From an uncultured Gemmatimonadota bacterium (lineage in GTDB: Bacteria > JAAXHH01 > JABIQT01): a DNA stretch of 64,000 nucleotides. Where the stretch lies: NCBI GenBank assembly GCA_964470965.1, contig CAYYIS010000010.1, positions 25,581 through 89,580 of the forward strand. The letters run 5' to 3'. The notes below the pieces were generated by a model, which had not been told where the DNA came from, did no database searches, and worked only from the letters and a program-made list of their open reading frames with translations. Below are positions 1 to 64,000 of the stretch, in pieces. The position numbers were made by a program, and so were the translations under genes. Within the stretch, counting starts at the first letter, position 1. The number at the start of each line of letters is the position of its first letter.

Positions 1-84
1 TGAAATCCAAGTCGATCACGCCTCTGGGATGCAGAAACAATTCGTGCTTTCTGATTATGTACGATTCGTTTTTACGGACTCTTA

Positions 85-3000
85 TCAGAAATCTGCGCCG
101 ATCGTAAAGAAGAATTTGGTTTCATCCAGTGATTCACGGAGACGATAGGACCTGGTACCTGCAAATTCGGATTCTAGACCAGTCGGAACACCAGAGATGT
201 TCTCGTTGTTGAACCATCCCGGCCGGTTGCCAAGGTCTATTTGCTTGGCGATGTCGAATTTCAAAATCAGAAACCCGAGCCTGGAGCGAATTCCTAAACC
301 GTATGCCATAGCCACCGAACCTCCGGCCACTTCTTCGATCGTACTGGGACCAATCAAACCGTTAGGGCGTACCAGCTGCTCGCCGACGAGTGTGCCGGCA
401 TTGGGATAACCGCTGTAGGCACCGGCCTGCAGGACGCTGGTCTGCTGATCCCATACGCCACCGACATCCAGGAATAAAGAGCCGCGTACCTGCTGGAATA
501 CCACCTGCAGCGGCCAGCCCGTAGCCAGAACATCAATCAGTGGGAACCGGAATTCGGCGTTGAGCATCGCCATTTTGCTACCCCAGGCGGACCAAAATCC
601 CAGTCCTCGGAAATCATACGGACCGCCGAACGGAACCAACTCCTGGTCCCGTCCTTCGCTTATCATGCCATAACCGCGAAACGCGAAGGAATAACGTTGC
701 ATCACGTTGAAATATTTACGATAATCGGCCAGGAAGCGTGTGAACTGCAGGCCTCCGATGGACGGCGTTACCTCAAGGCGGCCGCGTGCGCCGGCGATAG
801 GTCCGGTCACGCCATAGATCACATTATCGGTGACAATAGCGGCAATCGGTGAGAAGAAACTGACACTGCCAAGGTCACCAACAGTTTCTCGTCTGATGCC
901 GAAGAATTGATTGGTCGAGATCTCCACAAGCTTCCGGGATCGGTTGACGCCCTGGACCGCGAACTCAAACCGGTTGAACTTACTGAACGGGCGGCTGATA
1001 AATACCTGAACTCCCCGATTAATTTGGGTCTGTGTCTGCGCGAGAATCGGGCTCTGAAACGTGTATAGCTGATCGAACCGATACTGGAACAGGGCAAACC
1101 CGTAGTTGGTACGCCGTGAGAGGTTCGTGTACTGGAACAGGGCATCCGCTTCGGTTATGGAACCGAAAACACTGGCACCGAAAACTATGTTGTGGTTGCC
1201 AAGCACATCGCTGAACGACAGCAACGATTGGCCCATAAAACCCACGCTACTTGCGTAGCCGGCACTGCCACCGATGAAGTCCAATGTAAATTTGGGGGAA
1301 TAAGGTTTGGTTTTGAATGTTCCGTCGGACCACACGGAGGTATCCGGCAGTTCAGGAACCTGGCCCGGCTGCTCTGCCTCTGAAAGATCGGTCAAGTCTG
1401 GTGACGGCTCGACGGCAAATCCAGTATCGGGCGAAGACGCTTGTGCGTCTATTCCATCCATGTCCGCCAATTCGGTTGCGGCGGTATCCGGTGCGGTGTC
1501 GGTCAGCTGCCTCGGCGCCATCCGAATGGCGGGTGCAAGTTGCATCGGAGGCCCCAGTCTGACTGCCGCATCGCTTTTATTCTCATAAGGCTCTTTCATA
1601 AGGCGCGCCGGATCGCTGATACCGAAGATCTCCCAGCCACCCATGGAAAACGCATTAAAGATCAGCCGGTTGCTTTTGTGCGCCCAACTGATCGCCGGAC
1701 CTGCCGCTGTGATATTGGTCACGCCGGTCAGGATGTTCGTTATCTGGTAGGTCTGGCGCTCTTGTAAATCTATAATAAAAATATTTGAGATACCGGTGCG
1801 ATCGGAGATGAATGCGAGTTTTTTCCCATCACTGGACCACTGGGGCGAAATGCTCTTGCCGTACTGTCCAGGCAACATCTCGATTTCACCGGTTTCAAGG
1901 TCATAGAGCCCCAGTTGTTGATGTGCGAACGTAAGGGTTTCAAAACTGGTCACCGAACTGCGATCGGTCGAAATAGCTATTGTTTTTCCGTCCGGTGACC
2001 AGACTGGATCTCGGTCCGTGTAACGATCTTTTGTCAGCGCTGTGAGGTTTTTACCGGTGACATCTATCGTATAGATATCTGACTGGCCACCCAGCAGGCC
2101 CACGAACACAATCTGTCGGCCGTCCGGTGACCAGCTAGGCGACTGCACACCGTCCAGGTTGACTTTGATTCTACGGACGACCTTCTTCTTTCGCACGTCC
2201 AGGATGTAGATTGCGTCCTTTGCACCTATCTTTGCCGGGAATGCGATAAACTGTTCATTGGGTGACCAGGAAATAGCAGTCGTGAAAAAACGGAGAGACT
2301 CAAATTCCCCGGTTCGCTCACCTTCAAGCAGTTTGGATATCACCCGTCCGTCGATCGCTGAAGCGAGGTAGATATCGTTATACAGACTCTGGTTAGAGAT
2401 GTACACCATCTTATCGCCCCTTGGCGAGATGGCGGCTGCCAGATGAAAACTGGCTTTGTCATTCTGAATATCTGTCAGTTGACGGGAAAAAGATTCAGGT
2501 TTTTCGTAATCTTTGATCTGAGGCAGATACGCGCGGCGGACGTGCTCGGTCCAATCGTCGGACAGTTCTTCGGTATTTTTGCCGATGGATGATTTGAACG
2601 CATCGTCCAGACTATTCAAACGCCCAGTTTTGCGGAGGAGCTCACCTACCTTTTCATCTCCGTACCGTTCACCGATGTAGGAGAACAGCCCCTGCCCGAA
2701 CCGGTATAGACCGAAGCTAAAATCCATGAACATGATGGGCGGGAGATAGCCCTGCAGAGCGGCGTCTCTAAGCCACATGTCCGTATGTTCGTCGATACGC
2801 CCGAGAGAGAGATACTCAGCCATACCCTCCATAAACCAGAGGGGCGGGGCAAACGCCATAGGGTTGAGCATGGAGGCGCTCGGTCCTGAGCCGAAAAGAA
2901 TATCACCCTGGAATGCGTGAACCAGCTCATGGGTCAACACATGCTCCAGTTCAGCGTAGGAACCGGTGAAGGGTAAGATTACCCGGTTCTTCATGAATTC

Positions 3001-3345
3001 AGTGACACCGCCGGTACCCTCGCCGAGAAAGGTCTGGAGAACGTTAGTTTGCTGGAAATCCGTGTGGGAGGCGTAAAGGATTAGAGGAATCGGATCGCTG
3101 AACCGATGACGCAGGATACGACTCAAACGGGCATAGGATCGTTCGGCCATGCGCGCCGCATCCCGGGCGGTCTCTTCCTCACCGTCGTAGTAATAAATCT
3201 CGAAGTGAGGGGTAGTCATAATCTGCCAGCGAAAATTTCTATACTGAACTTTATTCTGTCCGAAATAATCCTGTTGTGCAGACACCGCAAGGGGATATCC
3301 CGCAAGTAAAAAACATGCGAGGACATACCGGAACATGCGTGCCAT
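85..3345 (-). CDS. Outer-membrane fusion protein: signal peptide, HExxH (HELVH) peptidase-like N-domain, TolB/PD40 beta-propeller repeats, acidic linker, Omp85 (surface antigen D15)-like C-terminal beta-barrel. The longest ORF runs to 3456; the likely start is 3345, with SD aggagg.
   Basis: MARMFRYVLACFLLAGYPLAVSA signal; HELVHAFQGD; repeated SWSPDG/SWSPNE/VWSPDG PD40 motifs; C-terminus KFFFTIGADF resembles the BamA/TamA FxFxIGxxF barrel end. Confidence 0.6.
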   Translation of the reverse strand: MARMFRYVLACFLLAGYPLAVSAQQDYFGQNKVQYRNFRWQIMTTPHFEIYYYDGEEETARDAARMAERSYARLSRILRHRFSDPIPLILYASHTDFQQTNVLQTFLGEGTGGVTEFMKNRVILPFTGSYAELEHVLTHELVHAFQGDILFGSGPSASMLNPMAFAPPLWFMEGMAEYLSLGRIDEHTDMWLRDAALQGYLPPIMFMDFSFGLYRFGQGLFSYIGERYGDEKVGELLRKTGRLNSLDDAFKSSIGKNTEELSDDWTEHVRRAYLPQIKDYEKPESFSRQLTDIQNDKASFHLAAAISPRGDKMVYISNQSLYNDIYLASAIDGRVISKLLEGERTGEFESLRFFTTAISWSPNEQFIAFPAKIGAKDAIYILDVRKKKVVRRIKVNLDGVQSPSWSPDGRQIVFVGLLGGQSDIYTIDVTGKNLTALTKDRYTDRDPVWSPDGKTIAISTDRSSVTSFETLTFAHQQLGLYDLETGEIEMLPGQYGKSISPQWSSDGKKLAFISDRTGISNIFIIDLQERQTYQITNILTGVTNITAAGPAISWAHKSNRLIFNAFSMGGWEIFGISDPARLMKEPYENKSDAAVRLGPPMQLAPAIRMAPRQLTDTAPDTAATELADMDGIDAQASSPDTGFAVEPSPDLTDLSEAEQPGQVPELPDTSVWSDGTFKTKPYSPKFTLDFIGGSAGYASSVGFMGQSLLSFSDVLGNHNIVFGASVFGSITEADALFQYTNLSRRTNYGFALFQYRFDQLYTFQSPILAQTQTQINRGVQVFISRPFSKFNRFEFAVQGVNRSRKLVEISTNQFFGIRRETVGDLGSVSFFSPIAAIVTDNVIYGVTGPIAGARGRLEVTPSIGGLQFTRFLADYRKYFNVMQRYSFAFRGYGMISEGRDQELVPFGGPYDFRGLGFWSAWGSKMAMLNAEFRFPLIDVLATGWPLQVVFQQVRGSLFLDVGGVWDQQTSVLQAGAYSGYPNAGTLVGEQLVRPNGLIGPSTIEEVAGGSVAMAYGLGIRSRLGFLILKFDIAKQIDLGNRPGWFNNENISGVPTGLESEFAGTRSYRLRESLDETKFFFTIGADF

Positions 3346-3784
3346 CTGCGACCTCCTTGCCGTATTTGTGTTCTTTAAGAAGACGCGGTTCAGGATAACC
3401 CGCCCGGATTGAAAGCAGAGATACGCACCGACGGTAAAAACCGGTTTGTATCTCAATCTGGCTGTAATCCAGCGGTGAGTGTATCATGGCGCGATGACGC
3501 CCACACCAAAGAGCAAAACCCTCTCATTTTAACGGACCGCACGCCTCAAAGTCAAGAATTTTCTTCATGGGTTTGAACAGTAATTCTTTATTATCTTTCA
3601 CGAAAGATTACCATCAGAATTACCAAGACCGCAGAAACATGATTTGGTTCCTGTGGCAGAGAACAACCCGGTCCGGCATTAAACCATAATAACAATGTTT
3701 TGTGCCGAGTATTGTGCCGATTTAGGAAGCACCTATTCGTTAAACATAAATCCTGGCCGGTTTGTTCCAGATAATTTAGATGTG

Positions 3785-3827
3785 TTGACAGACTGACAGA
3801 GATTGCTGTAAGTTGACCGAAGTCAAC
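3785..3827 (+). promoter_or_regulatory. Putative sigma70-type promoter (TTGACA, about 18 nt, TAAGTT) with a 16-bp palindromic operator gttgaccgaagtcaac overlapping or downstream of the -10, about 40 bp upstream of the 3864 gene.
   Basis: TTGACA at 3785-3790; TAAGTT at 3809-3814; perfect inverted repeat gttgac-cgaa-gtcaac at 3812-3827. Confidence 0.35.
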
Positions 3828-3863
3828 AACTGACGATCTTACCCATACCCATCAGGAGAAGCC

Positions 3864-4298
3864 ATGCAAGGCATTTGGGCAGGCGTATGTATTTTTACCT
3901 GGATAATGGTTGCCCCGCCGGAATCCTTCGGTCAGCCGGACTCGGTCGTCGTAGGCAAGCGTCCAGCGGTTGTAGAACTTCTTCACCTGCCATCTCCGAC
4001 CGGCGCGTTACTCCGATCGACTGCCCTACCGGGATGGGGGCAATTCTACAACAGAAAACCGCTGAAGGGAGGCCTCTTCCTGATCCTCCAGGCGGGCCTG
4101 TTCACCGGAGTTCTGCTGCAAAGGGATCAGGCGCAGTCCGGTGGTCTAACGCCTCTAGGAAATACTATGCTGCTCGGGCTGATCGGCGTCCGGATTTTCA
4201 GTATAGCAGATGCCTATGTGGATGCACACTTTGCGGATTTTGATCACATGACGGGGAGAAATACAGGCGTGGTCTTAGGTTTACGGGCGAAATGGTGA
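3864..4298 (+). CDS. Small membrane or secreted protein of a PG(W/L/A)GQxY-motif family (DUF5683-like). Two paralogs lie at 37.2-38.6 kb.
   Basis: Motif LPGWGQFYNRKP; hydrophobic segments; SD aggaga 6 nt upstream of the ATG. Confidence 0.5.
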   Translation: MQGIWAGVCIFTWIMVAPPESFGQPDSVVVGKRPAVVELLHLPSPTGALLRSTALPGWGQFYNRKPLKGGLFLILQAGLFTGVLLQRDQAQSGGLTPLGNTMLLGLIGVRIFSIADAYVDAHFADFDHMTGRNTGVVLGLRAKW

Positions 4299-4303
4299 GG
4301 ATG

Positions 4304-5305
4304 TCAGACGAGCGGTGCCCGGGGATCGGCCGCCAATGAAAGCGGTGACGCATGGCCCTGCGAAAAATGGAAGGATCCGGCAGAGGCGATCATGGCACCG
4401 TTATCCGTGCACAGAACAGGTGATGGATAGGTCACCGTCATGCCATGAGCACCTGCGGTTTCTGCCATCAATGTCCTTAACCGGCTGTTGCATGCCACGC
4501 CACCGGTGATCAGAATGCGGTCGAGCCCGAGGCGCTGGCTCGCCTGAACCGTTTTGTTGACCAGTACTTCCACCACTGCTTCCTGGAAACTCGCAGCGAT
4601 ATGGGAGACGTCACGGGAGTTTTCCTCCGGAGTACGCTTTTTTAGATAGTTTCGCACCGCCGTCTTGATACCGCTGAAACTGAACTCCGAACCGTCCCTA
4701 TCCAGGTAGACCCTCGGAAAATCTACAAAACCGGCATCCCCGGTGGTAGCGGCGCGGTCTATAGCCGGTCCGCCAGGGTAGCCTATATCCATCATCTTGG
4801 CCACCTTGTCGAACGCTTCACCCGCCGCATCATCCCTTGTTTTGCCTATCATCACGTACGCGCCCCAATCTTGGATGTGCACCAATTGTGTGTGGCCTCC
4901 CGACACAATCAGCGCCATGAACGGCGGCGCCATATCCGGATCTGCCAGCCGTCCTGCAAAAATATGTCCCTCCATGTGATTCACGCCAACAAGCGGCTTC
5001 TGCAACCCCATGGCCATTGATTTCGCCACACTAAGGCCAATTAGGAGGGAACCGACGAGCCCCGGCCCCCTTGTCACCGCGATAGCGTCCAGATCCGGAA
5101 GACGGCATCCGGCGGTCTGCAGGGCGGATTCGATGGCCGGCAGCAGCAACGTCAAATGGGCCCGGGACGCCAGCTCAGGCACCACTCCGCCGTAATCAAG
5201 ATGAATTCCCTGGGAGGAGATGACATTCGCCAGAATGGTAGTGGTGTCCTGCACAACCGCTACGGATGTGTCGTCACAGGACGTATCGATACCAAGTATC
5301 AGCAT
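4304..5305 (-). CDS. tsaD: tRNA N6-adenosine threonylcarbamoyltransferase TsaD (Kae1/Gcp family)
   Basis: N-terminus MLILGIDTSCDDTSVAVV; conserved HMEGH metal-binding motif; length 333 aa; clustered with tsaB and rimI. Confidence 0.9.
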   Translation of the reverse strand: MLILGIDTSCDDTSVAVVQDTTTILANVISSQGIHLDYGGVVPELASRAHLTLLLPAIESALQTAGCRLPDLDAIAVTRGPGLVGSLLIGLSVAKSMAMGLQKPLVGVNHMEGHIFAGRLADPDMAPPFMALIVSGGHTQLVHIQDWGAYVMIGKTRDDAAGEAFDKVAKMMDIGYPGGPAIDRAATTGDAGFVDFPRVYLDRDGSEFSFSGIKTAVRNYLKKRTPEENSRDVSHIAASFQEAVVEVLVNKTVQASQRLGLDRILITGGVACNSRLRTLMAETAGAHGMTVTYPSPVLCTDNGAMIASAGSFHFSQGHASPLSLAADPRAPLV

Positions 5306-5487
5306 CTGTTATCCTTATCGGCCTATCGTCGCTGGCAGGTCACGCGACGCCCTGGAATACCCTGGAAATGCCCCGCTCCGCATGTCGAAACGCATAATTT
5401 GCGAAGGGTCTGGCCCCCTCGATTCTCCAAGATCCCGGTTGCCAGCACATCGGCCATTCTTATCTCCGGCCGGTAAACGGACTCCGG

Positions 5488-5679
5488 CTATTTGGAGGAC
5501 TGTGTTGTCTGGCGACCGAAACTGATGTCGCCATTATCTATACGAATGTTGAACCCGCAGGACGGATTGGTGCAGATCCATGCTTTGTACATTATGGTGG
5601 CACCGTCACGACCATAATCAGAAAGTGGAACCAGCACACCGGTGGTGCATTTCTGACATTCAGGAAAATTAAACTCCAT
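5488..5679 (-). CDS. Small zinc-ribbon protein of about 63 aa, with an inner start that has a strong SD; CxxC ... CxxxC.
   Basis: PECQKC ... CTNPSC; SD ggagaaggagag immediately upstream of the ATG at 5679. Confidence 0.4.
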   Translation of the reverse strand: MEFNFPECQKCTTGVLVPLSDYGRDGATIMYKAWICTNPSCGFNIRIDNGDISFGRQTTQSSK

Positions 5680-5761
5680 CACAAACTCTCCTTCTCCGAT
5701 CCCTGGCTGATGGCGAGTGTCTGTCGAGACTGTATGAATGAACATGGTTGGGACGCGCCGA

Positions 5762-6217
5762 TCATTTCATCGTTTTTACCATGATGATTGCGTCTTCCCT
5801 GGGATTACGATAATATTGATTTCTGCGGCCTACTCCCAGGTAACCGAGTTGTGTATACAACTGTTTTGCGGCTGTGTTTGAGTCCCGTACTTCCAGGCTC
5901 GAACACGTGCAACCTTGTTCCATGGCGTGGCTCTCTAACCATTCCATCATCATACGGCCGATTCCCTGGCGCCGCGTTTCCGGCGCCACTGCTACATTGC
6001 CGATATGGGCCTCATCGAGCACCAGCCAGGCCACAATATATCCGACGACCGCTTCATCGCGTCGCGCCACGACGGTGAGAGACGGTGGTGAAGCCCCTAG
6101 CGCTTTCGAAAAACTCACACGCGACCACGGATCAGGATAGGAAGCTTGCTCGATACGCAGCACATCGGGCAGATGTTCCGATCGCATTCTTTCGATGACG
6201 ATGGCATCATTCCTCAT
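5762..6217 (-). CDS. rimI: Ribosomal-protein-alanine N-acetyltransferase (GNAT) RimI
   Basis: GNAT acetyl-CoA motif region (RRQGIGRMMM); 4-bp overlap with the upstream tsaB; canonical tsaB-rimI-tsaD synteny. Confidence 0.8.
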   Translation of the reverse strand: MRNDAIVIERMRSEHLPDVLRIEQASYPDPWSRVSFSKALGASPPSLTVVARRDEAVVGYIVAWLVLDEAHIGNVAVAPETRRQGIGRMMMEWLESHAMEQGCTCSSLEVRDSNTAAKQLYTQLGYLGVGRRNQYYRNPREDAIIMVKTMK

Positions 6218-6924
6218 GTCGCCAAGTGGGGGGCACCCGCAACCGGGCGTGCCGGCGGCCGGGCGAAATTAGGACTTCGGATATACATTGGTTCCACTTC
6301 ATACAGGGACGTCTGCTCACCTCGGTGCATCGTTTTCCGGCCGAGAAAAGCGACAGAGGCCGCTCGGAGCGAGGACTCGGATGGTAGAAAAAGTGCATTG
6401 TTGCCCAAGGCCTGGTTTATCGTCGTTTGATATTTTCTGGCGCCCGGCCCTGCAAATACAACCGGTTCAATAACAGACTCCATCAGACTGTCGAGCGTGG
6501 TTGCCTGATAGGGCGTACGGCGTTCCGGCTCGCCGCTTGATGTGTCGTACCCGGCGGTATAGATCTTCTGTCTTCCGGCATCAAGGACCGCTTGGACCGG
6601 ATACTTGCTGAAAGACGAGCAGAGAGCGATTGTATCGAGTGTGGGAACGGCCACGAGTGGTTTGCCGGCAGTAAAGGCCAATCCCTTCGCGAGACTCAAC
6701 CCAACACGCAAGCCAGTATAGGAGCCGGGGCCGATCGAAACCGCAAAGCCGTCCACCTGATCGAACGGCACATCCGCGTCATTCAGCGCCCGCTCCAACA
6801 TGACGGGCAACTGTTCGGCATAGACCGTTCCGACCTGAAGCGAAGACTCCACCAGAACCCGATCCTCATCCGTGACCGCGATTCCAGCCACAAAGGAAGA
6901 GGTTTCAAGAGCTACGAGAATCAT
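6214..6924 (-). CDS. tsaB: tRNA threonylcarbamoyladenosine biosynthesis protein TsaB (YeaZ)
   Basis: N-terminus MILVALETSSFVAGIAV; about 236 aa; synteny. Confidence 0.85.
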   Translation of the reverse strand: MILVALETSSFVAGIAVTDEDRVLVESSLQVGTVYAEQLPVMLERALNDADVPFDQVDGFAVSIGPGSYTGLRVGLSLAKGLAFTAGKPLVAVPTLDTIALCSSFSKYPVQAVLDAGRQKIYTAGYDTSSGEPERRTPYQATTLDSLMESVIEPVVFAGPGARKYQTTINQALGNNALFLPSESSLRAASVAFLGRKTMHRGEQTSLYEVEPMYIRSPNFARPPARPVAGAPHLAT

Positions 6925-7674
6925 TGGGACAACCTTTCAGAACGGTAACAGCGATAAATGCCCACGAAATATACGGAGCAGGTTTCAGTAAGACAAGGGG
7001 AATCAGCCGTTTTTACCAGGTCTGGAATCACCAGCAAAACGTATCCTTGTATTCACCTCGCCCTATCGGTCCGAACAGTTCAAACTGGGGCTGGATAAAG
7101 CCTCTGTTATCGAGGGAGAAGAAGGTCAGTGCATTCGATGAGAAATATCCCACCCAGGTGACGCCGGCAGACAAGTGGTCCTGAATGGATCAAACCGGCA
7201 TACCTGATTGTGTCAGGCTCACATGTAACTGCGTGGATCTGTGGCCTTTTAGCTTCGCTTTACGTGAAGATGTCGACCGTAAACTGATTGATGATATTGT
7301 CGGTCAAGCCCTGGTCTACATTAGGTCGGTTTAATAGTCGGTGCGAAAAACCACCAATGCCCGGGATCGTGTTTGTTGCCAGAATCAGAATTTGGCTCGG
7401 ATGTTTCCGAGGGACACCGAGGGCGCTGATGGGAATAGGGGCCTGAGCTTTATCCGTCTTTCTGATGAGTCACTCTTTGCATTTTTCAAGGTCAAAAAAT
7501 AGGTGGATATATCATAAAGAGCTCCGGGGCGCCCTCCCGGCAAATGCAGCCGCGAGGTCGCACACATGGTATGCGACCGCAACGGCGGCTCCAGCCTGTT
7601 TTTAAACGCCCTTTCCTTTCTGAAGTGGAAGAGGCGCGTAGAAATATTTGGGAAATCAAACATGGTCTCACGTG

Positions 7675-7962
7675 TCAAAACCGCAGGATGGAAAGCAGCA
7701 ACGAACCTGCGAGCATGGCGAGCAGAGGTGAAAGGTCGACCCGGCCGCCGATTGGGGGGATGAGACGGCGAAACGGCATCAGTGCCGGTTCTGTCAGCCA
7801 GTTCAGAATACGCACGAGCGGTGCCTCTGGGTCCGGCTTAGTCCAGGATAACACCGCGCGGATTACGATAAGCAATAGGTATATGCGTATCAACTGGATT
7901 ATGATCATGGATCTTTTCTCAAAGGCCCGTTGGAAAGCTGCTGTTTTTTGAAGGTAAGGCAC
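7675..7962 (-). CDS. YggT family small membrane protein
   Basis: VDLSPLLAML motif and two hydrophobic helices typical of YggT. The start may be an internal Met. Confidence 0.65.
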   Translation of the reverse strand: MPYLQKTAAFQRAFEKRSMIIIQLIRIYLLLIVIRAVLSWTKPDPEAPLVRILNWLTEPALMPFRRLIPPIGGRVDLSPLLAMLAGSLLLSILRF

Positions 7963-7985
7963 CCCGTTCTTGCCGAGGCATTGGC

Positions 7986-8606
7986 TTAAAGCCCACCCTC
8001 GTCAAAAATCTGCCTGAGGCCGGTTGCTACAAATTGTGGCTCATCTGCGTGACGGAACCGGTAGCGGAGTTTGCCGCGGTGATCGATCAGGTACAGCCAG
8101 GTGGAATGGTTCATCAGGTACCCGGCGGCCGTTTCACCTTCCACTTTCTCGTAAGATGCGCCATATTGCATCACTACTCCGTCGATCTCATCCGGCGTAC
8201 CCGTAAGCCCGAGCACATCGATAGTAGAGAAATACTGCAAATACTCCTTCATCTGCTCCGGCGAGTCTCGGCCCGGATCGATGGTGATGTAAAGGGTGCG
8301 GATTTCCTGGTCATCCTTTAAATCCGCCATCTCGAACACGGTGGTAAGTTTGGACATCAATGTCGGGCAGGCATCGGGACAAAATGTATAACCGAAAAAT
8401 ATCAGAAACACGGTGCCCCGATTATCATGGAGATTGAACGGTAGTCCGTTATGGTCCGTAAGCGTGAAGTCGCCACCGAAATCCCCGTAGTCCTGGAATG
8501 CGGGGATATCCGCGGAGGGAACGATCGCCGGCGATTCGGGTTCAGGGCCGCACCCGAAAGCGACAGCGAGGAGCAGGCCCAAAAGACTACAACGCATGGG
8601 AGACAT
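7986..8606 (-). CDS. SCO1/SenC copper chaperone (thioredoxin fold)
   Basis: CPDACP CxxxC motif; lipoprotein-like signal; about 200 aa. Confidence 0.85.
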   Translation of the reverse strand: MSPMRCSLLGLLLAVAFGCGPEPESPAIVPSADIPAFQDYGDFGGDFTLTDHNGLPFNLHDNRGTVFLIFFGYTFCPDACPTLMSKLTTVFEMADLKDDQEIRTLYITIDPGRDSPEQMKEYLQYFSTIDVLGLTGTPDEIDGVVMQYGASYEKVEGETAAGYLMNHSTWLYLIDHRGKLRYRFRHADEPQFVATGLRQIFDEGGL

Positions 8607-8611
8607 AGGGG

Positions 8612-9097
8612 CTATTCCCCTGAAGCCGGTTGCGTGGTGGCCCCGGCCGAGTTTTCGGATTTCCTGACAAACGCCTTGGCTATCCGGGTTGTCTGATCTT
8701 TGAAATACAGGATCAGAAACACACTGTCGTCTTCCGCGGGCTGTGATTTCATGCCGAACAGCATCAGGTGGTATCCACCCGGCTTCAACTCCGCTTTGCT
8801 GCCGCCCGGTATCACGATTTCGGAAACGGGCCGCATTTTCATCATTTCATTTTCGTAGGCCATCTCATGTATCTCGACAGTATCTGCCTCCACTGTCTCC
8901 ACCGCTAAGAGTGCATTGTCCTGCAGGGATTTATTTTCAATTACCATGAACCCGGCGGTCACGTCACTTGACGGCGGCGCGGCCCGTATCCAGGCATCGG
9001 TTATCTGGATCGGATCCCGTTGCTGACAACTGACACCGATCACGACGAGGACCAGTAAAACGCGATAGTCTAAAAGTTTCCATTTCATATCGGCCAT
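8612..9097 (-). CDS. Periplasmic copper chaperone PCu(A)C (DUF461)
   Basis: H(M)x10Mx21HxM-type motifs: IHEMAYENEMMKMRPV and GGYHLMLFG; signal peptide. Confidence 0.75.
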   Translation of the reverse strand: MADMKWKLLDYRVLLVLVVIGVSCQQRDPIQITDAWIRAAPPSSDVTAGFMVIENKSLQDNALLAVETVEADTVEIHEMAYENEMMKMRPVSEIVIPGGSKAELKPGGYHLMLFGMKSQPAEDDSVFLILYFKDQTTRIAKAFVRKSENSAGATTQPASGE

Positions 9098-9103
9098 AGT
9101 AGG

Positions 9104-9592
9104 TTATTTGTCAGAGTCCTGTAGTGCATTGATGTAGTAGGCAATTTTGACACGTTCGTCGCCGTCGATATGGGGAAACGCCGGCATCGCGGACGAGGCG
9201 CCCGCCACACCCCAGTTGATCGTTTTCGCTATTGAGCGTATGGTCCGGCCGTTTTGATAGACCGCCCGATTCCGAAAATCTCCGGGTTGTGGTTTCAATG
9301 TGACTGCCACCGGGCCATCTCCGCGCCCTTCCATGCCATGGCACAACGCGCATCCGTGTTGTCTATACAACACGTGACCTTCCTGGATTAACGCCGCCGT
9401 GGCTCCTGTGGAATCGAGAACCGTCTGGGCATCCGCATCATGCTGAATCCTCCGTGCCAAAACCGACTCGGGCGTAGGGCAGCACGCGCCATCCGTTTCT
9501 ACCACCGGCAGAGGCCGAAGATCCGCGCCTTCGCATGCGAAGTACAGAAGACAAGCAAACGACAACAGAAGAAGTTTGAAATATCTTGACAT
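9104..9592 (-). CDS. Class I monohaem cytochrome c lipoprotein. The true start is likely the internal Met at 9592; the longest ORF extends to 9919 and overlaps vanZ.
   Basis: CALCHGMEG haem-binding site; lipoprotein-like signal LLYFAC. Confidence 0.65.
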   Translation of the reverse strand: MSRYFKLLLLSFACLLYFACEGADLRPLPVVETDGACCPTPESVLARRIQHDADAQTVLDSTGATAALIQEGHVLYRQHGCALCHGMEGRGDGPVAVTLKPQPGDFRNRAVYQNGRTIRSIAKTINWGVAGASSAMPAFPHIDGDERVKIAYYINALQDSDK

Positions 9593-9707
9593 CGGAATCC
9601 ATTCACCGGTGTTTAAACCACAACAAGACGTTCGGGCAAGACAAAATACGCTGCTTTTTCTTGAAGTGTCAAGAGGATAAGAGCAGGCGGCGAAATTCTC
9701 CAGAGAC

Positions 9708-10133
9708 TCAGCCTTTATTTTTACTTCGCTTCCTCCGTACACACATGATACACGCCCCCAGAATGGCGCCGGCAGTGTTTCTGATGATGTCTTCCACTGC
9801 GGGATAGCGCTGCGGCACAAAATATTGATGCGCCTCATCTGATATACCGTACAGAACGGTAGCGGCCAAACCAATCCAGATAGGGTTTTTATGACCCCTG
9901 AAGCGTAGAGCCCGGACAAGCAGGAGCATTAGAATACCAAATTCCGTGACGTGGACGGCGTCTTTGATACGTTGAATATGTATAGGGTCCTTCATGCCTG
10001 AAGCCTGCCGGGTTGCCTCATCCGCTTCGCCTCCCGGAAGAGAGGATCCGATGAATATCAGAAGTGCCCAGAGAAACGGCGGCCACCAGGCTGCCGCGCG
10101 GGATTTGGTGGGTGATGTCATAGAGATCCGCAA
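9708..10133 (-). CDS. VanZ-like family membrane protein
   Basis: SDEAHQYFVPQRY and multiple TM helices typical of VanZ-like proteins. Confidence 0.6.
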   Translation of the reverse strand: MRISMTSPTKSRAAAWWPPFLWALLIFIGSSLPGGEADEATRQASGMKDPIHIQRIKDAVHVTEFGILMLLLVRALRFRGHKNPIWIGLAATVLYGISDEAHQYFVPQRYPAVEDIIRNTAGAILGACIMCVRRKRSKNKG

Positions 10134-10211
10134 TAAAAAACGGAAAGGGAGCCATGCAGATAAACAGTCTCCCTTTCCGTTCTATTTACAACTGGCCGCC
10201 ATGTGTAGGTT

Positions 10212-10424
10212 TTAGGTAAAGACGACATCTACGGTGTGGTAGCACTCACGGTGGCTCTGACAATCTTCCGGACCAACTACGATATCATCCGGTCCCATTA
10301 CGTTAAGCGTCCGAAGGCACCAATACGGAGTGCTCGAATAATCCACCGCCAGGAAATCGATATCTTCCTGGGTCGGAATATGACACTTTTTGGTTCGGAG
10401 GTGCCGGCATACAGGTTGTGCCAT
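10212..10424 (-). CDS. Small Cys-rich hypothetical protein (70 aa) immediately downstream of the molybdoenzyme operon
   Basis: Perfect SD caggagg 6 nt upstream of the ATG; 5 Cys plus CQSHRECYH; no recognisable family. Confidence 0.4.
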   Translation of the reverse strand: MAQPVCRHLRTKKCHIPTQEDIDFLAVDYSSTPYWCLRTLNVMGPDDIVVGPEDCQSHRECYHTVDVVFT

Positions 10425-10449
10425 GTTTATATCCTCCTGGAAATCTAAC

Positions 10450-11424
10450 TTAGGCTATATCCATAATGGCCTGAGTCACTATGTTCTGAGTCATCTCGAT
10501 TTTGTATTCATTATCGCTCATCGGGTCGGCTTCTTGCAATGCTCGCTGAGCCGCTTCCATTGCGACCGATTCCGTGATCTGCTTGCCTTGCAGGTATTGC
10601 TCCACCTCCGGTACACGCCAGGGTACCGGGGCCACGCCACCCAGCACCACACTGGCTTCCTGGCAGGTGTTGCCTGACATGGTCATGTTGAGCGCCACGC
10701 TGGCCATGGCAAAGTCGATGGAATCCCGCTCACGAACTTTGATGTAGATGCCCTTCGTGTTTGGTTTCGGTGCGGGGACGATGATCTCGGAGACGAATTC
10801 ATTCGCCCGCAGGCCGTTTTCGCGCATCACGTTCATCTCGGGCAGCACGAAGAAATCATCCAGGAGTTCAACCCGTTCGCCCCGCTGCCCCATGATTTTC
10901 ACGGAGGCGTTGAGCGACATCAATGCCACGGCCGAGTCTGACGGATGGACGATGTAGCAGGGACCGCCGCCGATGATGGCGTGGTACCTGTTGACTCCGC
11001 GAACCGAATAGCAGGTATCCCCGCCCTTCTTGAGGCAGTCGAAATCCTCGCTACGGTAGTACCAGCAGCGAGGCCTCTGGCAGATATTTCCGGCGATCGT
11101 GCCTACATTACGGATCTGTGGCGACGCGATCACGCTAACAGCCTGCTGTAGCACGCTGTATTGTTTGTCGATCATTTCGTTGTGTTCCACATCCGTGAGC
11201 GTTGTGAGCGGACCGATCTTCAATCCGTCGTCTTCCTGGCGGATGTAACTGAGTCCAGGAATTGATTTTAGGTTCACCACACGGTCCGGTGTGGCTATGT
11301 ATTCCTTCAATTCGCCGACAAGATCGGTACCGCCGGCCAGAACCTGGGCCTGGCCGAATCTCCGGCCAAGGAGAGACGGCACCTTGGCGGCGCTCGTCGC
11401 ATTGACGTAGGCAAATTTTTTCAT
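10450..11424 (-). CDS. Xanthine dehydrogenase/CO dehydrogenase-family FAD-binding medium subunit (CoxM/XdhB-like)
   Basis: AGGTDLVGELK FAD-binding motif of molybdopterin dehydrogenases; about 324 aa. Confidence 0.85.
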   Translation of the reverse strand: MKKFAYVNATSAAKVPSLLGRRFGQAQVLAGGTDLVGELKEYIATPDRVVNLKSIPGLSYIRQEDDGLKIGPLTTLTDVEHNEMIDKQYSVLQQAVSVIASPQIRNVGTIAGNICQRPRCWYYRSEDFDCLKKGGDTCYSVRGVNRYHAIIGGGPCYIVHPSDSAVALMSLNASVKIMGQRGERVELLDDFFVLPEMNVMRENGLRANEFVSEIIVPAPKPNTKGIYIKVRERDSIDFAMASVALNMTMSGNTCQEASVVLGGVAPVPWRVPEVEQYLQGKQITESVAMEAAQRALQEADPMSDNEYKIEMTQNIVTQAIMDIA

Positions 11425-11427
11425 AAT

Positions 11428-13650
11428 TTATCCCTCCCTCACTTCAGCCAGAGCGGCCAGCACTTTATCCGGTGTAACGGGTATTGCCCTTACGCGCGCT
11501 CCACATGCATTATAAACCGCATTGGCGATGGCCGGCGCTGTCGGAATGATCGGGGGTTCGCCGATGCCGATGACACCGCGCTCCGGCTGATCATAGGCCA
11601 CGACCTCGATCTCCGGAATGTCCATGGCGCCGATGACCCGGTAGGCTTCCAGATTAGGATTGACCATGTAACCGGCCCGGGGATCCATGATGCGTTCTTC
11701 GTAGAGTCCGTATCCGATACCCATCAACACACCACCGTTGACCTGGCTTTCCCACAGTAATGGATTCATGATCAGGCCGCTGGAATTCACCGCCACGACA
11801 CGTATTACTTTCACTACACCGGTTGCCGTGTTCACTTCCGCCTCGACGAATTGTACGGTGGGGACACCGCTGCTGGAGTAGCCCGGCACCCATTGCCCCT
11901 GGACTATAAGGGGCTCATCACCCAACTGTGCCGCCGCTTGCTGCCAGGTCATGCTCTTGGACGGATCCGACGTGACGAACACCTTGCCGTCTTTTGCTTC
12001 CAGATCGTGCGGCGAAACGCCGAATATTGAGGAGGCGAATGTATCGAAAAGTTTCAATTTCGCCATCTGTACCGTGTTCTTCACTGCCGGTGATACGGAG
12101 GCGCACGTGGTGCTGCCGCCGCTACCGCCCGAGGGCGGGTAGTTGGTATCACCGATCTTAACGATGATATCTTCCAGGGTCAGACCAAATTCTTCCGCTG
12201 CGATCTGGGCGATAACGGTCTTGGTTCCCACACCTACATCTTGAGTGCCGCACCGGATTTCAACACTGCCGTCCGGATGAATCACACCTTCTGCCTTGGT
12301 CCTTCCGCCGCCACCGCCCCATACGCCAGAGCCCATTCCCATGCCGCGTTGAATGCCGGTCGCGGGACCCGGTGTCTGCCGGCGTTTGCTCCATCCGAAT
12401 TTCTCGGCGCCGATTTTGACCATCTCCCGCCGGGTTTCATTCGGATCGTTTTTCTGCCGTAATTCCATGGGGTCCATGTCGAGCTTAACTGCCAGCTCGT
12501 CCATGATGGATTCCATCGCGAAAGCAGCCTGTGGATGTCCCGGTGCACGCAGCGCAGCCTGGGGACCGCCGTGTGTGTACACGTCTATCTGTTCGACGCG
12601 AAAGTTAGGTATTTCGTAAAGATAGGGCGCTCCCGGAAGGCCGGCCCGGCCGGCGATACCGCCGGATCCGAAGTTTTTCCGTTTGTACGCCACGATCGTC
12701 CCGTCACTTTTTGCGCCGATTTCCACACTCTGAAATGAATCCGGCCGGTTACCGGTGGTCAGGTGCTCTTCCTTACGGGTGAGCATGAGTTTGACCGGTA
12801 CTCCGGCTTTTCTCGCCAGGAGTGCGGCAACCGCATATTCTGGCCGCGGTCCCAGCTTACTTCCGAAGCCTCCGCCCATGTGGTCTTTGATGACGCGTAC
12901 GTCGGAATTGGGAATCCCGAAGAACTGGGACAGACCGCCCTGGGTCGCGGAGATCGCCTGGGTCGAAGCCCAGAGCGTCAGTTTTCCGCCTTCCCAGTGG
13001 GCGATGGACCCGTGTGTTTCCAGAGACACGTGGGTGTGCACTTCCGTCTTGTAATCCGCGTCGACCTTCACATCCGCTTCAGCAAATCCGGCATTTACAT
13101 CGCCCTGCTCGTTGACGCGCGGTTCGCCGGCGTTGGGCCGGTCGTCCTGAACTTGTGCGGCTCCGTTTTCCATGGCCTTATCCGCATGGACCACGAACGG
13201 GAGTTCCGTATATTCGACTTCGATCAGGTGAAGGGCATCCTCTGCAATTTCTGGCGTCATGGCCGCTACGGCCGCCACTTCCTGGCCGGCATACCGGCAC
13301 TCGCGCCGTAACAGGTCGCCGGCTCCTTCGTCATCCGGAAGAATGACGACCTTCACGCCAGGCAGGGCCATGGCTTGGGTCGCATCGATCCTGGTGACCC
13401 TCGCTCTCGGATAGGCGGAACGCAGGATTTTTCCGTACAGCATGCCGGGAAACTTCATGTCATACGTATATTTTGCGCTGCCGGTGACTTTTTCAACCGC
13501 GTCGATCCGGGTGTGGCGTTGTCCCACATATTTCATGTCAGAGAGGTCGCCCCATCCTTCCACACCGGTGTCCGGCACATCGACCCAACTTTCCACGGTC
13601 TGGCCCCGTCTCCGGGTTACGATTTTAACTTTTTTCATCTTTATCTGCAT
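11428..13650 (-). CDS. Xanthine dehydrogenase-family molybdopterin-binding large subunit (aldehyde oxidase/CoxL-like)
   Basis: MGGGFGSKL Mo-cofactor motif; 740 aa. It lacks the form-I CODH VAYRCSFR loop. Confidence 0.9.
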   Translation of the reverse strand: MQIKMKKVKIVTRRRGQTVESWVDVPDTGVEGWGDLSDMKYVGQRHTRIDAVEKVTGSAKYTYDMKFPGMLYGKILRSAYPRARVTRIDATQAMALPGVKVVILPDDEGAGDLLRRECRYAGQEVAAVAAMTPEIAEDALHLIEVEYTELPFVVHADKAMENGAAQVQDDRPNAGEPRVNEQGDVNAGFAEADVKVDADYKTEVHTHVSLETHGSIAHWEGGKLTLWASTQAISATQGGLSQFFGIPNSDVRVIKDHMGGGFGSKLGPRPEYAVAALLARKAGVPVKLMLTRKEEHLTTGNRPDSFQSVEIGAKSDGTIVAYKRKNFGSGGIAGRAGLPGAPYLYEIPNFRVEQIDVYTHGGPQAALRAPGHPQAAFAMESIMDELAVKLDMDPMELRQKNDPNETRREMVKIGAEKFGWSKRRQTPGPATGIQRGMGMGSGVWGGGGGRTKAEGVIHPDGSVEIRCGTQDVGVGTKTVIAQIAAEEFGLTLEDIIVKIGDTNYPPSGGSGGSTTCASVSPAVKNTVQMAKLKLFDTFASSIFGVSPHDLEAKDGKVFVTSDPSKSMTWQQAAAQLGDEPLIVQGQWVPGYSSSGVPTVQFVEAEVNTATGVVKVIRVVAVNSSGLIMNPLLWESQVNGGVLMGIGYGLYEERIMDPRAGYMVNPNLEAYRVIGAMDIPEIEVVAYDQPERGVIGIGEPPIIPTAPAIANAVYNACGARVRAIPVTPDKVLAALAEVREG

Positions 13651-13654
13651 CGTA

Positions 13655-14323
13655 TCACCCTCCGTTCCGCATTTTCTGCGCGGCGGCGAGAGCGGCCTCG
13701 AAGACCCGCGGATAGGTACCGCACCGACATATATTTCCGGATACTCCGCGTTTCACTTCCTCAAGCGTAGGATTGTTATTTTGATCGAGCAGCGCTTTCG
13801 TGGAAACGACAAAGCCCGGCGTACAGAAGCCGCACATCAACGCATCTTTCTCGATAAACGCCTCCTGAACGGGATGCAGTTTATCGGCGTCGGCGATTCC
13901 TTCGACCGTGGTAATCTCTTTGTCCTCCGCGTCGAGGGCAAGCATGGTACAGCTGTAGACGGTCCTACCGTTGATGATGACCGTGCATGCCCCGCATTCT
14001 CCACGGTCACACACGAGTTTCGATCCGGTAATTTCGAGCTGATTCCTCAACACAGAAGAAAGTGTCGCGCGCGCTTCTATATTCACCAGGTGCTTCTTGC
14101 CGTTTATGTTGAGCTGGATCTGTGTTTCGGTCACACCGGGGAGTTCATCGATCGATTGCTCGGCCTCCGCCTGGCTTATCAGCACGGCAGGGGCCACCGC
14201 GGCCGTCACGGCACCAGTGCCCACCCCTTTTAAGAATCCACGTCTGGTAATCGACAGGCTGCCGGATACCGGTGTCTGAGATTCCTCGTGGATTTGCTGT
14301 CCATCATGTTGCTTCTCAACCAC
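13655..14323 (-). CDS. [2Fe-2S]-binding small subunit of the molybdoenzyme, carrying a twin-arginine (TAT) signal peptide
   Basis: SITRRGFLKGVGTGAVTAAVAPAVL TAT signal; CGACTV and CGFC...C ferredoxin-type cysteine clusters. Confidence 0.85.
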   Translation of the reverse strand: MVEKQHDGQQIHEESQTPVSGSLSITRRGFLKGVGTGAVTAAVAPAVLISQAEAEQSIDELPGVTETQIQLNINGKKHLVNIEARATLSSVLRNQLEITGSKLVCDRGECGACTVIINGRTVYSCTMLALDAEDKEITTVEGIADADKLHPVQEAFIEKDALMCGFCTPGFVVSTKALLDQNNNPTLEEVKRGVSGNICRCGTYPRVFEAALAAAQKMRNGG

Positions 14324-14754
14324 ATTGCCTCCTCCCTCGCATGAAATCAGAGCACGGTATCATTGAATCGGTTCTGTTTTCCGGAGTTAGAGTTAACGGT
14401 GATTATGCGCCAGTGATTCAAGACTATAATGATTGTAAAGATATTGGATTTAAACGCGTTTTCTATGATGAAACAGATTGTATTTTTAATATGCTGACAC
14501 GGATTGCACCGGTCAAGTTATTTCCTATCCTGTTAAAATCGGATTTCCCCGAAGGCACGGATTGCCATAAATAGAATCTAAATTGCAATAATCCCGCTTT
14601 TACATTGAAATTTTTGTTGATGAACACATATTCTTCTGGCGTATTCCTCCCTCAAAACCTTGACTTTTTTAGAGTTTCAGAGTAGTTTAATGGAACAGGA
14701 GCAGAGCGATAAAAAGCAAAATTTCACACATACAACATTCAGGAGGTATGAGGG

Positions 14755-15414
14755 ATGAAAAACGCTGTATTTGGCCTCTTCCTTACGCTTGCCATAGCAT
14801 CTGTGGCACTTGCCCGCACCCCGGTTATTTCGGGAGACTATGTTGAAGTCCGTTCGAATCACATCATAGCCGGCGGGTGCACCTATTCCGCCGAAGCGGT
14901 CTACGATGGCAACCGGGCAGTGATGTCCTGGCGGATCACCGGAGGCGAACTGGCGAACCTTTCGGTTGTAGCGGTAGTCCTGGGGGAGGGCAACCTCCAA
15001 CTGGGCGACCACGCCCGCGAAACCGTCCTTTTCATCGATCACGGTGCCACTCCGGCACAGCTGGTGATGCTGGTGGATACCTTTGTTGAACGTTACGGTG
15101 ATGTGTTCGGTACGATCAAAACAGTCCAGTCGGCAGCTATCGACTTCAGTCATAACGGCGGCGATGCATTCCGGATAACGATTCCCGGTGAAGTCCAGGT
15201 CGTAACCCGCACCATGGTAGAAGCGGACCACGAATATTCATGCGACCCGCAGGTCTGGTACGGTGCGTTCGCCGGTGACGTCCCGGTGCGGCTTGCACAG
15301 ACCGCCAGGAATGCCTACAGCGGCAAGTTGCTGAATTCCAATTGGAAGACGGTCAACAAGCGAAGCGCCTACATCGGTAAATTCTCGTTTGCGGAAGACT
15401 TGGCCGTCCGTTAA
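14755..15414 (+). CDS. Secreted hypothetical protein (219 aa) with a signal peptide
   Basis: MKNAVFGLFLTLAIASVALA signal; SD aggagg; followed by an intrinsic terminator. Confidence 0.6.
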   Translation: MKNAVFGLFLTLAIASVALARTPVISGDYVEVRSNHIIAGGCTYSAEAVYDGNRAVMSWRITGGELANLSVVAVVLGEGNLQLGDHARETVLFIDHGATPAQLVMLVDTFVERYGDVFGTIKTVQSAAIDFSHNGGDAFRITIPGEVQVVTRTMVEADHEYSCDPQVWYGAFAGDVPVRLAQTARNAYSGKLLNSNWKTVNKRSAYIGKFSFAEDLAVR

Positions 15415-15440
15415 GTTTTCAAAACGATTGAAATAGTTAA

Positions 15441-15490
15441 GAACAGCCCTGGCCGTTCATGGACAGGGCTGTTCTATGTTTTGGTATTTT
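15441..15490 (+). terminator. Rho-independent terminator
   Basis: gaacagccctg / cagggctgttc 11-bp stem followed by tatgttttggtatttt. Confidence 0.6.
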
Positions 15491-15669
15491 AGCGTGTACT
15501 TATTATGGGTTGGAGCGTATCATTGACATTGCCGGCTAATGAAGGTTTCTTAATGTTGTTTGTATTGTTTGTAATTAGATTCCCGAAGTCTGTGCAACCT
15601 GTTTTTTGTTAAAGGCTGTTGAGCGTCTTTTGACTTACAAATTACCCACGTCAACAATGGAGGCATAAT

Positions 15670-16191
15670 TTGATGAATTCCCTTATTAGAGTGCGGGCGC
15701 GCAAAGACGATGGCTCGGTAGAACTGACCATTGGTTTCTCTAAAGCATTACTTGTTACCATGATCGTTCTTTCCCTGGGTTTGATTTCTCTGGGGTACGG
15801 TGTTGTGCCTGCCGAGTCTCAGGCAAAAAAGAGCGGTAAGAAGGCCATCAATCCTAACCAGGTCTACAGTGAAGCCGTCGAAGCCGGTGATTTCGTGTTT
15901 CTCTCCGGTAAGATTGCATATCGCCAGGGCAAGGTGGTTCCTGGTGGTGTGAAAGCCGAAACAAAGTACGTGCTGGACAATCTCAAAATCGCACTGGCCA
16001 AGTCGGGACTGGAGATGGATGATGTGGTCCGGACCACCGTATATCTGAAGACGTTGGAAGATTACGCCGGCATGAATGAAGTGTACCAGACCTACTGGGA
16101 AAACGATCCTCCTGCACGGACGACGGTTGAAGCCGGTGTTGTACTGAATACTAGCATTGAGATCGATATTATCGCCTATCGTGGACAGTAG
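15670..16191 (+). CDS. RidA/YjgF/TdcF-family (enamine/imine deaminase-like) protein with an N-terminal transmembrane anchor
   Basis: C-terminal 120 aa match the RidA fold (NPNQVYSEAVEAGDFVFLSGKIA ... TTVYLKTLEDYAGMNEVY); the N-terminal TM is LLVTMIVLSLGLISLGYGVV. Confidence 0.75.
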   Translation: MMNSLIRVRARKDDGSVELTIGFSKALLVTMIVLSLGLISLGYGVVPAESQAKKSGKKAINPNQVYSEAVEAGDFVFLSGKIAYRQGKVVPGGVKAETKYVLDNLKIALAKSGLEMDDVVRTTVYLKTLEDYAGMNEVYQTYWENDPPARTTVEAGVVLNTSIEIDIIAYRGQ

Positions 16192-16378
16192 TCGCGCAAC
16201 CGGATTATGGACCACTGAACGTTGGTCGGTCGGACAGGAAAAAACCCTTGTCCCCGTACACTTTTCGATTTATATTGATTCGTGCTGAATCGGGAGGATT
16301 CGAAACCAATTGCCGTAGTGCGCGTATATCCGCTTTATAGAACATTAGTTTTAGTTTCATTATACAGGAGGCGTTACA

Positions 16379-16903
16379 ATGAAGCGTTTTTTAGCACTTT
16401 TTGCGGTATGCACGGCCCTTTCTATCGTGATGGGGCCGTCCGTCACCTTTGCCCAGCATGACGACCCTGATATGGAATGGGAAGACATGGATGAGATGGC
16501 GGAAGATGAAGGCGTGGAGGGGGTAGAGTCCAAAGTCCTTTACGAACGCTGGGGCGGCAAGGTCGCTATCAAGGGCGTGGTCAGCGAATTCACCTCCCGT
16601 GTCCTGGGTGACGAACGTGTCAACATGCACTTTTTGGAAACCGATAAGGCTGCTTGGCGGCTGCAGCTGGTCGGTCAGCTTTCCGATGCTTCGGGCGGTC
16701 CCATGTTTATGGGCAAGACCCTCCTGGTTATGCACCAGGACCTTGGATTGGCTGATGAAGATCTGGCGATTGTTACGGGGCATTTGAGCATGGCCATGGA
16801 CTGGTTCGAGTTCGAGCAGGCTGAAAAGGACGAACTTCTGGTGAAATTGAAGCTCAAAACACCTGAAACAGCGGCACCCGATGCGCCTGAAGAACCCAAT
16901 TAA
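16379..16903 (+). CDS. Secreted group-I truncated-haemoglobin-like protein (2/2 globin) with an acidic N-terminal extension
   Basis: VLYERWGGKVAIKGVVSEFTSRVLGDERVNMHF aligns to the trHbN B-helix region. The proximal His (LLVMHQDL) is retained; the B10 position is Thr rather than Tyr; signal peptide ends ...FAQ. Confidence 0.6.
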   Translation: MKRFLALFAVCTALSIVMGPSVTFAQHDDPDMEWEDMDEMAEDEGVEGVESKVLYERWGGKVAIKGVVSEFTSRVLGDERVNMHFLETDKAAWRLQLVGQLSDASGGPMFMGKTLLVMHQDLGLADEDLAIVTGHLSMAMDWFEFEQAEKDELLVKLKLKTPETAAPDAPEEPN

Positions 16904-16925
16904 AACCATAATGAGGAGTGATTGG

Positions 16926-17327
16926 ATGAAAAGAGATAAAAGCTCTCTCGCTGTGGTTATAGTGGGCGCTTTTGCCATGGGAGCATTGTTCACACTCGGA
17001 ACATTATCCTCTGGTGTCTCGCTTGCCCAGGACAACGCTGACGCTGGGTCTGCCATTTTCAACGACCATGAATGCCGGGGTTGCCACACGGTTCAGGCTG
17101 CGAAAATCGAATTAGATATCGGTGAACTTGAGCCGGATGAGGTGGATGAGGACGCTCCGGATCTGTCCGACGCCGGGCTCAAGCATGATCAAGAATGGAT
17201 CAAGCAGTATCTGAAGAAGAAGGTAAAGCTTAACGATGAAAAGCATGAAAAGAAATTCCGCGGTACCGATGAGGAATTCGAAACGTTGACTGCCTGGTTA
17301 TCTGCGTTGAAGACCGAAGCAAAGTAG
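16926..17327 (+). CDS. Monohaem c-type cytochrome (periplasmic) with a Lys/Glu-rich C-terminal tail
   Basis: CRGCH motif; signal peptide; SD aggagtg. Confidence 0.7.
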   Translation: MKRDKSSLAVVIVGAFAMGALFTLGTLSSGVSLAQDNADAGSAIFNDHECRGCHTVQAAKIELDIGELEPDEVDEDAPDLSDAGLKHDQEWIKQYLKKKVKLNDEKHEKKFRGTDEEFETLTAWLSALKTEAK

Positions 17328-17353
17328 AACTGCAGTAAGAAGGGGATACACGC

Positions 17354-18007
17354 ATGCCCGCTCCCTCTATACCTGGTGCCTTTATCATAATCCCCATTGT
17401 GCTGGCGATGGTCTTGGCCTGTATCGTTATTGCCAAACCCGCTATTCTCAGAAACGGTGCCGGGCAGATCTTAGGTTTTTTTGCGCTGTTCCTCCTTCCG
17501 ATCTCGGTCGGAGGAATGGGGGGCGCCATCCTCGACGACAATGCCCAAACTACGGAATACTGTCTATCCTGCCATATTATGGACGACTGGGGCCGGAGTC
17601 TCCATGTGGATGACAGTGAGTTTGTTCCGGCCGATCATTTCCAGAATTATTTGGTCTCCCGTGATAAATCATGTTACGTCTGCCATTCAGACTATGCGTG
17701 GTACGGGGGGATAACTGCCAAAATCCGCGGTATGAAGCATGTGTATGTCCAGTATATCGGGACCATGCCCGAACCGCTTGACATAGAACTGTACGAGCCG
17801 TTCAACAATCGGGAATGTTTGCAGTGCCATCAGGGCGCCCGGAGCTATGAAGAGAGCAGGCATCACCGCAAAGAAGGGGACATGCTCGCCCGGATCAACA
17901 GCAATGCACTCTCCTGCATGGAGAGCAAATGCCATGACGTCCAGCACAATATTGATGAGCTGGACGATTACGATGAAGATGAATTCTGGCAGGAGACAAT
18001 GGATTGA
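17354..18007 (+). CDS. Membrane-anchored multihaem cytochrome c (NapC/NirT/NrfH-like quinol dehydrogenase type)
   Basis: Two N-terminal TM helices; CLSCH, CYVCH and CLQCH plus an atypical CMESKCH (CX4CH) site. Confidence 0.65.
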   Translation: MPAPSIPGAFIIIPIVLAMVLACIVIAKPAILRNGAGQILGFFALFLLPISVGGMGGAILDDNAQTTEYCLSCHIMDDWGRSLHVDDSEFVPADHFQNYLVSRDKSCYVCHSDYAWYGGITAKIRGMKHVYVQYIGTMPEPLDIELYEPFNNRECLQCHQGARSYEESRHHRKEGDMLARINSNALSCMESKCHDVQHNIDELDDYDEDEFWQETMD

Positions 18008-18210
18008 TGCTTGCTCACCTTATGTCTTTTGAACGCGGTGTTCGGATATCCGGTGGTCTTGTCCTTTTGGGGCTGGTCATCGAAATAATAACGCTGAACT
18101 GGTCGCATCCAACCGCGATAATCTGGTACATGACGATCGGCGGCGGATGTTTTTTTATCGGTGTTGTGTATTATCTAGCGTTACTGATGTGGAGTAATAA
18201 AGAGGAATAA
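18007..18210 (+). CDS. Small 2-TM membrane protein (about 67 aa), translationally coupled to the multihaem cytochrome
   Basis: The start overlaps the upstream stop (TTG/ATG ... TGA); two hydrophobic helices. Confidence 0.35.
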   Translation: MLAHLMSFERGVRISGGLVLLGLVIEIITLNWSHPTAIIWYMTIGGGCFFIGVVYYLALLMWSNKEE

Positions 18211-18308
18211 CCGATCTCCCGCTATCCAACCGTATCATCCCACCGTACAGAAGACAATACAGTTTCGTATGAGAACAGGTTCTTCCAGCCTGTCTGGAGT
18301 AATTCCAT

Positions 18309-18968
18309 ATGAATAAAAATTCTAAGCTTTCTCGCCGTTCGTTTTTATCTCGTTCCGTTGCTGTTACGGGTGGTATTATCACTCTGGGTGTACTCGGTGT
18401 ACCCCGGAAGGCCAAGGGACAGGATGCATATGAGTTTGAAGTGTTGACAGACCGCCAGGCCGCGACGGTCGAAGCACTGGCTGAACGAATTATGCCGGGG
18501 GATTCGAACGGACCAGGCGCCACCGATGCACGTGTAGTCGTGTACATCGACAGGGCGCTGGCCACCCATCATGAACATGAAAAAGAAGAAGTCTACGATC
18601 ACGGCCTGGAGTGGTTTGATCGGTTTTCCACAGCGACCCAGGGCAAACCGTTTGTGGAATTGACTGCCGACCTGCAGGATGCGGTGCTTTCCGCTATGGA
18701 TAATCGTCAGAATCCGCCGGAATGGCCGGGTGAAGCCGCCATGACGAGCAGGGCCTGGTTGCGTCACATGATTGAGCATACGATGGAAGGTATGTTCTCC
18801 GATCCCATTTACGGTGGTAATACTAATGAAGCAGGTTGGAAGCTGCTCAATTTCCCCGGTCTGAAACCATTCGGGTACGACCCTCCTTTCGGTTACTATG
18901 ATGCGATCATACCGGAACTTGAATATCCTCCTTTTATACCGTATACAGGTCCGGGTAGAGAAGGATAG
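18309..18968 (+). CDS. Gluconate 2-dehydrogenase subunit 3 family protein, the TAT-signal small partner subunit of GMC dehydrogenases
   Basis: SRRSFLSRSVAVTGG TAT signal; conserved TDRQAATVEALAERIMPGDSNGPGATDARVVVYIDRAL region. Confidence 0.8.
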   Translation: MNKNSKLSRRSFLSRSVAVTGGIITLGVLGVPRKAKGQDAYEFEVLTDRQAATVEALAERIMPGDSNGPGATDARVVVYIDRALATHHEHEKEEVYDHGLEWFDRFSTATQGKPFVELTADLQDAVLSAMDNRQNPPEWPGEAAMTSRAWLRHMIEHTMEGMFSDPIYGGNTNEAGWKLLNFPGLKPFGYDPPFGYYDAIIPELEYPPFIPYTGPGREG

Positions 18969-19004
18969 TGCTGGATCTGAATTTATATCATTCGAGGAGT
19001 ACAG

Positions 19005-20651
19005 ATGCCATATTTGCCCAATCCTAGAATCGATAATCCGGACGTCATCGTGATCGGAACCGGCGCTGCCGGTGGGGTGATGATGAAAGAGCTGGCCAGG
19101 TCGGGGTTGAAGGTGGTTGCGCTGGAGATGGGACCGTGGCTCAAAACGCGAGATTACACACAGGATGAGCTTAAGAGTCATGTTTTGAGGGGTTTGATCA
19201 AATACGATCAGCCGAATACATACCGCCGCGCCGCTGAAGAAGAAGCTGAAGCCATGCATTCGATCAACATGCAGTCCAATGTGGGCGGCGCTACGATCCA
19301 CTGGACCGGCATTGCCTGGCGGTACCATGAATCTGATTTTAAAGAGCGCAGTATGTTCGGAACGGTCGAAGGGGCGGATGTCCAGGACTGGCCCCTCGAT
19401 TACTGGGATCTTGAACCGTACTACGAAAAGGCCGAGTACGAATTCGGTGTGTCCGGGCTGGCAGGCGCCAACCCGTTCGATTCACCTCGCCGCAAGCCAT
19501 ATCCCATGCCTCCGGTTGCCAGAACAGCTTCCGGCGCCATTTCGGATTACGCCGCCTCGAGGCTCGGATGGCACTCGTACCCGGCGCCGCTGGGGATCCT
19601 TTCCCGGAATTACGACGGAAGAGCCAAGAGCATGTACTGCGGTTTCTGCGAAGGATACGGGTGTACTGTAGAAGCAAGATCCAGCTCTCTGGTGACCGAT
19701 GTACCTAAAGCTTTGAAAACAGGTAACTGCGAGTTGCGGTCGAACGCCTGCGTTCGTGAAATCACTGTTGACAAAAACGGTCTGGCCAATGGTGTTGTCT
19801 ATCTCGATGAGAACCTGAACGAACATCAGCTGTCGGCCCGTGTCGTGGCACTGTGCGGTAACGGCATCATGTCGCCCCGGGTGCTTCTGTCATCCAAGTC
19901 ATCTCAATTCCCGGATGGCCTGGCAAACCGTAGCGGCAAAGTCGGCAAACACCTTATGTTCAATTACTACCAGGTGGTCCGGGCGTTTTTCGATCAGGAA
20001 CTGAATGAGCACCAGGGTGTGCTGGATACCAGAATCATCCAGGATTTCTACGAACCCAATCCCGATAAATACGGATTTTTCGGTGGCGGTGTGCTCGAAC
20101 CCCGTGGTGACGGCAGTACCATACACTATGCCAATATGAACGCCCCACGTATTCCGAGATGGGGATCGCGCCGTAAGAAGTGGATTATGGATAACTGGGC
20201 CAAGAAGATGTTTGTGGTGACAAGCATGGAATCGCTTTCTCAGGAATCTAACACGATAGACCTCGACCCCAATGTTACTGACAAGTGGGGGCTGGCCGTT
20301 CCTAGAGTAACCTACAACGTCCATCCGAACGAGTGGAAGCTCGGCGATTTCTTCCGGGCCCGTGCTAAAGATTTACTGGAAGCCGCGGGTGCGCGTCAGA
20401 TATTGGCAGGGCGGAACAGTGTTCCACGTGGTGATGCTCACCTTATGGGATCCTGCCGTATGGGTGACGAACCTGAAACATCGGTGTTGAATAAATTCAA
20501 TCAGTCGCATGATGTGAAGAACCTGTTCGTGGTAGATGGCAGTTGTTTCGTCACGTCGGGCAAGAGTAATCCGACGCTCACGATCCAGGCACTCGCCTAT
20601 CGTTCCAGTGAGTATCTCGTCGAACAAATGAAACAAGGGACAATCGGATAG
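19005..20651 (+). CDS. GMC-family FAD-dependent oxidoreductase (flavoprotein dehydrogenase large subunit)
   Basis: VIVIGTGAAGG Rossmann motif; C-terminal NPTLTIQALAYRSSEYL GMC signature; 548 aa. Confidence 0.9.
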   Translation: MPYLPNPRIDNPDVIVIGTGAAGGVMMKELARSGLKVVALEMGPWLKTRDYTQDELKSHVLRGLIKYDQPNTYRRAAEEEAEAMHSINMQSNVGGATIHWTGIAWRYHESDFKERSMFGTVEGADVQDWPLDYWDLEPYYEKAEYEFGVSGLAGANPFDSPRRKPYPMPPVARTASGAISDYAASRLGWHSYPAPLGILSRNYDGRAKSMYCGFCEGYGCTVEARSSSLVTDVPKALKTGNCELRSNACVREITVDKNGLANGVVYLDENLNEHQLSARVVALCGNGIMSPRVLLSSKSSQFPDGLANRSGKVGKHLMFNYYQVVRAFFDQELNEHQGVLDTRIIQDFYEPNPDKYGFFGGGVLEPRGDGSTIHYANMNAPRIPRWGSRRKKWIMDNWAKKMFVVTSMESLSQESNTIDLDPNVTDKWGLAVPRVTYNVHPNEWKLGDFFRARAKDLLEAAGARQILAGRNSVPRGDAHLMGSCRMGDEPETSVLNKFNQSHDVKNLFVVDGSCFVTSGKSNPTLTIQALAYRSSEYLVEQMKQGTIG

Positions 20652-20667
20652 GGGGTTGTGAACAGGA

Positions 20668-21462
20668 ATGAAAAACATGTACCGAGTTTATCTGCCCGTG
20701 GTTATGATCATATTCTGCCTTTCCGTTAATGGTACATCCCAGGCACAGGAAAAAGCATATGGAAAAGGAGCGACATCCTGGAAACAGGTTGACGGTCCTT
20801 TCTTCGAAACATGCAGCATGTGTCATCAACGGCTTGGAGAGCGGCTTTCTTCGCAGGTTCTCGAATGGCGTAATAGTGTTCATTTCCGTAACGGCGTCTT
20901 CTGCGATTCCTGCCACGGCGGAGATCCTACCAGTACGGTCCTCACTATATCCATGGGGGAAGCCGCGGGGTTCCAATCGGATCCCAGTCCGCAGGAAACG
21001 CCTGACTTCTGCGGTCCAAGTTGCCATCCGACGGCGTTTACCATCAGCGAAGCCAATATTCACACGGAAGACTTTGAGGACAATGACTGGGAACCGAATT
21101 GTGTGACCTGTCACGGCAGCCACGAAGTGCAGGAAGTGAGTCTGGACCTGGTCTCCCTCGAGGAAAAGACCTGTGGTCCGTGCCATTCCCGTGCTTTCTA
21201 TATCCGTCAGACGGAAAAACAATCGCTCACAGATGCGCACCAACTTGTAGAAGATCTGTACATTCAGTTGGAAACGATGCCCGAACAACCCATAAAAAAT
21301 ACCATTCGTGTCCGGCTGGACAAGGCATTCAAAGATCTCCGGGGGCTGGCGCATTACTTCAATCGTCGGCAGATCCGGGCATCCAAAGCACCTATCGACA
21401 GAGAACTGACCTACATTAAATCAATTTTGGATTTCAGGGAAAGTGATGTATTGCGTCAGTAG
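20668..21462 (+). CDS. Multihaem cytochrome c subunit, likely the electron acceptor of the GMC dehydrogenase
   Basis: Four CxxCH motifs (CSMCH, CDSCH, CVTCH, CGPCH) plus a CGPSCH (CX3CH) site; N-terminal signal or anchor. Confidence 0.75.
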   Translation: MKNMYRVYLPVVMIIFCLSVNGTSQAQEKAYGKGATSWKQVDGPFFETCSMCHQRLGERLSSQVLEWRNSVHFRNGVFCDSCHGGDPTSTVLTISMGEAAGFQSDPSPQETPDFCGPSCHPTAFTISEANIHTEDFEDNDWEPNCVTCHGSHEVQEVSLDLVSLEEKTCGPCHSRAFYIRQTEKQSLTDAHQLVEDLYIQLETMPEQPIKNTIRVRLDKAFKDLRGLAHYFNRRQIRASKAPIDRELTYIKSILDFRESDVLRQ

Positions 21463-21500
21463 GATCACTGGTGGAAAAAGAGGTAGTACAACCACACAAT

Positions 21501-21550
21501 GAAAGCCGCCCCAGACTCAATATGAGGCGGCTTTCATTGTGTATTGTCTT
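21501..21550 (+). terminator. Rho-independent terminator closing the dehydrogenase/cytochrome operon
   Basis: gaaagccgcc ... ggcggctttc 10-bp stem with a 16-nt loop, followed by attgtgtattgtctt. Confidence 0.7.
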
Positions 21551-21927
21551 CCTGTAACACTGATGTCCTGTGTGCCGAAAGGTATCACCGTCGAAGGCGA
21601 TGTTGAAGCTGCTGCCGGGGAGTCTGTTGAAATTTGTCACATCCCAGTTCTATTCGGTGAAAACAGAAAAATGGACTGCCGCCACTGACTTATTTCTTGT
21701 CATTTCTCCATTTGAGGTTCTAGTTAGGATTTTTTAAATAGGAAGATCCTCACGTCATAGTCACCGGTCCAGAATAGTAAGTGAATAGTTCACGAACGCC
21801 CAACCGATGTAGAAGCGGTTGTCTAACCTGCGCGATTTTTTCTTGCGACAACGGCCGCAGTGGTGTAGTTTAGAACAGTATGGCAAGCGAGCCATTTCGA
21901 GCCTCCCACATCTTCGGATTGAGACCT

Positions 21928-22986
21928 ATGAAAAGACGCACCCTCATCGCTGCTGCAGGACTGGCTACCGGAGCCCTGATCGGCGCCGAATATTATCTTC
22001 GTTACCGGAATCGCATGATCAACCGCGACCGTTGGTTCCACGAAAGCTACGACGGTTCTCAACCCTATCAGGTGTTTCACAACCGCAGCGGCTGGGAACT
22101 GATGCCAGATTATAACGTCGCGGGTATTCGGATCAATCAGTACGGTTTTCGGGGTGAAGATTTCTCCAGATCGAAAGACGCCGATGTTAAGCGGATAATC
22201 TGCCTCGGCGATTCCACCACATTCGGCCTTGCCGGCGATGAATCGCCCTATCCTTACCATTTGCAACAGCATCTGGGTGACATGGAGCTCCAGTCGCCCT
22301 ACCAGGTTATTAACGCTGGGGTAGAGGGACACAGTTCGGTTAACGGGCTGCTTCGTCTGCCGTGGCTCATAACGCATAAACCGGATATCATGATCATATA
22401 TCTCGGATGGTCCGATTTGTGGATCAGCAACCCGGGTCGTTACCCTGATTTGCGGCGGAAACCGCGGTCGTTCTGGCATTACGGTAACGGACATCATTCC
22501 AGTCTGATGATGTTAGACACGGTTAAGGATGCCCTCGGGTTCAACGGTTATGACCCACCGATCAGTTCCTTTGATCTGGACACGTTCGTGCCAACAAACT
22601 TTGAATTTAACATGAAGCAGATCATCCGGACCTGTAAAAAAGAGCAAATCAGAACCGTTCTGGTGACGCTGCCTACCCTTATCCCCTCTTGCGTGGACCA
22701 GTCGTCCCTGGGGAAGGAGATGCTGGAGAAGTTACGGTATCCAGCCTTTTTCTCACCGGGTGATCTCGACAGCCTGAAGCAGTTATACGAAGTGTACGAC
22801 ACCACGATCCGTACGCTGGCGTACGAAGAAGATGTCGACCTGGTCGACATCAACGACGGTTTCGAAGCCTTTGATAACCGCCGTGACCAGTACTTCCTGG
22901 ATACCAGCCATCCGAATATCGACGGTAACCAGTTGATCGCCCAGATTTTGGCGAATGGGTTATACGACCGCGGTATCGTTGGATAA
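21928..22986 (+). CDS. SGNH/GDSL-family hydrolase with an RR-containing signal peptide
   Basis: ICLGDSTTFG GDSL motif; MKRRTLIAAAGLATGALIGA signal; internal start chosen at 21928. Confidence 0.7.
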   Translation: MKRRTLIAAAGLATGALIGAEYYLRYRNRMINRDRWFHESYDGSQPYQVFHNRSGWELMPDYNVAGIRINQYGFRGEDFSRSKDADVKRIICLGDSTTFGLAGDESPYPYHLQQHLGDMELQSPYQVINAGVEGHSSVNGLLRLPWLITHKPDIMIIYLGWSDLWISNPGRYPDLRRKPRSFWHYGNGHHSSLMMLDTVKDALGFNGYDPPISSFDLDTFVPTNFEFNMKQIIRTCKKEQIRTVLVTLPTLIPSCVDQSSLGKEMLEKLRYPAFFSPGDLDSLKQLYEVYDTTIRTLAYEEDVDLVDINDGFEAFDNRRDQYFLDTSHPNIDGNQLIAQILANGLYDRGIVG

Positions 22987-22993
22987 GCAATCG

Positions 22994-23545
22994 ATGGCGC
23001 CTCTCTCATACAAGTCTATTTCAACACCAATTGGAACTATGTATGTTGCAGCGACGGTGCGTGGCGTCTGTCGTGTAACGTATGATGACACCGATGAAGA
23101 GTTCGAAGAAGATCTCCATGTTCGATACGGCAGAGCAGCGGTGTTTGCCCCGAAAGATACCCTTTTACAAGATGCCGAGTCGCAACTCGAGCGCTATTTT
23201 GTCGGTGAATTAAGAGCGTTCGATGTGGCACTGGATTTCCTCGAAGGCACCCCTTTCATGCACCGCGCCTGGCAGGTACAGACCACCATCCCGTACGGGC
23301 AGGTCCGCTCCTATAAATGGGTGGCGGAACAGGTCGGAAAACCCGGAGCCGCCCGTGCGGCTGGTCAGGCCAACAGCCGGTGCTGCGTTTCGATCTTCGT
23401 TCCCTGCCACCGTGTAATCAGTCACGACGGCAGCATCGGCGGATACGGGGATCGGTTAGAGGTAAAAAAATTCCTGCTCAGATTGGAAGGGGCGGTGTGG
23501 GGAAGGGGAATGCCGCACCATTCGGTAGATGATGGTCTGGAATAA
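22994..23545 (+). CDS. ogt: Methylated-DNA-protein-cysteine methyltransferase (Ogt/Ada C-terminal type)
   Basis: PCHRVIS active-site motif; winged-helix region YGQVRSYKWVAEQVGKPGAARAAGQAN. Confidence 0.8.
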   Translation: MAPLSYKSISTPIGTMYVAATVRGVCRVTYDDTDEEFEEDLHVRYGRAAVFAPKDTLLQDAESQLERYFVGELRAFDVALDFLEGTPFMHRAWQVQTTIPYGQVRSYKWVAEQVGKPGAARAAGQANSRCCVSIFVPCHRVISHDGSIGGYGDRLEVKKFLLRLEGAVWGRGMPHHSVDDGLE

Positions 23546-23589
23546 TTATCCGTCACCAGTAACAAAAATGGACAAGAGATACTCAACCC

Positions 23590-24243
23590 ATGGCACTTGA
23601 TATTCCGAACCGCCTTTATTTCACCTACTCATTTCCCTGTCAATACCTTCGAAAAACGCCGAATATCGATGGTGACCTGGGCGATTTGGAACCGGAATTT
23701 CTGGTGCCGGACCTCGGGTTTCTGGAAGATATCCCGAAGGTTTCAGATGTCTATATGGCCTGGAACGAGCAGGGATTGTATTTCGGTGTTGAGGTCAAGA
23801 AGAAGCGGCAGGTCCGGTCCAGCTTTGCACGGCACTGGAGCGGTGACAGTTTCCAGATATGGCTCGATACACGGGATGTTAAAACTGCACGAAGGGCTGG
23901 CCGGCACTGTCATCAGTTCAACTGTCTGCCCACCGGCGGCGGACCGAATGGAGACCTGCCGATCGTAAAGCCTACTCAGATCGATCGCTCCAAAGAAAAA
24001 TGGAACGTCCCTTTGCCAGAGGACATCCCGGTCGCCTCTCGCATCACGTCCAGTGGTTACACGCTGGAAGTAGCCCTTCCCGCTGATATTCTTAGTGGAT
24101 ACGATCCGGAAGAGTTTCCCCGCCTTGGTTTCACTTACTACCTGAACAATTCAGAGTGGCCATCCCAGTGGTGGAGCGCCGGTCGTGATCTCCGCGTCTA
24201 TATCGATCCCAGCACATGGGGCACAGCAGTGCTCCGGAAGTAG
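23590..24243 (+). CDS. Hypothetical protein, possibly CBM9-like/DOMON-like carbohydrate-binding fold
   Basis: NIDGDLGDLEPEF, MAWNEQGLYFGVEV and GDSFQIWLD resemble family-9 CBM-like domains. No signal peptide. Weak. Confidence 0.35.
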   Translation: MALDIPNRLYFTYSFPCQYLRKTPNIDGDLGDLEPEFLVPDLGFLEDIPKVSDVYMAWNEQGLYFGVEVKKKRQVRSSFARHWSGDSFQIWLDTRDVKTARRAGRHCHQFNCLPTGGGPNGDLPIVKPTQIDRSKEKWNVPLPEDIPVASRITSSGYTLEVALPADILSGYDPEEFPRLGFTYYLNNSEWPSQWWSAGRDLRVYIDPSTWGTAVLRK

Positions 24244-24283
24244 GACTGCTCCTTCCCTTCCGCTGACGGGTAGGGAAGAGGGG

Positions 24284-25003
24284 TCAGGCCTTACTCAAAC
24301 CTGACATACTCGTTGCCGGATCTTCCGGCAGTGTCTCGGTGTGTCTTGCTAGGTAGTGAACGATGAACGTTCGTCGGAACCGGTCGTCTGTTTCATTCGG
24401 ATAGGAGCCGTGGATCGTGAATCCGTCGAAGAACAGGACGTCGCCCGCTTCCATATCGACGCCTGTCTCGTCTGCATCATCGGGTAAGACCGCTTCACCG
24501 GGAGTAAAGGAGAGCGACTCATCCGCGAATTGAACGGGCAGCACGCCCAGCCTGTTCGATCCGGGTACGACGATCATTTGGCCGTTTGCCCGATCGCAAC
24601 GGTCCAGCGCCAGCCAGGCTGCTATGATGGGGTAGCGACGTATATACTGGTTGTCCTGGTGCAGTCCCTGGCCACGGGCGCCTGGCGGTTTAAAATAGAG
24701 CATGGTCTGACACAGCTCCACCTCGTCCCCTACCAGTTTCGCTGCATTATCCATCAACCGGGGGTCTCGCTGCCACACCTGCGATTTCTCATCCCATTCG
24801 TGCATATTGATGAACCGGGGAAACCTGTTCAGTGGATCTACATTACCCCTCGCGGGATCACCGCCGTAATCACCTGGTTTCGGTCCCTGCATCCGCTTCT
24901 TCATGAAATGATCCCGAACCTCTGCAACTTCTTTCTGAGTAAACAGACCACGGGCAAGATAAAAGCCTTTTTCCTCAAACTGAATTCTGGCATCAGCGTC
25001 CAT
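24284..25003 (-). CDS. Phytanoyl-CoA dioxygenase (PhyH)-family Fe(II)/2-oxoglutarate oxygenase
   Basis: HQDNQY ... DGFTIHGS motifs; start trimmed to 25003 (SD caggag) to avoid overlap with metH. Confidence 0.7.
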   Translation of the reverse strand: MDADARIQFEEKGFYLARGLFTQKEVAEVRDHFMKKRMQGPKPGDYGGDPARGNVDPLNRFPRFINMHEWDEKSQVWQRDPRLMDNAAKLVGDEVELCQTMLYFKPPGARGQGLHQDNQYIRRYPIIAAWLALDRCDRANGQMIVVPGSNRLGVLPVQFADESLSFTPGEAVLPDDADETGVDMEAGDVLFFDGFTIHGSYPNETDDRFRRTFIVHYLARHTETLPEDPATSMSGLSKA

Positions 25004-25029
25004 TGATGGCTCCTGAAAAAGGTGAGCAG

Positions 25030-28000
25030 TTACCGCGATACATGTGTGGAGGCTGATGACGCCGGATCGTAATCCAGGTTGGGCATCAGCCATTTCTCGA
25101 CATCGGTCATCGAAATTCCTTTGCGGGAGGCGTAGTCTTCCACCTGGTCCCGGCCGATTTTCCCGACGGCGAAATACCGGGCGTCGGGATGACCAAAGTA
25201 CAGGCCGCATACTGAGGATGCGGGTGTCATTGCAAAGCTTTCGGTGAGGGTGATGCCTATGTTTTCTTCCGCATGGAGAAGGTCGAAGAGGATCTGCTTC
25301 TCCGTATGATCCGGACAGGCCGGATAACCAGGTGCCGGGCGGATGCCACGGTATTTCTCCCGGATCAGGTCGTTGTTACTGAAATCTTCTTCGTGTCCAT
25401 AGCCCCAGGCACGACGCGCCTGGAGGTGGGTGCGCTCTGCCAGCGCTTCTGCCAGACGGTCGGCCAACGCCTTGGCCATGATGGCGCGGTAATCGTCGTA
25501 GTCCGCCTCGTAGCGCTGTACCAGCGTGTCGATGCCAAGTCCAGCGGTCACGGCAAACGCGCCGATGTAGTCCGCTCGCCCGCTATGGGCGGACGCTATG
25601 AAGTCTCCCAGGGAATAACACGGCGCGTTTTCGGAACGCGGACGTTGCTGGCGCAGCATGTGAAACCGAGTCAACGTTTTTGAGCGCGTATCGTCCGTAT
25701 ACAGCACCACATCGTCACCTTCGGCCAGTGCGGGAAAGAAACCCCAGGCAGCTTTCGCCTGCAGTAGCCGTTCGGAAACGATGCATTCAAGCAGGCGCTG
25801 CGCATCTTCGAAAAGGTCCCGGGCCTGGGCGCCTACGACAGGATCTTCAATGATTTTCGGATAGCGCCCCCGCAATTCCCATGTATTAAAGAAAGGGGTC
25901 CAGTCAATGTAAGGTATGATATCCTCGAGAGGAATATCATCCTCTACACGTACGCCTTGGAATTCCGGAATCCCGATCTGTGTCGCGGTCCAGTCGATTA
26001 CGGGCCGCCGCTGTCGGGCCTCGTCTAGCGGCAGGAGCGCTATGCGGGGCGTACGCCCTTCGTACTCGGCGCGGATGCGCTCATATTCGGCGCGTATCGC
26101 CGATTCATAACCTGGCTTGAGGGCATCGCTGATAAGACTACCGACCACCTCCACGGCACGGGAAGCATCGAGTACATGCACCGTATTCGCGTGATATGAA
26201 GGTGCGATTTTTACGGCGGTGTGCTTTCTGCTGGTTGTGGCACCGCCGATCAACAGGGGGATGTCGAAACCCTCCCGATCCATTTCCCGGGCCACATGTA
26301 CCATCTCGTCCAGCGAAGGGGTGATCAGTCCGCTCAATCCGATCAAGTCGGCCTCTTCGGTTCGGGCTGTCTGCAGGATCTTATCGACCGGCACCATCAC
26401 GCCCAGATCGATAATCTCGTAGTTGTTACACGCCAGGACGACGCCGACGATGTTTTTACCGATGTCGTGCACATCGCCTTTTACGGTTGCCATCACGATT
26501 TTACCCTGATACTTCCGCGCGCCATCGTCCTGCCCCCCTTCCATGAACGGGATCAAGTATGCAACGGCCTTCTTCATAACTCTAGCGGTTTTGACGACCT
26601 GCGGCAGGAACATCTTGCCGTCGCCGAACAGATCGCCGACCACGCTCATACCGCCCATCAACGGCCCTTCGATTATGTGCAACGGTCGTTCGTATTTCTG
26701 CCGCGCTTCCTCCACATCCTCTTCGATGTAATCCGCGATGCCTTTTATCAGCGCATGGGAGAGACGTTCTTCCAGCGTACCCTGACGCCAGGATTCGTCT
26801 TTGACCTGTGCCTTACCTTTTTGCTTCTTCGTTTCAGCGAACTCAAGCAGCCGTTCCGTGGCGTCTTCCCGTCGGTTGAGCAGCACATCCTCTACCAGCT
26901 GCAACGTCTCCTCATCTATATCCTCATAGAGCGCAAGCTGGCCGGCATTGACGATACCCATGTCCATTCCCGCCTGGATGGCATGGTACAGGAACGCGGC
27001 ATGCATGGCCTCCCGAATGTAGTCGTTGCCGCGAAACGAGAACGAGATATTGCTCACGCCACCGCTCACCTTAGCCTTTGGAAATAGAACTTTAAGCCGT
27101 CGGATAGACTCGATAAAGTTAACAGCATAGTCGTTGTGTTCCTCGATGCCAGTGGCCACGGTAAGGATGTTCGGATCAAATATGATGTCAAGTGGATCCG
27201 TGCCTACGTCTTCGGTCAGAATCCTGTAAGAACGCGCCAGGATCTCCACCTTCCGGTCTACCGACGTGGCCTGTCCTTCCTCGTCAAAAGCCATTACAAC
27301 AACCGCCGCCCCGTAGGCTTTGACCAGATGGGCGTATTTCCTGAACTGCGCTTCGCCCTCTTTGAGACTGATGGAGTTGACGACTCCCTTGCCCTGGACA
27401 CACTTGAGACCGGCTTCTATCACCGACCATTTGGAACTGTCGATCATGATGGGCACGCGGGCAACATCCGGTTCGGCGGCGATGTAGTTCAGGAACGTGG
27501 TCATGGCCTCTCCACCATCTAACATGCCTTCGTCCATATTTACGTCGATGATATTGGCTCCGCCTTCCACCTGCTGGCGCGCCACCTCCAGCCCTTCTTC
27601 GAATCTGTCCTTCAGAATCAGTTTGGCAAATCGGCGGGAACCGGTAACATTGGTGCGTTCGCCGATCATCGTGAAGGTGCTGTCTTTGAATATTTTGAAC
27701 GGTTCGAGGCCGCTGTACACAGAAATTTCTTCCTGCTCGGGCGGTGTACGCGGCCTGCCTCGCACTTCCACCGCCTGCGCGATGGCACGGATATGGTCGG
27801 GCGTGGATCCACAGCACCCGCCTACGAAGTTAAGCCATCCTTCAGATACGAAAGAACCGAGTACTTCGGCCATATGCTCCGGCGTATCGTCGTACCCACC
27901 GAATTCGTTGGGCAGTCCCGCGTTGGGATAACAACTCATGTAAATCGGCACGGTGTGGGACAGTTCTTCCACATACCCGCCCATCTGGTCAGCTCCCAGC

Positions 28001-28857
28001 GAACAATTGATGCCCATGCTCAGCAAATTGAAATGGCTGATAGAGGTCCAGAAAGCTTCGAGCGTCTGTCCCGAGAGTGTGCGTCCGCTGGCATCGGTGA
28101 CCGTCACGGATGCCATAACGGGCACCTGACGCATTCCCTCGTCGAACAACCGCTGGATTGCGAATAGGCCGGCTTTGATGTTGAGTGTGTCGAAAGTGGT
28201 CTCCATCATGAGCAGGTCCGCACCACCCGCGATCAGCGCGCGGGCCTGAACCCCATAGGACGTCGCCAGATCGTCGAAGGTCACCAAACGATACGCCGGG
28301 TTGTTGACGTCCGGCGATAGCGACGCCGTTCTGGTGGTCGGCCCCATAGCGCCTACGACAAAACGGGGCCGTGAAGGATCTTCGGCAACAAAGGCATCTA
28401 CGGCACGACGGGCAACCTGAGCAGCGGCCAGACTGATGTCGTAGCTGTGTGCCTCCAGGCCGTAATCCGCCTGTGACGTGGAGGTAGCCGTGAAGGTATT
28501 CGTCTCGATCAGATCAGCGCCGGCTTCGAGATACTTGCGGTGGATCTCCTCGATGATATCCGGGCGTGTGAGGGACAGCAGGTCATTGTTACCCTTAAGA
28601 TCTTTAGGATGATCCTTAAATTTATCCCCACGAAAGTCTACTTCTTCAAGCCCATAACCCTGAATCAAGGATCCCATGGCGCCATCGAATATGAGGATAC
28701 GTTCGGACAGCAGGCCGTGGAGCTGTGCGACGATTTCCGTATATGAGGTATGAGTTTCAGGTTGGCTGAAGATAGTGTCTCCTGAGCGAAGTGTCACCAC
28801 TGGGGAGGTCGGGTCTCCCTGAGTCCGGAAAAGAATCATTAAAGGCACAGTCGCCAA
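25030..28857 (-). CDS. metH: Cobalamin-dependent methionine synthase MetH. The N-terminal start is uncertain; the longest ORF is 1275 aa.
   Basis: [15 protein letters not shown] Hcy-binding N-terminus; pterin-binding, B12-binding ([11 protein letters not shown]) and AdoMet activation domains are all present. Confidence 0.9.
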
Positions 28858-28982
28858 TAACAGGGAGATACCGGCATTTCAGCCGGGGCGACAGCCAGTA
28901 TCAGAAAGATCATTCAAACCGGAACTGCTTATGGATTCCTAAAACAAAAGAAAGATGGTCGTTCAATCAATAAAGAAATTGT

Positions 28983-31514
28983 TTATCGGGATGACGGGAT
29001 CGTTGAGCTGATCGTGTCACCCTGTGCCAGGTTTAATTCAGATTCCCATGTATTTAAGGTATCGCCCACCTTCAGTTTTGACAGGGTAAGCTCGCCATGT
29101 AAAACGGTCAATTCGATATCAGAATCCGAGATCGAGTATGTGCCCCAGGCGTGACCGGTGGACCAGAACCAACGTCCTGGGTTCTTTGCAAACTGCATGG
29201 TCTTTTCGACGGCGGAAAACTGAAAGCCGGTAAGTGCCAGATGAGCCGCCCAGGCGGCCATGGCTCGGGCGTAGTGGTGGCCGCATTCCGCCTCGTCAAA
29301 GGGGTTGCGTTTGCGGCCGTCGTACCGTTCACGAATATTGGCGATACACAGAAGCCCCTCGTCGGTCTGCCCTTCGTAGAGCATACCGATGGCGGCGGTG
29401 TACTCGAATCCAGTCATGACTTCCGTGAAATACGGGAAGGGATTGTTGGGACGGTCTTTCGGGTAGCTGGCCATCAGCAGCGCGGATTCCTCGCCTGTGG
29501 CATAGGAACGCATGGTGTTGAAATGATCGCCGAGGCCTTCACGGAGGTTATATTTCATAATACTGCGTAATGTGGTCCGAACATGGTTTTCATCGACCAG
29601 ATATCCAAGTCCGCACACGTGCGCCATATACTGGCCAACAAGCTGATCCACCAGGCATCCGGGACCAAGCTGGTAGTCGGGTGACGACAGATCCGTGGCG
29701 CCCATACCGACCCGCAGGCTCTCAGCTACGTTTTCTGCCTGTCCCGGTGTTCGAATTTCATGCTCGTAGTATTCACCGTTGAACAGGTGTTTGTCGATCC
29801 AGTCTCTCCCCTTCTGATAAAGCGCCCGGCACCGGTCCGCAAACGCCTCATCACCGGCGTACCGTGTCATCTCTTCGGCGGCGCGCAGAGCGCCCAGGTA
29901 CCAGATGTTCATCTGGGGATTGGGGCCGTAGTATTCCACATCCATGGTATTATGCTGGCAGCCTTCCATCACGCCATCATGATCCGCGTCCCATCCGCCC
30001 GGTATCCAGCAGAACGCCAGTGCTTTTCTGATATTGGGCAGCAGTCTGTAAAGCGTGTCGTCATCGCCGGAGAGCTGCCAGTCGCGGTATATTTTCATGA
30101 GGCAGCCCATCTGGCCGTCCGCGGCTGCGTGCGCGATATTCCGGGCACGCTCGATAGGCAGTGATACGCGGAAGCTCATCATACCGTCGTCTCTGGTGGC
30201 GTGGACGAATTCCACCTCTCGCATTTTCAGGGCCAGATCACCAAACAGGAACGCAATCGATTGCTCATAGTTCCAAACATGGGTGCAGGATCCCAGGCAG
30301 CATCCGTCGTCGTCATTGCAGCCCTCCCATCCGAATAACAGACCATCCGGCGTCCGGAAGCAGGTCTGGCTGCGGAGGGTGCTCAAGTTGAATAGGGCGG
30401 CTTCCTTAACCACCTCCGGCAGGTCTGTCTGACAGAATGCTGAGACGAAATTTACCGTATCGGTTTCTAGCGTGTTAAGATGCGGTCCGACTTGTTTTAC
30501 CACCTCCCAGGCATCTTGGTGCTGAGCGGTGTAGTAGTTACCGATGCGATCGCCGTTGTCACAGCAGGCGCCGCCGTCGCAGCAGCCTTCCTTCTGAGGC
30601 GCGGGCGTCCAAGTGTATCGATTCGGGAAATGCCAGGCCAAAAGGAAAGTGACGGAACGCGTTTCACCGGGTGCCAATTTAGTCTTGACGGCCAGGGAGG
30701 CGATGGGAGTGTCATCACCGCCTGCTTCACGGTCTTCGAGTATTCCATCGGTGCTGAAGTCATCCCAGAAATCAAGCAAGGATGATCCCCAACCTATCTT
30801 CTTCCATGCGGTCCGCATACTTATACCGGTACCGGACGGAGTAGCGAGAGCCATGGTGCCCCACTGGGCCGCCGTGCGATCTACATCTTTCGAGGTCATG
30901 TACAGACCTCGAAAGCCGTCGGATGCTCTGAATCGGTTCTGATTTCCCTTGCTCGTACCTTCCGAGCCGTCGTGACCTATGAAGTTTGGTATGGTTCCGC
31001 AGACGGAGATATCCACGGCCGTATCCATTTTATTGGTCGCCACATAGCGCAGTACTGCCACCGGTAGGCCGCTGTTGTCCGCATCGCAGGGGATTAAAGG
31101 GTTGAACGCTTCCAACCTTACATCGACAGGGACATTCGGGTCAGACAGTGAAACCTGACCGAAGGGGTATGCTGCTGCGAACGAACAGTCGGAAAACCGG
31201 GGCAGGCCGTGGTTGGGCGTTTGACTTCCGGATGCACCTTCGTATTCAAAATATTCGAGCGGGCCTTCGAGCAGCCGAGTTACGGCACGGGCTTTTTCCG
31301 GTCGGGCATACAACGCGAAAAAGGGCGCCCCGCTAAAGCGCCCTCCTGGAATGAAACCTTTGGCAGGTCGGTTCATGATCTCCCAGTCCCGGAGATCGCC
31401 CCGACCACCGAGTGACACGGTACCGGTTCCGATCCCTCCGATCGGCAATGCGATGCGCGCCAGATGATGCCGGTCGTATTTCTTCAGGACGGGCCAGGAG
31501 GTTAGTTCAGCCAT
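28983..31514 (-). CDS. GH116-family (GBA2-type, non-lysosomal glucosylceramidase-like) beta-glycosidase
   Basis: N-terminus LPIGGIGTGTVSLGGRGDLRDWEIMN matches the GBA2-type N-domain (PLGGIGGGTI.RGWRG..RWQL); about 840 aa. Confidence 0.7.
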   Translation of the reverse strand: MAELTSWPVLKKYDRHHLARIALPIGGIGTGTVSLGGRGDLRDWEIMNRPAKGFIPGGRFSGAPFFALYARPEKARAVTRLLEGPLEYFEYEGASGSQTPNHGLPRFSDCSFAAAYPFGQVSLSDPNVPVDVRLEAFNPLIPCDADNSGLPVAVLRYVATNKMDTAVDISVCGTIPNFIGHDGSEGTSKGNQNRFRASDGFRGLYMTSKDVDRTAAQWGTMALATPSGTGISMRTAWKKIGWGSSLLDFWDDFSTDGILEDREAGGDDTPIASLAVKTKLAPGETRSVTFLLAWHFPNRYTWTPAPQKEGCCDGGACCDNGDRIGNYYTAQHQDAWEVVKQVGPHLNTLETDTVNFVSAFCQTDLPEVVKEAALFNLSTLRSQTCFRTPDGLLFGWEGCNDDDGCCLGSCTHVWNYEQSIAFLFGDLALKMREVEFVHATRDDGMMSFRVSLPIERARNIAHAAADGQMGCLMKIYRDWQLSGDDDTLYRLLPNIRKALAFCWIPGGWDADHDGVMEGCQHNTMDVEYYGPNPQMNIWYLGALRAAEEMTRYAGDEAFADRCRALYQKGRDWIDKHLFNGEYYEHEIRTPGQAENVAESLRVGMGATDLSSPDYQLGPGCLVDQLVGQYMAHVCGLGYLVDENHVRTTLRSIMKYNLREGLGDHFNTMRSYATGEESALLMASYPKDRPNNPFPYFTEVMTGFEYTAAIGMLYEGQTDEGLLCIANIRERYDGRKRNPFDEAECGHHYARAMAAWAAHLALTGFQFSAVEKTMQFAKNPGRWFWSTGHAWGTYSISDSDIELTVLHGELTLSKLKVGDTLNTWESELNLAQGDTISSTIPSSR

Positions 31515-31543
31515 TTGATGCTCCGATTTTTCAATAGGTTTCT

Positions 31544-32956
31544 TTAATTTGGTTTCTCTATTTCGTGGGCAGGAGCTTCGTTATAGCCGCTGTGAGATAG
31601 TTGACACCGAGCGATGTAGTCATGCAATGCTCGCATCACACGGGGGGCAAGAAGGAGTGTGGAGACCATGGTAGGGATGGCCATCAGGGCAAACATTCCG
31701 TCGATTAGGGCTACGGCGGCATCCAGGGAAGTTACGGCGGCGACAATGATGCAGCCTACATAAAATATATTGTAGATCCCCTGGCGGTCGGCGCCAATCA
31801 GGAAGCCCAGGCACTTGGTCCCGTAGTAGGAATACGTGAAGATGGTGCTGGCGCTGAAGAACACGACACAGATGATGAGCAGGTACGATCCGAATCCCGG
31901 CATAGCGGATTCGAACGCGTTGGCGGTCAGCGTCACGCCGTTTACTGATGAGGTCTGCCAGACGCCGGTAATCAAGATCATAAGGGCAGTGCAGGTACAC
32001 ACGATCATCGTGTCGATTACGGGTTCCAGCATGGCGACGAGGCCTTCCCTTATGGGTTCACGGGTCTTTGCCGCCCCATGGGCCATGGATTCAGTACCTA
32101 TCCCCGCCTCGTTCGAGAAAGCCGCCCGCCTTACTCCGGTCACGATCACTGTACCGATGGCTCCGCCGGCTACCGCCTGACCGCTGAACGCGTCCGTTAT
32201 GATCAGTCCCAGATACTGCGGAACGTCGCCCAGATTAACCAGGATGACCCAGAGGGCACAGGCCATATAGAGGATCACCATGGCCGGTACCACGCGGGAG
32301 GCCACATCTGCGATGCGGGAGATGCCACCGAAAATAACAATACCTACCAGCATCACGAGTGCAACACCGGCGCCGAAGTCAAACCAGAAGTGCTCCACGC
32401 TGTCGGTCACACCCATAGGCACGAAGACCACGTCTCTGATTACCTGTACCAGCTGGTTGACCTGCAGAATTGGCAGGCAGCCGACAACACCCGCTACACA
32501 GAACAATGAAGCCAGTGGCTTCCAGGATTTCCCCAGTCCCTCGACGACCACGTACATGGGGCCGCCCTGGGTGTTTCCTATGTTGTCCTGACCCCGATAC
32601 ATGATCGAAAGAGAACAGGTAAAGAATTTGGTCGCGATTCCCACCAGGGCGCTGACCCACATCCAGAATATGGCGCCGGGACCGCCTACGGTTATGGCGA
32701 TGGCCACACCCGAGATATTGCCCATTCCGATGGTCGCGGCCAGTGCGCTTACCAGCGCCTGGAAGTGGGTGATATCGCCAGGCTCGTCAGGATCGTCGAA
32801 TTTGCCGCGGATAATCTCTATGGAATGTTTGAAATAGCGAAAGGGGATTAAACGGGAAAATCCCAGGAGAAAAGCACCACCACCGATCAGCAGGAATAAT
32901 AGGTATGACCATGCGATATCCGCAAAGTCGACCACGAATTGCTCGACCTGTTCCAC
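31544..32956 (-). CDS. Alanine/glycine:cation symporter (AGCS family) amino-acid carrier; GTG start
   Basis: SALAATIGMGNISGVAIAI family signature; about 11 TM segments; SD aaggag. Confidence 0.85.
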   Translation of the reverse strand: MEQVEQFVVDFADIAWSYLLFLLIGGGAFLLGFSRLIPFRYFKHSIEIIRGKFDDPDEPGDITHFQALVSALAATIGMGNISGVAIAITVGGPGAIFWMWVSALVGIATKFFTCSLSIMYRGQDNIGNTQGGPMYVVVEGLGKSWKPLASLFCVAGVVGCLPILQVNQLVQVIRDVVFVPMGVTDSVEHFWFDFGAGVALVMLVGIVIFGGISRIADVASRVVPAMVILYMACALWVILVNLGDVPQYLGLIITDAFSGQAVAGGAIGTVIVTGVRRAAFSNEAGIGTESMAHGAAKTREPIREGLVAMLEPVIDTMIVCTCTALMILITGVWQTSSVNGVTLTANAFESAMPGFGSYLLIICVVFFSASTIFTYSYYGTKCLGFLIGADRQGIYNIFYVGCIIVAAVTSLDAAVALIDGMFALMAIPTMVSTLLLAPRVMRALHDYIARCQLSHSGYNEAPAHEIEKPN

Positions 32957-32975
32957 GTAGTATGCTCCTTCATAT

Positions 32976-33009
32976 GATTGTCAGATTCGGATGATCTATC
33001 ATGACAATC
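32976..33009 (-). promoter_or_regulatory. 5'-UTR hairpin immediately upstream of the AGCS ribosome-binding site
   Basis: Perfect 8-bp inverted repeat gattgtca / tgacaatc with an 18-nt spacer, ending 6 nt before the SD. Confidence 0.3.
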
Positions 33010-33311
33010 TGCGAGGATGTTGTCAAGCGATATTCCTACCAGCCTACTTTGCTCAGATCATCTTCGAAAAGGCCGGATACAATCCGAATACCGAATATAC
33101 CAGAATCCATTTAAAGTACTGATGTCGACTGGAATTGCTCTGCAAATTACTCGGTGCATAGTCCATGGCCTCTACCGTCTCCTTAAGTTAAACGCGTAGG
33201 TCGTTTTTAATATTCAATACAGGGGGGACAGGCCGGGAAGGTTTTGGGGGGAGATTAAATGGTGCCTGGCGTGATGGCACACGCCTAATGGCAACCGTTT
33301 TCTTGGTTTGA

Positions 33312-34442
33312 CTACCAGTTCGTGAACGTCCCGTCCTGCCGGTGAAGCATGGGCGCCTGCACCGGATGATAAGGATGTTTGAGGGCGGCTTCTTCGTCGA
33401 ATTCAATGCCAAGGCCGGGCGTCTCGGGCGGCAGCAGGTATCCGTCTTCCCATTCCGCCTGCACGGGAAATACGTCGGCTAGTGCACCGGGTTTGGCTGG
33501 CATTTCCTGAACGCCGAAGTTGGGAGTGGCCAGGTCCAGGTGAAGACAGGCCGAAGCCGAAACCGGACCGAGAGGATTGTGCGGAGCGATGTTAATATAA
33601 TGGGTTTCCGCCCAGCCGGAAACCTTCCGGGCTTCGGTGAGACCACCGACGAGACATAGGTCAATCCGGGCATAGTTTATCAGGTCGTGTTCTATCAACT
33701 CCCGGAATTCCCATTTGCTGGAATAATGCTCTCCCACGCCGAGCGGTACGGCCACATGACGGCGTAAATGATGATAGGATTCTTTATTTTCGGAACGCAG
33801 GGGATCTTCCACGAAGAACAACCGGAATTCCTCCACCGCCCGGCAGAACGTGATTGCGTCGGCGGGATCGAGCCGGGTGTGGACATCGCACAGAAGCTCA
33901 ATCTCGTCGCCGACCGCCTCCCGCACGGCCCGGCATTGTTCGATGCCATGGCGCAAGGCACGGGATGGTTCGAACAGGTCACCTTCCGAGAGCAGCCCCC
34001 AGCGGATGAATTTCCAGCCGTCCTCCACCAACTGCAGGGCTGCTGTGGCCAGCGCTTCCGGAGTTGCGCCGCCTGCATGGGGATAGCAGACGACTCGGTC
34101 CCGGCACCGCCCGCCCAGCAGTTCGTACACCGGCACGCCGAGGGCTTTTCCGTGTATATCCCACAACGCGATGTCGATGGCGCTGATGGCCGCCGACAGT
34201 GTGCGCTCGCCGGGAAAGAAACTGCCGCGGAACATTACCTGCCAGAGATGCTCCTTGCGGGTCGGATCCTGGCCTATCAGCAGGGGCTTGAGTGTGTTGA
34301 CGGTCTCGAGAACCGCCAGCTCCCGCCAAGTCAATCCGCTCTCACCGACACCGTAGAGACCGCTGTCCGTCTCTACTTTGACGATCAGATAATTGCGTCC
34401 ACCACCCCAGACGGGGAATGCTTTTACATCGGTAATTTTCAC
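33312..34442 (-). CDS. Enolase-superfamily dehydratase (D-galactonate dehydratase / mannonate dehydratase ManD family)
   Basis: MKITDVKAFPV ... LIGQDPTRKEHLWQVMFRG ... AISAIDIALWDIHGK is close to the DgoD/ManD N-terminal consensus. Confidence 0.8.
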   Translation of the reverse strand: MKITDVKAFPVWGGGRNYLIVKVETDSGLYGVGESGLTWRELAVLETVNTLKPLLIGQDPTRKEHLWQVMFRGSFFPGERTLSAAISAIDIALWDIHGKALGVPVYELLGGRCRDRVVCYPHAGGATPEALATAALQLVEDGWKFIRWGLLSEGDLFEPSRALRHGIEQCRAVREAVGDEIELLCDVHTRLDPADAITFCRAVEEFRLFFVEDPLRSENKESYHHLRRHVAVPLGVGEHYSSKWEFRELIEHDLINYARIDLCLVGGLTEARKVSGWAETHYINIAPHNPLGPVSASACLHLDLATPNFGVQEMPAKPGALADVFPVQAEWEDGYLLPPETPGLGIEFDEEAALKHPYHPVQAPMLHRQDGTFTNW

Positions 34443-34457
34443 AGGTAGCGGAATCCT

Positions 34458-35036
34458 TTATTCTTCGGCATTCTTCTCCATCTCGGCTCTGGGTGTGAAA
34501 TCCAAGGAGGCGGAGTTCATGCAATAACGCAGGCCAGTCGGACGTGGACCGTCGTTGAAGACGTGGCCCAGATGGCCGTCGCAGCGTTTGCACACCACCT
34601 CGGTGCGCACCATTCCGAAACTATGATCGGATTCCTCTTCCACATTTTCTTCTGCCACCGGTTCGTAAAAACTCGGCCACCCGGTGCCGGAATCGAACTT
34701 CGTTTTGGAATCGAAAACCGCTGTACCGCAACCGATGCATTTGTAAATACCGTCTTCATCATGCTTGTTGTATTTTCCGGTGAAGGCTCGTTCGGTGCCT
34801 TTCTCCCGGGTGACGTGGTACTGCTCGTCGGTTAGTTGATTTCGCCACTCTTCCACTGTTTTTACCACTTTATCTGCCATGATGACTCCTTTTGGTTCGC
34901 CTGAATCGGTTAATTCCATGATCGTAACAGTCCGAGGCGTAGTTGGATCACTATGTGCCGAGGTCTGTTGACCGGCCGTTCCGCAACCCACTGATAACAG
35001 CAGGGAAAGTATAAATGTAAGAGATACTGATTTCAT
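34458..35036 (-). CDS. msrB: Peptide-methionine (R)-S-oxide reductase MsrB with a lipoprotein signal (periplasmic or OM-tethered)
   Basis: [11 protein letters not shown] ... [16 protein letters not shown] zinc and catalytic motifs; lipobox LLSVGC. Confidence 0.8.
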
Positions 35037-35284
35037 AAAATGCGTCTCCCGGATATGTACTCCATGATCACGCTATGCTGTCATCCTTTAACATACCCTC
35101 ACCCGTAACTTTGAAACGGCCTAATCCTACGCCCTGGGATTTAACGGCTGACCACAAGATTCCCTACAGGATATCGGTTTGTCCATCGGACCCCGCTGTA
35201 AATGTGACTGAGATCCAGCACTGTTTTAGCGCTTTAGAATGTGATGGGTAGGGCGACAGGAGTCTTTTTTAAAGTGAACCCGGT

Positions 35285-36583
35285 CTATCCCCCTGTGGGT
35301 GTTGAATCCGGGTTTTCGCGCTTTGAACCGTCTATCGTTATTCCCGGTACTGGAAATTCGGTACATAGTTCGCGGACTTCGTTATGAATGGCGGCCAGTT
35401 TCTCGTCGTTGTCATAATTTTCGATCGCTTCGCTGATCCATCGGGCGATGTGTGCCATTTCGGGCTCCTTGATGCCGCGCGTGGTGGCGGCCGGTGTACC
35501 CAGCCGAATACCGCTCGGACTAAACGGCGAGCGCGTATCGAACGGCACGGAGTTTTTGTTGACCGTTAGCCCTGCCTTATCGAGTGAGGTTTCCGCGTCT
35601 TTTCCGATTACGCCTTTGTTGGTGAGATCCACCAGAACCAAGTGGTTATCGGTGCCGCCGGAAACCAGGTCGAACCCGTAGTCGATCAATCCATCAGCGA
35701 GGGCCCGGGCGTTGTTTACGATCTGCTGGGCATAGGCTTTAAACGACGGCTCCATGGCCTCGCCGAATGCGATCGCCTTTGCCGCGGTAATATGGTCGTG
35801 CGGGCCGCCCTGGAGGCCGGGGAACACGGCCCTGTCAATGCTTTTTCCGTATTCCTTCTTGCACATGATAATAGCGCTGCGAGGTCCCCGAAGTGTTTTG
35901 TGCGTGGTGGTGGTCACCACATCGGTGATTGGAAACGGCGATGGGTGCACGCCCCCTACTACAAGGCCCGAGATGTGGGATATATCTGCCATGGCGAGCG
36001 CTCCCACTTCGTCGGCGATCGACTTGAATGCCTTGAAATCGAACAGGCGGGGATAGGCTGTCGCACCGGAGATTATAAGTTTCGGGCGCTGTACCAGTGC
36101 GATATCCCGCACCTCGTCCATATCAATTAGGCCGGTATCCCGTCGCACACCGTAGGAAGCGACGTTGAAGTATTTACCGGAGAAATTAACGCCCAGGCCA
36201 TGGGTTAGGTGGCCGCCCTGATCAAGTTTCATACCCATAAGCGTGTCACCGGGGTCGAGCATTGCCATAAACACCGCTACGTTAGCGGGACTGCCGGAAT
36301 AAGGTTGTACGTTCACATGTTCCGCACCGAACAACGTTTTAGCACGTCGTTTGGCAAGGTTCTCTATCTTATCGATGTATTCCTGCCCACCGTAATACCG
36401 TTTACCGGGATATCCTTCGGAGTATTTGTTCGTGAGGATGGAGCCCATTGCTTCCAGAACAGCCGGCGAGGTATAGTTTTCGGACGGAATCAGCTCAATC
36501 CCTTCCCGCTGCCGTGTCCGCTCACCATCAAGAATGGCGAACACTTCCGGATCCTGCGTTTGAATCGACGCAAATTCTTCCAT
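35285..36583 (-). CDS. glyA: Serine hydroxymethyltransferase
   Basis: Full-length SHMT, with the PLP-Lys region [12 protein letters not shown]. Confidence 0.95.
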
Positions 36584-37208
36584 CTCGTTCTCCTTGAATT
36601 AGAGCGGTAATATGCCGGTCGATACAGCAATAAAATAACAGTTCAATCGTTGTTAATCCATACATCATTTATGGTGTCTAATAGTACTGAACTGCAGGCT
36701 AAAAAGCAAGTGTATTTAGGGAATGGCAGTAGTGCGGACCAGACCGGAAGAAAAGAAGTGTCAAGGGGAATCAGAGTGGAAAAGACCACAGGAAATCTCG
36801 GGTTATTCCCGCCCTTCAGTCACAGCAACCGCCGATGTTGATGAAGCACTCCGGCATTACCTGCGGCGGCGCATCCTCCGCATAATTCCGATCTTGGACC
36901 AATCCTTTAGAGCGTATAACATATCTTGAAACCGGCTTCCTGAATGGCTGACCCCTCTGGGGTTCTGTTGCAGCGCCTCCTCCAACGAGGATGTGTTGTG
37001 ATTCATTTGGCCCCCTGTAGGCAGGTCGAGACACGATACTCAATAGGAAATCAAGCGGGAAGGAAAAGGGGGGCTGGAAAATTGAATTAGTGGTTCTATG
37101 TGATACGGGAATACATGCCTGTAAGCCCCGAAGATGTTTGGTAGATAAGCTAGGCCACCACTATTTCACAAGTGATTTTTTCGACAAATCAATAAATGAA
37201 TAAATCAA

Positions 37209-37838
37209 TCAGAACGTGAGCTTTGCCATCATCCACACGCTACCATCAGGGGGTGTGTGCAGGTTCAATGAAGGGAGGTAGTCGGATGCAGGTAAGGAGC
37301 GCTGGACGTCTATCGCGCTGGCCAATCGGACGGCGATGGCGAAGCCGGTCAGGTAATAGCTGCGTACGCGTGCCCGCTGGCTTGATTTTCGGATCGATCG
37401 GTACTGTTTCAGATCGCTCTCGCTGATCCAGGCCCAGGTGCTATTACCGGCATAGATGGTTGCCTGTTCACGAAGCGTCAGCCGCTGGTCCTGGTTGAAT
37501 ACGTCGCTGCTGGAGAAAAGGCCGATATGCTTGAAATAGGTGTCACCCTGTCCGCTGAGTGTCACGCCGGCGCGGTCGGCTGCGAATGTGCGATAGTCGT
37601 CGGACCGCCAAGCGCCGTATACGCGAAAGGCAGTGAACCCGACCCAGGTGAGCGCTTCCATGGCAAAGTAAATTCGTGCCCTATCCCAGTTCCCCGTGTA
37701 GGCCTGTCCGAGTCCTGGAACCGCCAGCGAAAGGAGGATAGCTTTCCGCTTGGATTTTGAGGGGTCTTGAGCATTGGCCGATGTAGCGTAAAGGATACAG
37801 ACTATCAAGAGCGTTTTTTGGACTATGCGTTTTAACAC
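37209..37838 (-). CDS. Secreted/membrane PG(L)GQxY-motif family protein (DUF5683-like paralog); GTG start proposed
   Basis: SLAVPGLGQAYTGNW motif; signal peptide LLIVCILYATSANAQ. Confidence 0.45.
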   Translation of the reverse strand: MLKRIVQKTLLIVCILYATSANAQDPSKSKRKAILLSLAVPGLGQAYTGNWDRARIYFAMEALTWVGFTAFRVYGAWRSDDYRTFAADRAGVTLSGQGDTYFKHIGLFSSSDVFNQDQRLTLREQATIYAGNSTWAWISESDLKQYRSIRKSSQRARVRSYYLTGFAIAVRLASAIDVQRSLPASDYLPSLNLHTPPDGSVWMMAKLTF

Positions 37839-37848
37839 AGGAGACACC

Positions 37849-38613
37849 TTAAAATGACAGCGACATGGTCGCTGTAGGCGCGAATCGCCCGGTGGGGTCA
37901 AAGCTCTCGATCCGCAGTCGAAGCCTGGCTTCTTGAACAGGCTTATCCATTGAACGGTTGTCCGCACGAACGATCAGCGCAGCGTGGATGGCACTGACGA
38001 AGTGGTTCAAAAGGATCACGCCGATGGCCCAATCAGAGCGTTTGTACGCCTGGTTCATATTATGCTGCATGGTCACGTAGGATTTTCTGTTGGGTGAGAT
38101 ATCTGAATCCATCGGATCGAAGTCATCCCAGCCTTCCTGGAACTTGTTGTACTTCCCTATCTGCTCATAATACTGCTGGCTGCCTGGTTCCCCGAGCTGT
38201 TCCGTACCGATGGACGGATCCAGGCAGTTGGGCGCACAACGGACACTGTCCCAGTGGGCGTTTGCGAATGCGATTGACTTTGCCTTACGATCGGTACCGG
38301 AACGGTTATAAATGATCGATGAACTGAGTGCGCTGAAATCTATCGCAGAGAAGATCAATCCCCGCTTTCTGCCGGAATATAACTCTCCGGCTCCCGGGAA
38401 CAACAGGGAAAAAGCGAAGGCCTTTAAAGGGCTCCTTCGAATCTGTGTCGACATGGCGGGCACCTGCTGCACCGTCGCCGCATCGTGCGCAGCGAACAGC
38501 GTCTTCCGCTCCATCCGAAGTGGCTGTGCAAAGGCCTCTTTTGCGTAACCGATTATGGCAATGAAAAATACGGCCCCAAGCATGTATTCTGGTATTCTTT
38601 TGAAAGATATCAT
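37849..38613 (-). CDS. Secreted/membrane PG(A)GELY-motif family protein (DUF5683-like paralog)
   Basis: SLLFPGAGELYSGRKRGL motif; signal peptide MLGAVFFIAIIGYAKEAFAQ from the internal Met at 38583. Confidence 0.45.
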   Translation of the reverse strand: MISFKRIPEYMLGAVFFIAIIGYAKEAFAQPLRMERKTLFAAHDAATVQQVPAMSTQIRRSPLKAFAFSLLFPGAGELYSGRKRGLIFSAIDFSALSSSIIYNRSGTDRKAKSIAFANAHWDSVRCAPNCLDPSIGTEQLGEPGSQQYYEQIGKYNKFQEGWDDFDPMDSDISPNRKSYVTMQHNMNQAYKRSDWAIGVILLNHFVSAIHAALIVRADNRSMDKPVQEARLRLRIESFDPTGRFAPTATMSLSF

Positions 38614-38631
38614 GACATGCCTACAGTTAAC

Positions 38632-41600
38632 TCACTTAACTACTGCGATTTTGAATACTCCAGTCTGAGACGATGTAGTATCACTCGCCTCTACACGGCC
38701 CAGGTAAACACCGCTGGCGATGTCGCCGATGTTCCAACGCACCTCGTTCTGGTTTTGAAACCCTGTCCCTTTGAATGATGTGACCAAATCACCGGCCAGG
38801 GTATAGATCTGGATTCGAACCTGCGCATCACGGCGTAACTGATACCTGATGCCGGTGGATCCGCTGTTGACCGGGTTAGGATAGCAGAATACGGACGGGA
38901 GCACAAGCAGGTCCCCAGTACTGCCTGAGGGGGCCTGCGAGATGGTGCTTGAGGCGCCGGAGCGGCGTGCGTCGTGAGCCAACATGGGCCAGGGCAGTGC
39001 GCCGGGATTGCCACGAAACGTCCAGAGATGGGCGAAACCGTCGTCCGAGCCTGCTACGACGGCGATGTCTCCATCACCTGTAAGGTCGCCCAGGGCCGGC
39101 GAGGAATCGACTGCGCCACTAGTCCCCAGCGGAAATCCGGCGGCGGGGCTGCCATTTTTCTGATAGCCTGCGATCGTGCCGTTGGGCAGCCCCACGATGA
39201 TTTCGGGCACCAGGTCGCCATTCAGGTCGCCGATCGCAGGTGCTGAATTGATGAAGCCTAGGGGATTCACCGGATCGACCAGCACCGGGAAATTAGCCAT
39301 CCGCGTACCGTTGCCATGCCAGGCTGCAATTATATTTTTACCGGATACGACTACCTCGGGAAGACCGTCACCGTCTAAATCCCCGACGGCCGGCGGGGCG
39401 GACAGGTTCGTGCCTGCTAGTACTGGCCATCCTGACTTGACTACACCACCCGCATTCCATGCCGAGACGGTACCGTCCGAGCCGGCCACGATCACGTCGA
39501 ACGCACCATCACCATCCAGGTCGGCGATAACAGGTGTGGATGCTCGTCCTGTTGCAGATGTAGAAGCACTCCAGAGGATATTGCCTACGGCATCGGTGAC
39601 CACAATACGGCCTTTGTCCGAAGTCGTCGTCGTCACGACAATTTCGTCCAAACCATCACCGTCCAGGTCCGCCGATGCGGGCGGTTCGGTTATACCTTCG
39701 CCGGCTATTTGTGCGAGGGAGATGGAGAACAGGGTTGTTCCATCGTGCCGTAGACCGATCAACCCTCCTACCGAAGTGCCGACCACGATGCCCGAATGCG
39801 TCGATCCAATGCGGAACAGCGCCGGGCTTGTCAACGCACTCTGCGGGCCGATTAAGGATTGCTGGATCACCTGGACCGGAAAACCGGGTTTCGTGTCGGC
39901 GAGCCCGTCCGTGTCATTATCCACCGCCGTCCATGCGAAGACACGTTCCGTATCGGTGCTTATTATTTCAGTGGCACCGTCGCTATCGAGATCGGCTACT
40001 GCCGGGGCATTGAAAAAGGAGCCTGTCCGTTCGGCGAACACGGCCGCCGGTGTCGAGACCGTATCCCCTTCGAATGTGATCGTCTTCACCACTCTGGCGT
40101 TCGGAATCAATTTAGATCCGTCATACTGCCAGACGTACAGTTTGCCGTCCGGTGACGCCATCAGTATCTCGGCAAAGCCGTCGTTGTTAACATCTGCCAG
40201 AACCGGAGATCGTGAGTCCGCTTCTCCTCCGATGGCGACCGGCCAGCCAGTGCTTACATGCTGGCGTGTCACCGTTACATCCATGACAGGTAATGCTGGA
40301 CTCTCGATGCGGATTGACACATGACTATCTCCGCCGGAATAATGCCGACTGTCCGGGGTCGTATCCACATTGAAAAGGGTGTTGTTGCCTTCGAGATACA
40401 GATCTTTCGCTGAACTGGCTCCGATAGAGAGTCCAAGATCCTGGATGCCATCCGCCTCTTCGAGATCAAGAAAACGGTGGGTTTCATCCCATTGCAGGGC
40501 ATTCTCAATCCAGTTTGTCACACCGTTCCCGTTAAAATCACCGAAAGCTACGTTTTCATCAACATGCCAGATGAGGACACCTGATCCGGGTAAAAGATAA
40601 TCGTATTCCAGATTGGGCTGTTTGTTGATGTCCGAGGGACCGACGACGATACCATCAACAAAGTTCAGGTATGCCACGCCGTCTCCGTCCAGATCCGTCT
40701 GCCTGTTTTCGATCAGAAAGTATTCACCCGGTGCGATAGGTACTCGGATGGCCTTGGTACCTGTTGCCTGGGAATTTGCAGTCAGCAACGTGATGGCAAC
40801 GGAATCAGAGTTGACCTCAACAGGGGTTAACCACCCGAGAAAAGCACGGGTCCATGCACTGAAGTAGACGGGCATGATACCTGTAACGATCTGCTGTCCT
40901 GACTCACCGATATCCACGGTGCCGGACTCCAGATCCATAAGGTCGAACGTGCCCACGCCCGGTGCATAACTAAACGTGCTATACAGGTCTGGCAGACCGA
41001 GCTGGTGCCCGAATTCATGGGCCAGTGTCACGTTCAATGCACCGAGATTACTGTCCTGCGAAGTCGTTTCCGGCATCAGAATCATTTCGCGTATCTCCAC
41101 GGTGCCTTCGTCGACACGGATCGGAGGCCGTTCGTCACCGATCCGCAGGAAGCCGGATTGAAGATCACTGGGACTGTCTTGAAGGCGATCGTGCTGTAGA
41201 TCGGAGCCGGCATGGAAGATAATGAAAGTGTCGTATTTGGAGAAATCGATGGTGGAATCATGATCGGCCGCAACGAAGGTATCAGTCACGAAATCCACCA
41301 AACGCTCCAGTTTTAAGGGATCGAAGAAATCCACGTCCGGACTGTAGTATTCCATCTGATGCGGCAACGTGAAAGCGGCCTCCAATTCATTCGGTACCAC
41401 ACGGGCGGTCGTGCTGAACTGACCGTAGGAAACCGCCTCGTAATAGGCATTCATTGCCGTCAGGTGGCGTTCAAAATAACGCCGGTCATGGGGCGCCTGA
41501 TCGATGACATGGCCTTCTTCCTGTTCAAAATCCGACGGAGTCCTGTAGTCGAACCGGCCGTTTCCGGTCGTCTTTTCCGTCACGTCTACAGGGAAGTCCA

Positions 41601-41877
41601 CACGTATGGCGAGGATGCGCAGCGACAAAGGCGTGACCTTTGTGCCAAGAGGACGGGGCAGGCTGTATGGCGTGGGGCGGTCGATATCCAGAAGATTCCT
41701 GCGCGAGACCTGATGTCTCCGCAGCATCCATCCGGAGGGGTATTGTGGAGATGTCATTTCCGTAACGGGCTGTATCCGCTTAATCTGTCCGGCATGTAGA
41801 TCGGTAATCGCAAATCCGGTCAGAATGAAAGGAAGACAGAGCACCAGCAACCAGTTCTGTAATTGATCAGGTATCAA
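38632..41877 (-). CDS. M6-family (immune inhibitor A-like) zinc metalloprotease with FG-GAP/VCBS repeats and a type IX secretion C-terminal sorting domain
   Basis: HEFGHQLGLPDLY; repeated DxDGDG FG-GAP-like segments; C-terminal about 80 aa beta-sandwich ending VYLGRVEASD...GVFKIAVVK, typical of a T9SS CTD. Confidence 0.75.
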   Translation of the reverse strand: MIPDQLQNWLLVLCLPFILTGFAITDLHAGQIKRIQPVTEMTSPQYPSGWMLRRHQVSRRNLLDIDRPTPYSLPRPLGTKVTPLSLRILAIRVDFPVDVTEKTTGNGRFDYRTPSDFEQEEGHVIDQAPHDRRYFERHLTAMNAYYEAVSYGQFSTTARVVPNELEAAFTLPHQMEYYSPDVDFFDPLKLERLVDFVTDTFVAADHDSTIDFSKYDTFIIFHAGSDLQHDRLQDSPSDLQSGFLRIGDERPPIRVDEGTVEIREMILMPETTSQDSNLGALNVTLAHEFGHQLGLPDLYSTFSYAPGVGTFDLMDLESGTVDIGESGQQIVTGIMPVYFSAWTRAFLGWLTPVEVNSDSVAITLLTANSQATGTKAIRVPIAPGEYFLIENRQTDLDGDGVAYLNFVDGIVVGPSDINKQPNLEYDYLLPGSGVLIWHVDENVAFGDFNGNGVTNWIENALQWDETHRFLDLEEADGIQDLGLSIGASSAKDLYLEGNNTLFNVDTTPDSRHYSGGDSHVSIRIESPALPVMDVTVTRQHVSTGWPVAIGGEADSRSPVLADVNNDGFAEILMASPDGKLYVWQYDGSKLIPNARVVKTITFEGDTVSTPAAVFAERTGSFFNAPAVADLDSDGATEIISTDTERVFAWTAVDNDTDGLADTKPGFPVQVIQQSLIGPQSALTSPALFRIGSTHSGIVVGTSVGGLIGLRHDGTTLFSISLAQIAGEGITEPPASADLDGDGLDEIVVTTTTSDKGRIVVTDAVGNILWSASTSATGRASTPVIADLDGDGAFDVIVAGSDGTVSAWNAGGVVKSGWPVLAGTNLSAPPAVGDLDGDGLPEVVVSGKNIIAAWHGNGTRMANFPVLVDPVNPLGFINSAPAIGDLNGDLVPEIIVGLPNGTIAGYQKNGSPAAGFPLGTSGAVDSSPALGDLTGDGDIAVVAGSDDGFAHLWTFRGNPGALPWPMLAHDARRSGASSTISQAPSGSTGDLLVLPSVFCYPNPVNSGSTGIRYQLRRDAQVRIQIYTLAGDLVTSFKGTGFQNQNEVRWNIGDIASGVYLGRVEASDTTSSQTGVFKIAVVK

Positions 41878-41984
41878 GGGCTAAACCGCAGAACTTTCCT
41901 GCATGAGGTAGAGAGCGTGTGGGATTGTGGTGGTGTGGGAACCATTCTAATTTTTTCCTCCCCCTCCCACATCTTTTCTCAAAA

Positions 41985-42959
41985 CTAAAATCCGACAGTG
42001 ACCGAAAACTTGGTAATATCCTGGAGCGTTGAGCTGGTTATATAACTGAAATCGATCCGGTACAGACGCCATTGGAGTCCGCCACCGAATGTTGGAGTTT
42101 TGATATTCCCGGCTTTATCATAAATGTATCCGCCACGCAGGGCCACAAAGTTACTGTACCAGTACTCAGCGCCGATATTGGACACAGACTCCCGGAGCGT
42201 CTTTACCGCGCTACCTGTCTCCAGCCCCTTGTTGAAATCATACGCGAGCATCAGTCGGTTGTGTTCACGGTTCAGCAACTGCGCAGCGAATCCAACCTTG
42301 AGTGTTCTGGGAAGAGGATCACCTTGATCCGCATCGATGAATGTAATTTTCGGCCCAAGGTTCTGAATGGCGCCGCCGAGGGTAATCCTTTCATGGAGTT
42401 TGTAGGTCGCCCCTACATCCACCGCAAATGTGGTGGCAGTTCCCCGCCCTTGCTGGGCACCGGCGCTGAACGGTGACAATTTGTTGTATATAACTTTTAG
42501 GTTGGTACCCAGCCCCAGCACATCGCCGATGCGTGTGCCATACGACAGGCTCACCGCCACATCGAAGCTGCTGATCGTTCCGATGCCGTTGCCGCTTTCA
42601 TCGGTCGCCGGTTGTTCACCTAGCGAGAGGTACGGAACACTGATGCCGAACGTCCCGATACCCTCTACGGGATGTGCATAAGCAAAATACAGATAGTACA
42701 TGTCGTTAAACTGGAAATACGGAAGCCATTTGAAGTAGTTGCCCACGAACTCACGGGAATTCGTAAAACCAAGCGCGCCCGGGTTCCAGGCGGCCGCCAT
42801 GGCGCCCGAGGCGTGGGCTACACCGGTCTCACCCATACCGGATGAACGTGCGTCCGGAGCGATGCGTAGGAATAATGCTCCGGCCTGACTCTGGGCAAAT
42901 GCGTTGCTGGTCGGAAACATCAACAGAGCACAAACGAGACATGGGATAAAACGTTTCAT
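41985..42959 (-). CDS. T9SS outer-membrane beta-barrel protein (PorV/LptO-like or PorP/SprF-like), located directly downstream of porU
   Basis: Signal peptide; N-terminal RIAPDARSSGMGETGVAHASGAMAAAWNPGALGF motif; C-terminal aromatic residue; synteny with PorU. Confidence 0.55.
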   Translation of the reverse strand: MKRFIPCLVCALLMFPTSNAFAQSQAGALFLRIAPDARSSGMGETGVAHASGAMAAAWNPGALGFTNSREFVGNYFKWLPYFQFNDMYYLYFAYAHPVEGIGTFGISVPYLSLGEQPATDESGNGIGTISSFDVAVSLSYGTRIGDVLGLGTNLKVIYNKLSPFSAGAQQGRGTATTFAVDVGATYKLHERITLGGAIQNLGPKITFIDADQGDPLPRTLKVGFAAQLLNREHNRLMLAYDFNKGLETGSAVKTLRESVSNIGAEYWYSNFVALRGGYIYDKAGNIKTPTFGGGLQWRLYRIDFSYITSSTLQDITKFSVTVGF

Positions 42960-43030
42960 GATTTACTCCTTTCGGTGATGGTAATATAACAAGGTTGCTT
43001 TTGAGGTCCAAATCATTATATACGGTGGCG

Positions 43031-46000
43031 TTAACGGACAACTACAAGTCGTCCGAACACGGAGGCTGCTTTCCGGTCCGGCGTGTGAGAACGAGCGGTG
43101 ATTTTATAGAGATAGGCACCGTTAGCCAGGAAGTCGCCATCCCGGTCGGTGCCCTCCCAATCGACCTGGTTAAATCCTCTTAACCCGGTAATATTGCTGA
43201 ACGAACGGACCAGGGTTCCGGCTACGGTATAAACATGTACAGTTACTTCGGCGTCCTGCGTTAGTTCGAAGGTGAATGTGGTCGCCTTATCGAACGGGTT
43301 TGGGTAGTTCATCACATCTGTTATCCTCAGGTCCACGTCCTCTACCACTGTGAGCGTCAGGGTGATGGCAGATGAATTGTTAAAATTGTCCCAGGCCCGG
43401 ATAGTAACCGGATGATCACCGGGCGATAGCCCGGGAATCTGATACTGCACGCTACCTCGTTGGAAGCTTCCCGTATTATAGGTGAACAGGTCGGTAACAT
43501 CCTGCCTGGTCTTGCTGTTTCTGTCAGTTTGAACCGTGATTTGATGCCCTACTTCTCCCGTGATGTTGATACCGCTTTCGTCGAACAGGTTGATCGTCAG
43601 CATGGGCGATGTTGCGGCGAAATCACCATCTGCAAAGGGGTTTCCTGCCACCAGAACTTCGATATCAGGTCCGATGGAATCGTTGAATGCCGGATCCGCG
43701 CCTCGCAGCGGTAGGAGATCGATCGCCCCGGAGGCGTCGGCACGCCCGTCGGTGGCGTAGACGGACACACGTCCCAGGTTGCCGCCATAGGTGATGTCCC
43801 GTGGCACGATAAATGAAGCGGTGAACCGTCCCATATCTATGCCTACCGATCCGCGGAACACATCTGCCCCCATAAGCTGGTAGGCTATCTGTCCTCCGGC
43901 TTGGGTTACGAAAATCACCTCCTGAGCCGAGTCGAATGTCCGTACAAACGCGGTCCCGTCGAACACCTGATCCAGCTGCCCGTTTTTTAGGACTTCCCCT
44001 TTTACAACCGCAGTGTGGAGCACCTTCAACGTATCCGTTGAATCCGATGTGAACCGGATAGGCTGCGATGGGATACCCAGTCGCATAGCCGGGTCTCCGA
44101 ACAGAACGTACTTCTCACTGTTCTCCCGGTTTACGGTGCCTATTTTGGCCCGCAGGAGTGCGCTGCCGATAGGCAGATTCTGGTTCAGAAGACCGTCATA
44201 GAGAATCCGATTCAAACGCTCATTGGGCGAGGGAAACGAAAGCCGTGTGGCGCCGATAAATCCCACAGCACCTTTACCGTCCACGCGCAAGAAATCCTCC
44301 GCCATCGCCTCTTCATTGATCAGGTCGAATCGCCCGGCGGTGCAGGTAGCGGTGACGAAGATCGGCAGCCTACTGCCGTTTTGGATGGACGGCAGGTCGC
44401 GCGCGGTGTTGAACACCCGTTCATGCGCCCATAGATTCGCTGCGCCGTGGCCGATCCAGTTTACCAACAATGCCCCTTCGTTGATCCGGCCGATCAGTGC
44501 ATCGCGGGCACCGGGTTTTTCTCCGGCGGCATCCAGTGGGTACTCTGTCAGATAAATTCTTTCAACTTGGAATGATCCCGGTATTTCACGATTGGCCAAC
44601 CGCTCCGAGGACCCTATATGGTACGGCTCCTCGAAGGTAACCCCCGGCGTCCGTTCATCGTCGGACGTCAGAACGATCGTATTTCGCCAAACGCCAAATT
44701 CAGGCGCCGTATCGTATGCGATAATTTTACCGATAACCGCCTCCCCCTGTGCAACCGACTGTATCGGCAGTCTGCCGATGGCCATATCGGGGAAGATGTC
44801 GTTTTCCACGAGAGGATCGTTGTTTCCGTCGAAGTACACGAACCAGTCGTCCGTGCACCGGTTTCCCTGCTCGAACGGTGGAATCCAGAGCCCTTTACTC
44901 GAACGAGAATGATTCTTGTAATCGAAGTTTCCATCGCCTACCAGTAGCGCGAATTCAGGAGGCTCCGGAGAGGACCAGTTCAATGCTGTATAGCGCAGAA
45001 AATCTCGGATCGCGGTCGGATCGGTCAGGCCCCAGGAGAACTCGTCGTACACGTCCGAAATCGTTGTCACATACACCTGCAACCCGGAATAAGATTCCCG
45101 GTGGGCATGGAGCAATTCCACCACTTCTGAAAAATCAGCGTGAGTTATGATGATGTAATCGGCTCGGTTAGCCGCATCCCTCAAGCCGCTTGGAACATCC
45201 CTTGCAACCGATACCGGTTGTTTCCAGTGCTCCGGCGTAACCATCCGATACCGGGCTGGTCCATCTACACCTATCGAATCCTGGAATGCCCCTCCAGTCT
45301 CGGTGGTAATCCGAGTCAAATAAAATGGGTCAGTGATGTCGAATGTTTCTGAATCACCGGACGCACCTGTTACCTGATACCGGACTGTTGGCCCGCTTGC
45401 GAGGGGATCCTGCTCAATTTCCCTATCTCCGTCGCTCGCGTTGAGAGACGTCCAGTAGGAAAACTCGAACCAGTCGAAATACACATGATCTGGCTGACTC
45501 GCACTCTGATTGTTTCGTGGCACCACGATGCGGATTTCGTTATTGCCCTCCCGGAGCCAGGATCCCGACCCCGAAATGATGACCGGAATCGATTCTCCGC
45601 TCCAGAAGCGTTCACCGACGAACTGGTCGTTGATGAAGACCTGTACATGGTGAGCAAACCGGGTTTTGCCCTGGAGACGGAACCGTGCAGTCATCTGTCC
45701 GTTTCGGGCTACATCAGCCAGGCTGACCTGAAAAGTCGCCTCCTCACGGAACGCCCCATCGAGTTGTTGCCAGAACCATTCGGTGCCTGAATCCAGCGGG
45801 TTGATTATCTCACGCTCTTCATGAAGCCGCGCGGGGGAATCAATCTGTGTGGTTCCACCGGTTGCCCTTCCGTCCCGTGTGGGGATACGCCGGCCGGCGC
45901 CCACACCGGTATTCAGCCAGTAGACATTGGTGTCGGTGTACGGATTAGTGAAGAAAGAGAATGAGCTATTTGACTGATCGTAGCCCCATCCGTTCAGAGC

Positions 46001-47035
46001 ACTGGCATAAAATACCACGTGGTCGCCGTCATCGAACCGACCGTCGGATTCGCCGGTCACCTGGACAGCCATCTCTCTGAGTTCCGGCCTCGGAGCGTCC
46101 ACATCCTGGGGGAGCGTGCGGCCGCCGCCATTGAATATTCGGATCGTCCGGGGATCCAGGTTTGCGACATTTAATCCTCCGGCTTCCAACGTTTCTCTGT
46201 CGAGCCGGTAGAAACCGGCCTCGGACAGCGTGATTTTGTACCATTCACCTGGGCCGAACGAATTGACACGCCGCGGTGGTGACACAGTCCTGGTGCGTCG
46301 CCATGACAGAGCTACCTGCGCATTTATGATGGTCGTGTCGAACACGGAGGAGAGACGGTCGTTTCCCGGTCTGGTCGCCGGTAAAATGGTTCCGGAAGGC
46401 GAGTTGAATCGAATGTCGATCCGGATACGGCCGTAAACCCGGATACGGCTGTCAACGGCGCTGAATGAGACAGGGGCAAGTGCAATCGGCAGCACGTGTA
46501 GGCCGCGCAGAACACCGGTTGTACCAACTTCGACGGGATTCGATGGCGTAAAACCGGATGTGTAGTAGCCATCCGGATCGAGTTGCACGGACGTCTTATC
46601 TAACGAAAGCGGCGGTGCAGGAGCAAGGCGGTAACCGGATTGTTCCAAGTACGGCGATTCGACTACGGTAACGGATGGAACGGCATCTGATGGCAGACCG
46701 ATGAGCACCTGACGAAGAGGGATCTGAGGACGTCCCTGTTGTGTCGTCGTAGTGCAGCCGTCGATGGTCAGCACGTCAAACAACTCTCCGTACAGTGACA
46801 ACGTATCACGGTGCACCGGTGCCGGTACATACTCGAACGTCACCCCCGTAGCGTCGGAACGTACCAGGCGGATATCGTCATTGATCGATGCGTGAAGGGA
46901 ATCAGGAAAAATGGCCGGTAGAAGCAGGCACATCGCCAGGATGGGGTACAGCAGAATCCATAAAAAAACCGGACGCCTTCGTTCACGATAAAACATTAGA
47001 CGGTCCGGTAGCAGCTGCCGTTTCAACATCTTCAT
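43031..47035 (-). CDS. porU: T9SS C-terminal signal peptidase PorU-like protein (C25 gingipain-family cysteine peptidase) with its own CTD
   Basis: C25 catalytic His (NWIGHGAANLW) and Cys (IFVTATCTAGRFD); 1334 aa; C-terminal T9SS-like beta-sandwich; adjacent to PorV-like. Confidence 0.7.
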   Translation of the reverse strand: MKMLKRQLLPDRLMFYRERRRPVFLWILLYPILAMCLLLPAIFPDSLHASINDDIRLVRSDATGVTFEYVPAPVHRDTLSLYGELFDVLTIDGCTTTTQQGRPQIPLRQVLIGLPSDAVPSVTVVESPYLEQSGYRLAPAPPLSLDKTSVQLDPDGYYTSGFTPSNPVEVGTTGVLRGLHVLPIALAPVSFSAVDSRIRVYGRIRIDIRFNSPSGTILPATRPGNDRLSSVFDTTIINAQVALSWRRTRTVSPPRRVNSFGPGEWYKITLSEAGFYRLDRETLEAGGLNVANLDPRTIRIFNGGGRTLPQDVDAPRPELREMAVQVTGESDGRFDDGDHVVFYASALNGWGYDQSNSSFSFFTNPYTDTNVYWLNTGVGAGRRIPTRDGRATGGTTQIDSPARLHEEREIINPLDSGTEWFWQQLDGAFREEATFQVSLADVARNGQMTARFRLQGKTRFAHHVQVFINDQFVGERFWSGESIPVIISGSGSWLREGNNEIRIVVPRNNQSASQPDHVYFDWFEFSYWTSLNASDGDREIEQDPLASGPTVRYQVTGASGDSETFDITDPFYLTRITTETGGAFQDSIGVDGPARYRMVTPEHWKQPVSVARDVPSGLRDAANRADYIIITHADFSEVVELLHAHRESYSGLQVYVTTISDVYDEFSWGLTDPTAIRDFLRYTALNWSSPEPPEFALLVGDGNFDYKNHSRSSKGLWIPPFEQGNRCTDDWFVYFDGNNDPLVENDIFPDMAIGRLPIQSVAQGEAVIGKIIAYDTAPEFGVWRNTIVLTSDDERTPGVTFEEPYHIGSSERLANREIPGSFQVERIYLTEYPLDAAGEKPGARDALIGRINEGALLVNWIGHGAANLWAHERVFNTARDLPSIQNGSRLPIFVTATCTAGRFDLINEEAMAEDFLRVDGKGAVGFIGATRLSFPSPNERLNRILYDGLLNQNLPIGSALLRAKIGTVNRENSEKYVLFGDPAMRLGIPSQPIRFTSDSTDTLKVLHTAVVKGEVLKNGQLDQVFDGTAFVRTFDSAQEVIFVTQAGGQIAYQLMGADVFRGSVGIDMGRFTASFIVPRDITYGGNLGRVSVYATDGRADASGAIDLLPLRGADPAFNDSIGPDIEVLVAGNPFADGDFAATSPMLTINLFDESGINITGEVGHQITVQTDRNSKTRQDVTDLFTYNTGSFQRGSVQYQIPGLSPGDHPVTIRAWDNFNNSSAITLTLTVVEDVDLRITDVMNYPNPFDKATTFTFELTQDAEVTVHVYTVAGTLVRSFSNITGLRGFNQVDWEGTDRDGDFLANGAYLYKITARSHTPDRKAASVFGRLVVVR

Positions 47036-47298
47036 CTATCACGCACCAGGTTACAGATTCTGTGTGACCCTAGGTATATTACCAAAGGGCAAACGATGTA
47101 AATTCCAAAATTACAAGTGAATCAAAAAAACCCTAGCGCTTGATAATAGGCGATGCTCCTGACGATGTTGAAACTTGCGATAAGTTATTATTACGAATCC
47201 TAAAACAATATATGATTGTGACGAATAATGTCAAGGTCTATTGCGAGGCCTTTCCATTGACGCTATTCACAATATACCACACAGCATTTGCGATTGTC

Positions 47299-47314
47299 TG
47301 TGATGATGGTCACA
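47299..47314. promoter_or_regulatory. Perfect CRP/FNR-superfamily-type palindrome TGTGA-N6-TCACA in the porU upstream region. An adjacent 13-nt palindrome cctgtggcacagg lies at 47319-47331.
   Basis: tgtgatgatggtcaca read directly; an additional TGTGA half-site is at 47063-47067. Confidence 0.35.
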
Positions 47315-47743
47315 CAGTCCTGTGGCACAGGTGTGAGAGACTTGAAGGCCTTTATCGGGATTTCAACCCGGCCAAATTCAAAAAAGCTCATGTCGATGGC
47401 AGTCGGTTGCACCGACGCTTACCCATCAACAGTCCCGGATATTAGGATCTTTCCGGCCTTGGGGAGTTGCGGGGTATCGAAATGGTAAAGATCCCGGAAT
47501 CGAATCCGCCCATCGAGGTGGTTTTCTTTGGTGTCCCGTTCCTGTATTTACCGCCGCGGGATCTGCGGTCGTTCCGGAAGCCCCGTTTGGATTTCGACCT
47601 CTGGAAACAGGTGTGGTGTGGTTTTGAGGCGCCCATGTATTCCTGTGTTCTGCAGAGACTCTGCAAGATGAAGCCACCGAATATGGCCGTATATTCGGCC
47701 TGGCACCCTGAATCGCCGAAGACGTTCTGGAAATAGTTCAACG

Positions 47744-48865
47744 TTACTTCTTTCCCTTCGTCCACTGCGGCACATTGACCCATCTGCGGGTAGTGGCGGC
47801 TTCGACGATGGATTCGGCGACCACCTGGGCGCGCATGCCGTGGTAGAATGACGGCAGGCACTCGCGGCCTTCGCGTATAGCGGAGACGAATTCCCAGGCC
47901 TGATCATACCGGAATGTCTCTACCGGGTCACCCCTGTTGGGATTCCGAGGTGAGCCGGGGCGTTTCAGGAATTCATCCGGTACGGTGCGGCGTGTATACG
48001 GCTGGCCCTGCGGCGCTATCAGAATCGCATGGGGCGTGTGCAGTTGGTACACAACGGACGCCTCGCTACCGTTGATTTCGCACAGATCGTGCCCACCGTC
48101 CGGCCCTCTTCCCTTGGTCAATTTTCCCATTTCAAACACACCTGTGGCGCCGGATTCGAATTCTGAAATCCAGGCGACCCAGTCTTCCACATCCTGGGGT
48201 TCGCAGGCCTTTCCGTCCTTCGTATGGTCCCGGGATACGATGCGTTTCATGGCACCGCACACGGAATGGATCGGCCCGAGCAGATCTTCAGCGAAATCGA
48301 TCCTGTGGATACCCATATCTCCGAGTTCCCCTGTGCCGGCAGCCGTCTTATACTGGCGCCATCCGATCGATGTCTCTCCCCAGTCCTGTAGTCTTTGAAA
48401 GCGCGCATGACGGATCTCACCGAGGGCGCCGGCATCCACGAGCGATTTGATGTACGTCAGACCCGGCACAAAACGGTAGGTAAAAGCGGTCATATGTCTC
48501 ACACCGGCACTGCGCCCCGCATCGTACATCTCCACGGTTTCCGGCACGGTCATTCCGAGTGGTTTTTCACACAGTACATGACAGCCTGACTCTATGGCCT
48601 GCAGCACGAGTTTGCGATGGTAGATGTTGGGCACGGCAATGGCGACCGCATCCGGATTGACCTCCCGAAAAAACTGTCGGACATCCTTATACGCTGCTTT
48701 GATATCCCATTCTGCTTTACGTTTTGCCAAAAGATCCGCGTCGGGATCGCAGAGGCCGGTGATTTCCACACCCGGTATGCCTGAAAATCCCGGATAATGC
48801 ACCTGGCCACAGACTCCACCCAGACCTACGAAACCCACACGCAAAGTATCATTCGTCATGGCCAC
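47744..48865 (-). CDS. Gfo/Idh/MocA-family NAD(P)-dependent oxidoreductase
   Basis: LRVGFVGLGGVCGQVHYPG Rossmann N-terminus; conserved EKP motif (CEKPLGM). Confidence 0.85.
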   Translation of the reverse strand: MAMTNDTLRVGFVGLGGVCGQVHYPGFSGIPGVEITGLCDPDADLLAKRKAEWDIKAAYKDVRQFFREVNPDAVAIAVPNIYHRKLVLQAIESGCHVLCEKPLGMTVPETVEMYDAGRSAGVRHMTAFTYRFVPGLTYIKSLVDAGALGEIRHARFQRLQDWGETSIGWRQYKTAAGTGELGDMGIHRIDFAEDLLGPIHSVCGAMKRIVSRDHTKDGKACEPQDVEDWVAWISEFESGATGVFEMGKLTKGRGPDGGHDLCEINGSEASVVYQLHTPHAILIAPQGQPYTRRTVPDEFLKRPGSPRNPNRGDPVETFRYDQAWEFVSAIREGRECLPSFYHGMRAQVVAESIVEAATTRRWVNVPQWTKGKK

Positions 48866-49045
48866 TCCCTTAAAGGTATTTGGGATGATGGATGAAAGAT
48901 GAACCCCTCAAGGTTCGCTGAAGTCCGTGGCGCAAGCAGTCAATTCCCTGTTTAACATGCCAGGTGCTGCCCTTGTGATTATAGAAACAGGCAATGCCCC
49001 GTTGGACTATCCCAACTTTCATCCTCCTGCCCTCATATTCCTACC

Positions 49046-50485
49046 TTACATTTCCCATTGATTTAATTGATCCGACACGGCCGTCATTACCTGTTCCAGT
49101 GCGCCCGGCCCCACGACGGCGCACGTCTCTTGATATAGGCCGGAACCGTATTTGTCATGGGGCAAGAGATAACCCCCGGTTCCATGGTTGCACAAGACGG
49201 TTACGAGTATTGGCGTTTTAGGATGTCGGGCGCGTAGTTCCGTCTGTAGAACGTTATACGGCTCTCCGTTGACGAACACCACAACACCTTCTCCGATTGC
49301 CCACATTACCACACGATAAGGTGCTTTGCCACCGGGGATCACTGGCTCGATGCGCCGGAATGCGCGGCGTGTGCGTTCCACCATAGCACGGCAATCGGCG
49401 GCTTCGCGGTCCTGACCCCCTGCAAGGGCATCCTCTTCTCGTTGTTTCCATTCCTGTAACTGGATTTCGAGTTGGTCCTTTGTGGGTAATTCGAGAAACG
49501 GCAGTTCGAGGTCTATCTGCGCCGTCCGTGTGCGGCCCACAGCTGCACTGCGGATTTCACCCAGCAGTTCGTGCGACCAGACACCCAGCGTCGCACCGGA
49601 TACCACGGGGCCACCATACAGCATCTCGGTCCCTGGTGGTGTCAATCCTTCTATGGCGGACAATGCGGCATAACCCAGTTGCCGGCCGTTTTGTTCCGCC
49701 ACGGCAGTGTCTCCCACGTAGCCGTCTTTGGGACACAAGTCACCGCAGGCACCAAGGACGAACAGGCAAGGAACCCCCGTGCCATCCTCCACTACTTCAC
49801 GCATGCCTCCGATGTAATCCGGGCTGATCAGCGTGTTGTCCCAGGCCAGTGTCGTGGGATGGCAGGCGTAGTTGACGATATGGGCGAACGGCTGGCCGTC
49901 CTCTCTCGTTATTCGGGTGACCATCACGGTGTCATCCGCAGAGCGATCGGGATTGCAGCCGCATACGAACTGATTGGTTTCCTCATCCCAGTAGTCCCGG
50001 TTACGTGCTACATCGCAGTGACCGGCTCCGAATGCAACTTCCACCGGCTGTGCCGTCGCCTGCGCTTCCTGAACCGCTTCCGCGATCAATGTCGGCAGTT
50101 TTTCGAGATATACGGGGATCAGATGACCTCCTTCCTCGTCGATCCGATCCAGATCGTAATTACCCGCGGCGTGGGTGTGAGAGAACGTAATGATTGTTCC
50201 ATCCCTGTCCACTCCGGTCTCCGTCGCAACACGGTCGGACAGCCTCTCAAGCTCACTGTCTCGCAGCCATCCCAGGTCCAGGGTGACAAGTAGATTTTCC
50301 GAGGCCTGCTCATCCTCCCGCATCACCAGAACGGTGGCGAATAGAGGCGCATGCAGGCCAGTGGCGGCATCGTGGCTGGCAGCACCCCAGCAGCGGTGGT
50401 AGATATTATCAGGCGGTGTTATTTCCGTTCGCCCCACACCCATATGGCAGCGTCCCAACGGAGTAGGCATCGTTCGCCGGCTCAT
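49046..50485 (-). CDS. Hypothetical protein with weak similarity to the neutral/alkaline (non-lysosomal) ceramidase N-terminal domain
   Basis: GVGRTEITPP (compare GxGxxDITGP) and FSHTHAAGN (compare HTHSGPGG); 479 aa. By-eye only. Confidence 0.4.
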   Translation of the reverse strand: MSRRTMPTPLGRCHMGVGRTEITPPDNIYHRCWGAASHDAATGLHAPLFATVLVMREDEQASENLLVTLDLGWLRDSELERLSDRVATETGVDRDGTIITFSHTHAAGNYDLDRIDEEGGHLIPVYLEKLPTLIAEAVQEAQATAQPVEVAFGAGHCDVARNRDYWDEETNQFVCGCNPDRSADDTVMVTRITREDGQPFAHIVNYACHPTTLAWDNTLISPDYIGGMREVVEDGTGVPCLFVLGACGDLCPKDGYVGDTAVAEQNGRQLGYAALSAIEGLTPPGTEMLYGGPVVSGATLGVWSHELLGEIRSAAVGRTRTAQIDLELPFLELPTKDQLEIQLQEWKQREEDALAGGQDREAADCRAMVERTRRAFRRIEPVIPGGKAPYRVVMWAIGEGVVVFVNGEPYNVLQTELRARHPKTPILVTVLCNHGTGGYLLPHDKYGSGLYQETCAVVGPGALEQVMTAVSDQLNQWEM

Positions 50486-51258
50486 ATTTCCCTCCTGTTA
50501 TTCCGAATGAATTCAAGCATACTAGATTCGGGTAGGCATTTTGTCAAGGAACCGTTTCTATGGACTCTACCGCGTTATTTTAATCTATTGAATGATTATC
50601 CGATGGATTTTGATAAGATGATGCCTTCAACAAATACCCATTACATTCGACCTGTTTGAGAAGCACGGCACAGGTAGTAAGGAGTCGGCCACGTGCCTTG
50701 TAGATCTTTATTTGAATTCCAGTATGTTGCCCGTAGGTTGATGGTCATATGAAGACCGGCGGTACACCTTAACAATACAAGGTGCCGTATCCGCCAAGTC
50801 TTCAGTTTCTGATTCAGGGCCTGACCGCTGCCGCCGCCGCGGCGTCTATGTCCACTGTGCGTTGGTATGGCGTCCGGGGACAGTAATTGGTTGAAGCGCT
50901 CTGCCATATTCGAATTATGGCGGGACGGATGCGCCATCACAAGCGGTGACCTATGCAACCCTCGGAGACTACCTTCCCATAATTGCCTTTCCAGCGCCAA
51001 ACAGAGGAAAACCCATGGATCAGTCCGTCCTGTCAGGATCTTCGGAATCAGTGGCATTTATTGGGGTTGAAAGTGATGAATTCCTATTTGCACGCAATGC
51101 GACTGAGTCGCTGAAGATAAGCACCTAACGTCTGAAACTTCGGCGCCGACCGGATTGAGTCCATCAGCACCTCTACGGTAGCTGCAGGCACGGTGAAGAG
51201 CGGAGTCCTCACCTCTATTAGAATATAATCGGCCGCAACCGCCTATCTTTAATACCTG

Positions 51259-51846
51259 TTATGCATTTGCCTCAAACGCTGCGATATCCTCCTCGTACTG
51301 CAGCGTCCATCCTATCTCATCCAGACCTTTTTGGATGAATTCTTTCCTGAATGGATCTACTTCAAACGGATGGGGCGTATCATCTGATTCCGTTACCGTC
51401 TGGGCCTCTATGTCGATCGTCAAGGCACACGTATCCTGTGCCGTGGCTTCCGCCAGGATACGTGTGACGACGGCTTCCGGCAGGATGATAGGAAGGAGGC
51501 CGTTTTTAAAGCAGTTGTTGTAGAAGATATCCGCGAAGGAAGGTGCTATGATCACCTTGAATCCGTAGTCCTGGAGCGCCCAGGGAGCGTGTTCCCGGGA
51601 ACTGCCACATCCGAAGTTGTCACCGGCGACCAGAATGGTAACGTCCTGATACTTGTCTTGGTTGAGTATAAAACCCGGATTTGTCGATCCGTCCGGCAAG
51701 AAGCGCCAGTCGTTGAACAGAAACTGGCCGAAGCCAGACCGCTCGATCCGTTTCAAGAATTGCTTGGGAATGATCTGGTCCGTGTCCACATTGATCCTAT
51801 CCAACGGGACCACCCGGCCGGTGTGAGTTGTGAATGGGGTCGGCAT
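51259..51846 (-). CDS. leuD: 3-isopropylmalate dehydratase small subunit
   Basis: About 195 aa LeuD with the [17 protein letters not shown] motif. Confidence 0.9.
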
Positions 51847-51873
51847 TGTAACTCCTTAACTGTTATTATGTTA

Positions 51874-53292
51874 CTACCATTCTCTGACATCTACGAAGTG
51901 TCCTGCGACTGCGGCGGCAGCGGCCATCGCCGGACTGACCAGATGGGTGCGACTGCCCTTACCCTGACGCCCCTCGAAATTACGATTGGATGTGCTGGCG
52001 CACCGTTGCCCCGGTTGCAGGATGTCCTGGTTCATTCCAAGACACATGCTGCAGCCTGATTCACGCCACTCGAACCCGGCATCCTTAAAAATACGATCCA
52101 GACCTTCCGCTTCCGCCTGTGATTTGACAGTTCGTGAACCGGGTACCACCAGAGCCGCGACGGCGGAAGCAACCTTGCGGCCTTTTATCATGTCCGCCGC
52201 GGCACGCAGGTCACTCAAACGAGAGTTGGTGCAACTGCCGATGAACACCCGGTCGACCGGGATCTCTGTGATCCTGGTACCTGGTTTCAGGCCCATGTAA
52301 TCCAGAGCGTGTTGTGTGGCTTTACGGTCGTTTTTGTCCGCCAGGGATTCCGGGTCGGGTACGGCGCCGGTAATGTCCGTCACCATTCCGGGGTTGGTGC
52401 CCCACGTGACTTGCGGGACGATTTGTGTCGCGTCGAGTATGAGCTGACGGTCGTACTGTGCGCTGTCGTCAGTTGCCAGAGTGCGCCACCGCGCTACGGC
52501 CCGGTCAAATGCTTCGCCGTCGGGAGCAAACGGCCTGCCTGCGAGGTATTCGAAGGTCGTGTCATCCGGCGCGATCATTCCGGCGCGTGCGCCCATTTCG
52601 ATTGACATGTTGCACACCGTCATACGCTCGTCCATCGAAAGCGCCCGGATTGTACTGCCGGTGAATTCAACCACGGCACCCGTGCCACCTGCCGTGCCGG
52701 TATGGCCGATGACGTTCAGTATGATGTCTTTGGCTGTCACACCCGGCGCCAGGCTACCCTCTATGCGAATCTCGAACGTTTGTGATCGCTGCTGCAGCAG
52801 GCATTGAGTAGCCAGTACATGTTCCACCTCGCTGGTACCGATCCCGAACGACAGAGCGCCGAATGCACCGTGGGTAGACGTATGGCTGTCCCCACAGACG
52901 ATAGTTTTGCCTGGCTGTGTAATGCCCAGCTCGGGTCCGATAACATGGACGATACCCTGATTTGGACTCTCCAGATCGTACAGATCGATTCCGAAATCCG
53001 CACAGTTTTTCACCAGTGCCTCTACTTGAATTCTGGCATCGTCATCGGCCAGAGGCAGGGCCCACTGTTCGATAGGGACATCCCAGTTGGTGGTTGGGAT
53101 GCTGTGATCCATCGTTGCGAATGTCAGATCGGTGCGTCGGACGGATCGACCGTTCGTGCGCAGGCCCTCGAACGCTTGCGGTGAAGTGACTTCATGTATC
53201 AGATGTGCATCGATATAGATGACCGCCAAACCGTCCGGATGCTCCCTAACGAGATGACGCTCCCATATGTTGTCGTACATGGTTTTAGACAT
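51874..53292 (-). CDS. leuC: 3-isopropylmalate dehydratase large subunit
   Basis: Aconitase-family 4Fe-4S ligand cysteines (GSCTNSR, CGDSHT); 472 aa. Confidence 0.9.
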
Positions 53293-53500
53293 TGGCCCAT
53301 GACCTCCTGTTTCTCCTATTGAGGTGCTGCGGATCGCTTATTGAGAGCCCGATTTTATTATACGAAAACCGGTGTTTTTCAAGTTGCTGACATAAAATTT
53401 TCATTACTATACCACGGCGCCCCCAGTTGGTATGATAGAACTTCTGCCGGAATGGTGTGTCCGCTGTTTCGACTTCCAGGACCCGGACGCTCTGATAGGT

Positions 53501-53833
53501 CTAATCAGAGCGAGAATAGAACGTATCCCGACGGTTTGAGAATTCCCGGTCGAGAGCCGCGTTGAGTGTATGAAGCTCGTCGGAAGACAACGCGTTTTCA
53601 ATCGACAGGTAGCCTTTGGTTTCGAACGTAAGGCGGTAGGAATCTGTCATGGTGACCTTGGTTTTGATTATTTCAGAATACAACGGCATCAGAGTAATGG
53701 GGCGTCCCACTTCAGACTGTAAAGGTACAGCTTCAAAGCTCATTTGCGCAAGCGAAAAGTAGGTAACACACCCTCTATTCACGAGCTTTAGGGAGATGTC
53801 AATTTTCTTGACAATTGTTGTATGGCACGTCAT
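53501..53833 (-). CDS. Hypothetical protein (110 aa)
   Basis: ORF only; no convincing domain or SD. Confidence 0.3.
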   Translation of the reverse strand: MTCHTTIVKKIDISLKLVNRGCVTYFSLAQMSFEAVPLQSEVGRPITLMPLYSEIIKTKVTMTDSYRLTFETKGYLSIENALSSDELHTLNAALDREFSNRRDTFYSRSD

Positions 53834-54158
53834 ATTGTCAACCGTCTCAATTCCTTACTTCGATTACTTAAATGTTTGCTTGTAGTGAGGCTGTGTTTAT
53901 TAAGGTGGTCAATGTGTTATGAGAGTCGAGGTGTTCAAGTGAGTGACGTTGAGGCACGGAGCCATTCCAGCGTACACGGTGGAAGACGGCACAAAGGCGC
54001 CAGGTGGTCGTTGACCCTTTGAAACACAACAGGCGGGACGTGGTAAACCCGGTAGAAGGACTCCCCGGCTTTCGAAGGCGATGGTGCTTCAGACCTGCCC
54101 GTTGTTCGTAGGCAGTGGGTATCGGTTGCACCCCCATCCAGGAACTCGCTGCTGGCAT

Positions 54159-54191
54159 CTGAAGATCATTCCTTCAGCTTTGGATTTTTCG
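54159..54191 (+). terminator. Orphan terminator-like hairpin plus U-tract in a 657-bp non-coding gap
   Basis: ctgaag-atcattc-cttcag followed by ctttggatttttcg; no annotated plus-strand gene upstream. Confidence 0.3.
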
Positions 54192-54490
54192 TAAACCTGC
54201 CCCTTGGAATTCTGGTGGCGGGTTTCTGTCCGGAACCATTCGTTACGATGCTGAAGTCGCTGGCCAACTGCACATCGTGGAATTTTGTCGGCATTCAGAG
54301 GGATTGTATACAGATTGGGTAATGCTGTCTCTTTAAGTGTTTTTCGACTTAGTCAGATTCCCCGAAATGTTCATCGCGGCGCAGTTGACCACCGTGGACA
54401 GCCTGTTTGTCATAGTTCGTTATGAATGTTACCCGGGATCACCTTCGTAACCTGGGGCATAGGATTAAGCGAAATTAAAGTATCGGTAAA

Positions 54491-55768
54491 ATGAAAATAC
54501 AAGCTGTGGCATCAGACAGTATTGCGGATGAGGTCGGGTTGCAGCCGGGGGATCGATTGATCAAAATCAACGGTGCCCAGGTGCGTGACATGCTTGACTA
54601 CCATTTCTGGTCTCAAGAGGCCGATCTGGAGCTGGATGTGATGCAGGCCGGTGGCAGCCGGATATTGATTGACATAGAGAAGGATCCGGATGATGATCTT
54701 GGTCTTGAGCTGCTTGAGCCCCAGTACCAGGCATGCGCTAATAAATGTATTTTCTGCTTCATCCATCAGAACCCTTCCGGCATGCGTAAGGCAGTGTACT
54801 TTCAGGATGAGGATGTGCGGCTCTCGTTCCTGTATGGCAACTACGTGACGCTGGCGTTCGCTTCGGACGCATACCTCGAGCGGATCATGGTACAGCGACT
54901 GAGTCCGATATATGTCTCAGTCCATGCCACGGACCCGGAGCTGCGTCGTACGATGCTCGGTTCGCCCAAGGCTAAAGATGTGATGCCCATCCTCCGCAAA
55001 CTGGCGGATGCGGAAATCCTGATCGAGACGCAGATCGTCCTCTGTCCGGACGTCAACGACGGTCCTGCCCTGCGGCAGACGGTTGACGATCTGGCGGCGT
55101 TGTATCCACATCTGGAATCCATTTCGATCGTGCCGGTGGGCTTGACGAGGCATCGTGATGGGCTGCACCCACTCAGGGCAGTCACCGTTGACTACGCACG
55201 AGATATGATCGAGACGGTGACCGTATGGCAGGAAGCATTACGTGCTGAGCTCGGCAGACCTCTGGTGTATCTTTCCGACGAATGGTATCTTCTGTCGGAC
55301 ACGCCGTTTCCACCAGACGAGGTGTATGTGGACTGTCCGGTCATAGAAAACGGGGTCGGGATGGTAAACGCTTTCATCGGTGAGATGGGGCGCCAGATGA
55401 AGGTTCTGCCTACCCGGCTGGAATCGCCGCGCAAGATAACGTTTGTGACTGCCACGATGGCAGAAGGCACGGTACGCGATCATCTGGTTGAGCCACTGAA
55501 CCAGATTGAGAACTTAGCGGTGGAGCTGGTAGTCGTCCCCAATGATTTCTTCGGCCCTGGCGTAACGGTCTCCGGTCTTCTGGTCGGTCGTGACATCGTC
55601 CGGTCATTGGAAGGGCATGATCCGGTTGATGCGGTCTACCTGCCGCCCAACGTGCTGAACGACGACGGACTGTTTCTGGATGATATGACACTGGAGAAGG
55701 TGAGCGAAGCGGTTGGCAGTGAGGTGTTTTTATTTCCTGAGCATGTTGAGAAAGTGATATCATCATAA
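54491..55768 (+). CDS. PDZ-domain / DUF512 radical-SAM-like protein (der-associated)
   Basis: N-terminal PDZ (GLQPGDRLIKINGAQV); CANKCIFCF CX3CX2C motif; conserved position immediately upstream of der. Confidence 0.7.
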   Translation: MKIQAVASDSIADEVGLQPGDRLIKINGAQVRDMLDYHFWSQEADLELDVMQAGGSRILIDIEKDPDDDLGLELLEPQYQACANKCIFCFIHQNPSGMRKAVYFQDEDVRLSFLYGNYVTLAFASDAYLERIMVQRLSPIYVSVHATDPELRRTMLGSPKAKDVMPILRKLADAEILIETQIVLCPDVNDGPALRQTVDDLAALYPHLESISIVPVGLTRHRDGLHPLRAVTVDYARDMIETVTVWQEALRAELGRPLVYLSDEWYLLSDTPFPPDEVYVDCPVIENGVGMVNAFIGEMGRQMKVLPTRLESPRKITFVTATMAEGTVRDHLVEPLNQIENLAVELVVVPNDFFGPGVTVSGLLVGRDIVRSLEGHDPVDAVYLPPNVLNDDGLFLDDMTLEKVSEAVGSEVFLFPEHVEKVISS

Positions 55769-55774
55769 GCTGGA

Positions 55775-57121
55775 GTGGGTATGGCCTCACCAATTGTTGC
55801 AATCATAGGACGTCCGAACGTCGGTAAGTCTGTTTTGTTCAACCGTATAGTGGGTCGGCAGGACGCCATAGTGGATGATGCCCCCGGCATCACGCGGGAC
55901 CGGCACTATGCGGATGCAGACTGGTACGGGAAGCGGTTCACGATCGTGGATACCGGCGGTCTGGTACCGGATTCGGACGAACCGATGGAGTCCGCCATCG
56001 AACGGCAGGCCCAGCTGGCGGTCAACGAAGCGGATCTTATCCTACTGGTGACCGATGTGCGGGCAGGTCTTATGCCGCTGGACGAAAAGGCGGCTGAGGT
56101 GGTCCGGCGGGCCGGAAACGGCCGAACGATCGTGGTTGCCAACAAGGTGGATAACGGTAAATTGGAAGACGAAGCATGGGAATTTTCGGCGCTTGGCTTG
56201 GGTGACCCGGTCATGATCTCGGCGCTCAAGGCGCGAGGTACGGGTGAACTGTTGGACATGGTCTCGGATAGACTGCCAGACAAGCAGTCGGATCCTCCTG
56301 CCGACGGGGCTATAAAGGTCGCAGTGATAGGCCGCCCAAACGTGGGCAAATCCTCCCTGGTCAATGCCATGGTGGGCAAAGAAACCGTAATCGTTTCAGA
56401 TGTGGCGGGCACGACCCGGGATTCAATAGATACGAAGATCGTTCGCCAGGGTGTGCCGTACCTGTTGATCGATACGGCCGGATTACGTCGGCGTTCCCGG
56501 ATCAAAAGCGATATCGAATTTTACAGCTTTACGAGAACCGTCCGTGCCATCGAGCGTTGTGATGTGGCAGTCGTTTTGATAGATGGTGTGGACGGTATAT
56601 CGGGGCAGGACATGCGAATCGTGTCTCAGGTGGATGAAGCCGGTAAGGGGCTGATCCTCGCGTTCAACAAATGGGACCTGGTCAATGCCGACGCTACGTC
56701 AGGTGACGTGTTCAGGGAAACGGCTTCGAAACAGCTGCGTTTCACGGATTATGCACCGATCATGTTCGTCTCCGCGGCGACCCATCGCGGGGTCACGCAG
56801 CTGGCACAAAAAGTAAACCAGGTGCAGCAGATGCGGAACACCCGGGTGGGTACAAGCGAGTTGAACCGCGCAGTGGAACAGATCGTGGCACTCAATCCAC
56901 CGCCGGTAACATCCAACGGCCGGCACGTAAGGGTGTACTACGGCACCCAGGCCAGTGTAGCGCCACCAACGTTTGTGTTCTTTACCAACTATCCCGATTC
57001 GGTGCCGGAGGCATACAGACGCTATCTTTCGAATAGACTTCGGGAAGCGTTTGGATTCCAGGGCACCCCGATCCGGGTATTGATTCGTGGGCGTGGCGGC
57101 AAGGATGATAGGCAAGAATAA
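55775..57121 (+). CDS. der: Ribosome-biogenesis GTPase Der (EngA), with two GTPase domains and a KH-like C-terminal domain
   Basis: GRPNVGKS appears twice; DTGG and DTAG; NKVD and NKWD motifs. Confidence 0.95.
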   Translation: MGMASPIVAIIGRPNVGKSVLFNRIVGRQDAIVDDAPGITRDRHYADADWYGKRFTIVDTGGLVPDSDEPMESAIERQAQLAVNEADLILLVTDVRAGLMPLDEKAAEVVRRAGNGRTIVVANKVDNGKLEDEAWEFSALGLGDPVMISALKARGTGELLDMVSDRLPDKQSDPPADGAIKVAVIGRPNVGKSSLVNAMVGKETVIVSDVAGTTRDSIDTKIVRQGVPYLLIDTAGLRRRSRIKSDIEFYSFTRTVRAIERCDVAVVLIDGVDGISGQDMRIVSQVDEAGKGLILAFNKWDLVNADATSGDVFRETASKQLRFTDYAPIMFVSAATHRGVTQLAQKVNQVQQMRNTRVGTSELNRAVEQIVALNPPPVTSNGRHVRVYYGTQASVAPPTFVFFTNYPDSVPEAYRRYLSNRLREAFGFQGTPIRVLIRGRGGKDDRQE

Positions 57122-57132
57122 AGGGTCTTTCT

Positions 57133-57504
57133 ATGAACGGTCGATCAACGGGTAAGCTGTACTATTCCATCAGCGAGGTATCTGAACTGACCGGACTTGA
57201 AGCTACCGTCTTGCGCTATTGGGAGAAGGAATTTCCTCAGTTGCGCCTGAAGTACAACCGTGCCGGTAAAAGGATGTACCGGGAAAAAGATATCAGGGTC
57301 ATCCAGGAAATCAAGCGTCTGACCCGGGAGGAAGGCTATACGCTCACCGGCGCCAAAAAACATATGCAAGACTCCACCAAGAGCGTAAAGACTTCCGAAG
57401 ACAAGTCGGATCAGGAAACACCAACCAACATTTCCGACCTGCCGCCGGAACTTCTGGGTTATCTCCGCAAAGAATTGAATGACATCAGAAAGTTGCTGGA
57501 GTAA
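57133..57504 (+). CDS. MerR-family helix-turn-helix transcriptional regulator (short, no obvious effector domain)
   Basis: YSISEVSELTGLEATVLRYWEKEF ... MYREKDIRVIQEIKRL matches the MerR HTH. Confidence 0.65.
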   Translation: MNGRSTGKLYYSISEVSELTGLEATVLRYWEKEFPQLRLKYNRAGKRMYREKDIRVIQEIKRLTREEGYTLTGAKKHMQDSTKSVKTSEDKSDQETPTNISDLPPELLGYLRKELNDIRKLLE

Positions 57505-57525
57505 TCCGGATCATATTTTGATCTC

Positions 57526-58617
57526 ATGCCTTTATACACTCTCCTCTACCGCATCTCTGATCCCGATGACCGGGCATCCGGTATCATCATCCTGCGCGGT
57601 CTGCTCTGGCTCCCGGCCCAATTATTCAAAATAGCCGGACGGCTCCGTAATTATTCCTATACAATGGGCTGGCGCGTTCAGCAGAGATTGCCGGTTCGGG
57701 TAATCAGTGTGGGTGGCCTCACGGTCGGTGGGGCCGGAAAGACGCCGGTCGTTCGCCACCTGGCCGGATTGCTGTCGGATGCCGGACAGCGTGTGGTGGT
57801 GTTAAGCCGGGGATATGGACGCCTGAATAAGGCGGTTGTGGTGGCCTCAAGCGCCGGAGACGAATGCCTGCCCTGGCACTGCGTAGGTGACGAACCGTAC
57901 CTACTGGCTTCGACGCAGCCTGGTGTACCGGTGGTCGTCGGCGCCGATAGGATTGAAACTGGAAAACATGCCATTCGTCAATTCGACCCCGATATTCTGA
58001 TGCTGGATGACGGTTTTCAGCATCGCCGTCTGTCCAGGGATCTCGATATCGTCGTACTCGACGCGACCAGTCCCGCAGAGCGTTTGATACCTACGGGCCC
58101 CCTGCGGGAACCGTGGTCAGCGCTGCGCAGAGCCGACCTCATCGTTCTCACCCGCGTCGATCAGGCCGAGACACTCGATACTCTTGTCCGACGTATTCGC
58201 CGTTACAATCCGGAAATGCAGATTGTAGAAACCGCTTACCGTCCTGCGGGCCTCCGACACCTTTCGGACGGCAGATCCTTCCCTCTCGATCATATCTCCG
58301 GCTGCCGTGTCGTTACGCTGGCTGGTATCGCAAATCCCGTCTCTTTCGAACAGACGATTCGACAGATCGGTGCCGAGGTGGTGCATATGTTGCGCTACCA
58401 GGATCACCATGTTTACCAGAATGAGGAAATCGAATTGGCATGCGGGGCTGCTTCCCGAACTCGGGCCCAATGGATAGTAACCACGGAGAAAGACGCCATT
58501 CGTATTCCGGAAAGCAGTGACAGGACGAGGATCCTGGTGCTGGATATTGAGTTGGATGTTGTACGGGGTGGCAACGTTCTTAAATCGATGGTATTTAACG
58601 CCGCTGCCTCTCCATGA
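57526..58617 (+). CDS. lpxK: Tetraacyldisaccharide 4'-kinase
   Basis: P-loop VGGLTVGGAGKTPVV; about 360 aa. Confidence 0.85.
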   Translation: MPLYTLLYRISDPDDRASGIIILRGLLWLPAQLFKIAGRLRNYSYTMGWRVQQRLPVRVISVGGLTVGGAGKTPVVRHLAGLLSDAGQRVVVLSRGYGRLNKAVVVASSAGDECLPWHCVGDEPYLLASTQPGVPVVVGADRIETGKHAIRQFDPDILMLDDGFQHRRLSRDLDIVVLDATSPAERLIPTGPLREPWSALRRADLIVLTRVDQAETLDTLVRRIRRYNPEMQIVETAYRPAGLRHLSDGRSFPLDHISGCRVVTLAGIANPVSFEQTIRQIGAEVVHMLRYQDHHVYQNEEIELACGAASRTRAQWIVTTEKDAIRIPESSDRTRILVLDIELDVVRGGNVLKSMVFNAAASP

Positions 58618-59719
58618 GTCCGAGTACCGTATCGATCTCATCTGGTATGTTGAACACGCCCGGTGAAAGTCTCAACTGTCCTTTATCCAGGCGAACCGAA
58701 GCTGTGACGCCGGCATCCTCGAGGGCGTCGGAGACATCTGCCGGAGCGTCCACGAAACAGGTAACGATGGGCGTCTGGTTGCCCGGCGGCGTGAACATAC
58801 GATAGCCGAGGTCCAATAGGCCCGCATGAAGCCGGTGCGCGAGGTCAACCACATGGCGGGTCAGCCTTTCCTGGCCGACTGCCTCGATGTACTGCAACCC
58901 CGCGCCCAGTTCCCAGAGGCCGCCGAAGTTGTAGGTGCCGTATTCGTACTGCTTGGCGGAATGATGTCCGGGCCAGTCGCGAAAGGCGCCCTCGAAGTTC
59001 AGTTTCTGCATGAAACCGAACTTGTTTGGCCGGATTCGGTCCAACAGGTCTTCTTTTACGAACACAAACGACAGCCCGAACGGACCGAAAACCCACTTGT
59101 AAGTCCCGCAGGCCAAAACGTCCATGTCACCCGCCCTCACATCCACCGGAATGGCACCCACCGCCTGTACTGCATCCGTGTAGAAATACGCACCGAAGGC
59201 ATGCGCAAGGTCCGCTATGCCCCTGATATCGTGCAGATAGCCGTTGTGATGGGATACGTACGGTATGCTGATCAACCGGGTACGCTCATTCGTCACATCT
59301 GCAAACGCCTCGACCGTCGCCGCGCCGGCGAGGTTCTGTACGATCCTCAGTTCTATGCCGTAGGTTTGCTCATAATGTTGCCACAACACGAAATCGGACA
59401 CATATGCCAGGTCGTCCAGAACCACGTTGTCGCCCGGCTGCCAGTCGATGGCCGAGGCGACCAGGTTGATGCCGTCACCGGTATTCATGCCGAAGAATAC
59501 CTCCTTTGCCTTCGCACCGATCATGGTTGCCGCCTGCTGCCGCACTTCTTCCGCTTTGTCCAGCCAACCGTGAATGGTGTGCCATTCCTGCCGTCTGGCG
59601 AAGTATTCCTGCGCCGCTCGGATCACCGGGGTTGGTGTGGGAGAAATGGATGCGGAGTTGAGATAAGTGAGCGATTTGGTGGCCGGAAAATCTTTTCGGA
59701 TGGCTTCGTTCATGGGCAT
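58595..59719 (-). CDS. Class V aminotransferase-fold PLP enzyme (cysteine desulfurase/selenocysteine lyase/isopenicillin N epimerase-like)
   Basis: PLP-Lys in LACGTYKWVFGPFG; class-V fold features; 3' end overlaps lpxK by 23 nt. Confidence 0.7.
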   Translation of the reverse strand: MPMNEAIRKDFPATKSLTYLNSASISPTPTPVIRAAQEYFARRQEWHTIHGWLDKAEEVRQQAATMIGAKAKEVFFGMNTGDGINLVASAIDWQPGDNVVLDDLAYVSDFVLWQHYEQTYGIELRIVQNLAGAATVEAFADVTNERTRLISIPYVSHHNGYLHDIRGIADLAHAFGAYFYTDAVQAVGAIPVDVRAGDMDVLACGTYKWVFGPFGLSFVFVKEDLLDRIRPNKFGFMQKLNFEGAFRDWPGHHSAKQYEYGTYNFGGLWELGAGLQYIEAVGQERLTRHVVDLAHRLHAGLLDLGYRMFTPPGNQTPIVTCFVDAPADVSDALEDAGVTASVRLDKGQLRLSPGVFNIPDEIDTVLGLMERQRR

Positions 59720-60266
59720 ACCTCATTTCAACAAATGTTATCTCTCCCATACGTCATTTGGACCCAGATCGAGATAGTTCATCTTTATTCTTCAGTCTTG
59801 CAGGCTATTAACCATAGGCCATGTACAGGAGACTGCTAAGATGCATCAACCCAGCATGATGCCATGCGGGTTAGCCGGGGGCGGGATCGGAGTGAGTGCC
59901 TTGCCGCGGATGTAGGGTCTCCAGAGACCATGGCCCCGGTTTCTGTTCAGGATGTCGGTACCGAACCGGCACACGAGGCCCGGCAACTCCGGATTGGCGA
60001 CGATGACATCCCCGGAAGGAAAAGCTGAAGTGTAAGATAAGATCATTGGGAATACATGATATAATAACAGATCCAGGACAAGATCCCAAGGCTTTATTAT
60101 CTAATAAACCCTGGAGTACCATACTGCGAATGTTTCTACACGCCCTCGACCGTTGGCTATCTTTTTTATGGTTTGTTCCGTCAATTCATCTGGTTTTTTT
60201 GAGATGGTCACATCATATTTATACCTTACTTTAATTTCAGCTACTAATCCTTTAGCCGGTTTCTTT

Positions 60267-61022
60267 ATGTCCGTAGGGCTCTTCATCCCCTGTTACATCG
60301 ATCAGTTTTATCCCGATGTAGGCATCGCCACACTAGAGTTGCTGGAACGGTTCGGCATGACGGTGGATTATCCGCCGGCGCAGACGTGTTGCGGTCAGCC
60401 AATGGCCAACGCAGGGTGCGTGGATGACGTGGGGCCCCTCGCGGAACGGTTTTTGGAGCTTTTCGGCGGATATGAGTATGTGGTGGCGCCGTCCGGTAGC
60501 TGCGTGGCAATGGTGCGTCATCAATACGAGACGTTTCTGGGTGAATCGGCGGCATTCGAAGAATTAAAAGATAAAACGTTTGAATTGTGTGAATTCCTTG
60601 TGGATGTGCTCAAGGTGGAAGCGCTGGAGGCATCATTTCCGTACCGTGTGGGGTTGCATGAAAGCTGCCACGGCCTGCGGGAACTGAGGATGGGCCGTTC
60701 TTCCGAGACGGTCGGAGAGGCGTTCAGCAAATCACAGCAGTTGCTGAGTCTGGTGGACGGCATTGAACTGACTTCGTTACTGAGGCCGGACGAATGCTGT
60801 GGATTCGGCGGTACGTTTGCGGTGAACCAGGAGGCGGTGTCCTGCATGATGGGGCTGGACCGAGTGGCTGATCACGAGCAGGCGGGCACTCAGGTGCTTA
60901 CCGCTACGGACATGTCCTGCCTCATGCATCTGTCCGGTCTGATCCGACGGCAGAAAAAGCCCATCCGAGTCATGCACATTGCACAGATTCTAACCGGACG
61001 AAGACCGGAGGATATGGACTAG
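60267..61022 (+). CDS. lutA: Lactate utilization protein A (CCG-domain Fe-S oxidoreductase); start set at the internal Met
   Basis: MSVGLFIPCYIDQFYP N-terminus; two CCG motifs (CCGQP, CCGFGG). Confidence 0.8.
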   Translation: MSVGLFIPCYIDQFYPDVGIATLELLERFGMTVDYPPAQTCCGQPMANAGCVDDVGPLAERFLELFGGYEYVVAPSGSCVAMVRHQYETFLGESAAFEELKDKTFELCEFLVDVLKVEALEASFPYRVGLHESCHGLRELRMGRSSETVGEAFSKSQQLLSLVDGIELTSLLRPDECCGFGGTFAVNQEAVSCMMGLDRVADHEQAGTQVLTATDMSCLMHLSGLIRRQKKPIRVMHIAQILTGRRPEDMD

Positions 61023-62408
61023 ATGAGCAAGCCTGGCGGTGATCATGCTAAAAAAGCAACAGCCTTCATCGCACAACGTGAGAAAGCGCACTGGCACGAT
61101 AAGGCGCTTTGGTTCGTCCGGGAGAAACGCGATAAGCAGGTCCGTGATCTTCCGGAATGGGAACGGCTGCGTGAAACCGCCTCGGCGATCAAAGCCCACA
61201 CCATGGCGAAGCTGGACGAATACCTGGTCGCATTTGAACAGAAAGCGACCGCACTCGGGGCACAGGTTCACTGGGCAAGGGACGGCGCCGAGCACAATCT
61301 CATCGTACACGGGATTTTGAAGGAGCACGGCGTCCGGAGTGTGGTTAAGAGTAAGTCGATGCTGACGGAGGAGTGCCATCTGAACCCCTATCTGGAAAAA
61401 CAGGGAATCGAGGTGGTCGACACGGACTTGGGCGAACGCATCGTGCAGCTCCGTGGGGAACCGCCCAGCCACATCGTACTGCCCGCAATCCACATCAAAA
61501 AAGAAGAAGTAGGTGACCTGTTTCACGAGCATCTGGGTACCGACGAGGGCGCCACGGATCCGGAATATCTGACGGAGGCCGCTCGGCACCATCTACGGGA
61601 GAAATTTATGGAGGCGGATGCCGGGATCACCGGCGTCAACTTCGCCATCGCGGAGACCGGCGGAATCGTGGTATGTACCAACGAAGGCAATGCGGATCTT
61701 GGCGTGTCTCTCCCCGATGTGCACATAGCCAGTATGGGGCTGGAAAAAATAATACCCACTGCAGAGGATCTGGGCGTTTTTACTCGACTTCTTGCCCGTT
61801 CTGCGACCGGCCAGCCTATCACTTCCTATACGTCTCATTTCCACGGTCCGCCGAAAGGCGGGGCGCTGCACATCGTATTGGTAGACAACGGCCGCAGCAA
61901 CATGCGGCAGAGCAAGGCGTACGGTGATGCACTCCACTGCATACGGTGCGGTGCCTGCATGAACACTTGCCCGGTGTATAGGCGCAGCGGCGGGCACAGC
62001 TACGGTGCGGTCGTGCCGGGTCCGATCGGATCGGTGCTGAATCCGGTCAATGATGCCGCCGCATACAATAGTCTGCCCTTCGCATGCTCACTGTGCGGAT
62101 CCTGTTCCGATGTCTGTCCTGTCAGAATCCCCTTACATCATCAGCTGCTGACGCTACGGAATCATGTCAGGCTTGAGGGCCATCTCGCCTGGAAGAAGAG
62201 GGTTGCCATGGGCGTGGCCGGAAAGGTGCTACGGTCTCCCGTTCTGTTACGATCTTTCGGCGGCATGGCAAAACGGTTTATGAGATTCTTTCCCGGTCTG
62301 CTGAAAAACCGGTTCAATATTTGGGGCCGGCAGCGAGACCTGCCGCCGGCGCCAAAGGGTACGTTCACTTCCTGGTACAGGGCCAATCGTAAAAAGGATC
62401 AGTCATGA
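61023..62408 (+). CDS. lutB: Lactate utilization protein B (4Fe-4S ferredoxin-domain, LUD domain)
   Basis: CIRCGACMNTCPVY and CSLCGSCSDVCP ferredoxin motifs; 461 aa. Confidence 0.85.
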   Translation: MSKPGGDHAKKATAFIAQREKAHWHDKALWFVREKRDKQVRDLPEWERLRETASAIKAHTMAKLDEYLVAFEQKATALGAQVHWARDGAEHNLIVHGILKEHGVRSVVKSKSMLTEECHLNPYLEKQGIEVVDTDLGERIVQLRGEPPSHIVLPAIHIKKEEVGDLFHEHLGTDEGATDPEYLTEAARHHLREKFMEADAGITGVNFAIAETGGIVVCTNEGNADLGVSLPDVHIASMGLEKIIPTAEDLGVFTRLLARSATGQPITSYTSHFHGPPKGGALHIVLVDNGRSNMRQSKAYGDALHCIRCGACMNTCPVYRRSGGHSYGAVVPGPIGSVLNPVNDAAAYNSLPFACSLCGSCSDVCPVRIPLHHQLLTLRNHVRLEGHLAWKKRVAMGVAGKVLRSPVLLRSFGGMAKRFMRFFPGLLKNRFNIWGRQRDLPPAPKGTFTSWYRANRKKDQS

Positions 62409-62995
62409 GCAGCCGGGATGACATATTGGCGAACCTGAGCAGCAACGCACAAGACACGGTGCCCCACCCAGATTTGGACCAGTTTTGGAGTACCTGGTCG
62501 GATCCGATCGTACGATTTGAGGAGTCGGTTGCTACCGTGGGCGGACAGTCGGTGCGTCTGGAGAATCCGGAAGATCTTACCGAAGCGATTGTCGCACTGG
62601 AATTCTATAAAGAGGCCCGGCGGGTAGCGTCGGACAGCACCCACACGAGCCTGGAATGTGACCCGTTCGATGGGGTTTTGGACCCACATACGCTGGAGGA
62701 TCTTGACCTGTTCATCGCGGACGGAAGAATGGGGGTGGCAGAAAACGGGGCCGTCTGGCTTACTGACGAAACCCTCACCCACCGTGTGGCATTATTCATC
62801 CCGCAGCATCTGATCCTGACCGTGGAAAGTAACCAGATTGTAAACAATATGCACGAAGCCTATCGGCGGATACAGATAGGTACTCCGGAGTTCGGGGTTT
62901 TTGTATCGGGGCCGTCCAAAACAGCTGACATAGAACAATCCCTTGTAATCGGTGCCCACGGGCCCCGGTCTCTCACGGTGTTTATTCTGAACTAA
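62405..62995 (+). CDS. lutC: Lactate utilization protein C (LUD/DUF162 domain)
   Basis: 4-bp overlap with lutB; about 196 aa; LUD-type C-terminal region. Confidence 0.7.
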   Translation: MSSRDDILANLSSNAQDTVPHPDLDQFWSTWSDPIVRFEESVATVGGQSVRLENPEDLTEAIVALEFYKEARRVASDSTHTSLECDPFDGVLDPHTLEDLDLFIADGRMGVAENGAVWLTDETLTHRVALFIPQHLILTVESNQIVNNMHEAYRRIQIGTPEFGVFVSGPSKTADIEQSLVIGAHGPRSLTVFILN

Positions 62996-63014
62996 ACCAC
63001 AAGGAAGGTTTCCC

Positions 63015-63860
63015 ATGGGCGATCCATTGCTTCCCATCACTAACGCGGACGGACTCCCGGTCGTTCCCATGACCGCGCCCCAGGCGTATATCTTCGACCT
63101 AAAGGGGTGGATCTGTCTGCCCGGCCTGCTGTCCGAAAAACAACTTGAAGGGATCCGGGCGCATCAGATGAAGTATCTCTACGATAGAGAATCCCTGCCG
63201 CCTCACGAACGTGACAATCACGGCGGACCATCACAGATACTGCTCGACCATCCGGCTGTTGCGGGTGTGCTCAATGAGATCATTTCACACCAGGCAATGG
63301 CTACCGAGGAGTGCTACGGCTTTCGGTATGACCACACCTACACGAGCCATAGAAAGATGGATCACGACAACTTTAATCCTCATGGCGGTAATGGTTATTT
63401 TAACTTTTCGGGCAATTCGCATATTTACGAGATGCTACCGGGCAGAATCCATTCCGGCCTCACCAGGGTAGTCTGGGAATTGAACGAGGTGGGCCCCGGT
63501 GACGGCGGAACCATGTTCCTTTCCGGAAGTCACAAAGCGGCGTTCCCTCGTCCCCAAGAGGTGAGCGGACGTGGCAGCGATCTGTGGGATACCTATACCT
63601 GTCCCGCCGGTTCTGCGGTGATATTCACCGAAGCCCTCTGCCACACCGGCACGCGCTGGGCGAACCCGGACCGTGACCGGCTCTGCCTGTTTACCTGTTA
63701 CAACACCGTTAATGCCAAATGGGGAAAGGGGTGTCCGCCGCCGGAGGTAGTGGAGGGCATGGCGCCCAAGCGTCGTACCCTGTTCCGAGGTGTGTGGTGC
63801 GGTATGAACGAAGTGCCGCAGATCAATCGCTATTACGACGAAGCCAACCATGCCGTCTGA
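63015..63860 (+). CDS. Phytanoyl-CoA dioxygenase (PhyH)-family oxygenase, second paralog
   Basis: HxD ... H 2-His-1-carboxylate facial-triad context typical of the PhyH family; 281 aa. Confidence 0.6.
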   Translation: MGDPLLPITNADGLPVVPMTAPQAYIFDLKGWICLPGLLSEKQLEGIRAHQMKYLYDRESLPPHERDNHGGPSQILLDHPAVAGVLNEIISHQAMATEECYGFRYDHTYTSHRKMDHDNFNPHGGNGYFNFSGNSHIYEMLPGRIHSGLTRVVWELNEVGPGDGGTMFLSGSHKAAFPRPQEVSGRGSDLWDTYTCPAGSAVIFTEALCHTGTRWANPDRDRLCLFTCYNTVNAKWGKGCPPPEVVEGMAPKRRTLFRGVWCGMNEVPQINRYYDEANHAV

Positions 63861-64000
63861 CCGATCGGGCCGCCATGCCGTTTCTCGGTATGGGCCGGCT
63901 TCTTTGTTACCGACTGTCAGGCTCTACCGATTCCGCCACTTCCCGCACCACCCGTAGTAAATCCGACCCGTAACGCTCCGCCTTGGTGTCGCCGATACCG

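Follow-up and report, generated by a model that had tools for sequence, protein, structure and literature searches.

In cable bacteria, periplasmic pentahaem cytochromes are fused to truncated-haemoglobin domains, and the fusion proteins have been proposed to be O2 reductases (PMC11976967). Gluconacetobacter has a flavoprotein-cytochrome c-RidA cluster, lao-cccA-ridA, and Chlamydomonas has a LAAO-RidA complex in the periplasm (PMC5053998). The locus described here lies in the window, the whole 64,000-nucleotide stretch of DNA that we analyzed, where nine consecutive plus-strand open reading frames (g1-g9; 14,755-21,550) encode a DUF1326-family protein, a RidA, a globin, three cytochromes c with a small membrane peptide, and a dehydrogenase of the GMC class. 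The original prediction held that no described system is known to join a globin and RidA to a GMC-cytochrome chain, a claim of uniqueness that is weakened by the three precedents and by the large number of signal-peptide-bearing group-I truncated globins in metagenomes. We consider it probable that g4-g9 form a six-gene operon for a periplasmic respiratory dehydrogenase, to which upstream accessory genes were added in some lineages.

Boundaries and conservation of the g4-g9 unit

All nine reading frames are present where they had been predicted, and Pfam, NCBIfam, PDB and AlphaFold comparisons showed their domain assignments to be essentially right. Eight of the nine products carry an export signal of their own; the exception to the predicted full set is g8, which has none and would have to travel with g7. 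A crude hydrophobicity/TAT test flagged about 35% of the ORFs in the window (22/62). Eight flagged genes in a row are therefore unlikely by chance, but the operon structure accounts for them. The cytochrome and globin genes have the same orientation and are tightly spaced. Short gaps are, however, confined to g3-g9, where g6 and g7 are still 98 bp apart, and the g2-g3 and g1-g2 distances are 187 bp and 255 bp. A supposed g3/g4 overlap becomes a 22-bp gap if g4 starts at 16,926.

An intrinsic-terminator-like hairpin followed by a U-rich tail lies 3' of g1 (15,440-15,475, plus strand; ΔG -25.4 kcal/mol, z -5.6), and none of 200 shuffled sequences folded as well. A second terminator-like hairpin closes the operon (21,494-21,542, plus strand; ΔG -31.7 kcal/mol, z -8.9). 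Both had been predicted, at about 15,441 and 21,501; they were missed by a pattern scan, but RNA folding showed that both are strong. The hairpins delimit g1 and the g2/g3-g9 unit, and the proposal of one or two transcription units between them is a reasonable reading.

The order g4-g9 is conserved in four lineages, at 52-95% identity per gene, and these six genes are the conserved core unit in the related contigs. A sister lineage, with a g8 that is 82% identical, has g4-g9 and lacks g1, g2 and g3. A lineage further removed (75% identity in g8) has the globin before g4-g9, and an aminotransferase gene occupies the upstream place of RidA. The globin is the sole difference between the aminotransferase-globin-g4..g9 arrangement of contig L028 and the aminotransferase-g4..g9 arrangement of L009. 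g3 is a clear-cut presence/absence gene directly 5' of g4, found in three lineages, at 22-153 bp from g4, and missing from one closer sister lineage; it is the optional first gene of the g4-g9 operon. Among the relatives are a Saanich Inlet MAG and members from deep-water metagenomes.

The dehydrogenase and its cytochromes

The small subunit g7 (18,309-18,968, plus strand) belongs to PF13618 Gluconate_2-dh3 (7.8e-33), contains no cysteine and has a twin-arginine motif, SRRSFL; the TAT_signal_seq model matches it at 16.4 bits against a cut-off of 16.7. The FAD-binding GMC catalytic subunit g8 (19,005-20,651, plus strand; PF00732 GMC_oxred_N, PF05199 GMC_oxred_C) begins with MPYLPNPRIDNPDVIVIGTGAAGG and shows no export signal. 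It matches the alpha subunit of the Burkholderia FAD-glucose dehydrogenase over its full length (BcGDH alpha, 6a2u_B; 5.2e-51), and also aligns over the full length with the large subunit of the Gluconobacter fructose dehydrogenase (FDH). The covalent-FAD histidine (GGATIHW) and the catalytic His/Asn pair (AH, N) occupy aligned positions in a comparison with the reference residues of PMC6719666. Three cysteines are clustered as CGFCEGYGC, with the spacing C-x2-C-x4-C instead of the C-x5-C-x3-C of the characterized 3Fe-4S site. As predicted, the g7-g8-g9 trio follows membrane-bound FAD dehydrogenases in its gene order and in the logic of its subunits. The neighboring genes offer no consistent clue to the substrate of g8.

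The product of g9 (20,668-21,462, plus strand) is a secreted pentahaem c-type cytochrome of 264 a.a. with four CXXCH motifs and one CX3CH, all five of which are conserved in three relatives (L005, L009 and L020). It scores 31.8 bits with Cytochrome_C7 and 25.8 bits with c3_2, whereas sequence comparison with the PDB detected no relative, and its C-terminal ~85 residues contain no haem motif. It is presumed to be the electron acceptor of g7/g8, and gene order is what points to a direct role. A further putative carrier, g4 (16,926-17,327, plus strand; PF00034, 29.1 bits), has a signal peptide and, as a monohaem cytochrome c, a single CRGCH. Its frame is open from 16,881, and the start is most likely at 16,926, giving 133 a.a., since the relatives are called at 133-137 a.a. 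The alignment shows no conserved methionine as the distal ligand; a conserved histidine is present.

The membrane-bound pair consists of g5 (17,354-18,007, plus strand) and g6 (18,004-18,210, plus strand). g5, an NrfH/NapC-like tetrahaem cytochrome, exceeds the cut-off of PF03264 NapC/NirT (29.5 bits versus 24.1), in line with its predicted class; the predicted topology did not hold, as it has two N-terminal helices rather than one, forming a membrane hairpin (8-27/35-65) that is confident in AlphaFold. Its best NCBIfam match is NrfH, at 32 bits and far under the cut-off, and the PDB match to NrfH is weak and located at the first haem motif. The family keeps a CXXCHxM and three further haem motifs: CLSCHIM, CYVCH, CLQCH and, as the fourth, CX4CH are invariant in 16 members. 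g6 encodes a 68-a.a. peptide with two transmembrane helices, and its start overlaps the g5 stop, in agreement with the predicted translational coupling. It is kept 3' of every examined g5 homologue, including those in other phyla. In Eisenbacteria and in other metagenomic contigs, g5 and g6, placed after a monohaem cytochrome c, terminate unrelated cytochrome operons in which the GMC gene is absent, indicating a portable membrane module. The g5/g6 pair may serve as a quinol oxidase in those operons, and therefore we infer, rather than observe, the direction of electron flow at g5 in the window.

The globin and the upstream genes

The product of g3 (16,379-16,903, plus strand; PF01152 Bac_globin, 30.7 bits, 4e-7) consists of a signal peptide (residues 1-25), an acidic linker and a globin domain (residues 52-163), which AlphaFold models with a pLDDT of ~90. 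Its sequence matches in the PDB are cyanoglobin and HbN (2.6e-8), and the closest structure is M. tuberculosis HbN (TM 0.76, rmsd 2.1 Å). The proximal histidine is present, and g3 is a genuine secreted group-I (N-type) 2/2 globin. In HbN, O2/NO chemistry is supported by Tyr at B10 and Gln at E11, whereas g3 has Thr at B10 and Leu at E11, with Trp at E7. The protein is most likely a periplasmic haem-b protein that would be kept reduced by the neighboring cytochromes and act on O2 or NO.

One could go further and make the globin the terminal acceptor of the chain, with electrons passing from g8, and perhaps from quinol via g5/g6, through g9/g4 to the globin for periplasmic O2 reduction or NO dioxygenation. 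The model would parallel the cable-bacteria fusions, proposed periplasmic oxidases (PMC11976967), and is consistent with the first position of g3 in three operons that also encode a pentahaem cytochrome, with the retention of the proximal histidine specifically in the operon-linked clade, and with relatives whose sample names suggest low-oxygen waters. However, the sister lineage has the same operon without a globin, Tyr B10 and Gln E11 are missing, and CXXCH occurs in none of the best 149 globin family representatives, so that no cytochrome fusion ties this clade to the cable-bacteria proteins. We regard this role as unlikely.

The decapeptide QHDDPDMEWE (residues 26-35; 16,454-16,483, plus strand), the predicted mature N-terminus directly after the signal peptide, is probably a docking or metal-binding element. 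It occupies a constant residue number in homologues whose identity ranges from 97% to 35%, and its sequence is the same in all of them apart from W to L in L015, whereas the third codon positions are free to vary, indicating selection at the protein level. It outlasts the haem ligand, persisting in members with Leu or Ser in place of the proximal histidine, which adjoin a CopC-like gene and LarC, and it is also carried by P0169, whose globin body is different. The function of g3 might thus lie in this peptide, in binding copper or another metal or in docking, rather than primarily in haem or gas binding, and its position before the operon would be incidental. Such a view is doubtful, as the operon-linked clade keeps the proximal histidine and Gly-Gly hinges down to 54% identity, the globin domain is modeled confidently as an HbN-like fold, and AlphaFold yields no structure for residues 26-35.

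Upstream, g1 (14,755-15,414, plus strand) encodes a secreted DUF1326-family protein (PF07040, 28 bits versus a cut-off of 25) with an N-terminal hydrophobic signal, which only the L001 lineage shares with the window. The gene forms a transcription unit of its own and is just a neighbor of the dehydrogenase system. g2 (15,670-16,191, plus strand), with GGAGG 6-9 nt before its start, encodes a RidA-type protein (PF01042 Ribonuc_L-PSP, 1.3e-28; TIGR00004 93.7, under the cut-off of 106.25; best PDB match to RidA/YjgF 8.6e-24). A basic stretch and one hydrophobic helix form its N-terminal signal anchor, an extension conserved in L001 and L025, and the RidA domain is predicted to be outside the cytoplasm. 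The divergent minus-strand genes at 10,450-14,323 encode a PaoABC-like periplasmic molybdenum hydroxylase (Pfam Fer2_2, MoCoBD_1/2, FAD_binding_5, CO_deh_flav_C), comprising a 2Fe-2S subunit with a TRRGFL TAT signal (13,655-14,323), a Moco subunit (11,428-13,650) and an FAD subunit (10,450-11,424); their synteny is limited to the window and the P0003 lineage.

The original prediction combined all nine genes into one dehydrogenase-driven periplasmic module, in which the globin and RidA would handle O2/NO and quench reactive intermediates. A Pao-g1-g2-g3-g4..g9 layout is indeed common to the window and a 76%-identity lineage, RidA-globin-g4 recurs in L025, and every product is predicted to be extracytoplasmic. 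Folding found no strong hairpin after g2, so RidA may be co-transcribed in the lineage of the window. Nevertheless, g1 is closed by a strong terminator of its own, the sister lineage dispenses with g1-g3, and an aminotransferase replaces RidA in the globin-bearing L005/L028 lineage. Globin homologues also occupy other neighborhoods: one of 64% identity adjoins LarC and has no cytochrome gene as a neighbor, and those at 35-40% lie in a HAD-globin-CopC-like/SOD-LarC setting. The single module is accordingly quite improbable. RidA, DUF1326 and PaoABC-like genes stand beside the operon in the two closest lineages only, and they are probably lineage-specific neighbors rather than parts of the system. 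Least probable of all is that RidA hydrolyzes an imine/enamine product of g8 or of the Mo-hydroxylase, as in LAAO-cytochrome c-RidA clusters (PMC5053998). RidA retains the Arg105 equivalent (PPART), and its domain is predicted to lie outside the membrane, but g8 falls in the alcohol/sugar-oxidizing FAD-GDH/FDH class, not among amine oxidases, and two of the four lineages have no RidA beside the operon.

Proposed electron pathway of the g4-g9 dehydrogenase

Returning to the six-gene respiratory dehydrogenase, homology and gene order suggest the following steps. g7 would be a hitch-hiker carrier that exports g8, as a folded FAD flavoprotein, through the TAT system, in the manner of the gamma subunit of the Burkholderia FAD-glucose dehydrogenase. 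In the periplasm, g8 would oxidize a sugar, polyol or alcohol, and electrons would pass from FAD to a putative iron-sulfur site formed by the three cysteines, and from there to g9, a soluble pentahaem cytochrome that has no relationship to the trihaem class-I subunits found in characterized FAD dehydrogenases. From g9 they would probably reach the monohaem g4 and then the membrane pair g5/g6, which would exchange them with the quinone pool. In its logic, this g8-g9-g4-g5/g6 chain matches that of hydroxylamine oxidoreductase, from which electrons pass to c554, cM552 and quinone.

Gene content and transcription boundaries

The nine consecutive plus-strand genes of the original prediction (g1-g9, numbered 5' to 3') are all present as ORFs, spanning 14755-21462, and their families were borne out by Pfam and NCBIfam, with small corrections. 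The first gene, g1 (14755-15414), encodes a DUF1326 protein (28 bits against a Pfam cut-off of 25), followed by the RidA-family gene g2 (15670-16191; Ribonuc_L-PSP/RidA, PF01042, 1.3e-28) and the globin gene g3 (16379-16903; Bac_globin, 30.7 bits). The cytochrome c gene g4, with one CXXCH, was placed at 16926-17327 within an ORF that is open from 16881; since its relatives are called at 133-137 a.a., translation is likely to start at Met16 (16926), 22 bp past the g3 stop. Downstream lie g5 (17354-18007), a NapC/NirT protein (PF03264, 29.5 bits against a gathering score of 24.1) for which NrfH is the top NCBIfam model, and g6 (18004-18210), a 68-a.a. peptide with two helices and no family. The remaining genes encode a Gluconate_2-dh3 small subunit (g7, 18309-18968; PF13618, 7.8e-33), a flavoprotein with GMC_oxred_N and GMC_oxred_C domains (g8, 19005-20651), and a 264-a.a. 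cytochrome c7/c3-like protein with four CXXCH motifs and one CX3CH (g9, 20668-21462).

All nine products had been proposed to carry export signals, and this held for eight of them. A script based on motifs and hydrophobicity found N-terminal hydrophobic signals on g1, g3, g4 and g9, a basic stretch followed by one helix at the N-terminus of g2, and two helices each in g5 and g6. The g7 product has the twin-arginine motif SRRSFL and scored 16.4 with the TAT_signal_seq model (cut-off, 16.7). The exception is g8, which has no export signal of its own, its N-terminus leading directly into GTGAAGG.

Both terminators named earlier, at about 15441 and 21501, fold as very stable hairpins with U-rich tails. 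The hairpin after g1 spans 15440-15475 (-25.4 kcal/mol, z -5.6) and that after g9 spans 21494-21542 (-31.7 kcal/mol, z -8.9). A terminator pattern scan missed both, because their loops exceed the limit of the scan, and RNA folding was used instead; by the same method, no comparable hairpin follows g2 (z -0.15).

Divergent from g1, a three-subunit PaoABC-like molybdenum hydroxylase is encoded on the minus strand (10450-14323), with a TRRGFL TAT signal on its 2Fe-2S subunit; this enzyme could oxidise aldehydes produced in the periplasm. Genes for SCO1/SenC, the copper chaperone PCuAC, a monohaem cytochrome c and a VanZ-like membrane protein stand in a row at 7986-10133 (minus strand). They stretch the run of extracytoplasmic redox and metal genes to about 13 kb, and the same set recurs in the P0003 contig. 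Downstream of g9, the window has a GDSL hydrolase gene at 21880-22986. The nearest homologues are labelled Candidatus Latescibacteria or Latescibacterota, and type IX secretion genes at 38632-47035 (minus strand), encoding an FG-GAP protein with a Por_Secre_tail, PorV and a large C25 gingipain-like peptidase, fit an FCB-group bacterium.

Genes that travel together

The nine genes had been proposed to form one periplasmic module joining the globin and RidA to a GMC-cytochrome chain. We gathered the contexts of globin and g5 homologues and compared them with all proteins of the window by tblastn, which distinguished six arrangements (lineages A-F). Lineage A consists of the window, with the full layout, and L018, a 2.4-kb contig (globin, 86% identity) that begins 119 bp upstream of the globin gene and runs from g3 to part of g7. 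In lineage B (L001, L022, L025 and a 27-kb JGI contig; globin 75-76%, g8 88%), the Pao trio, g1, g2, g3 and g4-g9 occur together; the complete layout was seen on the 27-kb contig, and the shorter contigs carry portions of it. Lineage C (L005, L026-L029; globin 54%, g8 75%) has a class I/II aminotransferase gene, a 348-bp gap, the globin and g4-g9, without RidA or g1. In lineage D (L009, L010, L019-L021, L023; g8 81-82%, g5 77-79%), the aminotransferase gene of L009 and L010 is followed after a 260-bp gap by g4-g9. Neither a globin nor RidA was matched on any of the six lineage D contigs, four of which cover 10 kb upstream and two of which (L019, L023) cover less.

The conserved unit is therefore g4-g9; between the aminotransferase gene and g4, the globin is either cleanly present or cleanly absent. 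Every shared protein is more similar to the window in lineage D than in lineage C, which makes loss of the globin in lineage D the more parsimonious history. Only lineages A and B have RidA, g1 and the Pao genes next to the operon, and synteny of the Pao genes with the window was confined to the closest relative lineage. The nine-gene module was not supported: g1-g3 do not accompany the operon on the lineage D contigs, RidA and g1 do not in lineage C, and g1 ends in its own terminator. The globin-cytochrome association fared better, as the globin adjoins g4-g9 in three lineages, but it is absent from the lineage D contigs and located elsewhere in lineages E and F. Lineages C and D carry, 3' of g9 and on the opposite strand, a gene of the amidinotransferase fold (DDAH/arginine deiminase family; L005, 5526-6435; L009, 14266-15180) that the window lacks.

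Lineage E (L024) has a globin of 64% identity that retains the proximal His and is followed by LarC, with no cytochrome gene. Lineage F (L007/8, L015-L017; Latescibacterota, Zixibacteria and uncultured) has globins of 35-40% identity in the order HAD, HAD, globin, CopC-like or SOD, LarC. The lineage F neighbourhood (DnaG, GHMP kinase, HAD, HAD) is conserved, and its distant globins mostly lack the proximal His. A CopC-like and then a LarC-like gene follow the globin (L007, 10562-10936; L016, about 9701-10174; L017, 10528-10908), a Fe/Mn superoxide dismutase replacing the CopC-like gene in L015 (2069-2701). A relocation test, in which the LarC/HAD neighbourhood of the distant globins was sought inside the window, found none.

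What was first proposed now looks less remarkable, since RidA and DUF1326 are inconsistently linked and exported truncated globins, as judged from predicted signals, are common in metagenomes. The association of globin and cytochromes in three lineages is the interesting part that is left.

The secreted globin and its N-terminal peptide

The g3 product aligned with group-I truncated haemoglobins (cyanoglobin, 2.6e-8; Mycobacterium tuberculosis HbN, 1e-7). Its AlphaFold model has a pLDDT of about 90 over residues 52-163, and the top PDB neighbours in Foldseek were all trHbN (HbN: TM 0.76, rmsd 2.1 Å). The proximal His F8 is kept (VMHQD, aligned with QVHQG of HbN), as is Phe CD1, and the Gly-Gly hinges (G59 G60 and G106 G107) are invariant. 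In the distal pocket, B10 is Thr (Val in relatives), E7 is Trp and E11 is Leu; the distal Tyr B10 and the Gln at E7/E11 of trHbN are both missing from g3.

The decapeptide QHDDPDMEWE (residues 26-35, 16454-16483) directly follows a conserved 25-residue signal peptide, whose common features in the family are MKR at the start, Cys11, Ala13 and [YF]A at 24-25. It occupies the same residues in L001, L005, L007, L015-L018, L024 and L025 and, apart from one substitution in L015 (L for W), is unchanged among homologues whose overall identity ranges from 97% down to 35%. The peptide is retained even in distant homologues that have lost the proximal His F8 to Leu or Ser (P0008-10, P0148, P0153, P0164, P0193), and it is present as well on P0169, where the globin body is like that of the general secreted type. 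In the AlphaFold model, residues 1-51, the peptide included, have no confident placement.

Codon third positions vary throughout, which indicates that the peptide, rather than the DNA, is under selection; conservation at the DNA level, whether from a regulatory RNA or recent transfer, was ruled out by this variation of the synonymous positions. Lipidation at the invariant Cys11 was likewise ruled out, because the -1 residue is Val or Leu in several members, the Cys is at position 11, and an A-x-A-like site ([YF]A followed by Q) is located at 25.

An exhaustive globin profile search yielded 4557 cluster representatives at E <1e-3. Among the best 149 of these, six bear the motif, which occurred only on globins; a crude signal-peptide call was positive in about half, at least 60 consist of tandem repeats, and none contains a CXXCH motif. 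When the 40-residue globin N-terminus was used to search for the motif on non-globins, no candidate shared three 5-residue words. A globin-alignment scan of 185,579 GTDB species representatives returned four loci, and the motif-bearing family is thus rare there. Many of the proteins found by profile (P0131-P0147 and others) are tandem group-I globin repeats, with up to 12 copies in 1882 a.a.; signal peptides or lipoboxes are frequent among the bacterial ones, and the largest, which lack a signal peptide, may be eukaryotic.

Docking, metal binding and haem ligation are possible roles for the decapeptide. The metal-binding option arises from its His, Met, Trp and acidic residues and from the CopC-like neighbours in lineage F. 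We regard any specific function of the globin as doubtful at present. Improbable, too, is the particular reading in which the secreted globin, docked via QHDDPDMEWE, serves a periplasmic chain of dehydrogenase and multihaem cytochromes as its dedicated terminal acceptor. If that reading were true, the oxidation of a sugar or alcohol (possibly of quinol, via the NrfH-like module) would be coupled directly to extracytoplasmic O2 reduction or NO dioxygenation. The system would then parallel, with a free-standing globin, the cytochrome-globin fusions of cable bacteria and would provide a truncated haemoglobin with a genetically defined reductase partner. The natural reductase of truncated haemoglobins in bacteria has, to our knowledge, long been missing, and an operon that sets a secreted truncated haemoglobin beside c-type cytochromes offers a concrete set of candidate redox partners. 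The invariant decapeptide is short and sharply bounded.

The dehydrogenase core, its membrane module and known systems

Residues 11-541 of g8 aligned with the alpha subunit of the Burkholderia cepacia FAD-glucose dehydrogenase, BcGDH (6a2u_B, 5.2e-51), and g8 also aligned over its full length with the large subunit of fructose dehydrogenase (7w2j_A, 3.5e-50). In BcGDH alpha, FAD is attached covalently to His105, the ligands of a 3Fe-4S cluster are Cys212, Cys218 and Cys222, a disulfide joins Cys213 to the gamma subunit, and His476/Asn519 are the catalytic pair (PMC6719666). The g8 segments GGATIHW, DAHLMGS and KSNPTLT aligned with GGTTWHW, NNHITGS and TVNVTLT of the reference, so that the positions of the covalent-FAD His and the catalytic His and Asn are kept. 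The loop that holds the cluster ligands in the reference contains exactly three Cys in g8 (CGFCEGYGC), and these are kept in L005 (lineage C) and L009 (lineage D). Their spacing, C-x2-C-x4-C without a fourth Cys, differs from the arrangement of Cys212, Cys218 and Cys222 plus Cys213 in BcGDH. Since g7 has no Cys, the BcGDH-type inter-subunit disulfide is absent. PDB sequence searches gave no meaningful match for g7 and no relative for g9, which matches the Pfam families Cytochrome_C7 and c3_2.

The family of g5 comprises 198 matches of about 210 a.a. at approximately 43-50% identity. The haem motifs of g5 are CLSCH, CYVCH, CLQCH and CMESKCH, and all of their Cys and His residues are invariant in 16 family members. 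Each of these 16 sequences has two N-terminal helices, FCLSCHIM (an NrfH-type CXXCHxM) and two more CXXCH motifs; the fourth motif is CX4CH in 15 of them and CXXCH in P0110. The NCBIfam equivalog scores of g5 are all far under their cut-offs (NrfH, 32.4 vs 134.2; NapC, 25.1 vs 349; TorC, 22.7 vs 478), and the g5-family profile touches NrfH (2j7a_C) only near the first haem motif. AlphaFold, run with 16 homologues, was confident only for the TM hairpin of g5 (8-27/35-65), the haem domain having a pLDDT of <50.

Around each g5 homologue inspected, the gene before it encodes a monohaem cytochrome c and the gene after it a 2-TM peptide resembling g6. In Eisenbacteria and on other contigs, this cytochrome c-g5-g6 trio ends operons that have no GMC gene (L011, 2781-10839; L030, 391-5133; L013, 5858-10817). 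These hold a multihaem cytochrome (about 330-370 a.a.) and a 500-830-a.a. protein with no Pfam family, and they may represent a conduit of the porin-cytochrome type. The presence of g5/g6 at the ends of unrelated operons argues for a portable link from periplasmic cytochromes to the membrane. As side observations, one of the large Pfam-less proteins has a weak OmpA-barrel match, and the L011 operon includes Rieske and cytochrome b genes (a single case) and a multihaem protein 30% identical to g9.

In the g4 clade (homologues in L001, L005 and L009), the distal Met of class-I cytochromes is missing, His residues are conserved in HEC..CH and EKHEKKFRG, and there is an acidic insertion. The missing Met and conserved His suggest bis-His ligation, and a low-potential, bis-His haem in g4, unlike those of the class-I cytochromes found ahead of g5 in other phyla. 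The tetrahaem cytochrome cM552 passes electrons from hydroxylamine oxidoreductase into the quinone pool. By analogy, g5/g6 would relay electrons from g9 and g4 to quinone, a direction of flow that we infer, and g4-g6 presumably give the dehydrogenase its membrane and quinone link. For the core as a whole, an exported dehydrogenase wired through its cytochromes to the membrane, we consider the mechanism probable.

Heterotrimeric FAD dehydrogenases have been studied chiefly in Proteobacteria and are valued for direct electron transfer in biosensors. Here, the same two catalytic subunits appear to be coupled to a soluble pentahaem cytochrome and a separate, portable NrfH-like membrane module, which would broaden the known routes from such enzymes to respiration in uncultured FCB-group bacteria.

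The RidA product g2 keeps the equivalent of the catalytic Arg105 of E. coli RidA (PPART, aligned with FPARS), has PDB relatives down to 8.6e-24 and scored 93.7 with TIGR00004, slightly under the cut-off of 106.25; L001 and L025 share its N-terminal signal anchor. A periplasmic LAAO-RidA complex in Chlamydomonas and a lao-cccA-ridA cluster in Gluconacetobacter diazotrophicus have been described (PMC5053998). The cluster resembles the window in encoding an exported flavoprotein, a cytochrome c and RidA together. However, its flavoprotein is an amino-acid oxidase, whereas g8 is of the GMC alcohol/sugar dehydrogenase class, and the RidA linkage here is limited to two close lineages (A and B).

In cable bacteria, the lPHCtX proteins are large pentahaem cytochromes with terminal truncated-haemoglobin domains, proposed to be periplasmic O2 reductases (PMC11976967). 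The likeness is in gene content, a periplasmic pentahaem cytochrome and a truncated haemoglobin in one genetic unit. lPHCtX is a single fused polypeptide, whereas the genes here are separate, g3 lacking CXXCH and g9 lacking a globin domain. In addition, the unit here is tied to a flavoprotein dehydrogenase, its globin is dispensable, and the distal pocket is without the usual polar residues. HbN, Synechocystis GlbN and Chlamydomonas THB1 share with g3 the predicted 2-on-2 fold, His F8, Phe CD1 and the Gly-Gly hinges; to these g3 adds a cleavable signal peptide, QHDDPDMEWE, an acidic linker and an operon with c-type cytochromes.

The membrane module resembles NrfH, NapC, CymA and cM552 in its PF03264 domain, four haem motifs, membrane anchor and first motif, CXXCHxM as in NrfH. 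NrfH/NapC/NirT proteins have a single N-terminal TM helix, whereas g5 has two, plus an obligatory 2-TM partner peptide and CX4CH as the fourth motif. The order small TAT subunit, GMC subunit, cytochrome in g7-g8-g9 is that of BcGDH, Gluconobacter fructose dehydrogenase, gluconate 2-dehydrogenase and sorbitol dehydrogenase. The characterised FAD dehydrogenases have a membrane-binding, quinone-reducing trihaem class-I cytochrome of about 45-50 kDa; here, g9 is instead a 264-a.a. pentahaem protein of the c7/c3 type, and separate upstream genes encode the NrfH-like cytochrome, the 2-TM peptide and the monohaem c. From their sequences, g7-g8 appear to have the defining features of an FAD-dependent dehydrogenase complex except for the type of cytochrome subunit, with the three-Cys motif as a candidate Fe-S site. 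Taken together, the core belongs with the FAD-dependent dehydrogenase complexes as a variant, and not as any named enzyme.

Follow-up and report, generated by a model that had tools for sequence, protein, structure and literature searches.

A gene on the plus strand of the 64,000-nt stretch of DNA analysed here (the window) encodes a group-I truncated haemoglobin (trHb) homologue that is very likely exported and that carries, directly behind its signal peptide, an invariant (Q)HDDPDMEW tag. The missing tyrosine at position B10 is normal for its exported relatives; the unusual feature is the tag, which is also present on sister proteins without the haem-binding histidine. We tentatively favour, with somewhat less than even confidence, the view that this Sec-exported, acidic periplasmic haem-b globin of ~149 residues would serve as the ligand-reactive end point of a cytochrome chain, with the tag as a probable metal-binding element. 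The original prediction overlooked the invariant tag block, the loss of His F8 in most members of the family and the fixed cytochrome/dehydrogenase operon. The gene and its parts are as follows (a slash marks a cleavage site throughout).

16366-16371, plus strand: Shine-Dalgarno sequence AGGAGG, 7 nt before the globin ATG (direct sequence reading)
16379-16903, plus strand: complete ORF for an exported group-I truncated-haemoglobin-like protein, 174 aa plus stop
16379-16453, plus strand: predicted Sec (type I) signal peptide, residues 1-25, MKRFLALFAVCTALSIVMGPSVTFA (n/h/c anatomy, -3/-1 rule)
16454-16483, plus strand: family signature QHDDPDMEWE, residues 26-35, the predicted mature N-terminus (family alignments)
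16484-16531, plus strand: variable acidic linker, residues 36-51, DMDEMAEDEGVEGVES (family alignments, dN/dS, AF2)
16532-16858, plus strand: 2-on-2 globin domain, residues 52-160 (Pfam PF01152, PDB phmmer, AF2, Foldseek)

The ORF is a real gene under purifying selection across all of its segments, with a dN/dS of 0.15 against the L019 homologue (86% identical). Public assemblies also contain the exact globin sequence, and the annotation of close relatives reads 'group 1 truncated hemoglobin [Candidatus Latescibacterota]'. A minus-strand ORF that overlaps the gene (16391-17089) is unsupported and was dismissed as a shadow ORF. By sequence reading, the ATG is the most upstream start after the preceding stop. 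Met codons also lie inside the ORF at residues 18, 32, 37 and 40, as would be needed if the protein were an ordinary cytoplasmic truncated haemoglobin whose start had been mis-set, with an internal Met as the true start and the 'signal peptide' left untranslated. We give this reading next to no probability and regard it as effectively refuted already. The downstream start that the original prediction had allowed for is ruled out by the strong AGGAGG at its spacing from the first ATG, by a dN/dS of 0 to 0.25 in the signal region and by the conservation of residues 1-35 at the protein level across phyla despite synonymous variation. The N-terminal hydrophobic pattern is likewise kept among homologues, and the ...A/Q ending is common to other exported proteins of the window. 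Since it is conserved in homologues at this low dN/dS, the N-terminus must be translated.

The signal peptide consists of an n-region (MKR), an h-region running from F4 to M18 with a mean Kyte-Doolittle hydropathy above 2, and a c-region (GPSVTFA) whose positions -3 and -1 are T and A. About eight of ten other type-I signal peptides in the window likewise end in ...A/Q, and we therefore placed cleavage at A25/Q26, which is most likely the site; neither Ala at -1 nor Gln at +1 varies within the tag family. Thus, where a signal peptide ending in ...FAQ had been proposed, the cleavable-looking Sec signal stands by its anatomy, but cleavage is not predicted after the Gln. Two other export routes were considered and rejected. 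There is no twin-arginine motif for Tat export; for a lipoprotein, Cys11 follows Val and comes too early in the chain, after an h-region of 7 residues and before further hydrophobic sequence, and its position is Ser in the Gemmatimonadota members. Judged by sequence, then, the globin is very likely exported to the periplasm.

Residues 54-155 match the Pfam family PF01152 (Bac_globin; 30.7 bits, E 4e-7, gathering cut-off 21), and a phmmer search of the PDB finds cyanoglobin GlbN (2ksc, E 2.6e-8) and Mycobacterium tuberculosis trHbN (1idr, E 2.6e-7). The AF2 model has a pLDDT above 90 across residues 51-160; its top 27 Foldseek matches are all group-I trHbs, and the best of them are trHbN structures (target-normalised TM 0.74-0.83, rmsd 1.9-2.5 Å). 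The protein is thus a group-I 2/2 globin homologue, as originally predicted, with profile search, structure prediction and alignment to trHbN in agreement. Mapping onto trHbN assigned the following codons.

16592-16594, plus strand: Thr72, position B10
16655-16657, plus strand: Trp93, position E7
16733-16735, plus strand: His119, the proximal His F8, aligned with trHbN His81

The other mapped positions are B9 F71, CD1 F85, E11 L97, E14 Q100 and G8 V132. The Gly-Gly hinge motifs of the AB and EF regions (G59-G60 and G106-G107) are invariant or nearly so in the family; these and the proximal His within LLVMHQDL had been correctly recognised beforehand, as had the correspondence of SEFTSRV to the DFYVRV of trHbN, which does put Thr at B10. 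In trHbs the proximal His F8 has been described as strictly conserved (PMC4720485), and His119 is kept in 9/9 members of the subtype to which the window protein belongs. Haem b binding is probable here, supported indirectly by the conservation of this residue and of the pocket residues. The ligand-stabilising PheB9-TyrB10 pair is incomplete, with Phe71 present at B9 and Thr72 at B10, and the distal pocket as a whole (B10 Thr, E11 Leu, E7 Trp, E14 Gln) is without the usual hydrogen-bond donors. Position E14 is Phe in solved trHbs, as in the GlbN and trHbN alignment, and because it is Gln here the pocket is unlike that of any characterised trHb. Apolar distal sites give low O2 affinity through a high koff (PMC4720485).

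Where the original prediction erred was in taking Tyr B10 as normally invariant and its replacement by Thr as remarkable. Bustamante et al. 2016 (PMC4720485) put the share of trHbs with TyrB10 at about 80%, and among 356 domains of the 160 closest proteins the residue is Val in 102, Tyr in 101, Leu in 51, Ile in 32, Phe in 23 and Thr in 16; Thr at this position is therefore no bar to trHb membership. The nearest relatives, at 31-37% identity, form a clade of exported proteins labelled 'group 1 truncated hemoglobin'; RefSeq Arcicella P0173 and Deltaproteobacteria P0260 belong to it, as do many single- or multi-domain proteins from metagenomes. All of the 37 nearest of those that lack the tag motif combine Val at B10 with Leu at E11 and Gln at E14 (100% each). 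A crude test of hydrophobicity and charge, in which cytoplasmic trHbN served as the control and was negative, found signal-peptide-like N-termini in 35 of these 37 and in 105 of 149 representative hits. Since its nearest relatives have a residue other than Tyr at B10 and mostly bear a signal peptide, we assign the window protein to a large exported clade with an apolar pocket. Members of the clade carry a signal peptide or lipobox and F8 His, and have the apolar Val at B10, Leu at E11 and invariably Gln at E14; the window protein resembles them through T72, L97 and Q100. It differs at E7, which is Leu in the clade and Trp here, and in having Ser102 and Met109 in place of the clade's Cys pair (QIC...GGPC, likely a disulfide). 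Most members of the clade are without the HDDPDMEW tag, a small subgroup (P0028, P0167 and P0170) being the exception, and many consist of 2 to 11 domains in tandem. No CXXCH motif was found among the 280-odd relatives retrieved, and hence no cytochrome fusion among them.

What sets the protein apart lies N-terminal to the globin. The extension had been described as acidic and rich in Asp and Glu, and 13 of its 26 residues (26-51) are indeed D or E; but it is more than acidic, since it opens with an invariant AQHDDP(D/N)MEW. This block, AQHDDP(D/N)ME(W/L) in its most general form, follows the signal peptide directly (residues 25-34, nt 16451-16480) and is the most conserved part of the family, which spans at least 63 clusters at 90% identity. 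Within it, H27, D28, D29, P30 and M32 are invariant in family alignments and W34 is nearly so. The tag occurs in 12 distinct nucleotide versions, with synonymous changes at nearly all degenerate codons and D to N as the sole amino-acid change; compared with loci L001, L023 and L004 it has no nonsynonymous change in 26.7 sites, the roughly three synonymous sites being saturated. The linker that follows differs in length between family members (0 to about 25 residues), has a dN/dS of 0.42, above that of the other segments, and is modelled by AF2 with a pLDDT below 50.

The tag is also confined to its family. The window contains a single match to a degenerate DNA pattern for HDDPDMEW, and exact matching of HDDPDMEW in 185,579 species genomes returned three real ORFs, all members of the tag family, plus two chance matches outside ORFs. 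A general sorting signal was considered as an explanation and rejected on this restriction to its own family. Neither Pfam nor NCBIfam profiles match the protein outside the globin region, and phmmer with the 27-residue tag plus linker gave no match in the PDB at E up to 10. When we looked for docking of the tag on the globin in AF2 models, it was placed with low confidence, at a pLDDT below 50 in the window protein and of 55-72 in a short-linker paralogue that lacks His F8. In these models the tag is no rigid part of the globin fold; on docking, AF2 is otherwise silent. After cleavage, Gln26 would probably be cyclised to pyroglutamate. The tag is a probable metal-binding element.

The second feature that bears on function is the operon that the gene heads. 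Its members, the upstream neighbours and two copper-related genes elsewhere in the window are listed here.

7986-8606, strand not given: Sco1 (window annotation)
8612-9097, strand not given: PCuAC (window annotation)
14755-15414, plus strand: exported DUF1326 protein, upstream neighbour (Pfam)
15670-16191, plus strand: RidA/L-PSP-family protein with an N-terminal hydrophobic segment, upstream neighbour (Pfam)
16926-17327, plus strand: monohaem cytochrome c, 133 aa, one CRGCH, signal peptide ending SLA/Q (Pfam PF00034, haem motif)
17354-18007, plus strand: membrane-anchored NapC/NirT/NrfH-like tetrahaem cytochrome with CLSCH, CYVCH, CLQCH and CMESKCH (Pfam PF03264, TIGR03153 below its curated cut-off, synteny)
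18004-18210, plus strand: small membrane protein, 68 aa, overlapping the NrfH-like stop codon (ORF conserved in L001, L004, L019 and L021)
18309-20651, plus strand: flavoprotein dehydrogenase pair (Pfam PF13618, PF05199 and PF00732, synteny)
18309-18968, plus strand: Tat-signal small subunit of the dehydrogenase, gluconate 2-dehydrogenase subunit 3 family (SRRSFL twin-arginine motif)
19005-20651, plus strand: GMC oxidoreductase (Pfam)
20668-21462, plus strand: exported pentahaem cytochrome, c7/c3-like, five CX2-4CH motifs, signal peptide ending SQA/Q (haem motifs)

The cytochrome c gene starts 22 nt after the globin stop codon in the same orientation, and it adjoins the globin in all loci of this subtype that have downstream sequence (L001-L005, L019-L021 and L023). 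The order globin, cytochrome c, NrfH-like cytochrome, small membrane protein, GMC small subunit, GMC oxidoreductase and pentahaem cytochrome is kept from 98% down to 51-54% identity, and the globin subtype always heads this fixed cytochrome/dehydrogenase operon. The pentahaem cytochrome is conserved in L004 and in a 27-kb contig carrying the homologue P0003; the small membrane protein has no Pfam match. This gene order is common only to related Latescibacterota-like lineages and may partly reflect inheritance rather than function. Upstream, the RidA gene is separated from the globin by 187 nt, and the DUF1326 and RidA neighbours are conserved in L001, L010 and L022. Scanning 14300-22000 for promoters and terminators gave counts no higher than in shuffled sequence, and a weak promoter-like match at 16248-16276 was no better than chance. 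The periplasmic setting suggested originally fits these neighbours, whose products include exported c-type cytochromes and a flavoprotein dehydrogenase that depends on Tat.

A different picture comes from the sister proteins. Most members of the tag family have lost His F8, with Leu in its place or, independently, Ser (P0013 and P0165), and it has thus been lost at least twice independently within the family. These His-less paralogues, which occur in Gemmatimonadota, Zixibacteriota and others and are annotated 'hypothetical protein', have the same kind of signal peptide and AQHDDP(D/N)MEW at 33-45% identity to the window protein. The trHbN fold is predicted for them too (AF2 pLDDT above 90, best Foldseek matches trHbN), and many fall under the Pfam globin threshold. 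F7, CD1, B13 and other pocket positions are changed in them; B13 Val, CD1 Phe, P108 and F143, at which the window subtype matches the exported His-containing clades, are replaced. Their neighbourhood also differs, running HAD, X, (CopC, CopD) and a LarC-like gene where the window protein has cytochromes. Because tag-bearing sisters have lost His F8 twice, what the tag does cannot depend on the canonical ligand of haem, and the family may originally have served something other than haem chemistry.

These observations raise the possibility that the protein binds or traffics a periplasmic metal, copper or possibly nickel. His27, Asp28, Asp29, Asp31, Met32 and Trp34 of the tag would then make up a site for Cu(I)/Cu(II), with the His/Met/Trp site in CusF or the N-terminal His sites in CopC, YcnI and PCuAC as parallels. 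The globin would be mainly a scaffold, and its haem vestigial or secondary. The conservation of the tag above all other blocks of a family in which His F8 is dispensable favours such a role, as does the company the His-less genes keep: copC is the next gene in four diverged lineages (L006/L007; L009/L033/L034; L012/L024-L029; L032), followed by copD in two of them, and a PF01969 gene (LarC-like nickel insertion) lies downstream in all His-less loci with downstream sequence. That copC linkage may, however, be inherited synteny, and LarC-like proteins are cytoplasmic. In the window itself, Sco1 and PCuAC are present and no cytochrome oxidase or other copper enzyme that would explain them was found; yet the window subtype never adjoins copC or copD, and the retention of His F8 in all nine of its members implies that haem matters here. 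The undocked tag of both subtypes in AF2 is as expected of a metal-dependent tail. Cyclisation of Gln26, on the other hand, would remove the alpha-amine needed for a histidine-brace, ATCUN or X-His site, and the Pfam, NCBIfam and PDB searches matched the tag to no known metal-binding family. On this balance we consider a primary role in metal handling unlikely for the window protein. A bolder version is a long shot: the tag would be a site for copper (or nickel) on an exported 2/2 globin to which it was grafted, most lineages would have lost the haem ligand and would act as metallochaperones with CopC and CopD, and the window subtype would combine haem b with a tethered metal site.

We return to the reading that we favour, the globin as the ligand-reactive end of a cytochrome chain. 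The mature protein, cut at A25/Q26 and probably carrying pyroglutamate, would bind haem b through His119 in the periplasm, for which Escherichia coli cytochrome b562, which binds haem b and is exported by Sec, offers a precedent. With neither Tyr B10 nor Gln E11, the pocket would stabilise bound O2 poorly, but O2, NO and CO, as small apolar ligands, could still reach the iron. The monohaem cytochrome c, presumably co-transcribed, would keep the globin haem reduced. The NrfH-like tetrahaem protein would in turn wire this cytochrome to the quinone pool, and the pentahaem cytochrome would wire it to the GMC flavoprotein dehydrogenase of the periplasm. At the globin, the chain would end in non-energy-conserving reduction or scavenging of O2, or in binding or reduction of NO, much as proposed for the trHbs of cable bacteria; O2, NO or something else are all candidate substrates. 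The tag, (pGlu/Q)-H-D-D-P-D-M-E-W on a flexible acidic tether, would be a second functional element, most likely a metal site with His, Met and carboxylate ligands or else a docking site for a partner. Haem binding, localisation and electron-transfer partners of the globin are what we infer from these data.

The same cytochrome neighbourhood is consistent with a carrier that binds no gas. Endogenous hexacoordination is common in group-I trHbs, for example in cyanobacterial GlbN, and Met32 or His27 of the tag might provide a sixth haem ligand opposite His119, giving a six-coordinate His/Met or bis-His periplasmic b-type electron shuttle like b562. An invariant His and Met are held on a flexible tether beside a pocket without polar distal residues, and the Met is the seventh mature residue, as it is in b562. 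But AF2 does not put the tag on the globin in either subtype, the linker length ranges from 0 to about 25 residues, and the tag is equally invariant in paralogues without His F8, where no His/Met pair of that kind could arise; the b562 resemblance is a short-motif coincidence between unrelated folds. We judge this reading to be distinctly unlikely. We find it improbable, too, that the globin is a passive periplasmic NO/CO buffer like cytochrome c', whose five-coordinate haem in a hydrophobic pocket would sequester NO and so shield the redox enzymes nearby, without catalytic turnover or an electron supply of its own. The apolar distal pocket (B10 Thr, E11 Leu, G8 Val), the bulky E7 Trp and the predicted periplasmic location would suit a buffer, and the close homologue P0003 comes from MAG SI072_bin148, a name that we take to denote a Saanich Inlet oxygen-minimum-zone sample, where NO and nitrite are presumably to be expected. 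The conserved, tight linkage to a dedicated cytochrome c and to a quinol-dehydrogenase-type cytochrome suggests electron exchange instead, and no nitrogen-oxide genes were found among the annotated genes of the window.

Work on truncated haemoglobins has so far dealt almost wholly with cytoplasmic proteins in which Tyr B10 stabilises the ligand. The exported trHb1 proteins with apolar pockets are a large and essentially uncharacterised set, discussed in the literature that we found only for cable bacteria. Within it, the tag family is defined by an invariant N-terminal peptide and not by haem ligands, with at least two losses of the proximal His and members beside copper-handling genes. If the grafted metal site were real, the family would be the first natural non-haem truncated haemoglobins and an unrecognised kind of periplasmic metallochaperone, and in the window subtype cytochrome c would feed a minimal, soluble haem/copper centre for the periplasmic reduction of O2 or NO. 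The operon described here also offers a concrete test case for the idea, drawn from cable bacteria, that periplasmic globins act as terminal electron sinks.

With the group-I trHbs of M. tuberculosis (trHbN, 1idr), cyanobacteria (GlbN, 2ksc), Paramecium, Tetrahymena and Chlamydomonas (trHb1) the protein shares the 2-on-2 fold, the two Gly-Gly motifs, Phe at B9 and CD1, His at F8 and Val at G8, at 24-28% sequence identity and an rmsd of about 2 Å. It departs from them in its Sec signal peptide and 26-residue N-terminal tag plus acidic linker, in having B10 Thr rather than Tyr, E11 Leu rather than Gln, E7 Trp, and E14 Gln rather than Phe, and in its place in a cytochrome operon, whereas they are standalone cytoplasmic NO dioxygenases or O2-binding proteins. 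Cytochrome b562 of E. coli is likewise a small, soluble, Sec-exported periplasmic protein with non-covalent haem b, and its Met ligand (Met7, sequence checked against PDB 256b/1apc) stands in an acidic context (...EDNMET...); its fold is an unrelated four-helix bundle, however, so that the resemblance is functional and an analogy only. CopC, YcnI, PCuAC and CusF also have a conserved His right after the cleavage site, with Met, Trp and carboxylates near, but they show no sequence or fold similarity to the window protein, whose His is at +2 behind Gln. It has neither a +1 His for an N-terminal brace nor an H/M motif within a chaperone fold, and CopC, YcnI and PCuAC profiles of Pfam and NCBIfam do not match it.

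A precedent for the favoured reading comes from cable bacteria, the only group for which our literature searches on exported or secreted bacterial truncated haemoglobins found papers. All cable-bacterium genomes encode a predicted periplasmic truncated haemoglobin, either fused to a pentahaem cytochrome c or separate, that has been postulated to reduce O2 (bioRxiv 10.64898/2026.01.20.700514; PMC11976967; PMC7875522). For these trHb/pentahaem cytochrome (lPHCtX) proteins, the proposed role is to reduce O2 in the periplasm without conserving energy (Kjeldsen et al. 2019, as cited in PMC11976967, PMC7875522 and bioRxiv 10.64898/2026.01.20.700514). The O2-reductase role is itself a hypothesis. The cable-bacterial proteins, which are likened here by description, belong to Desulfobulbaceae, a different phylum from that of the Latescibacterota-like organism of the window. 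In both systems a predicted periplasmic trHb would be coupled to multihaem c-type cytochromes, fused or separate in the cable bacteria; in the window the globin is unfused and adjoins a monohaem and a tetrahaem cytochrome, with a pentahaem cytochrome in the same string of genes.

The trHb gene analysed here, whose product is the query of all searches below, is real, and its N-terminus is translated:

16366-16371, plus strand: AGGAGG preceding the ATG, as read from the sequence
16379-16903, plus strand: query ORF, 174 aa, the ATG being the first start after the upstream stop

Against homologous locus L019, whose protein is 86% identical, dN/dS was 0.15 overall, 0.12 in the globin domain and 0 for the signal-peptide codons (dS 0.32); against homologues more distant than L019, the signal region gave 0.15-0.25. 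A mis-called start codon is extremely improbable. A minus-strand ORF overlapping the gene (16391-17089) was rejected, having no support. Close homologues are found in Candidatus Latescibacterota MAGs.

All features that the original prediction had read from the sequence are present, including those by which it had called a group-I 2/2 haemoglobin. Residues 54-155 match PF01152 (Bac_globin) at 30.7 bits (E 4e-7), above the curated cut-off of 21 bits, and among solved structures the best matches are to cyanobacterial GlbN (2ksc, E 2.6e-8) and then to M. tuberculosis trHbN (1idr, E 2.6e-7). In an AF2 model built from an input alignment of 78 sequences, residues 51-160 have pLDDT > 90 and superimpose on trHbN structures with a target-normalised TM of 0.74-0.83 and an rmsd of about 2 Å. 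Mapping onto trHbN assigned the following positions, among them the predicted GG motif, proximal His and B10 Thr:

G59G60 and G106G107: GG motifs
Phe71: B9
Thr72: B10
Phe85: CD1
Trp93: E7
Leu97: E11
Gln100: E14
His119: F8
Val132: G8

By profile, fold, GG motifs and F8 His, the protein is a group-I truncated haemoglobin, and its haem ligand is retained under purifying selection. Tyr B10 is absent; it is a variable functional feature of these proteins, not a defining one. Neither B10 nor E11 offers a hydrogen-bond donor in the distal pocket. That this globin serves as a passive NO buffer, in the manner of cytochrome c′, is improbable.

At the N-terminus the arrangement is that of a canonical type-I Sec signal peptide, with n-region MKR, a 15-residue h-region of mean hydropathy above 2, and c-region GPSVTFA (Thr at -3, Ala at -1); neither a twin arginine nor a usable lipobox was found in it. 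Among the other type-I signal peptides in the window, about 8 of 10 end in A/Q, the slash marking cleavage (VSA/QQ, SLA/QD, SQA/QE, ANA/QD, AFA/QP, AFA/QS and others; endings of this kind, the query's at 16379 included, belong to genes at 85-3456(-), 3864-4298, 16926, 20668, 37209-37967(-), 37849-38613(-) and 41985-42959(-)). Because of the -3/-1 layout and these window-wide endings, cleavage is best placed between A25 and Q26; the predicted cleavable signal peptide thus stood, while the cut moved from after the Gln to before it. The mature protein would probably begin pGlu-His-Asp-Asp-Pro-Asp-Met-Glu-Trp. Such cyclisation of an exposed N-terminal Gln to pyroglutamate, the Q-rule, has been described as exclusive to Bacteroidetes (PMC10653852). 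It may extend to other FCB-group phyla, since the window organism is Latescibacterota-like and carries type IX secretion genes:

38632-47035, minus strand: type IX secretion neighbourhood with a 1,081-aa FG-GAP/M6-peptidase protein bearing Por_Secre_tail, PorV, and a 1,334-aa gingipain-like C25 peptidase with propeptide

The most conserved block in alignments of the closest homologues lies outside the globin domain and had been missed by the original prediction. This tag, A25-Q-H-D-D-P-D-M32-E-W, directly follows the signal peptide and occurs in at least 63 clusters at 90% identity in a profile search; a large Gemmatimonadota group within the family carries ...HAQHDDPNMEWVMDGPLYDRLGG.... Twelve nucleotide versions vary at nearly every synonymous position, with D to N the sole amino-acid change, and between the query and three diverged homologues the tag shows 3-4 synonymous differences and no nonsynonymous one. 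This sample is biased in so far as some of it was collected via the motif itself; in the motif-independent HMMER search described below, the full-length relatives (proteins P0013, P0019, P0028 and P0036) were all tag-bearing. When 185,579 species genomes were scanned for HDDPDMEW, the only real ORFs with the motif encoded the family's trHb-like proteins (from Latescibacterota, Zixibacteriota and an uncultured marine bacterium), and by this measure the tag appears specific to the family. A PDB search with the tag gave no match. A mostly acidic linker of 0 to about 25 residues separates it from helix A, and AF2 leaves the tag unstructured or undocked in the query (pLDDT below 50) and in a short-linker paralogue (pLDDT 55-72). 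That the tag supplies a sixth haem ligand, making the protein a b562-like electron carrier, we consider quite unlikely.

An index-free search with HMMER, covering 1.84 billion representatives, returned 818 matches at E < 1e-3, and residues were counted in 356 trHb domains from 160 proteins. F8 is His in 336 and E11 Leu in 195, while B10 is Val in 102, Tyr in 101, Leu in 51, Ile in 32, Phe in 23 and Thr in 16. The view of Tyr B10 as normally invariant therefore fails; even among trHbs at large it occurs in about 80% (PMC4720485). In clade N, Leu at E7, E11 and G8 has been linked with low O2 affinity (PMC4720485). The 37 nearest tag-less single-domain relatives are uniform at four positions: B10 is Val, E11 is Leu, E14 is Gln and F8 is His. 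By a crude test in which cytoplasmic trHbN is negative, 35 of these 37, and 105 of 149 representative matches, have signal-peptide-like or lipoprotein-like N-termini. Many of the exported relatives also have a Cys pair, QIC...GGPC, of a kind typical of extracytoplasmic proteins. Given these N-termini and the non-Tyr B10 and Leu E11 of its nearest relatives, the query appears to belong to a large exported clade whose pocket is apolar, and within that clade a signal peptide and B10 Thr are fairly ordinary. Thr72 itself is confined to the query's immediate sub-branch, where 7 of 9 members have it and the remaining two have Val. Annotation pipelines label the clade's proteins 'group 1 truncated hemoglobin', and no experimental work on it was found in the literature. 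Many relatives carry 2 to 11 trHb1 domains in tandem per polypeptide, up to 1,882 aa (P0011, P0012, P0016, P0017, P0020, P0040, P0045 and others), several with signal peptides or lipoboxes and some eukaryotic-looking; we know of no described function for them.

Most tag-family members lack the proximal His: the main group has Leu at F8, and P0013 and P0165 have Ser. A tree restricted to the globin domain places the Ser lineage as sister to the query type (tag-bearing proteins with His F8) and the Leu lineage in a clade of its own, so F8 His was lost at least twice. The His-less proteins give confident trHbN-fold models, yet many score under the Pfam threshold and are annotated hypothetical. 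They carry changes at B13 (Val to Ala), CD1 (Phe to Leu), P108 (to Glu), F7 (to Ser) and F143 (to Asn), positions at which the query type resembles His-containing exported clades. Across phyla their genes (X) lie in the order GHMP kinase, one or two Cof-type HAD hydrolases, X, [CopC, (CopD)], LarC-like PF01969, with coordinates within each locus as follows:

L006: 8001-8936
L009: 836-1839(-)
L012: 1080-2992
L013: 6001-7511
L015: 5319-6775
L017: 4526-6207
L024-L034: further His-less loci

CopC follows X in four diverged lineages, two of which add CopD; three others have neither. These proteins are a candidate natural non-haem truncated-globin family tied to copper handling. In metagenome ERZ24794645 both kinds occur, as P0007 and P0165, and their N-termini are almost the same, which suggests that the two kinds are paralogues within one lineage.

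Unlike the His-less proteins, the query type (His F8 and a W58 'ERWGG' signature in 9/9) always lies in a cytochrome/GMC string, in an order kept from 98% down to 51-54% identity: DUF1326, RidA-like, globin, monohaem cytochrome c, NrfH-like tetrahaem cytochrome, 68-aa membrane protein, Tat-dependent small subunit, GMC flavoprotein, pentahaem cytochrome. In the window, the neighbours include:

7986-9919, minus strand: Sco1/SenC, PCuAC copper chaperone and cytochrome c (Sco1 and PCuAC within 7986-9097)
10450-14323, minus strand: three-subunit xanthine-dehydrogenase-family molybdoenzyme (FAD, MoCo and 2Fe-2S subunits)
14755-16191, plus strand: exported DUF1326 protein and RidA/L-PSP-family protein with an N-terminal hydrophobic segment
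17354-18007, plus strand: NrfH-like cytochrome with two predicted N-terminal membrane helices
18004-18210, plus strand: 68-aa membrane protein without a family match, overlapping the NrfH-like gene

The DUF1326-RidA pair, immediately upstream of the globin gene, is conserved in the query-type loci L001, L010 and L022; an extracytoplasmic RidA would be unusual. The cytochrome c gene starts 22 nt downstream of the globin gene, and haem site 4 of the NrfH-like protein is CMESKCH (CX4CH), not CXXCH. The molybdoenzyme, whose genes are oriented divergently from the globin cluster, is probably a periplasmic PaoABC-like aldehyde oxidoreductase, because its Fe-S subunit has a twin-arginine-like signal, TRRGFLKG. 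On the 27-kb contig with P0003, too, the Sco1/SenC-PCuAC-cytochrome c trio lies upstream of the globin operon. Two observations support a copper or nickel site in the tag, with the globin mainly a scaffold: the paralogues are linked to copC/copD, and the window has Sco1 and PCuAC genes with no cytochrome oxidase or other copper enzyme among its scanned ORFs. We nonetheless consider this reading unlikely.

Judged from gene order, the exported 2/2 globin appears genetically locked to exported c-type cytochromes. We tentatively favour, at a little under an even chance, a periplasmic haem-b globin acting as a cytochrome-fed O2/NO sink or scavenger. The globin would bind haem b in the periplasm, as does the Sec-exported E. 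coli cytochrome b562, whose sequence we checked. It would be reduced by the adjacent cytochrome c, which may connect via the NrfH-like protein to quinol and via the pentahaem cytochrome to the periplasmic GMC dehydrogenase. The globin's reaction partner would be a small apolar ligand, O2 or NO, and its role that of a non-energy-conserving sink or scavenger.

The family-level picture is of more interest than the signal peptide and B10 Thr: an invariant N-terminal tag, repeated loss of a proximal His described as 'strictly conserved' in trHbs (PMC4720485), and a split between copper-gene and cytochrome contexts. Neither the tag nor the His-less copC-linked paralogues appear in the literature found, in which exported trHbs are reported only from cable bacteria, as predictions. 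There, periplasmic trHbs are either fused to pentahaem cytochromes or have genes next to theirs, and the same sink role has been proposed for them as a hypothesis (PMC11976967, PMC7875522, bioRxiv 10.64898/2026.01.20.700514).
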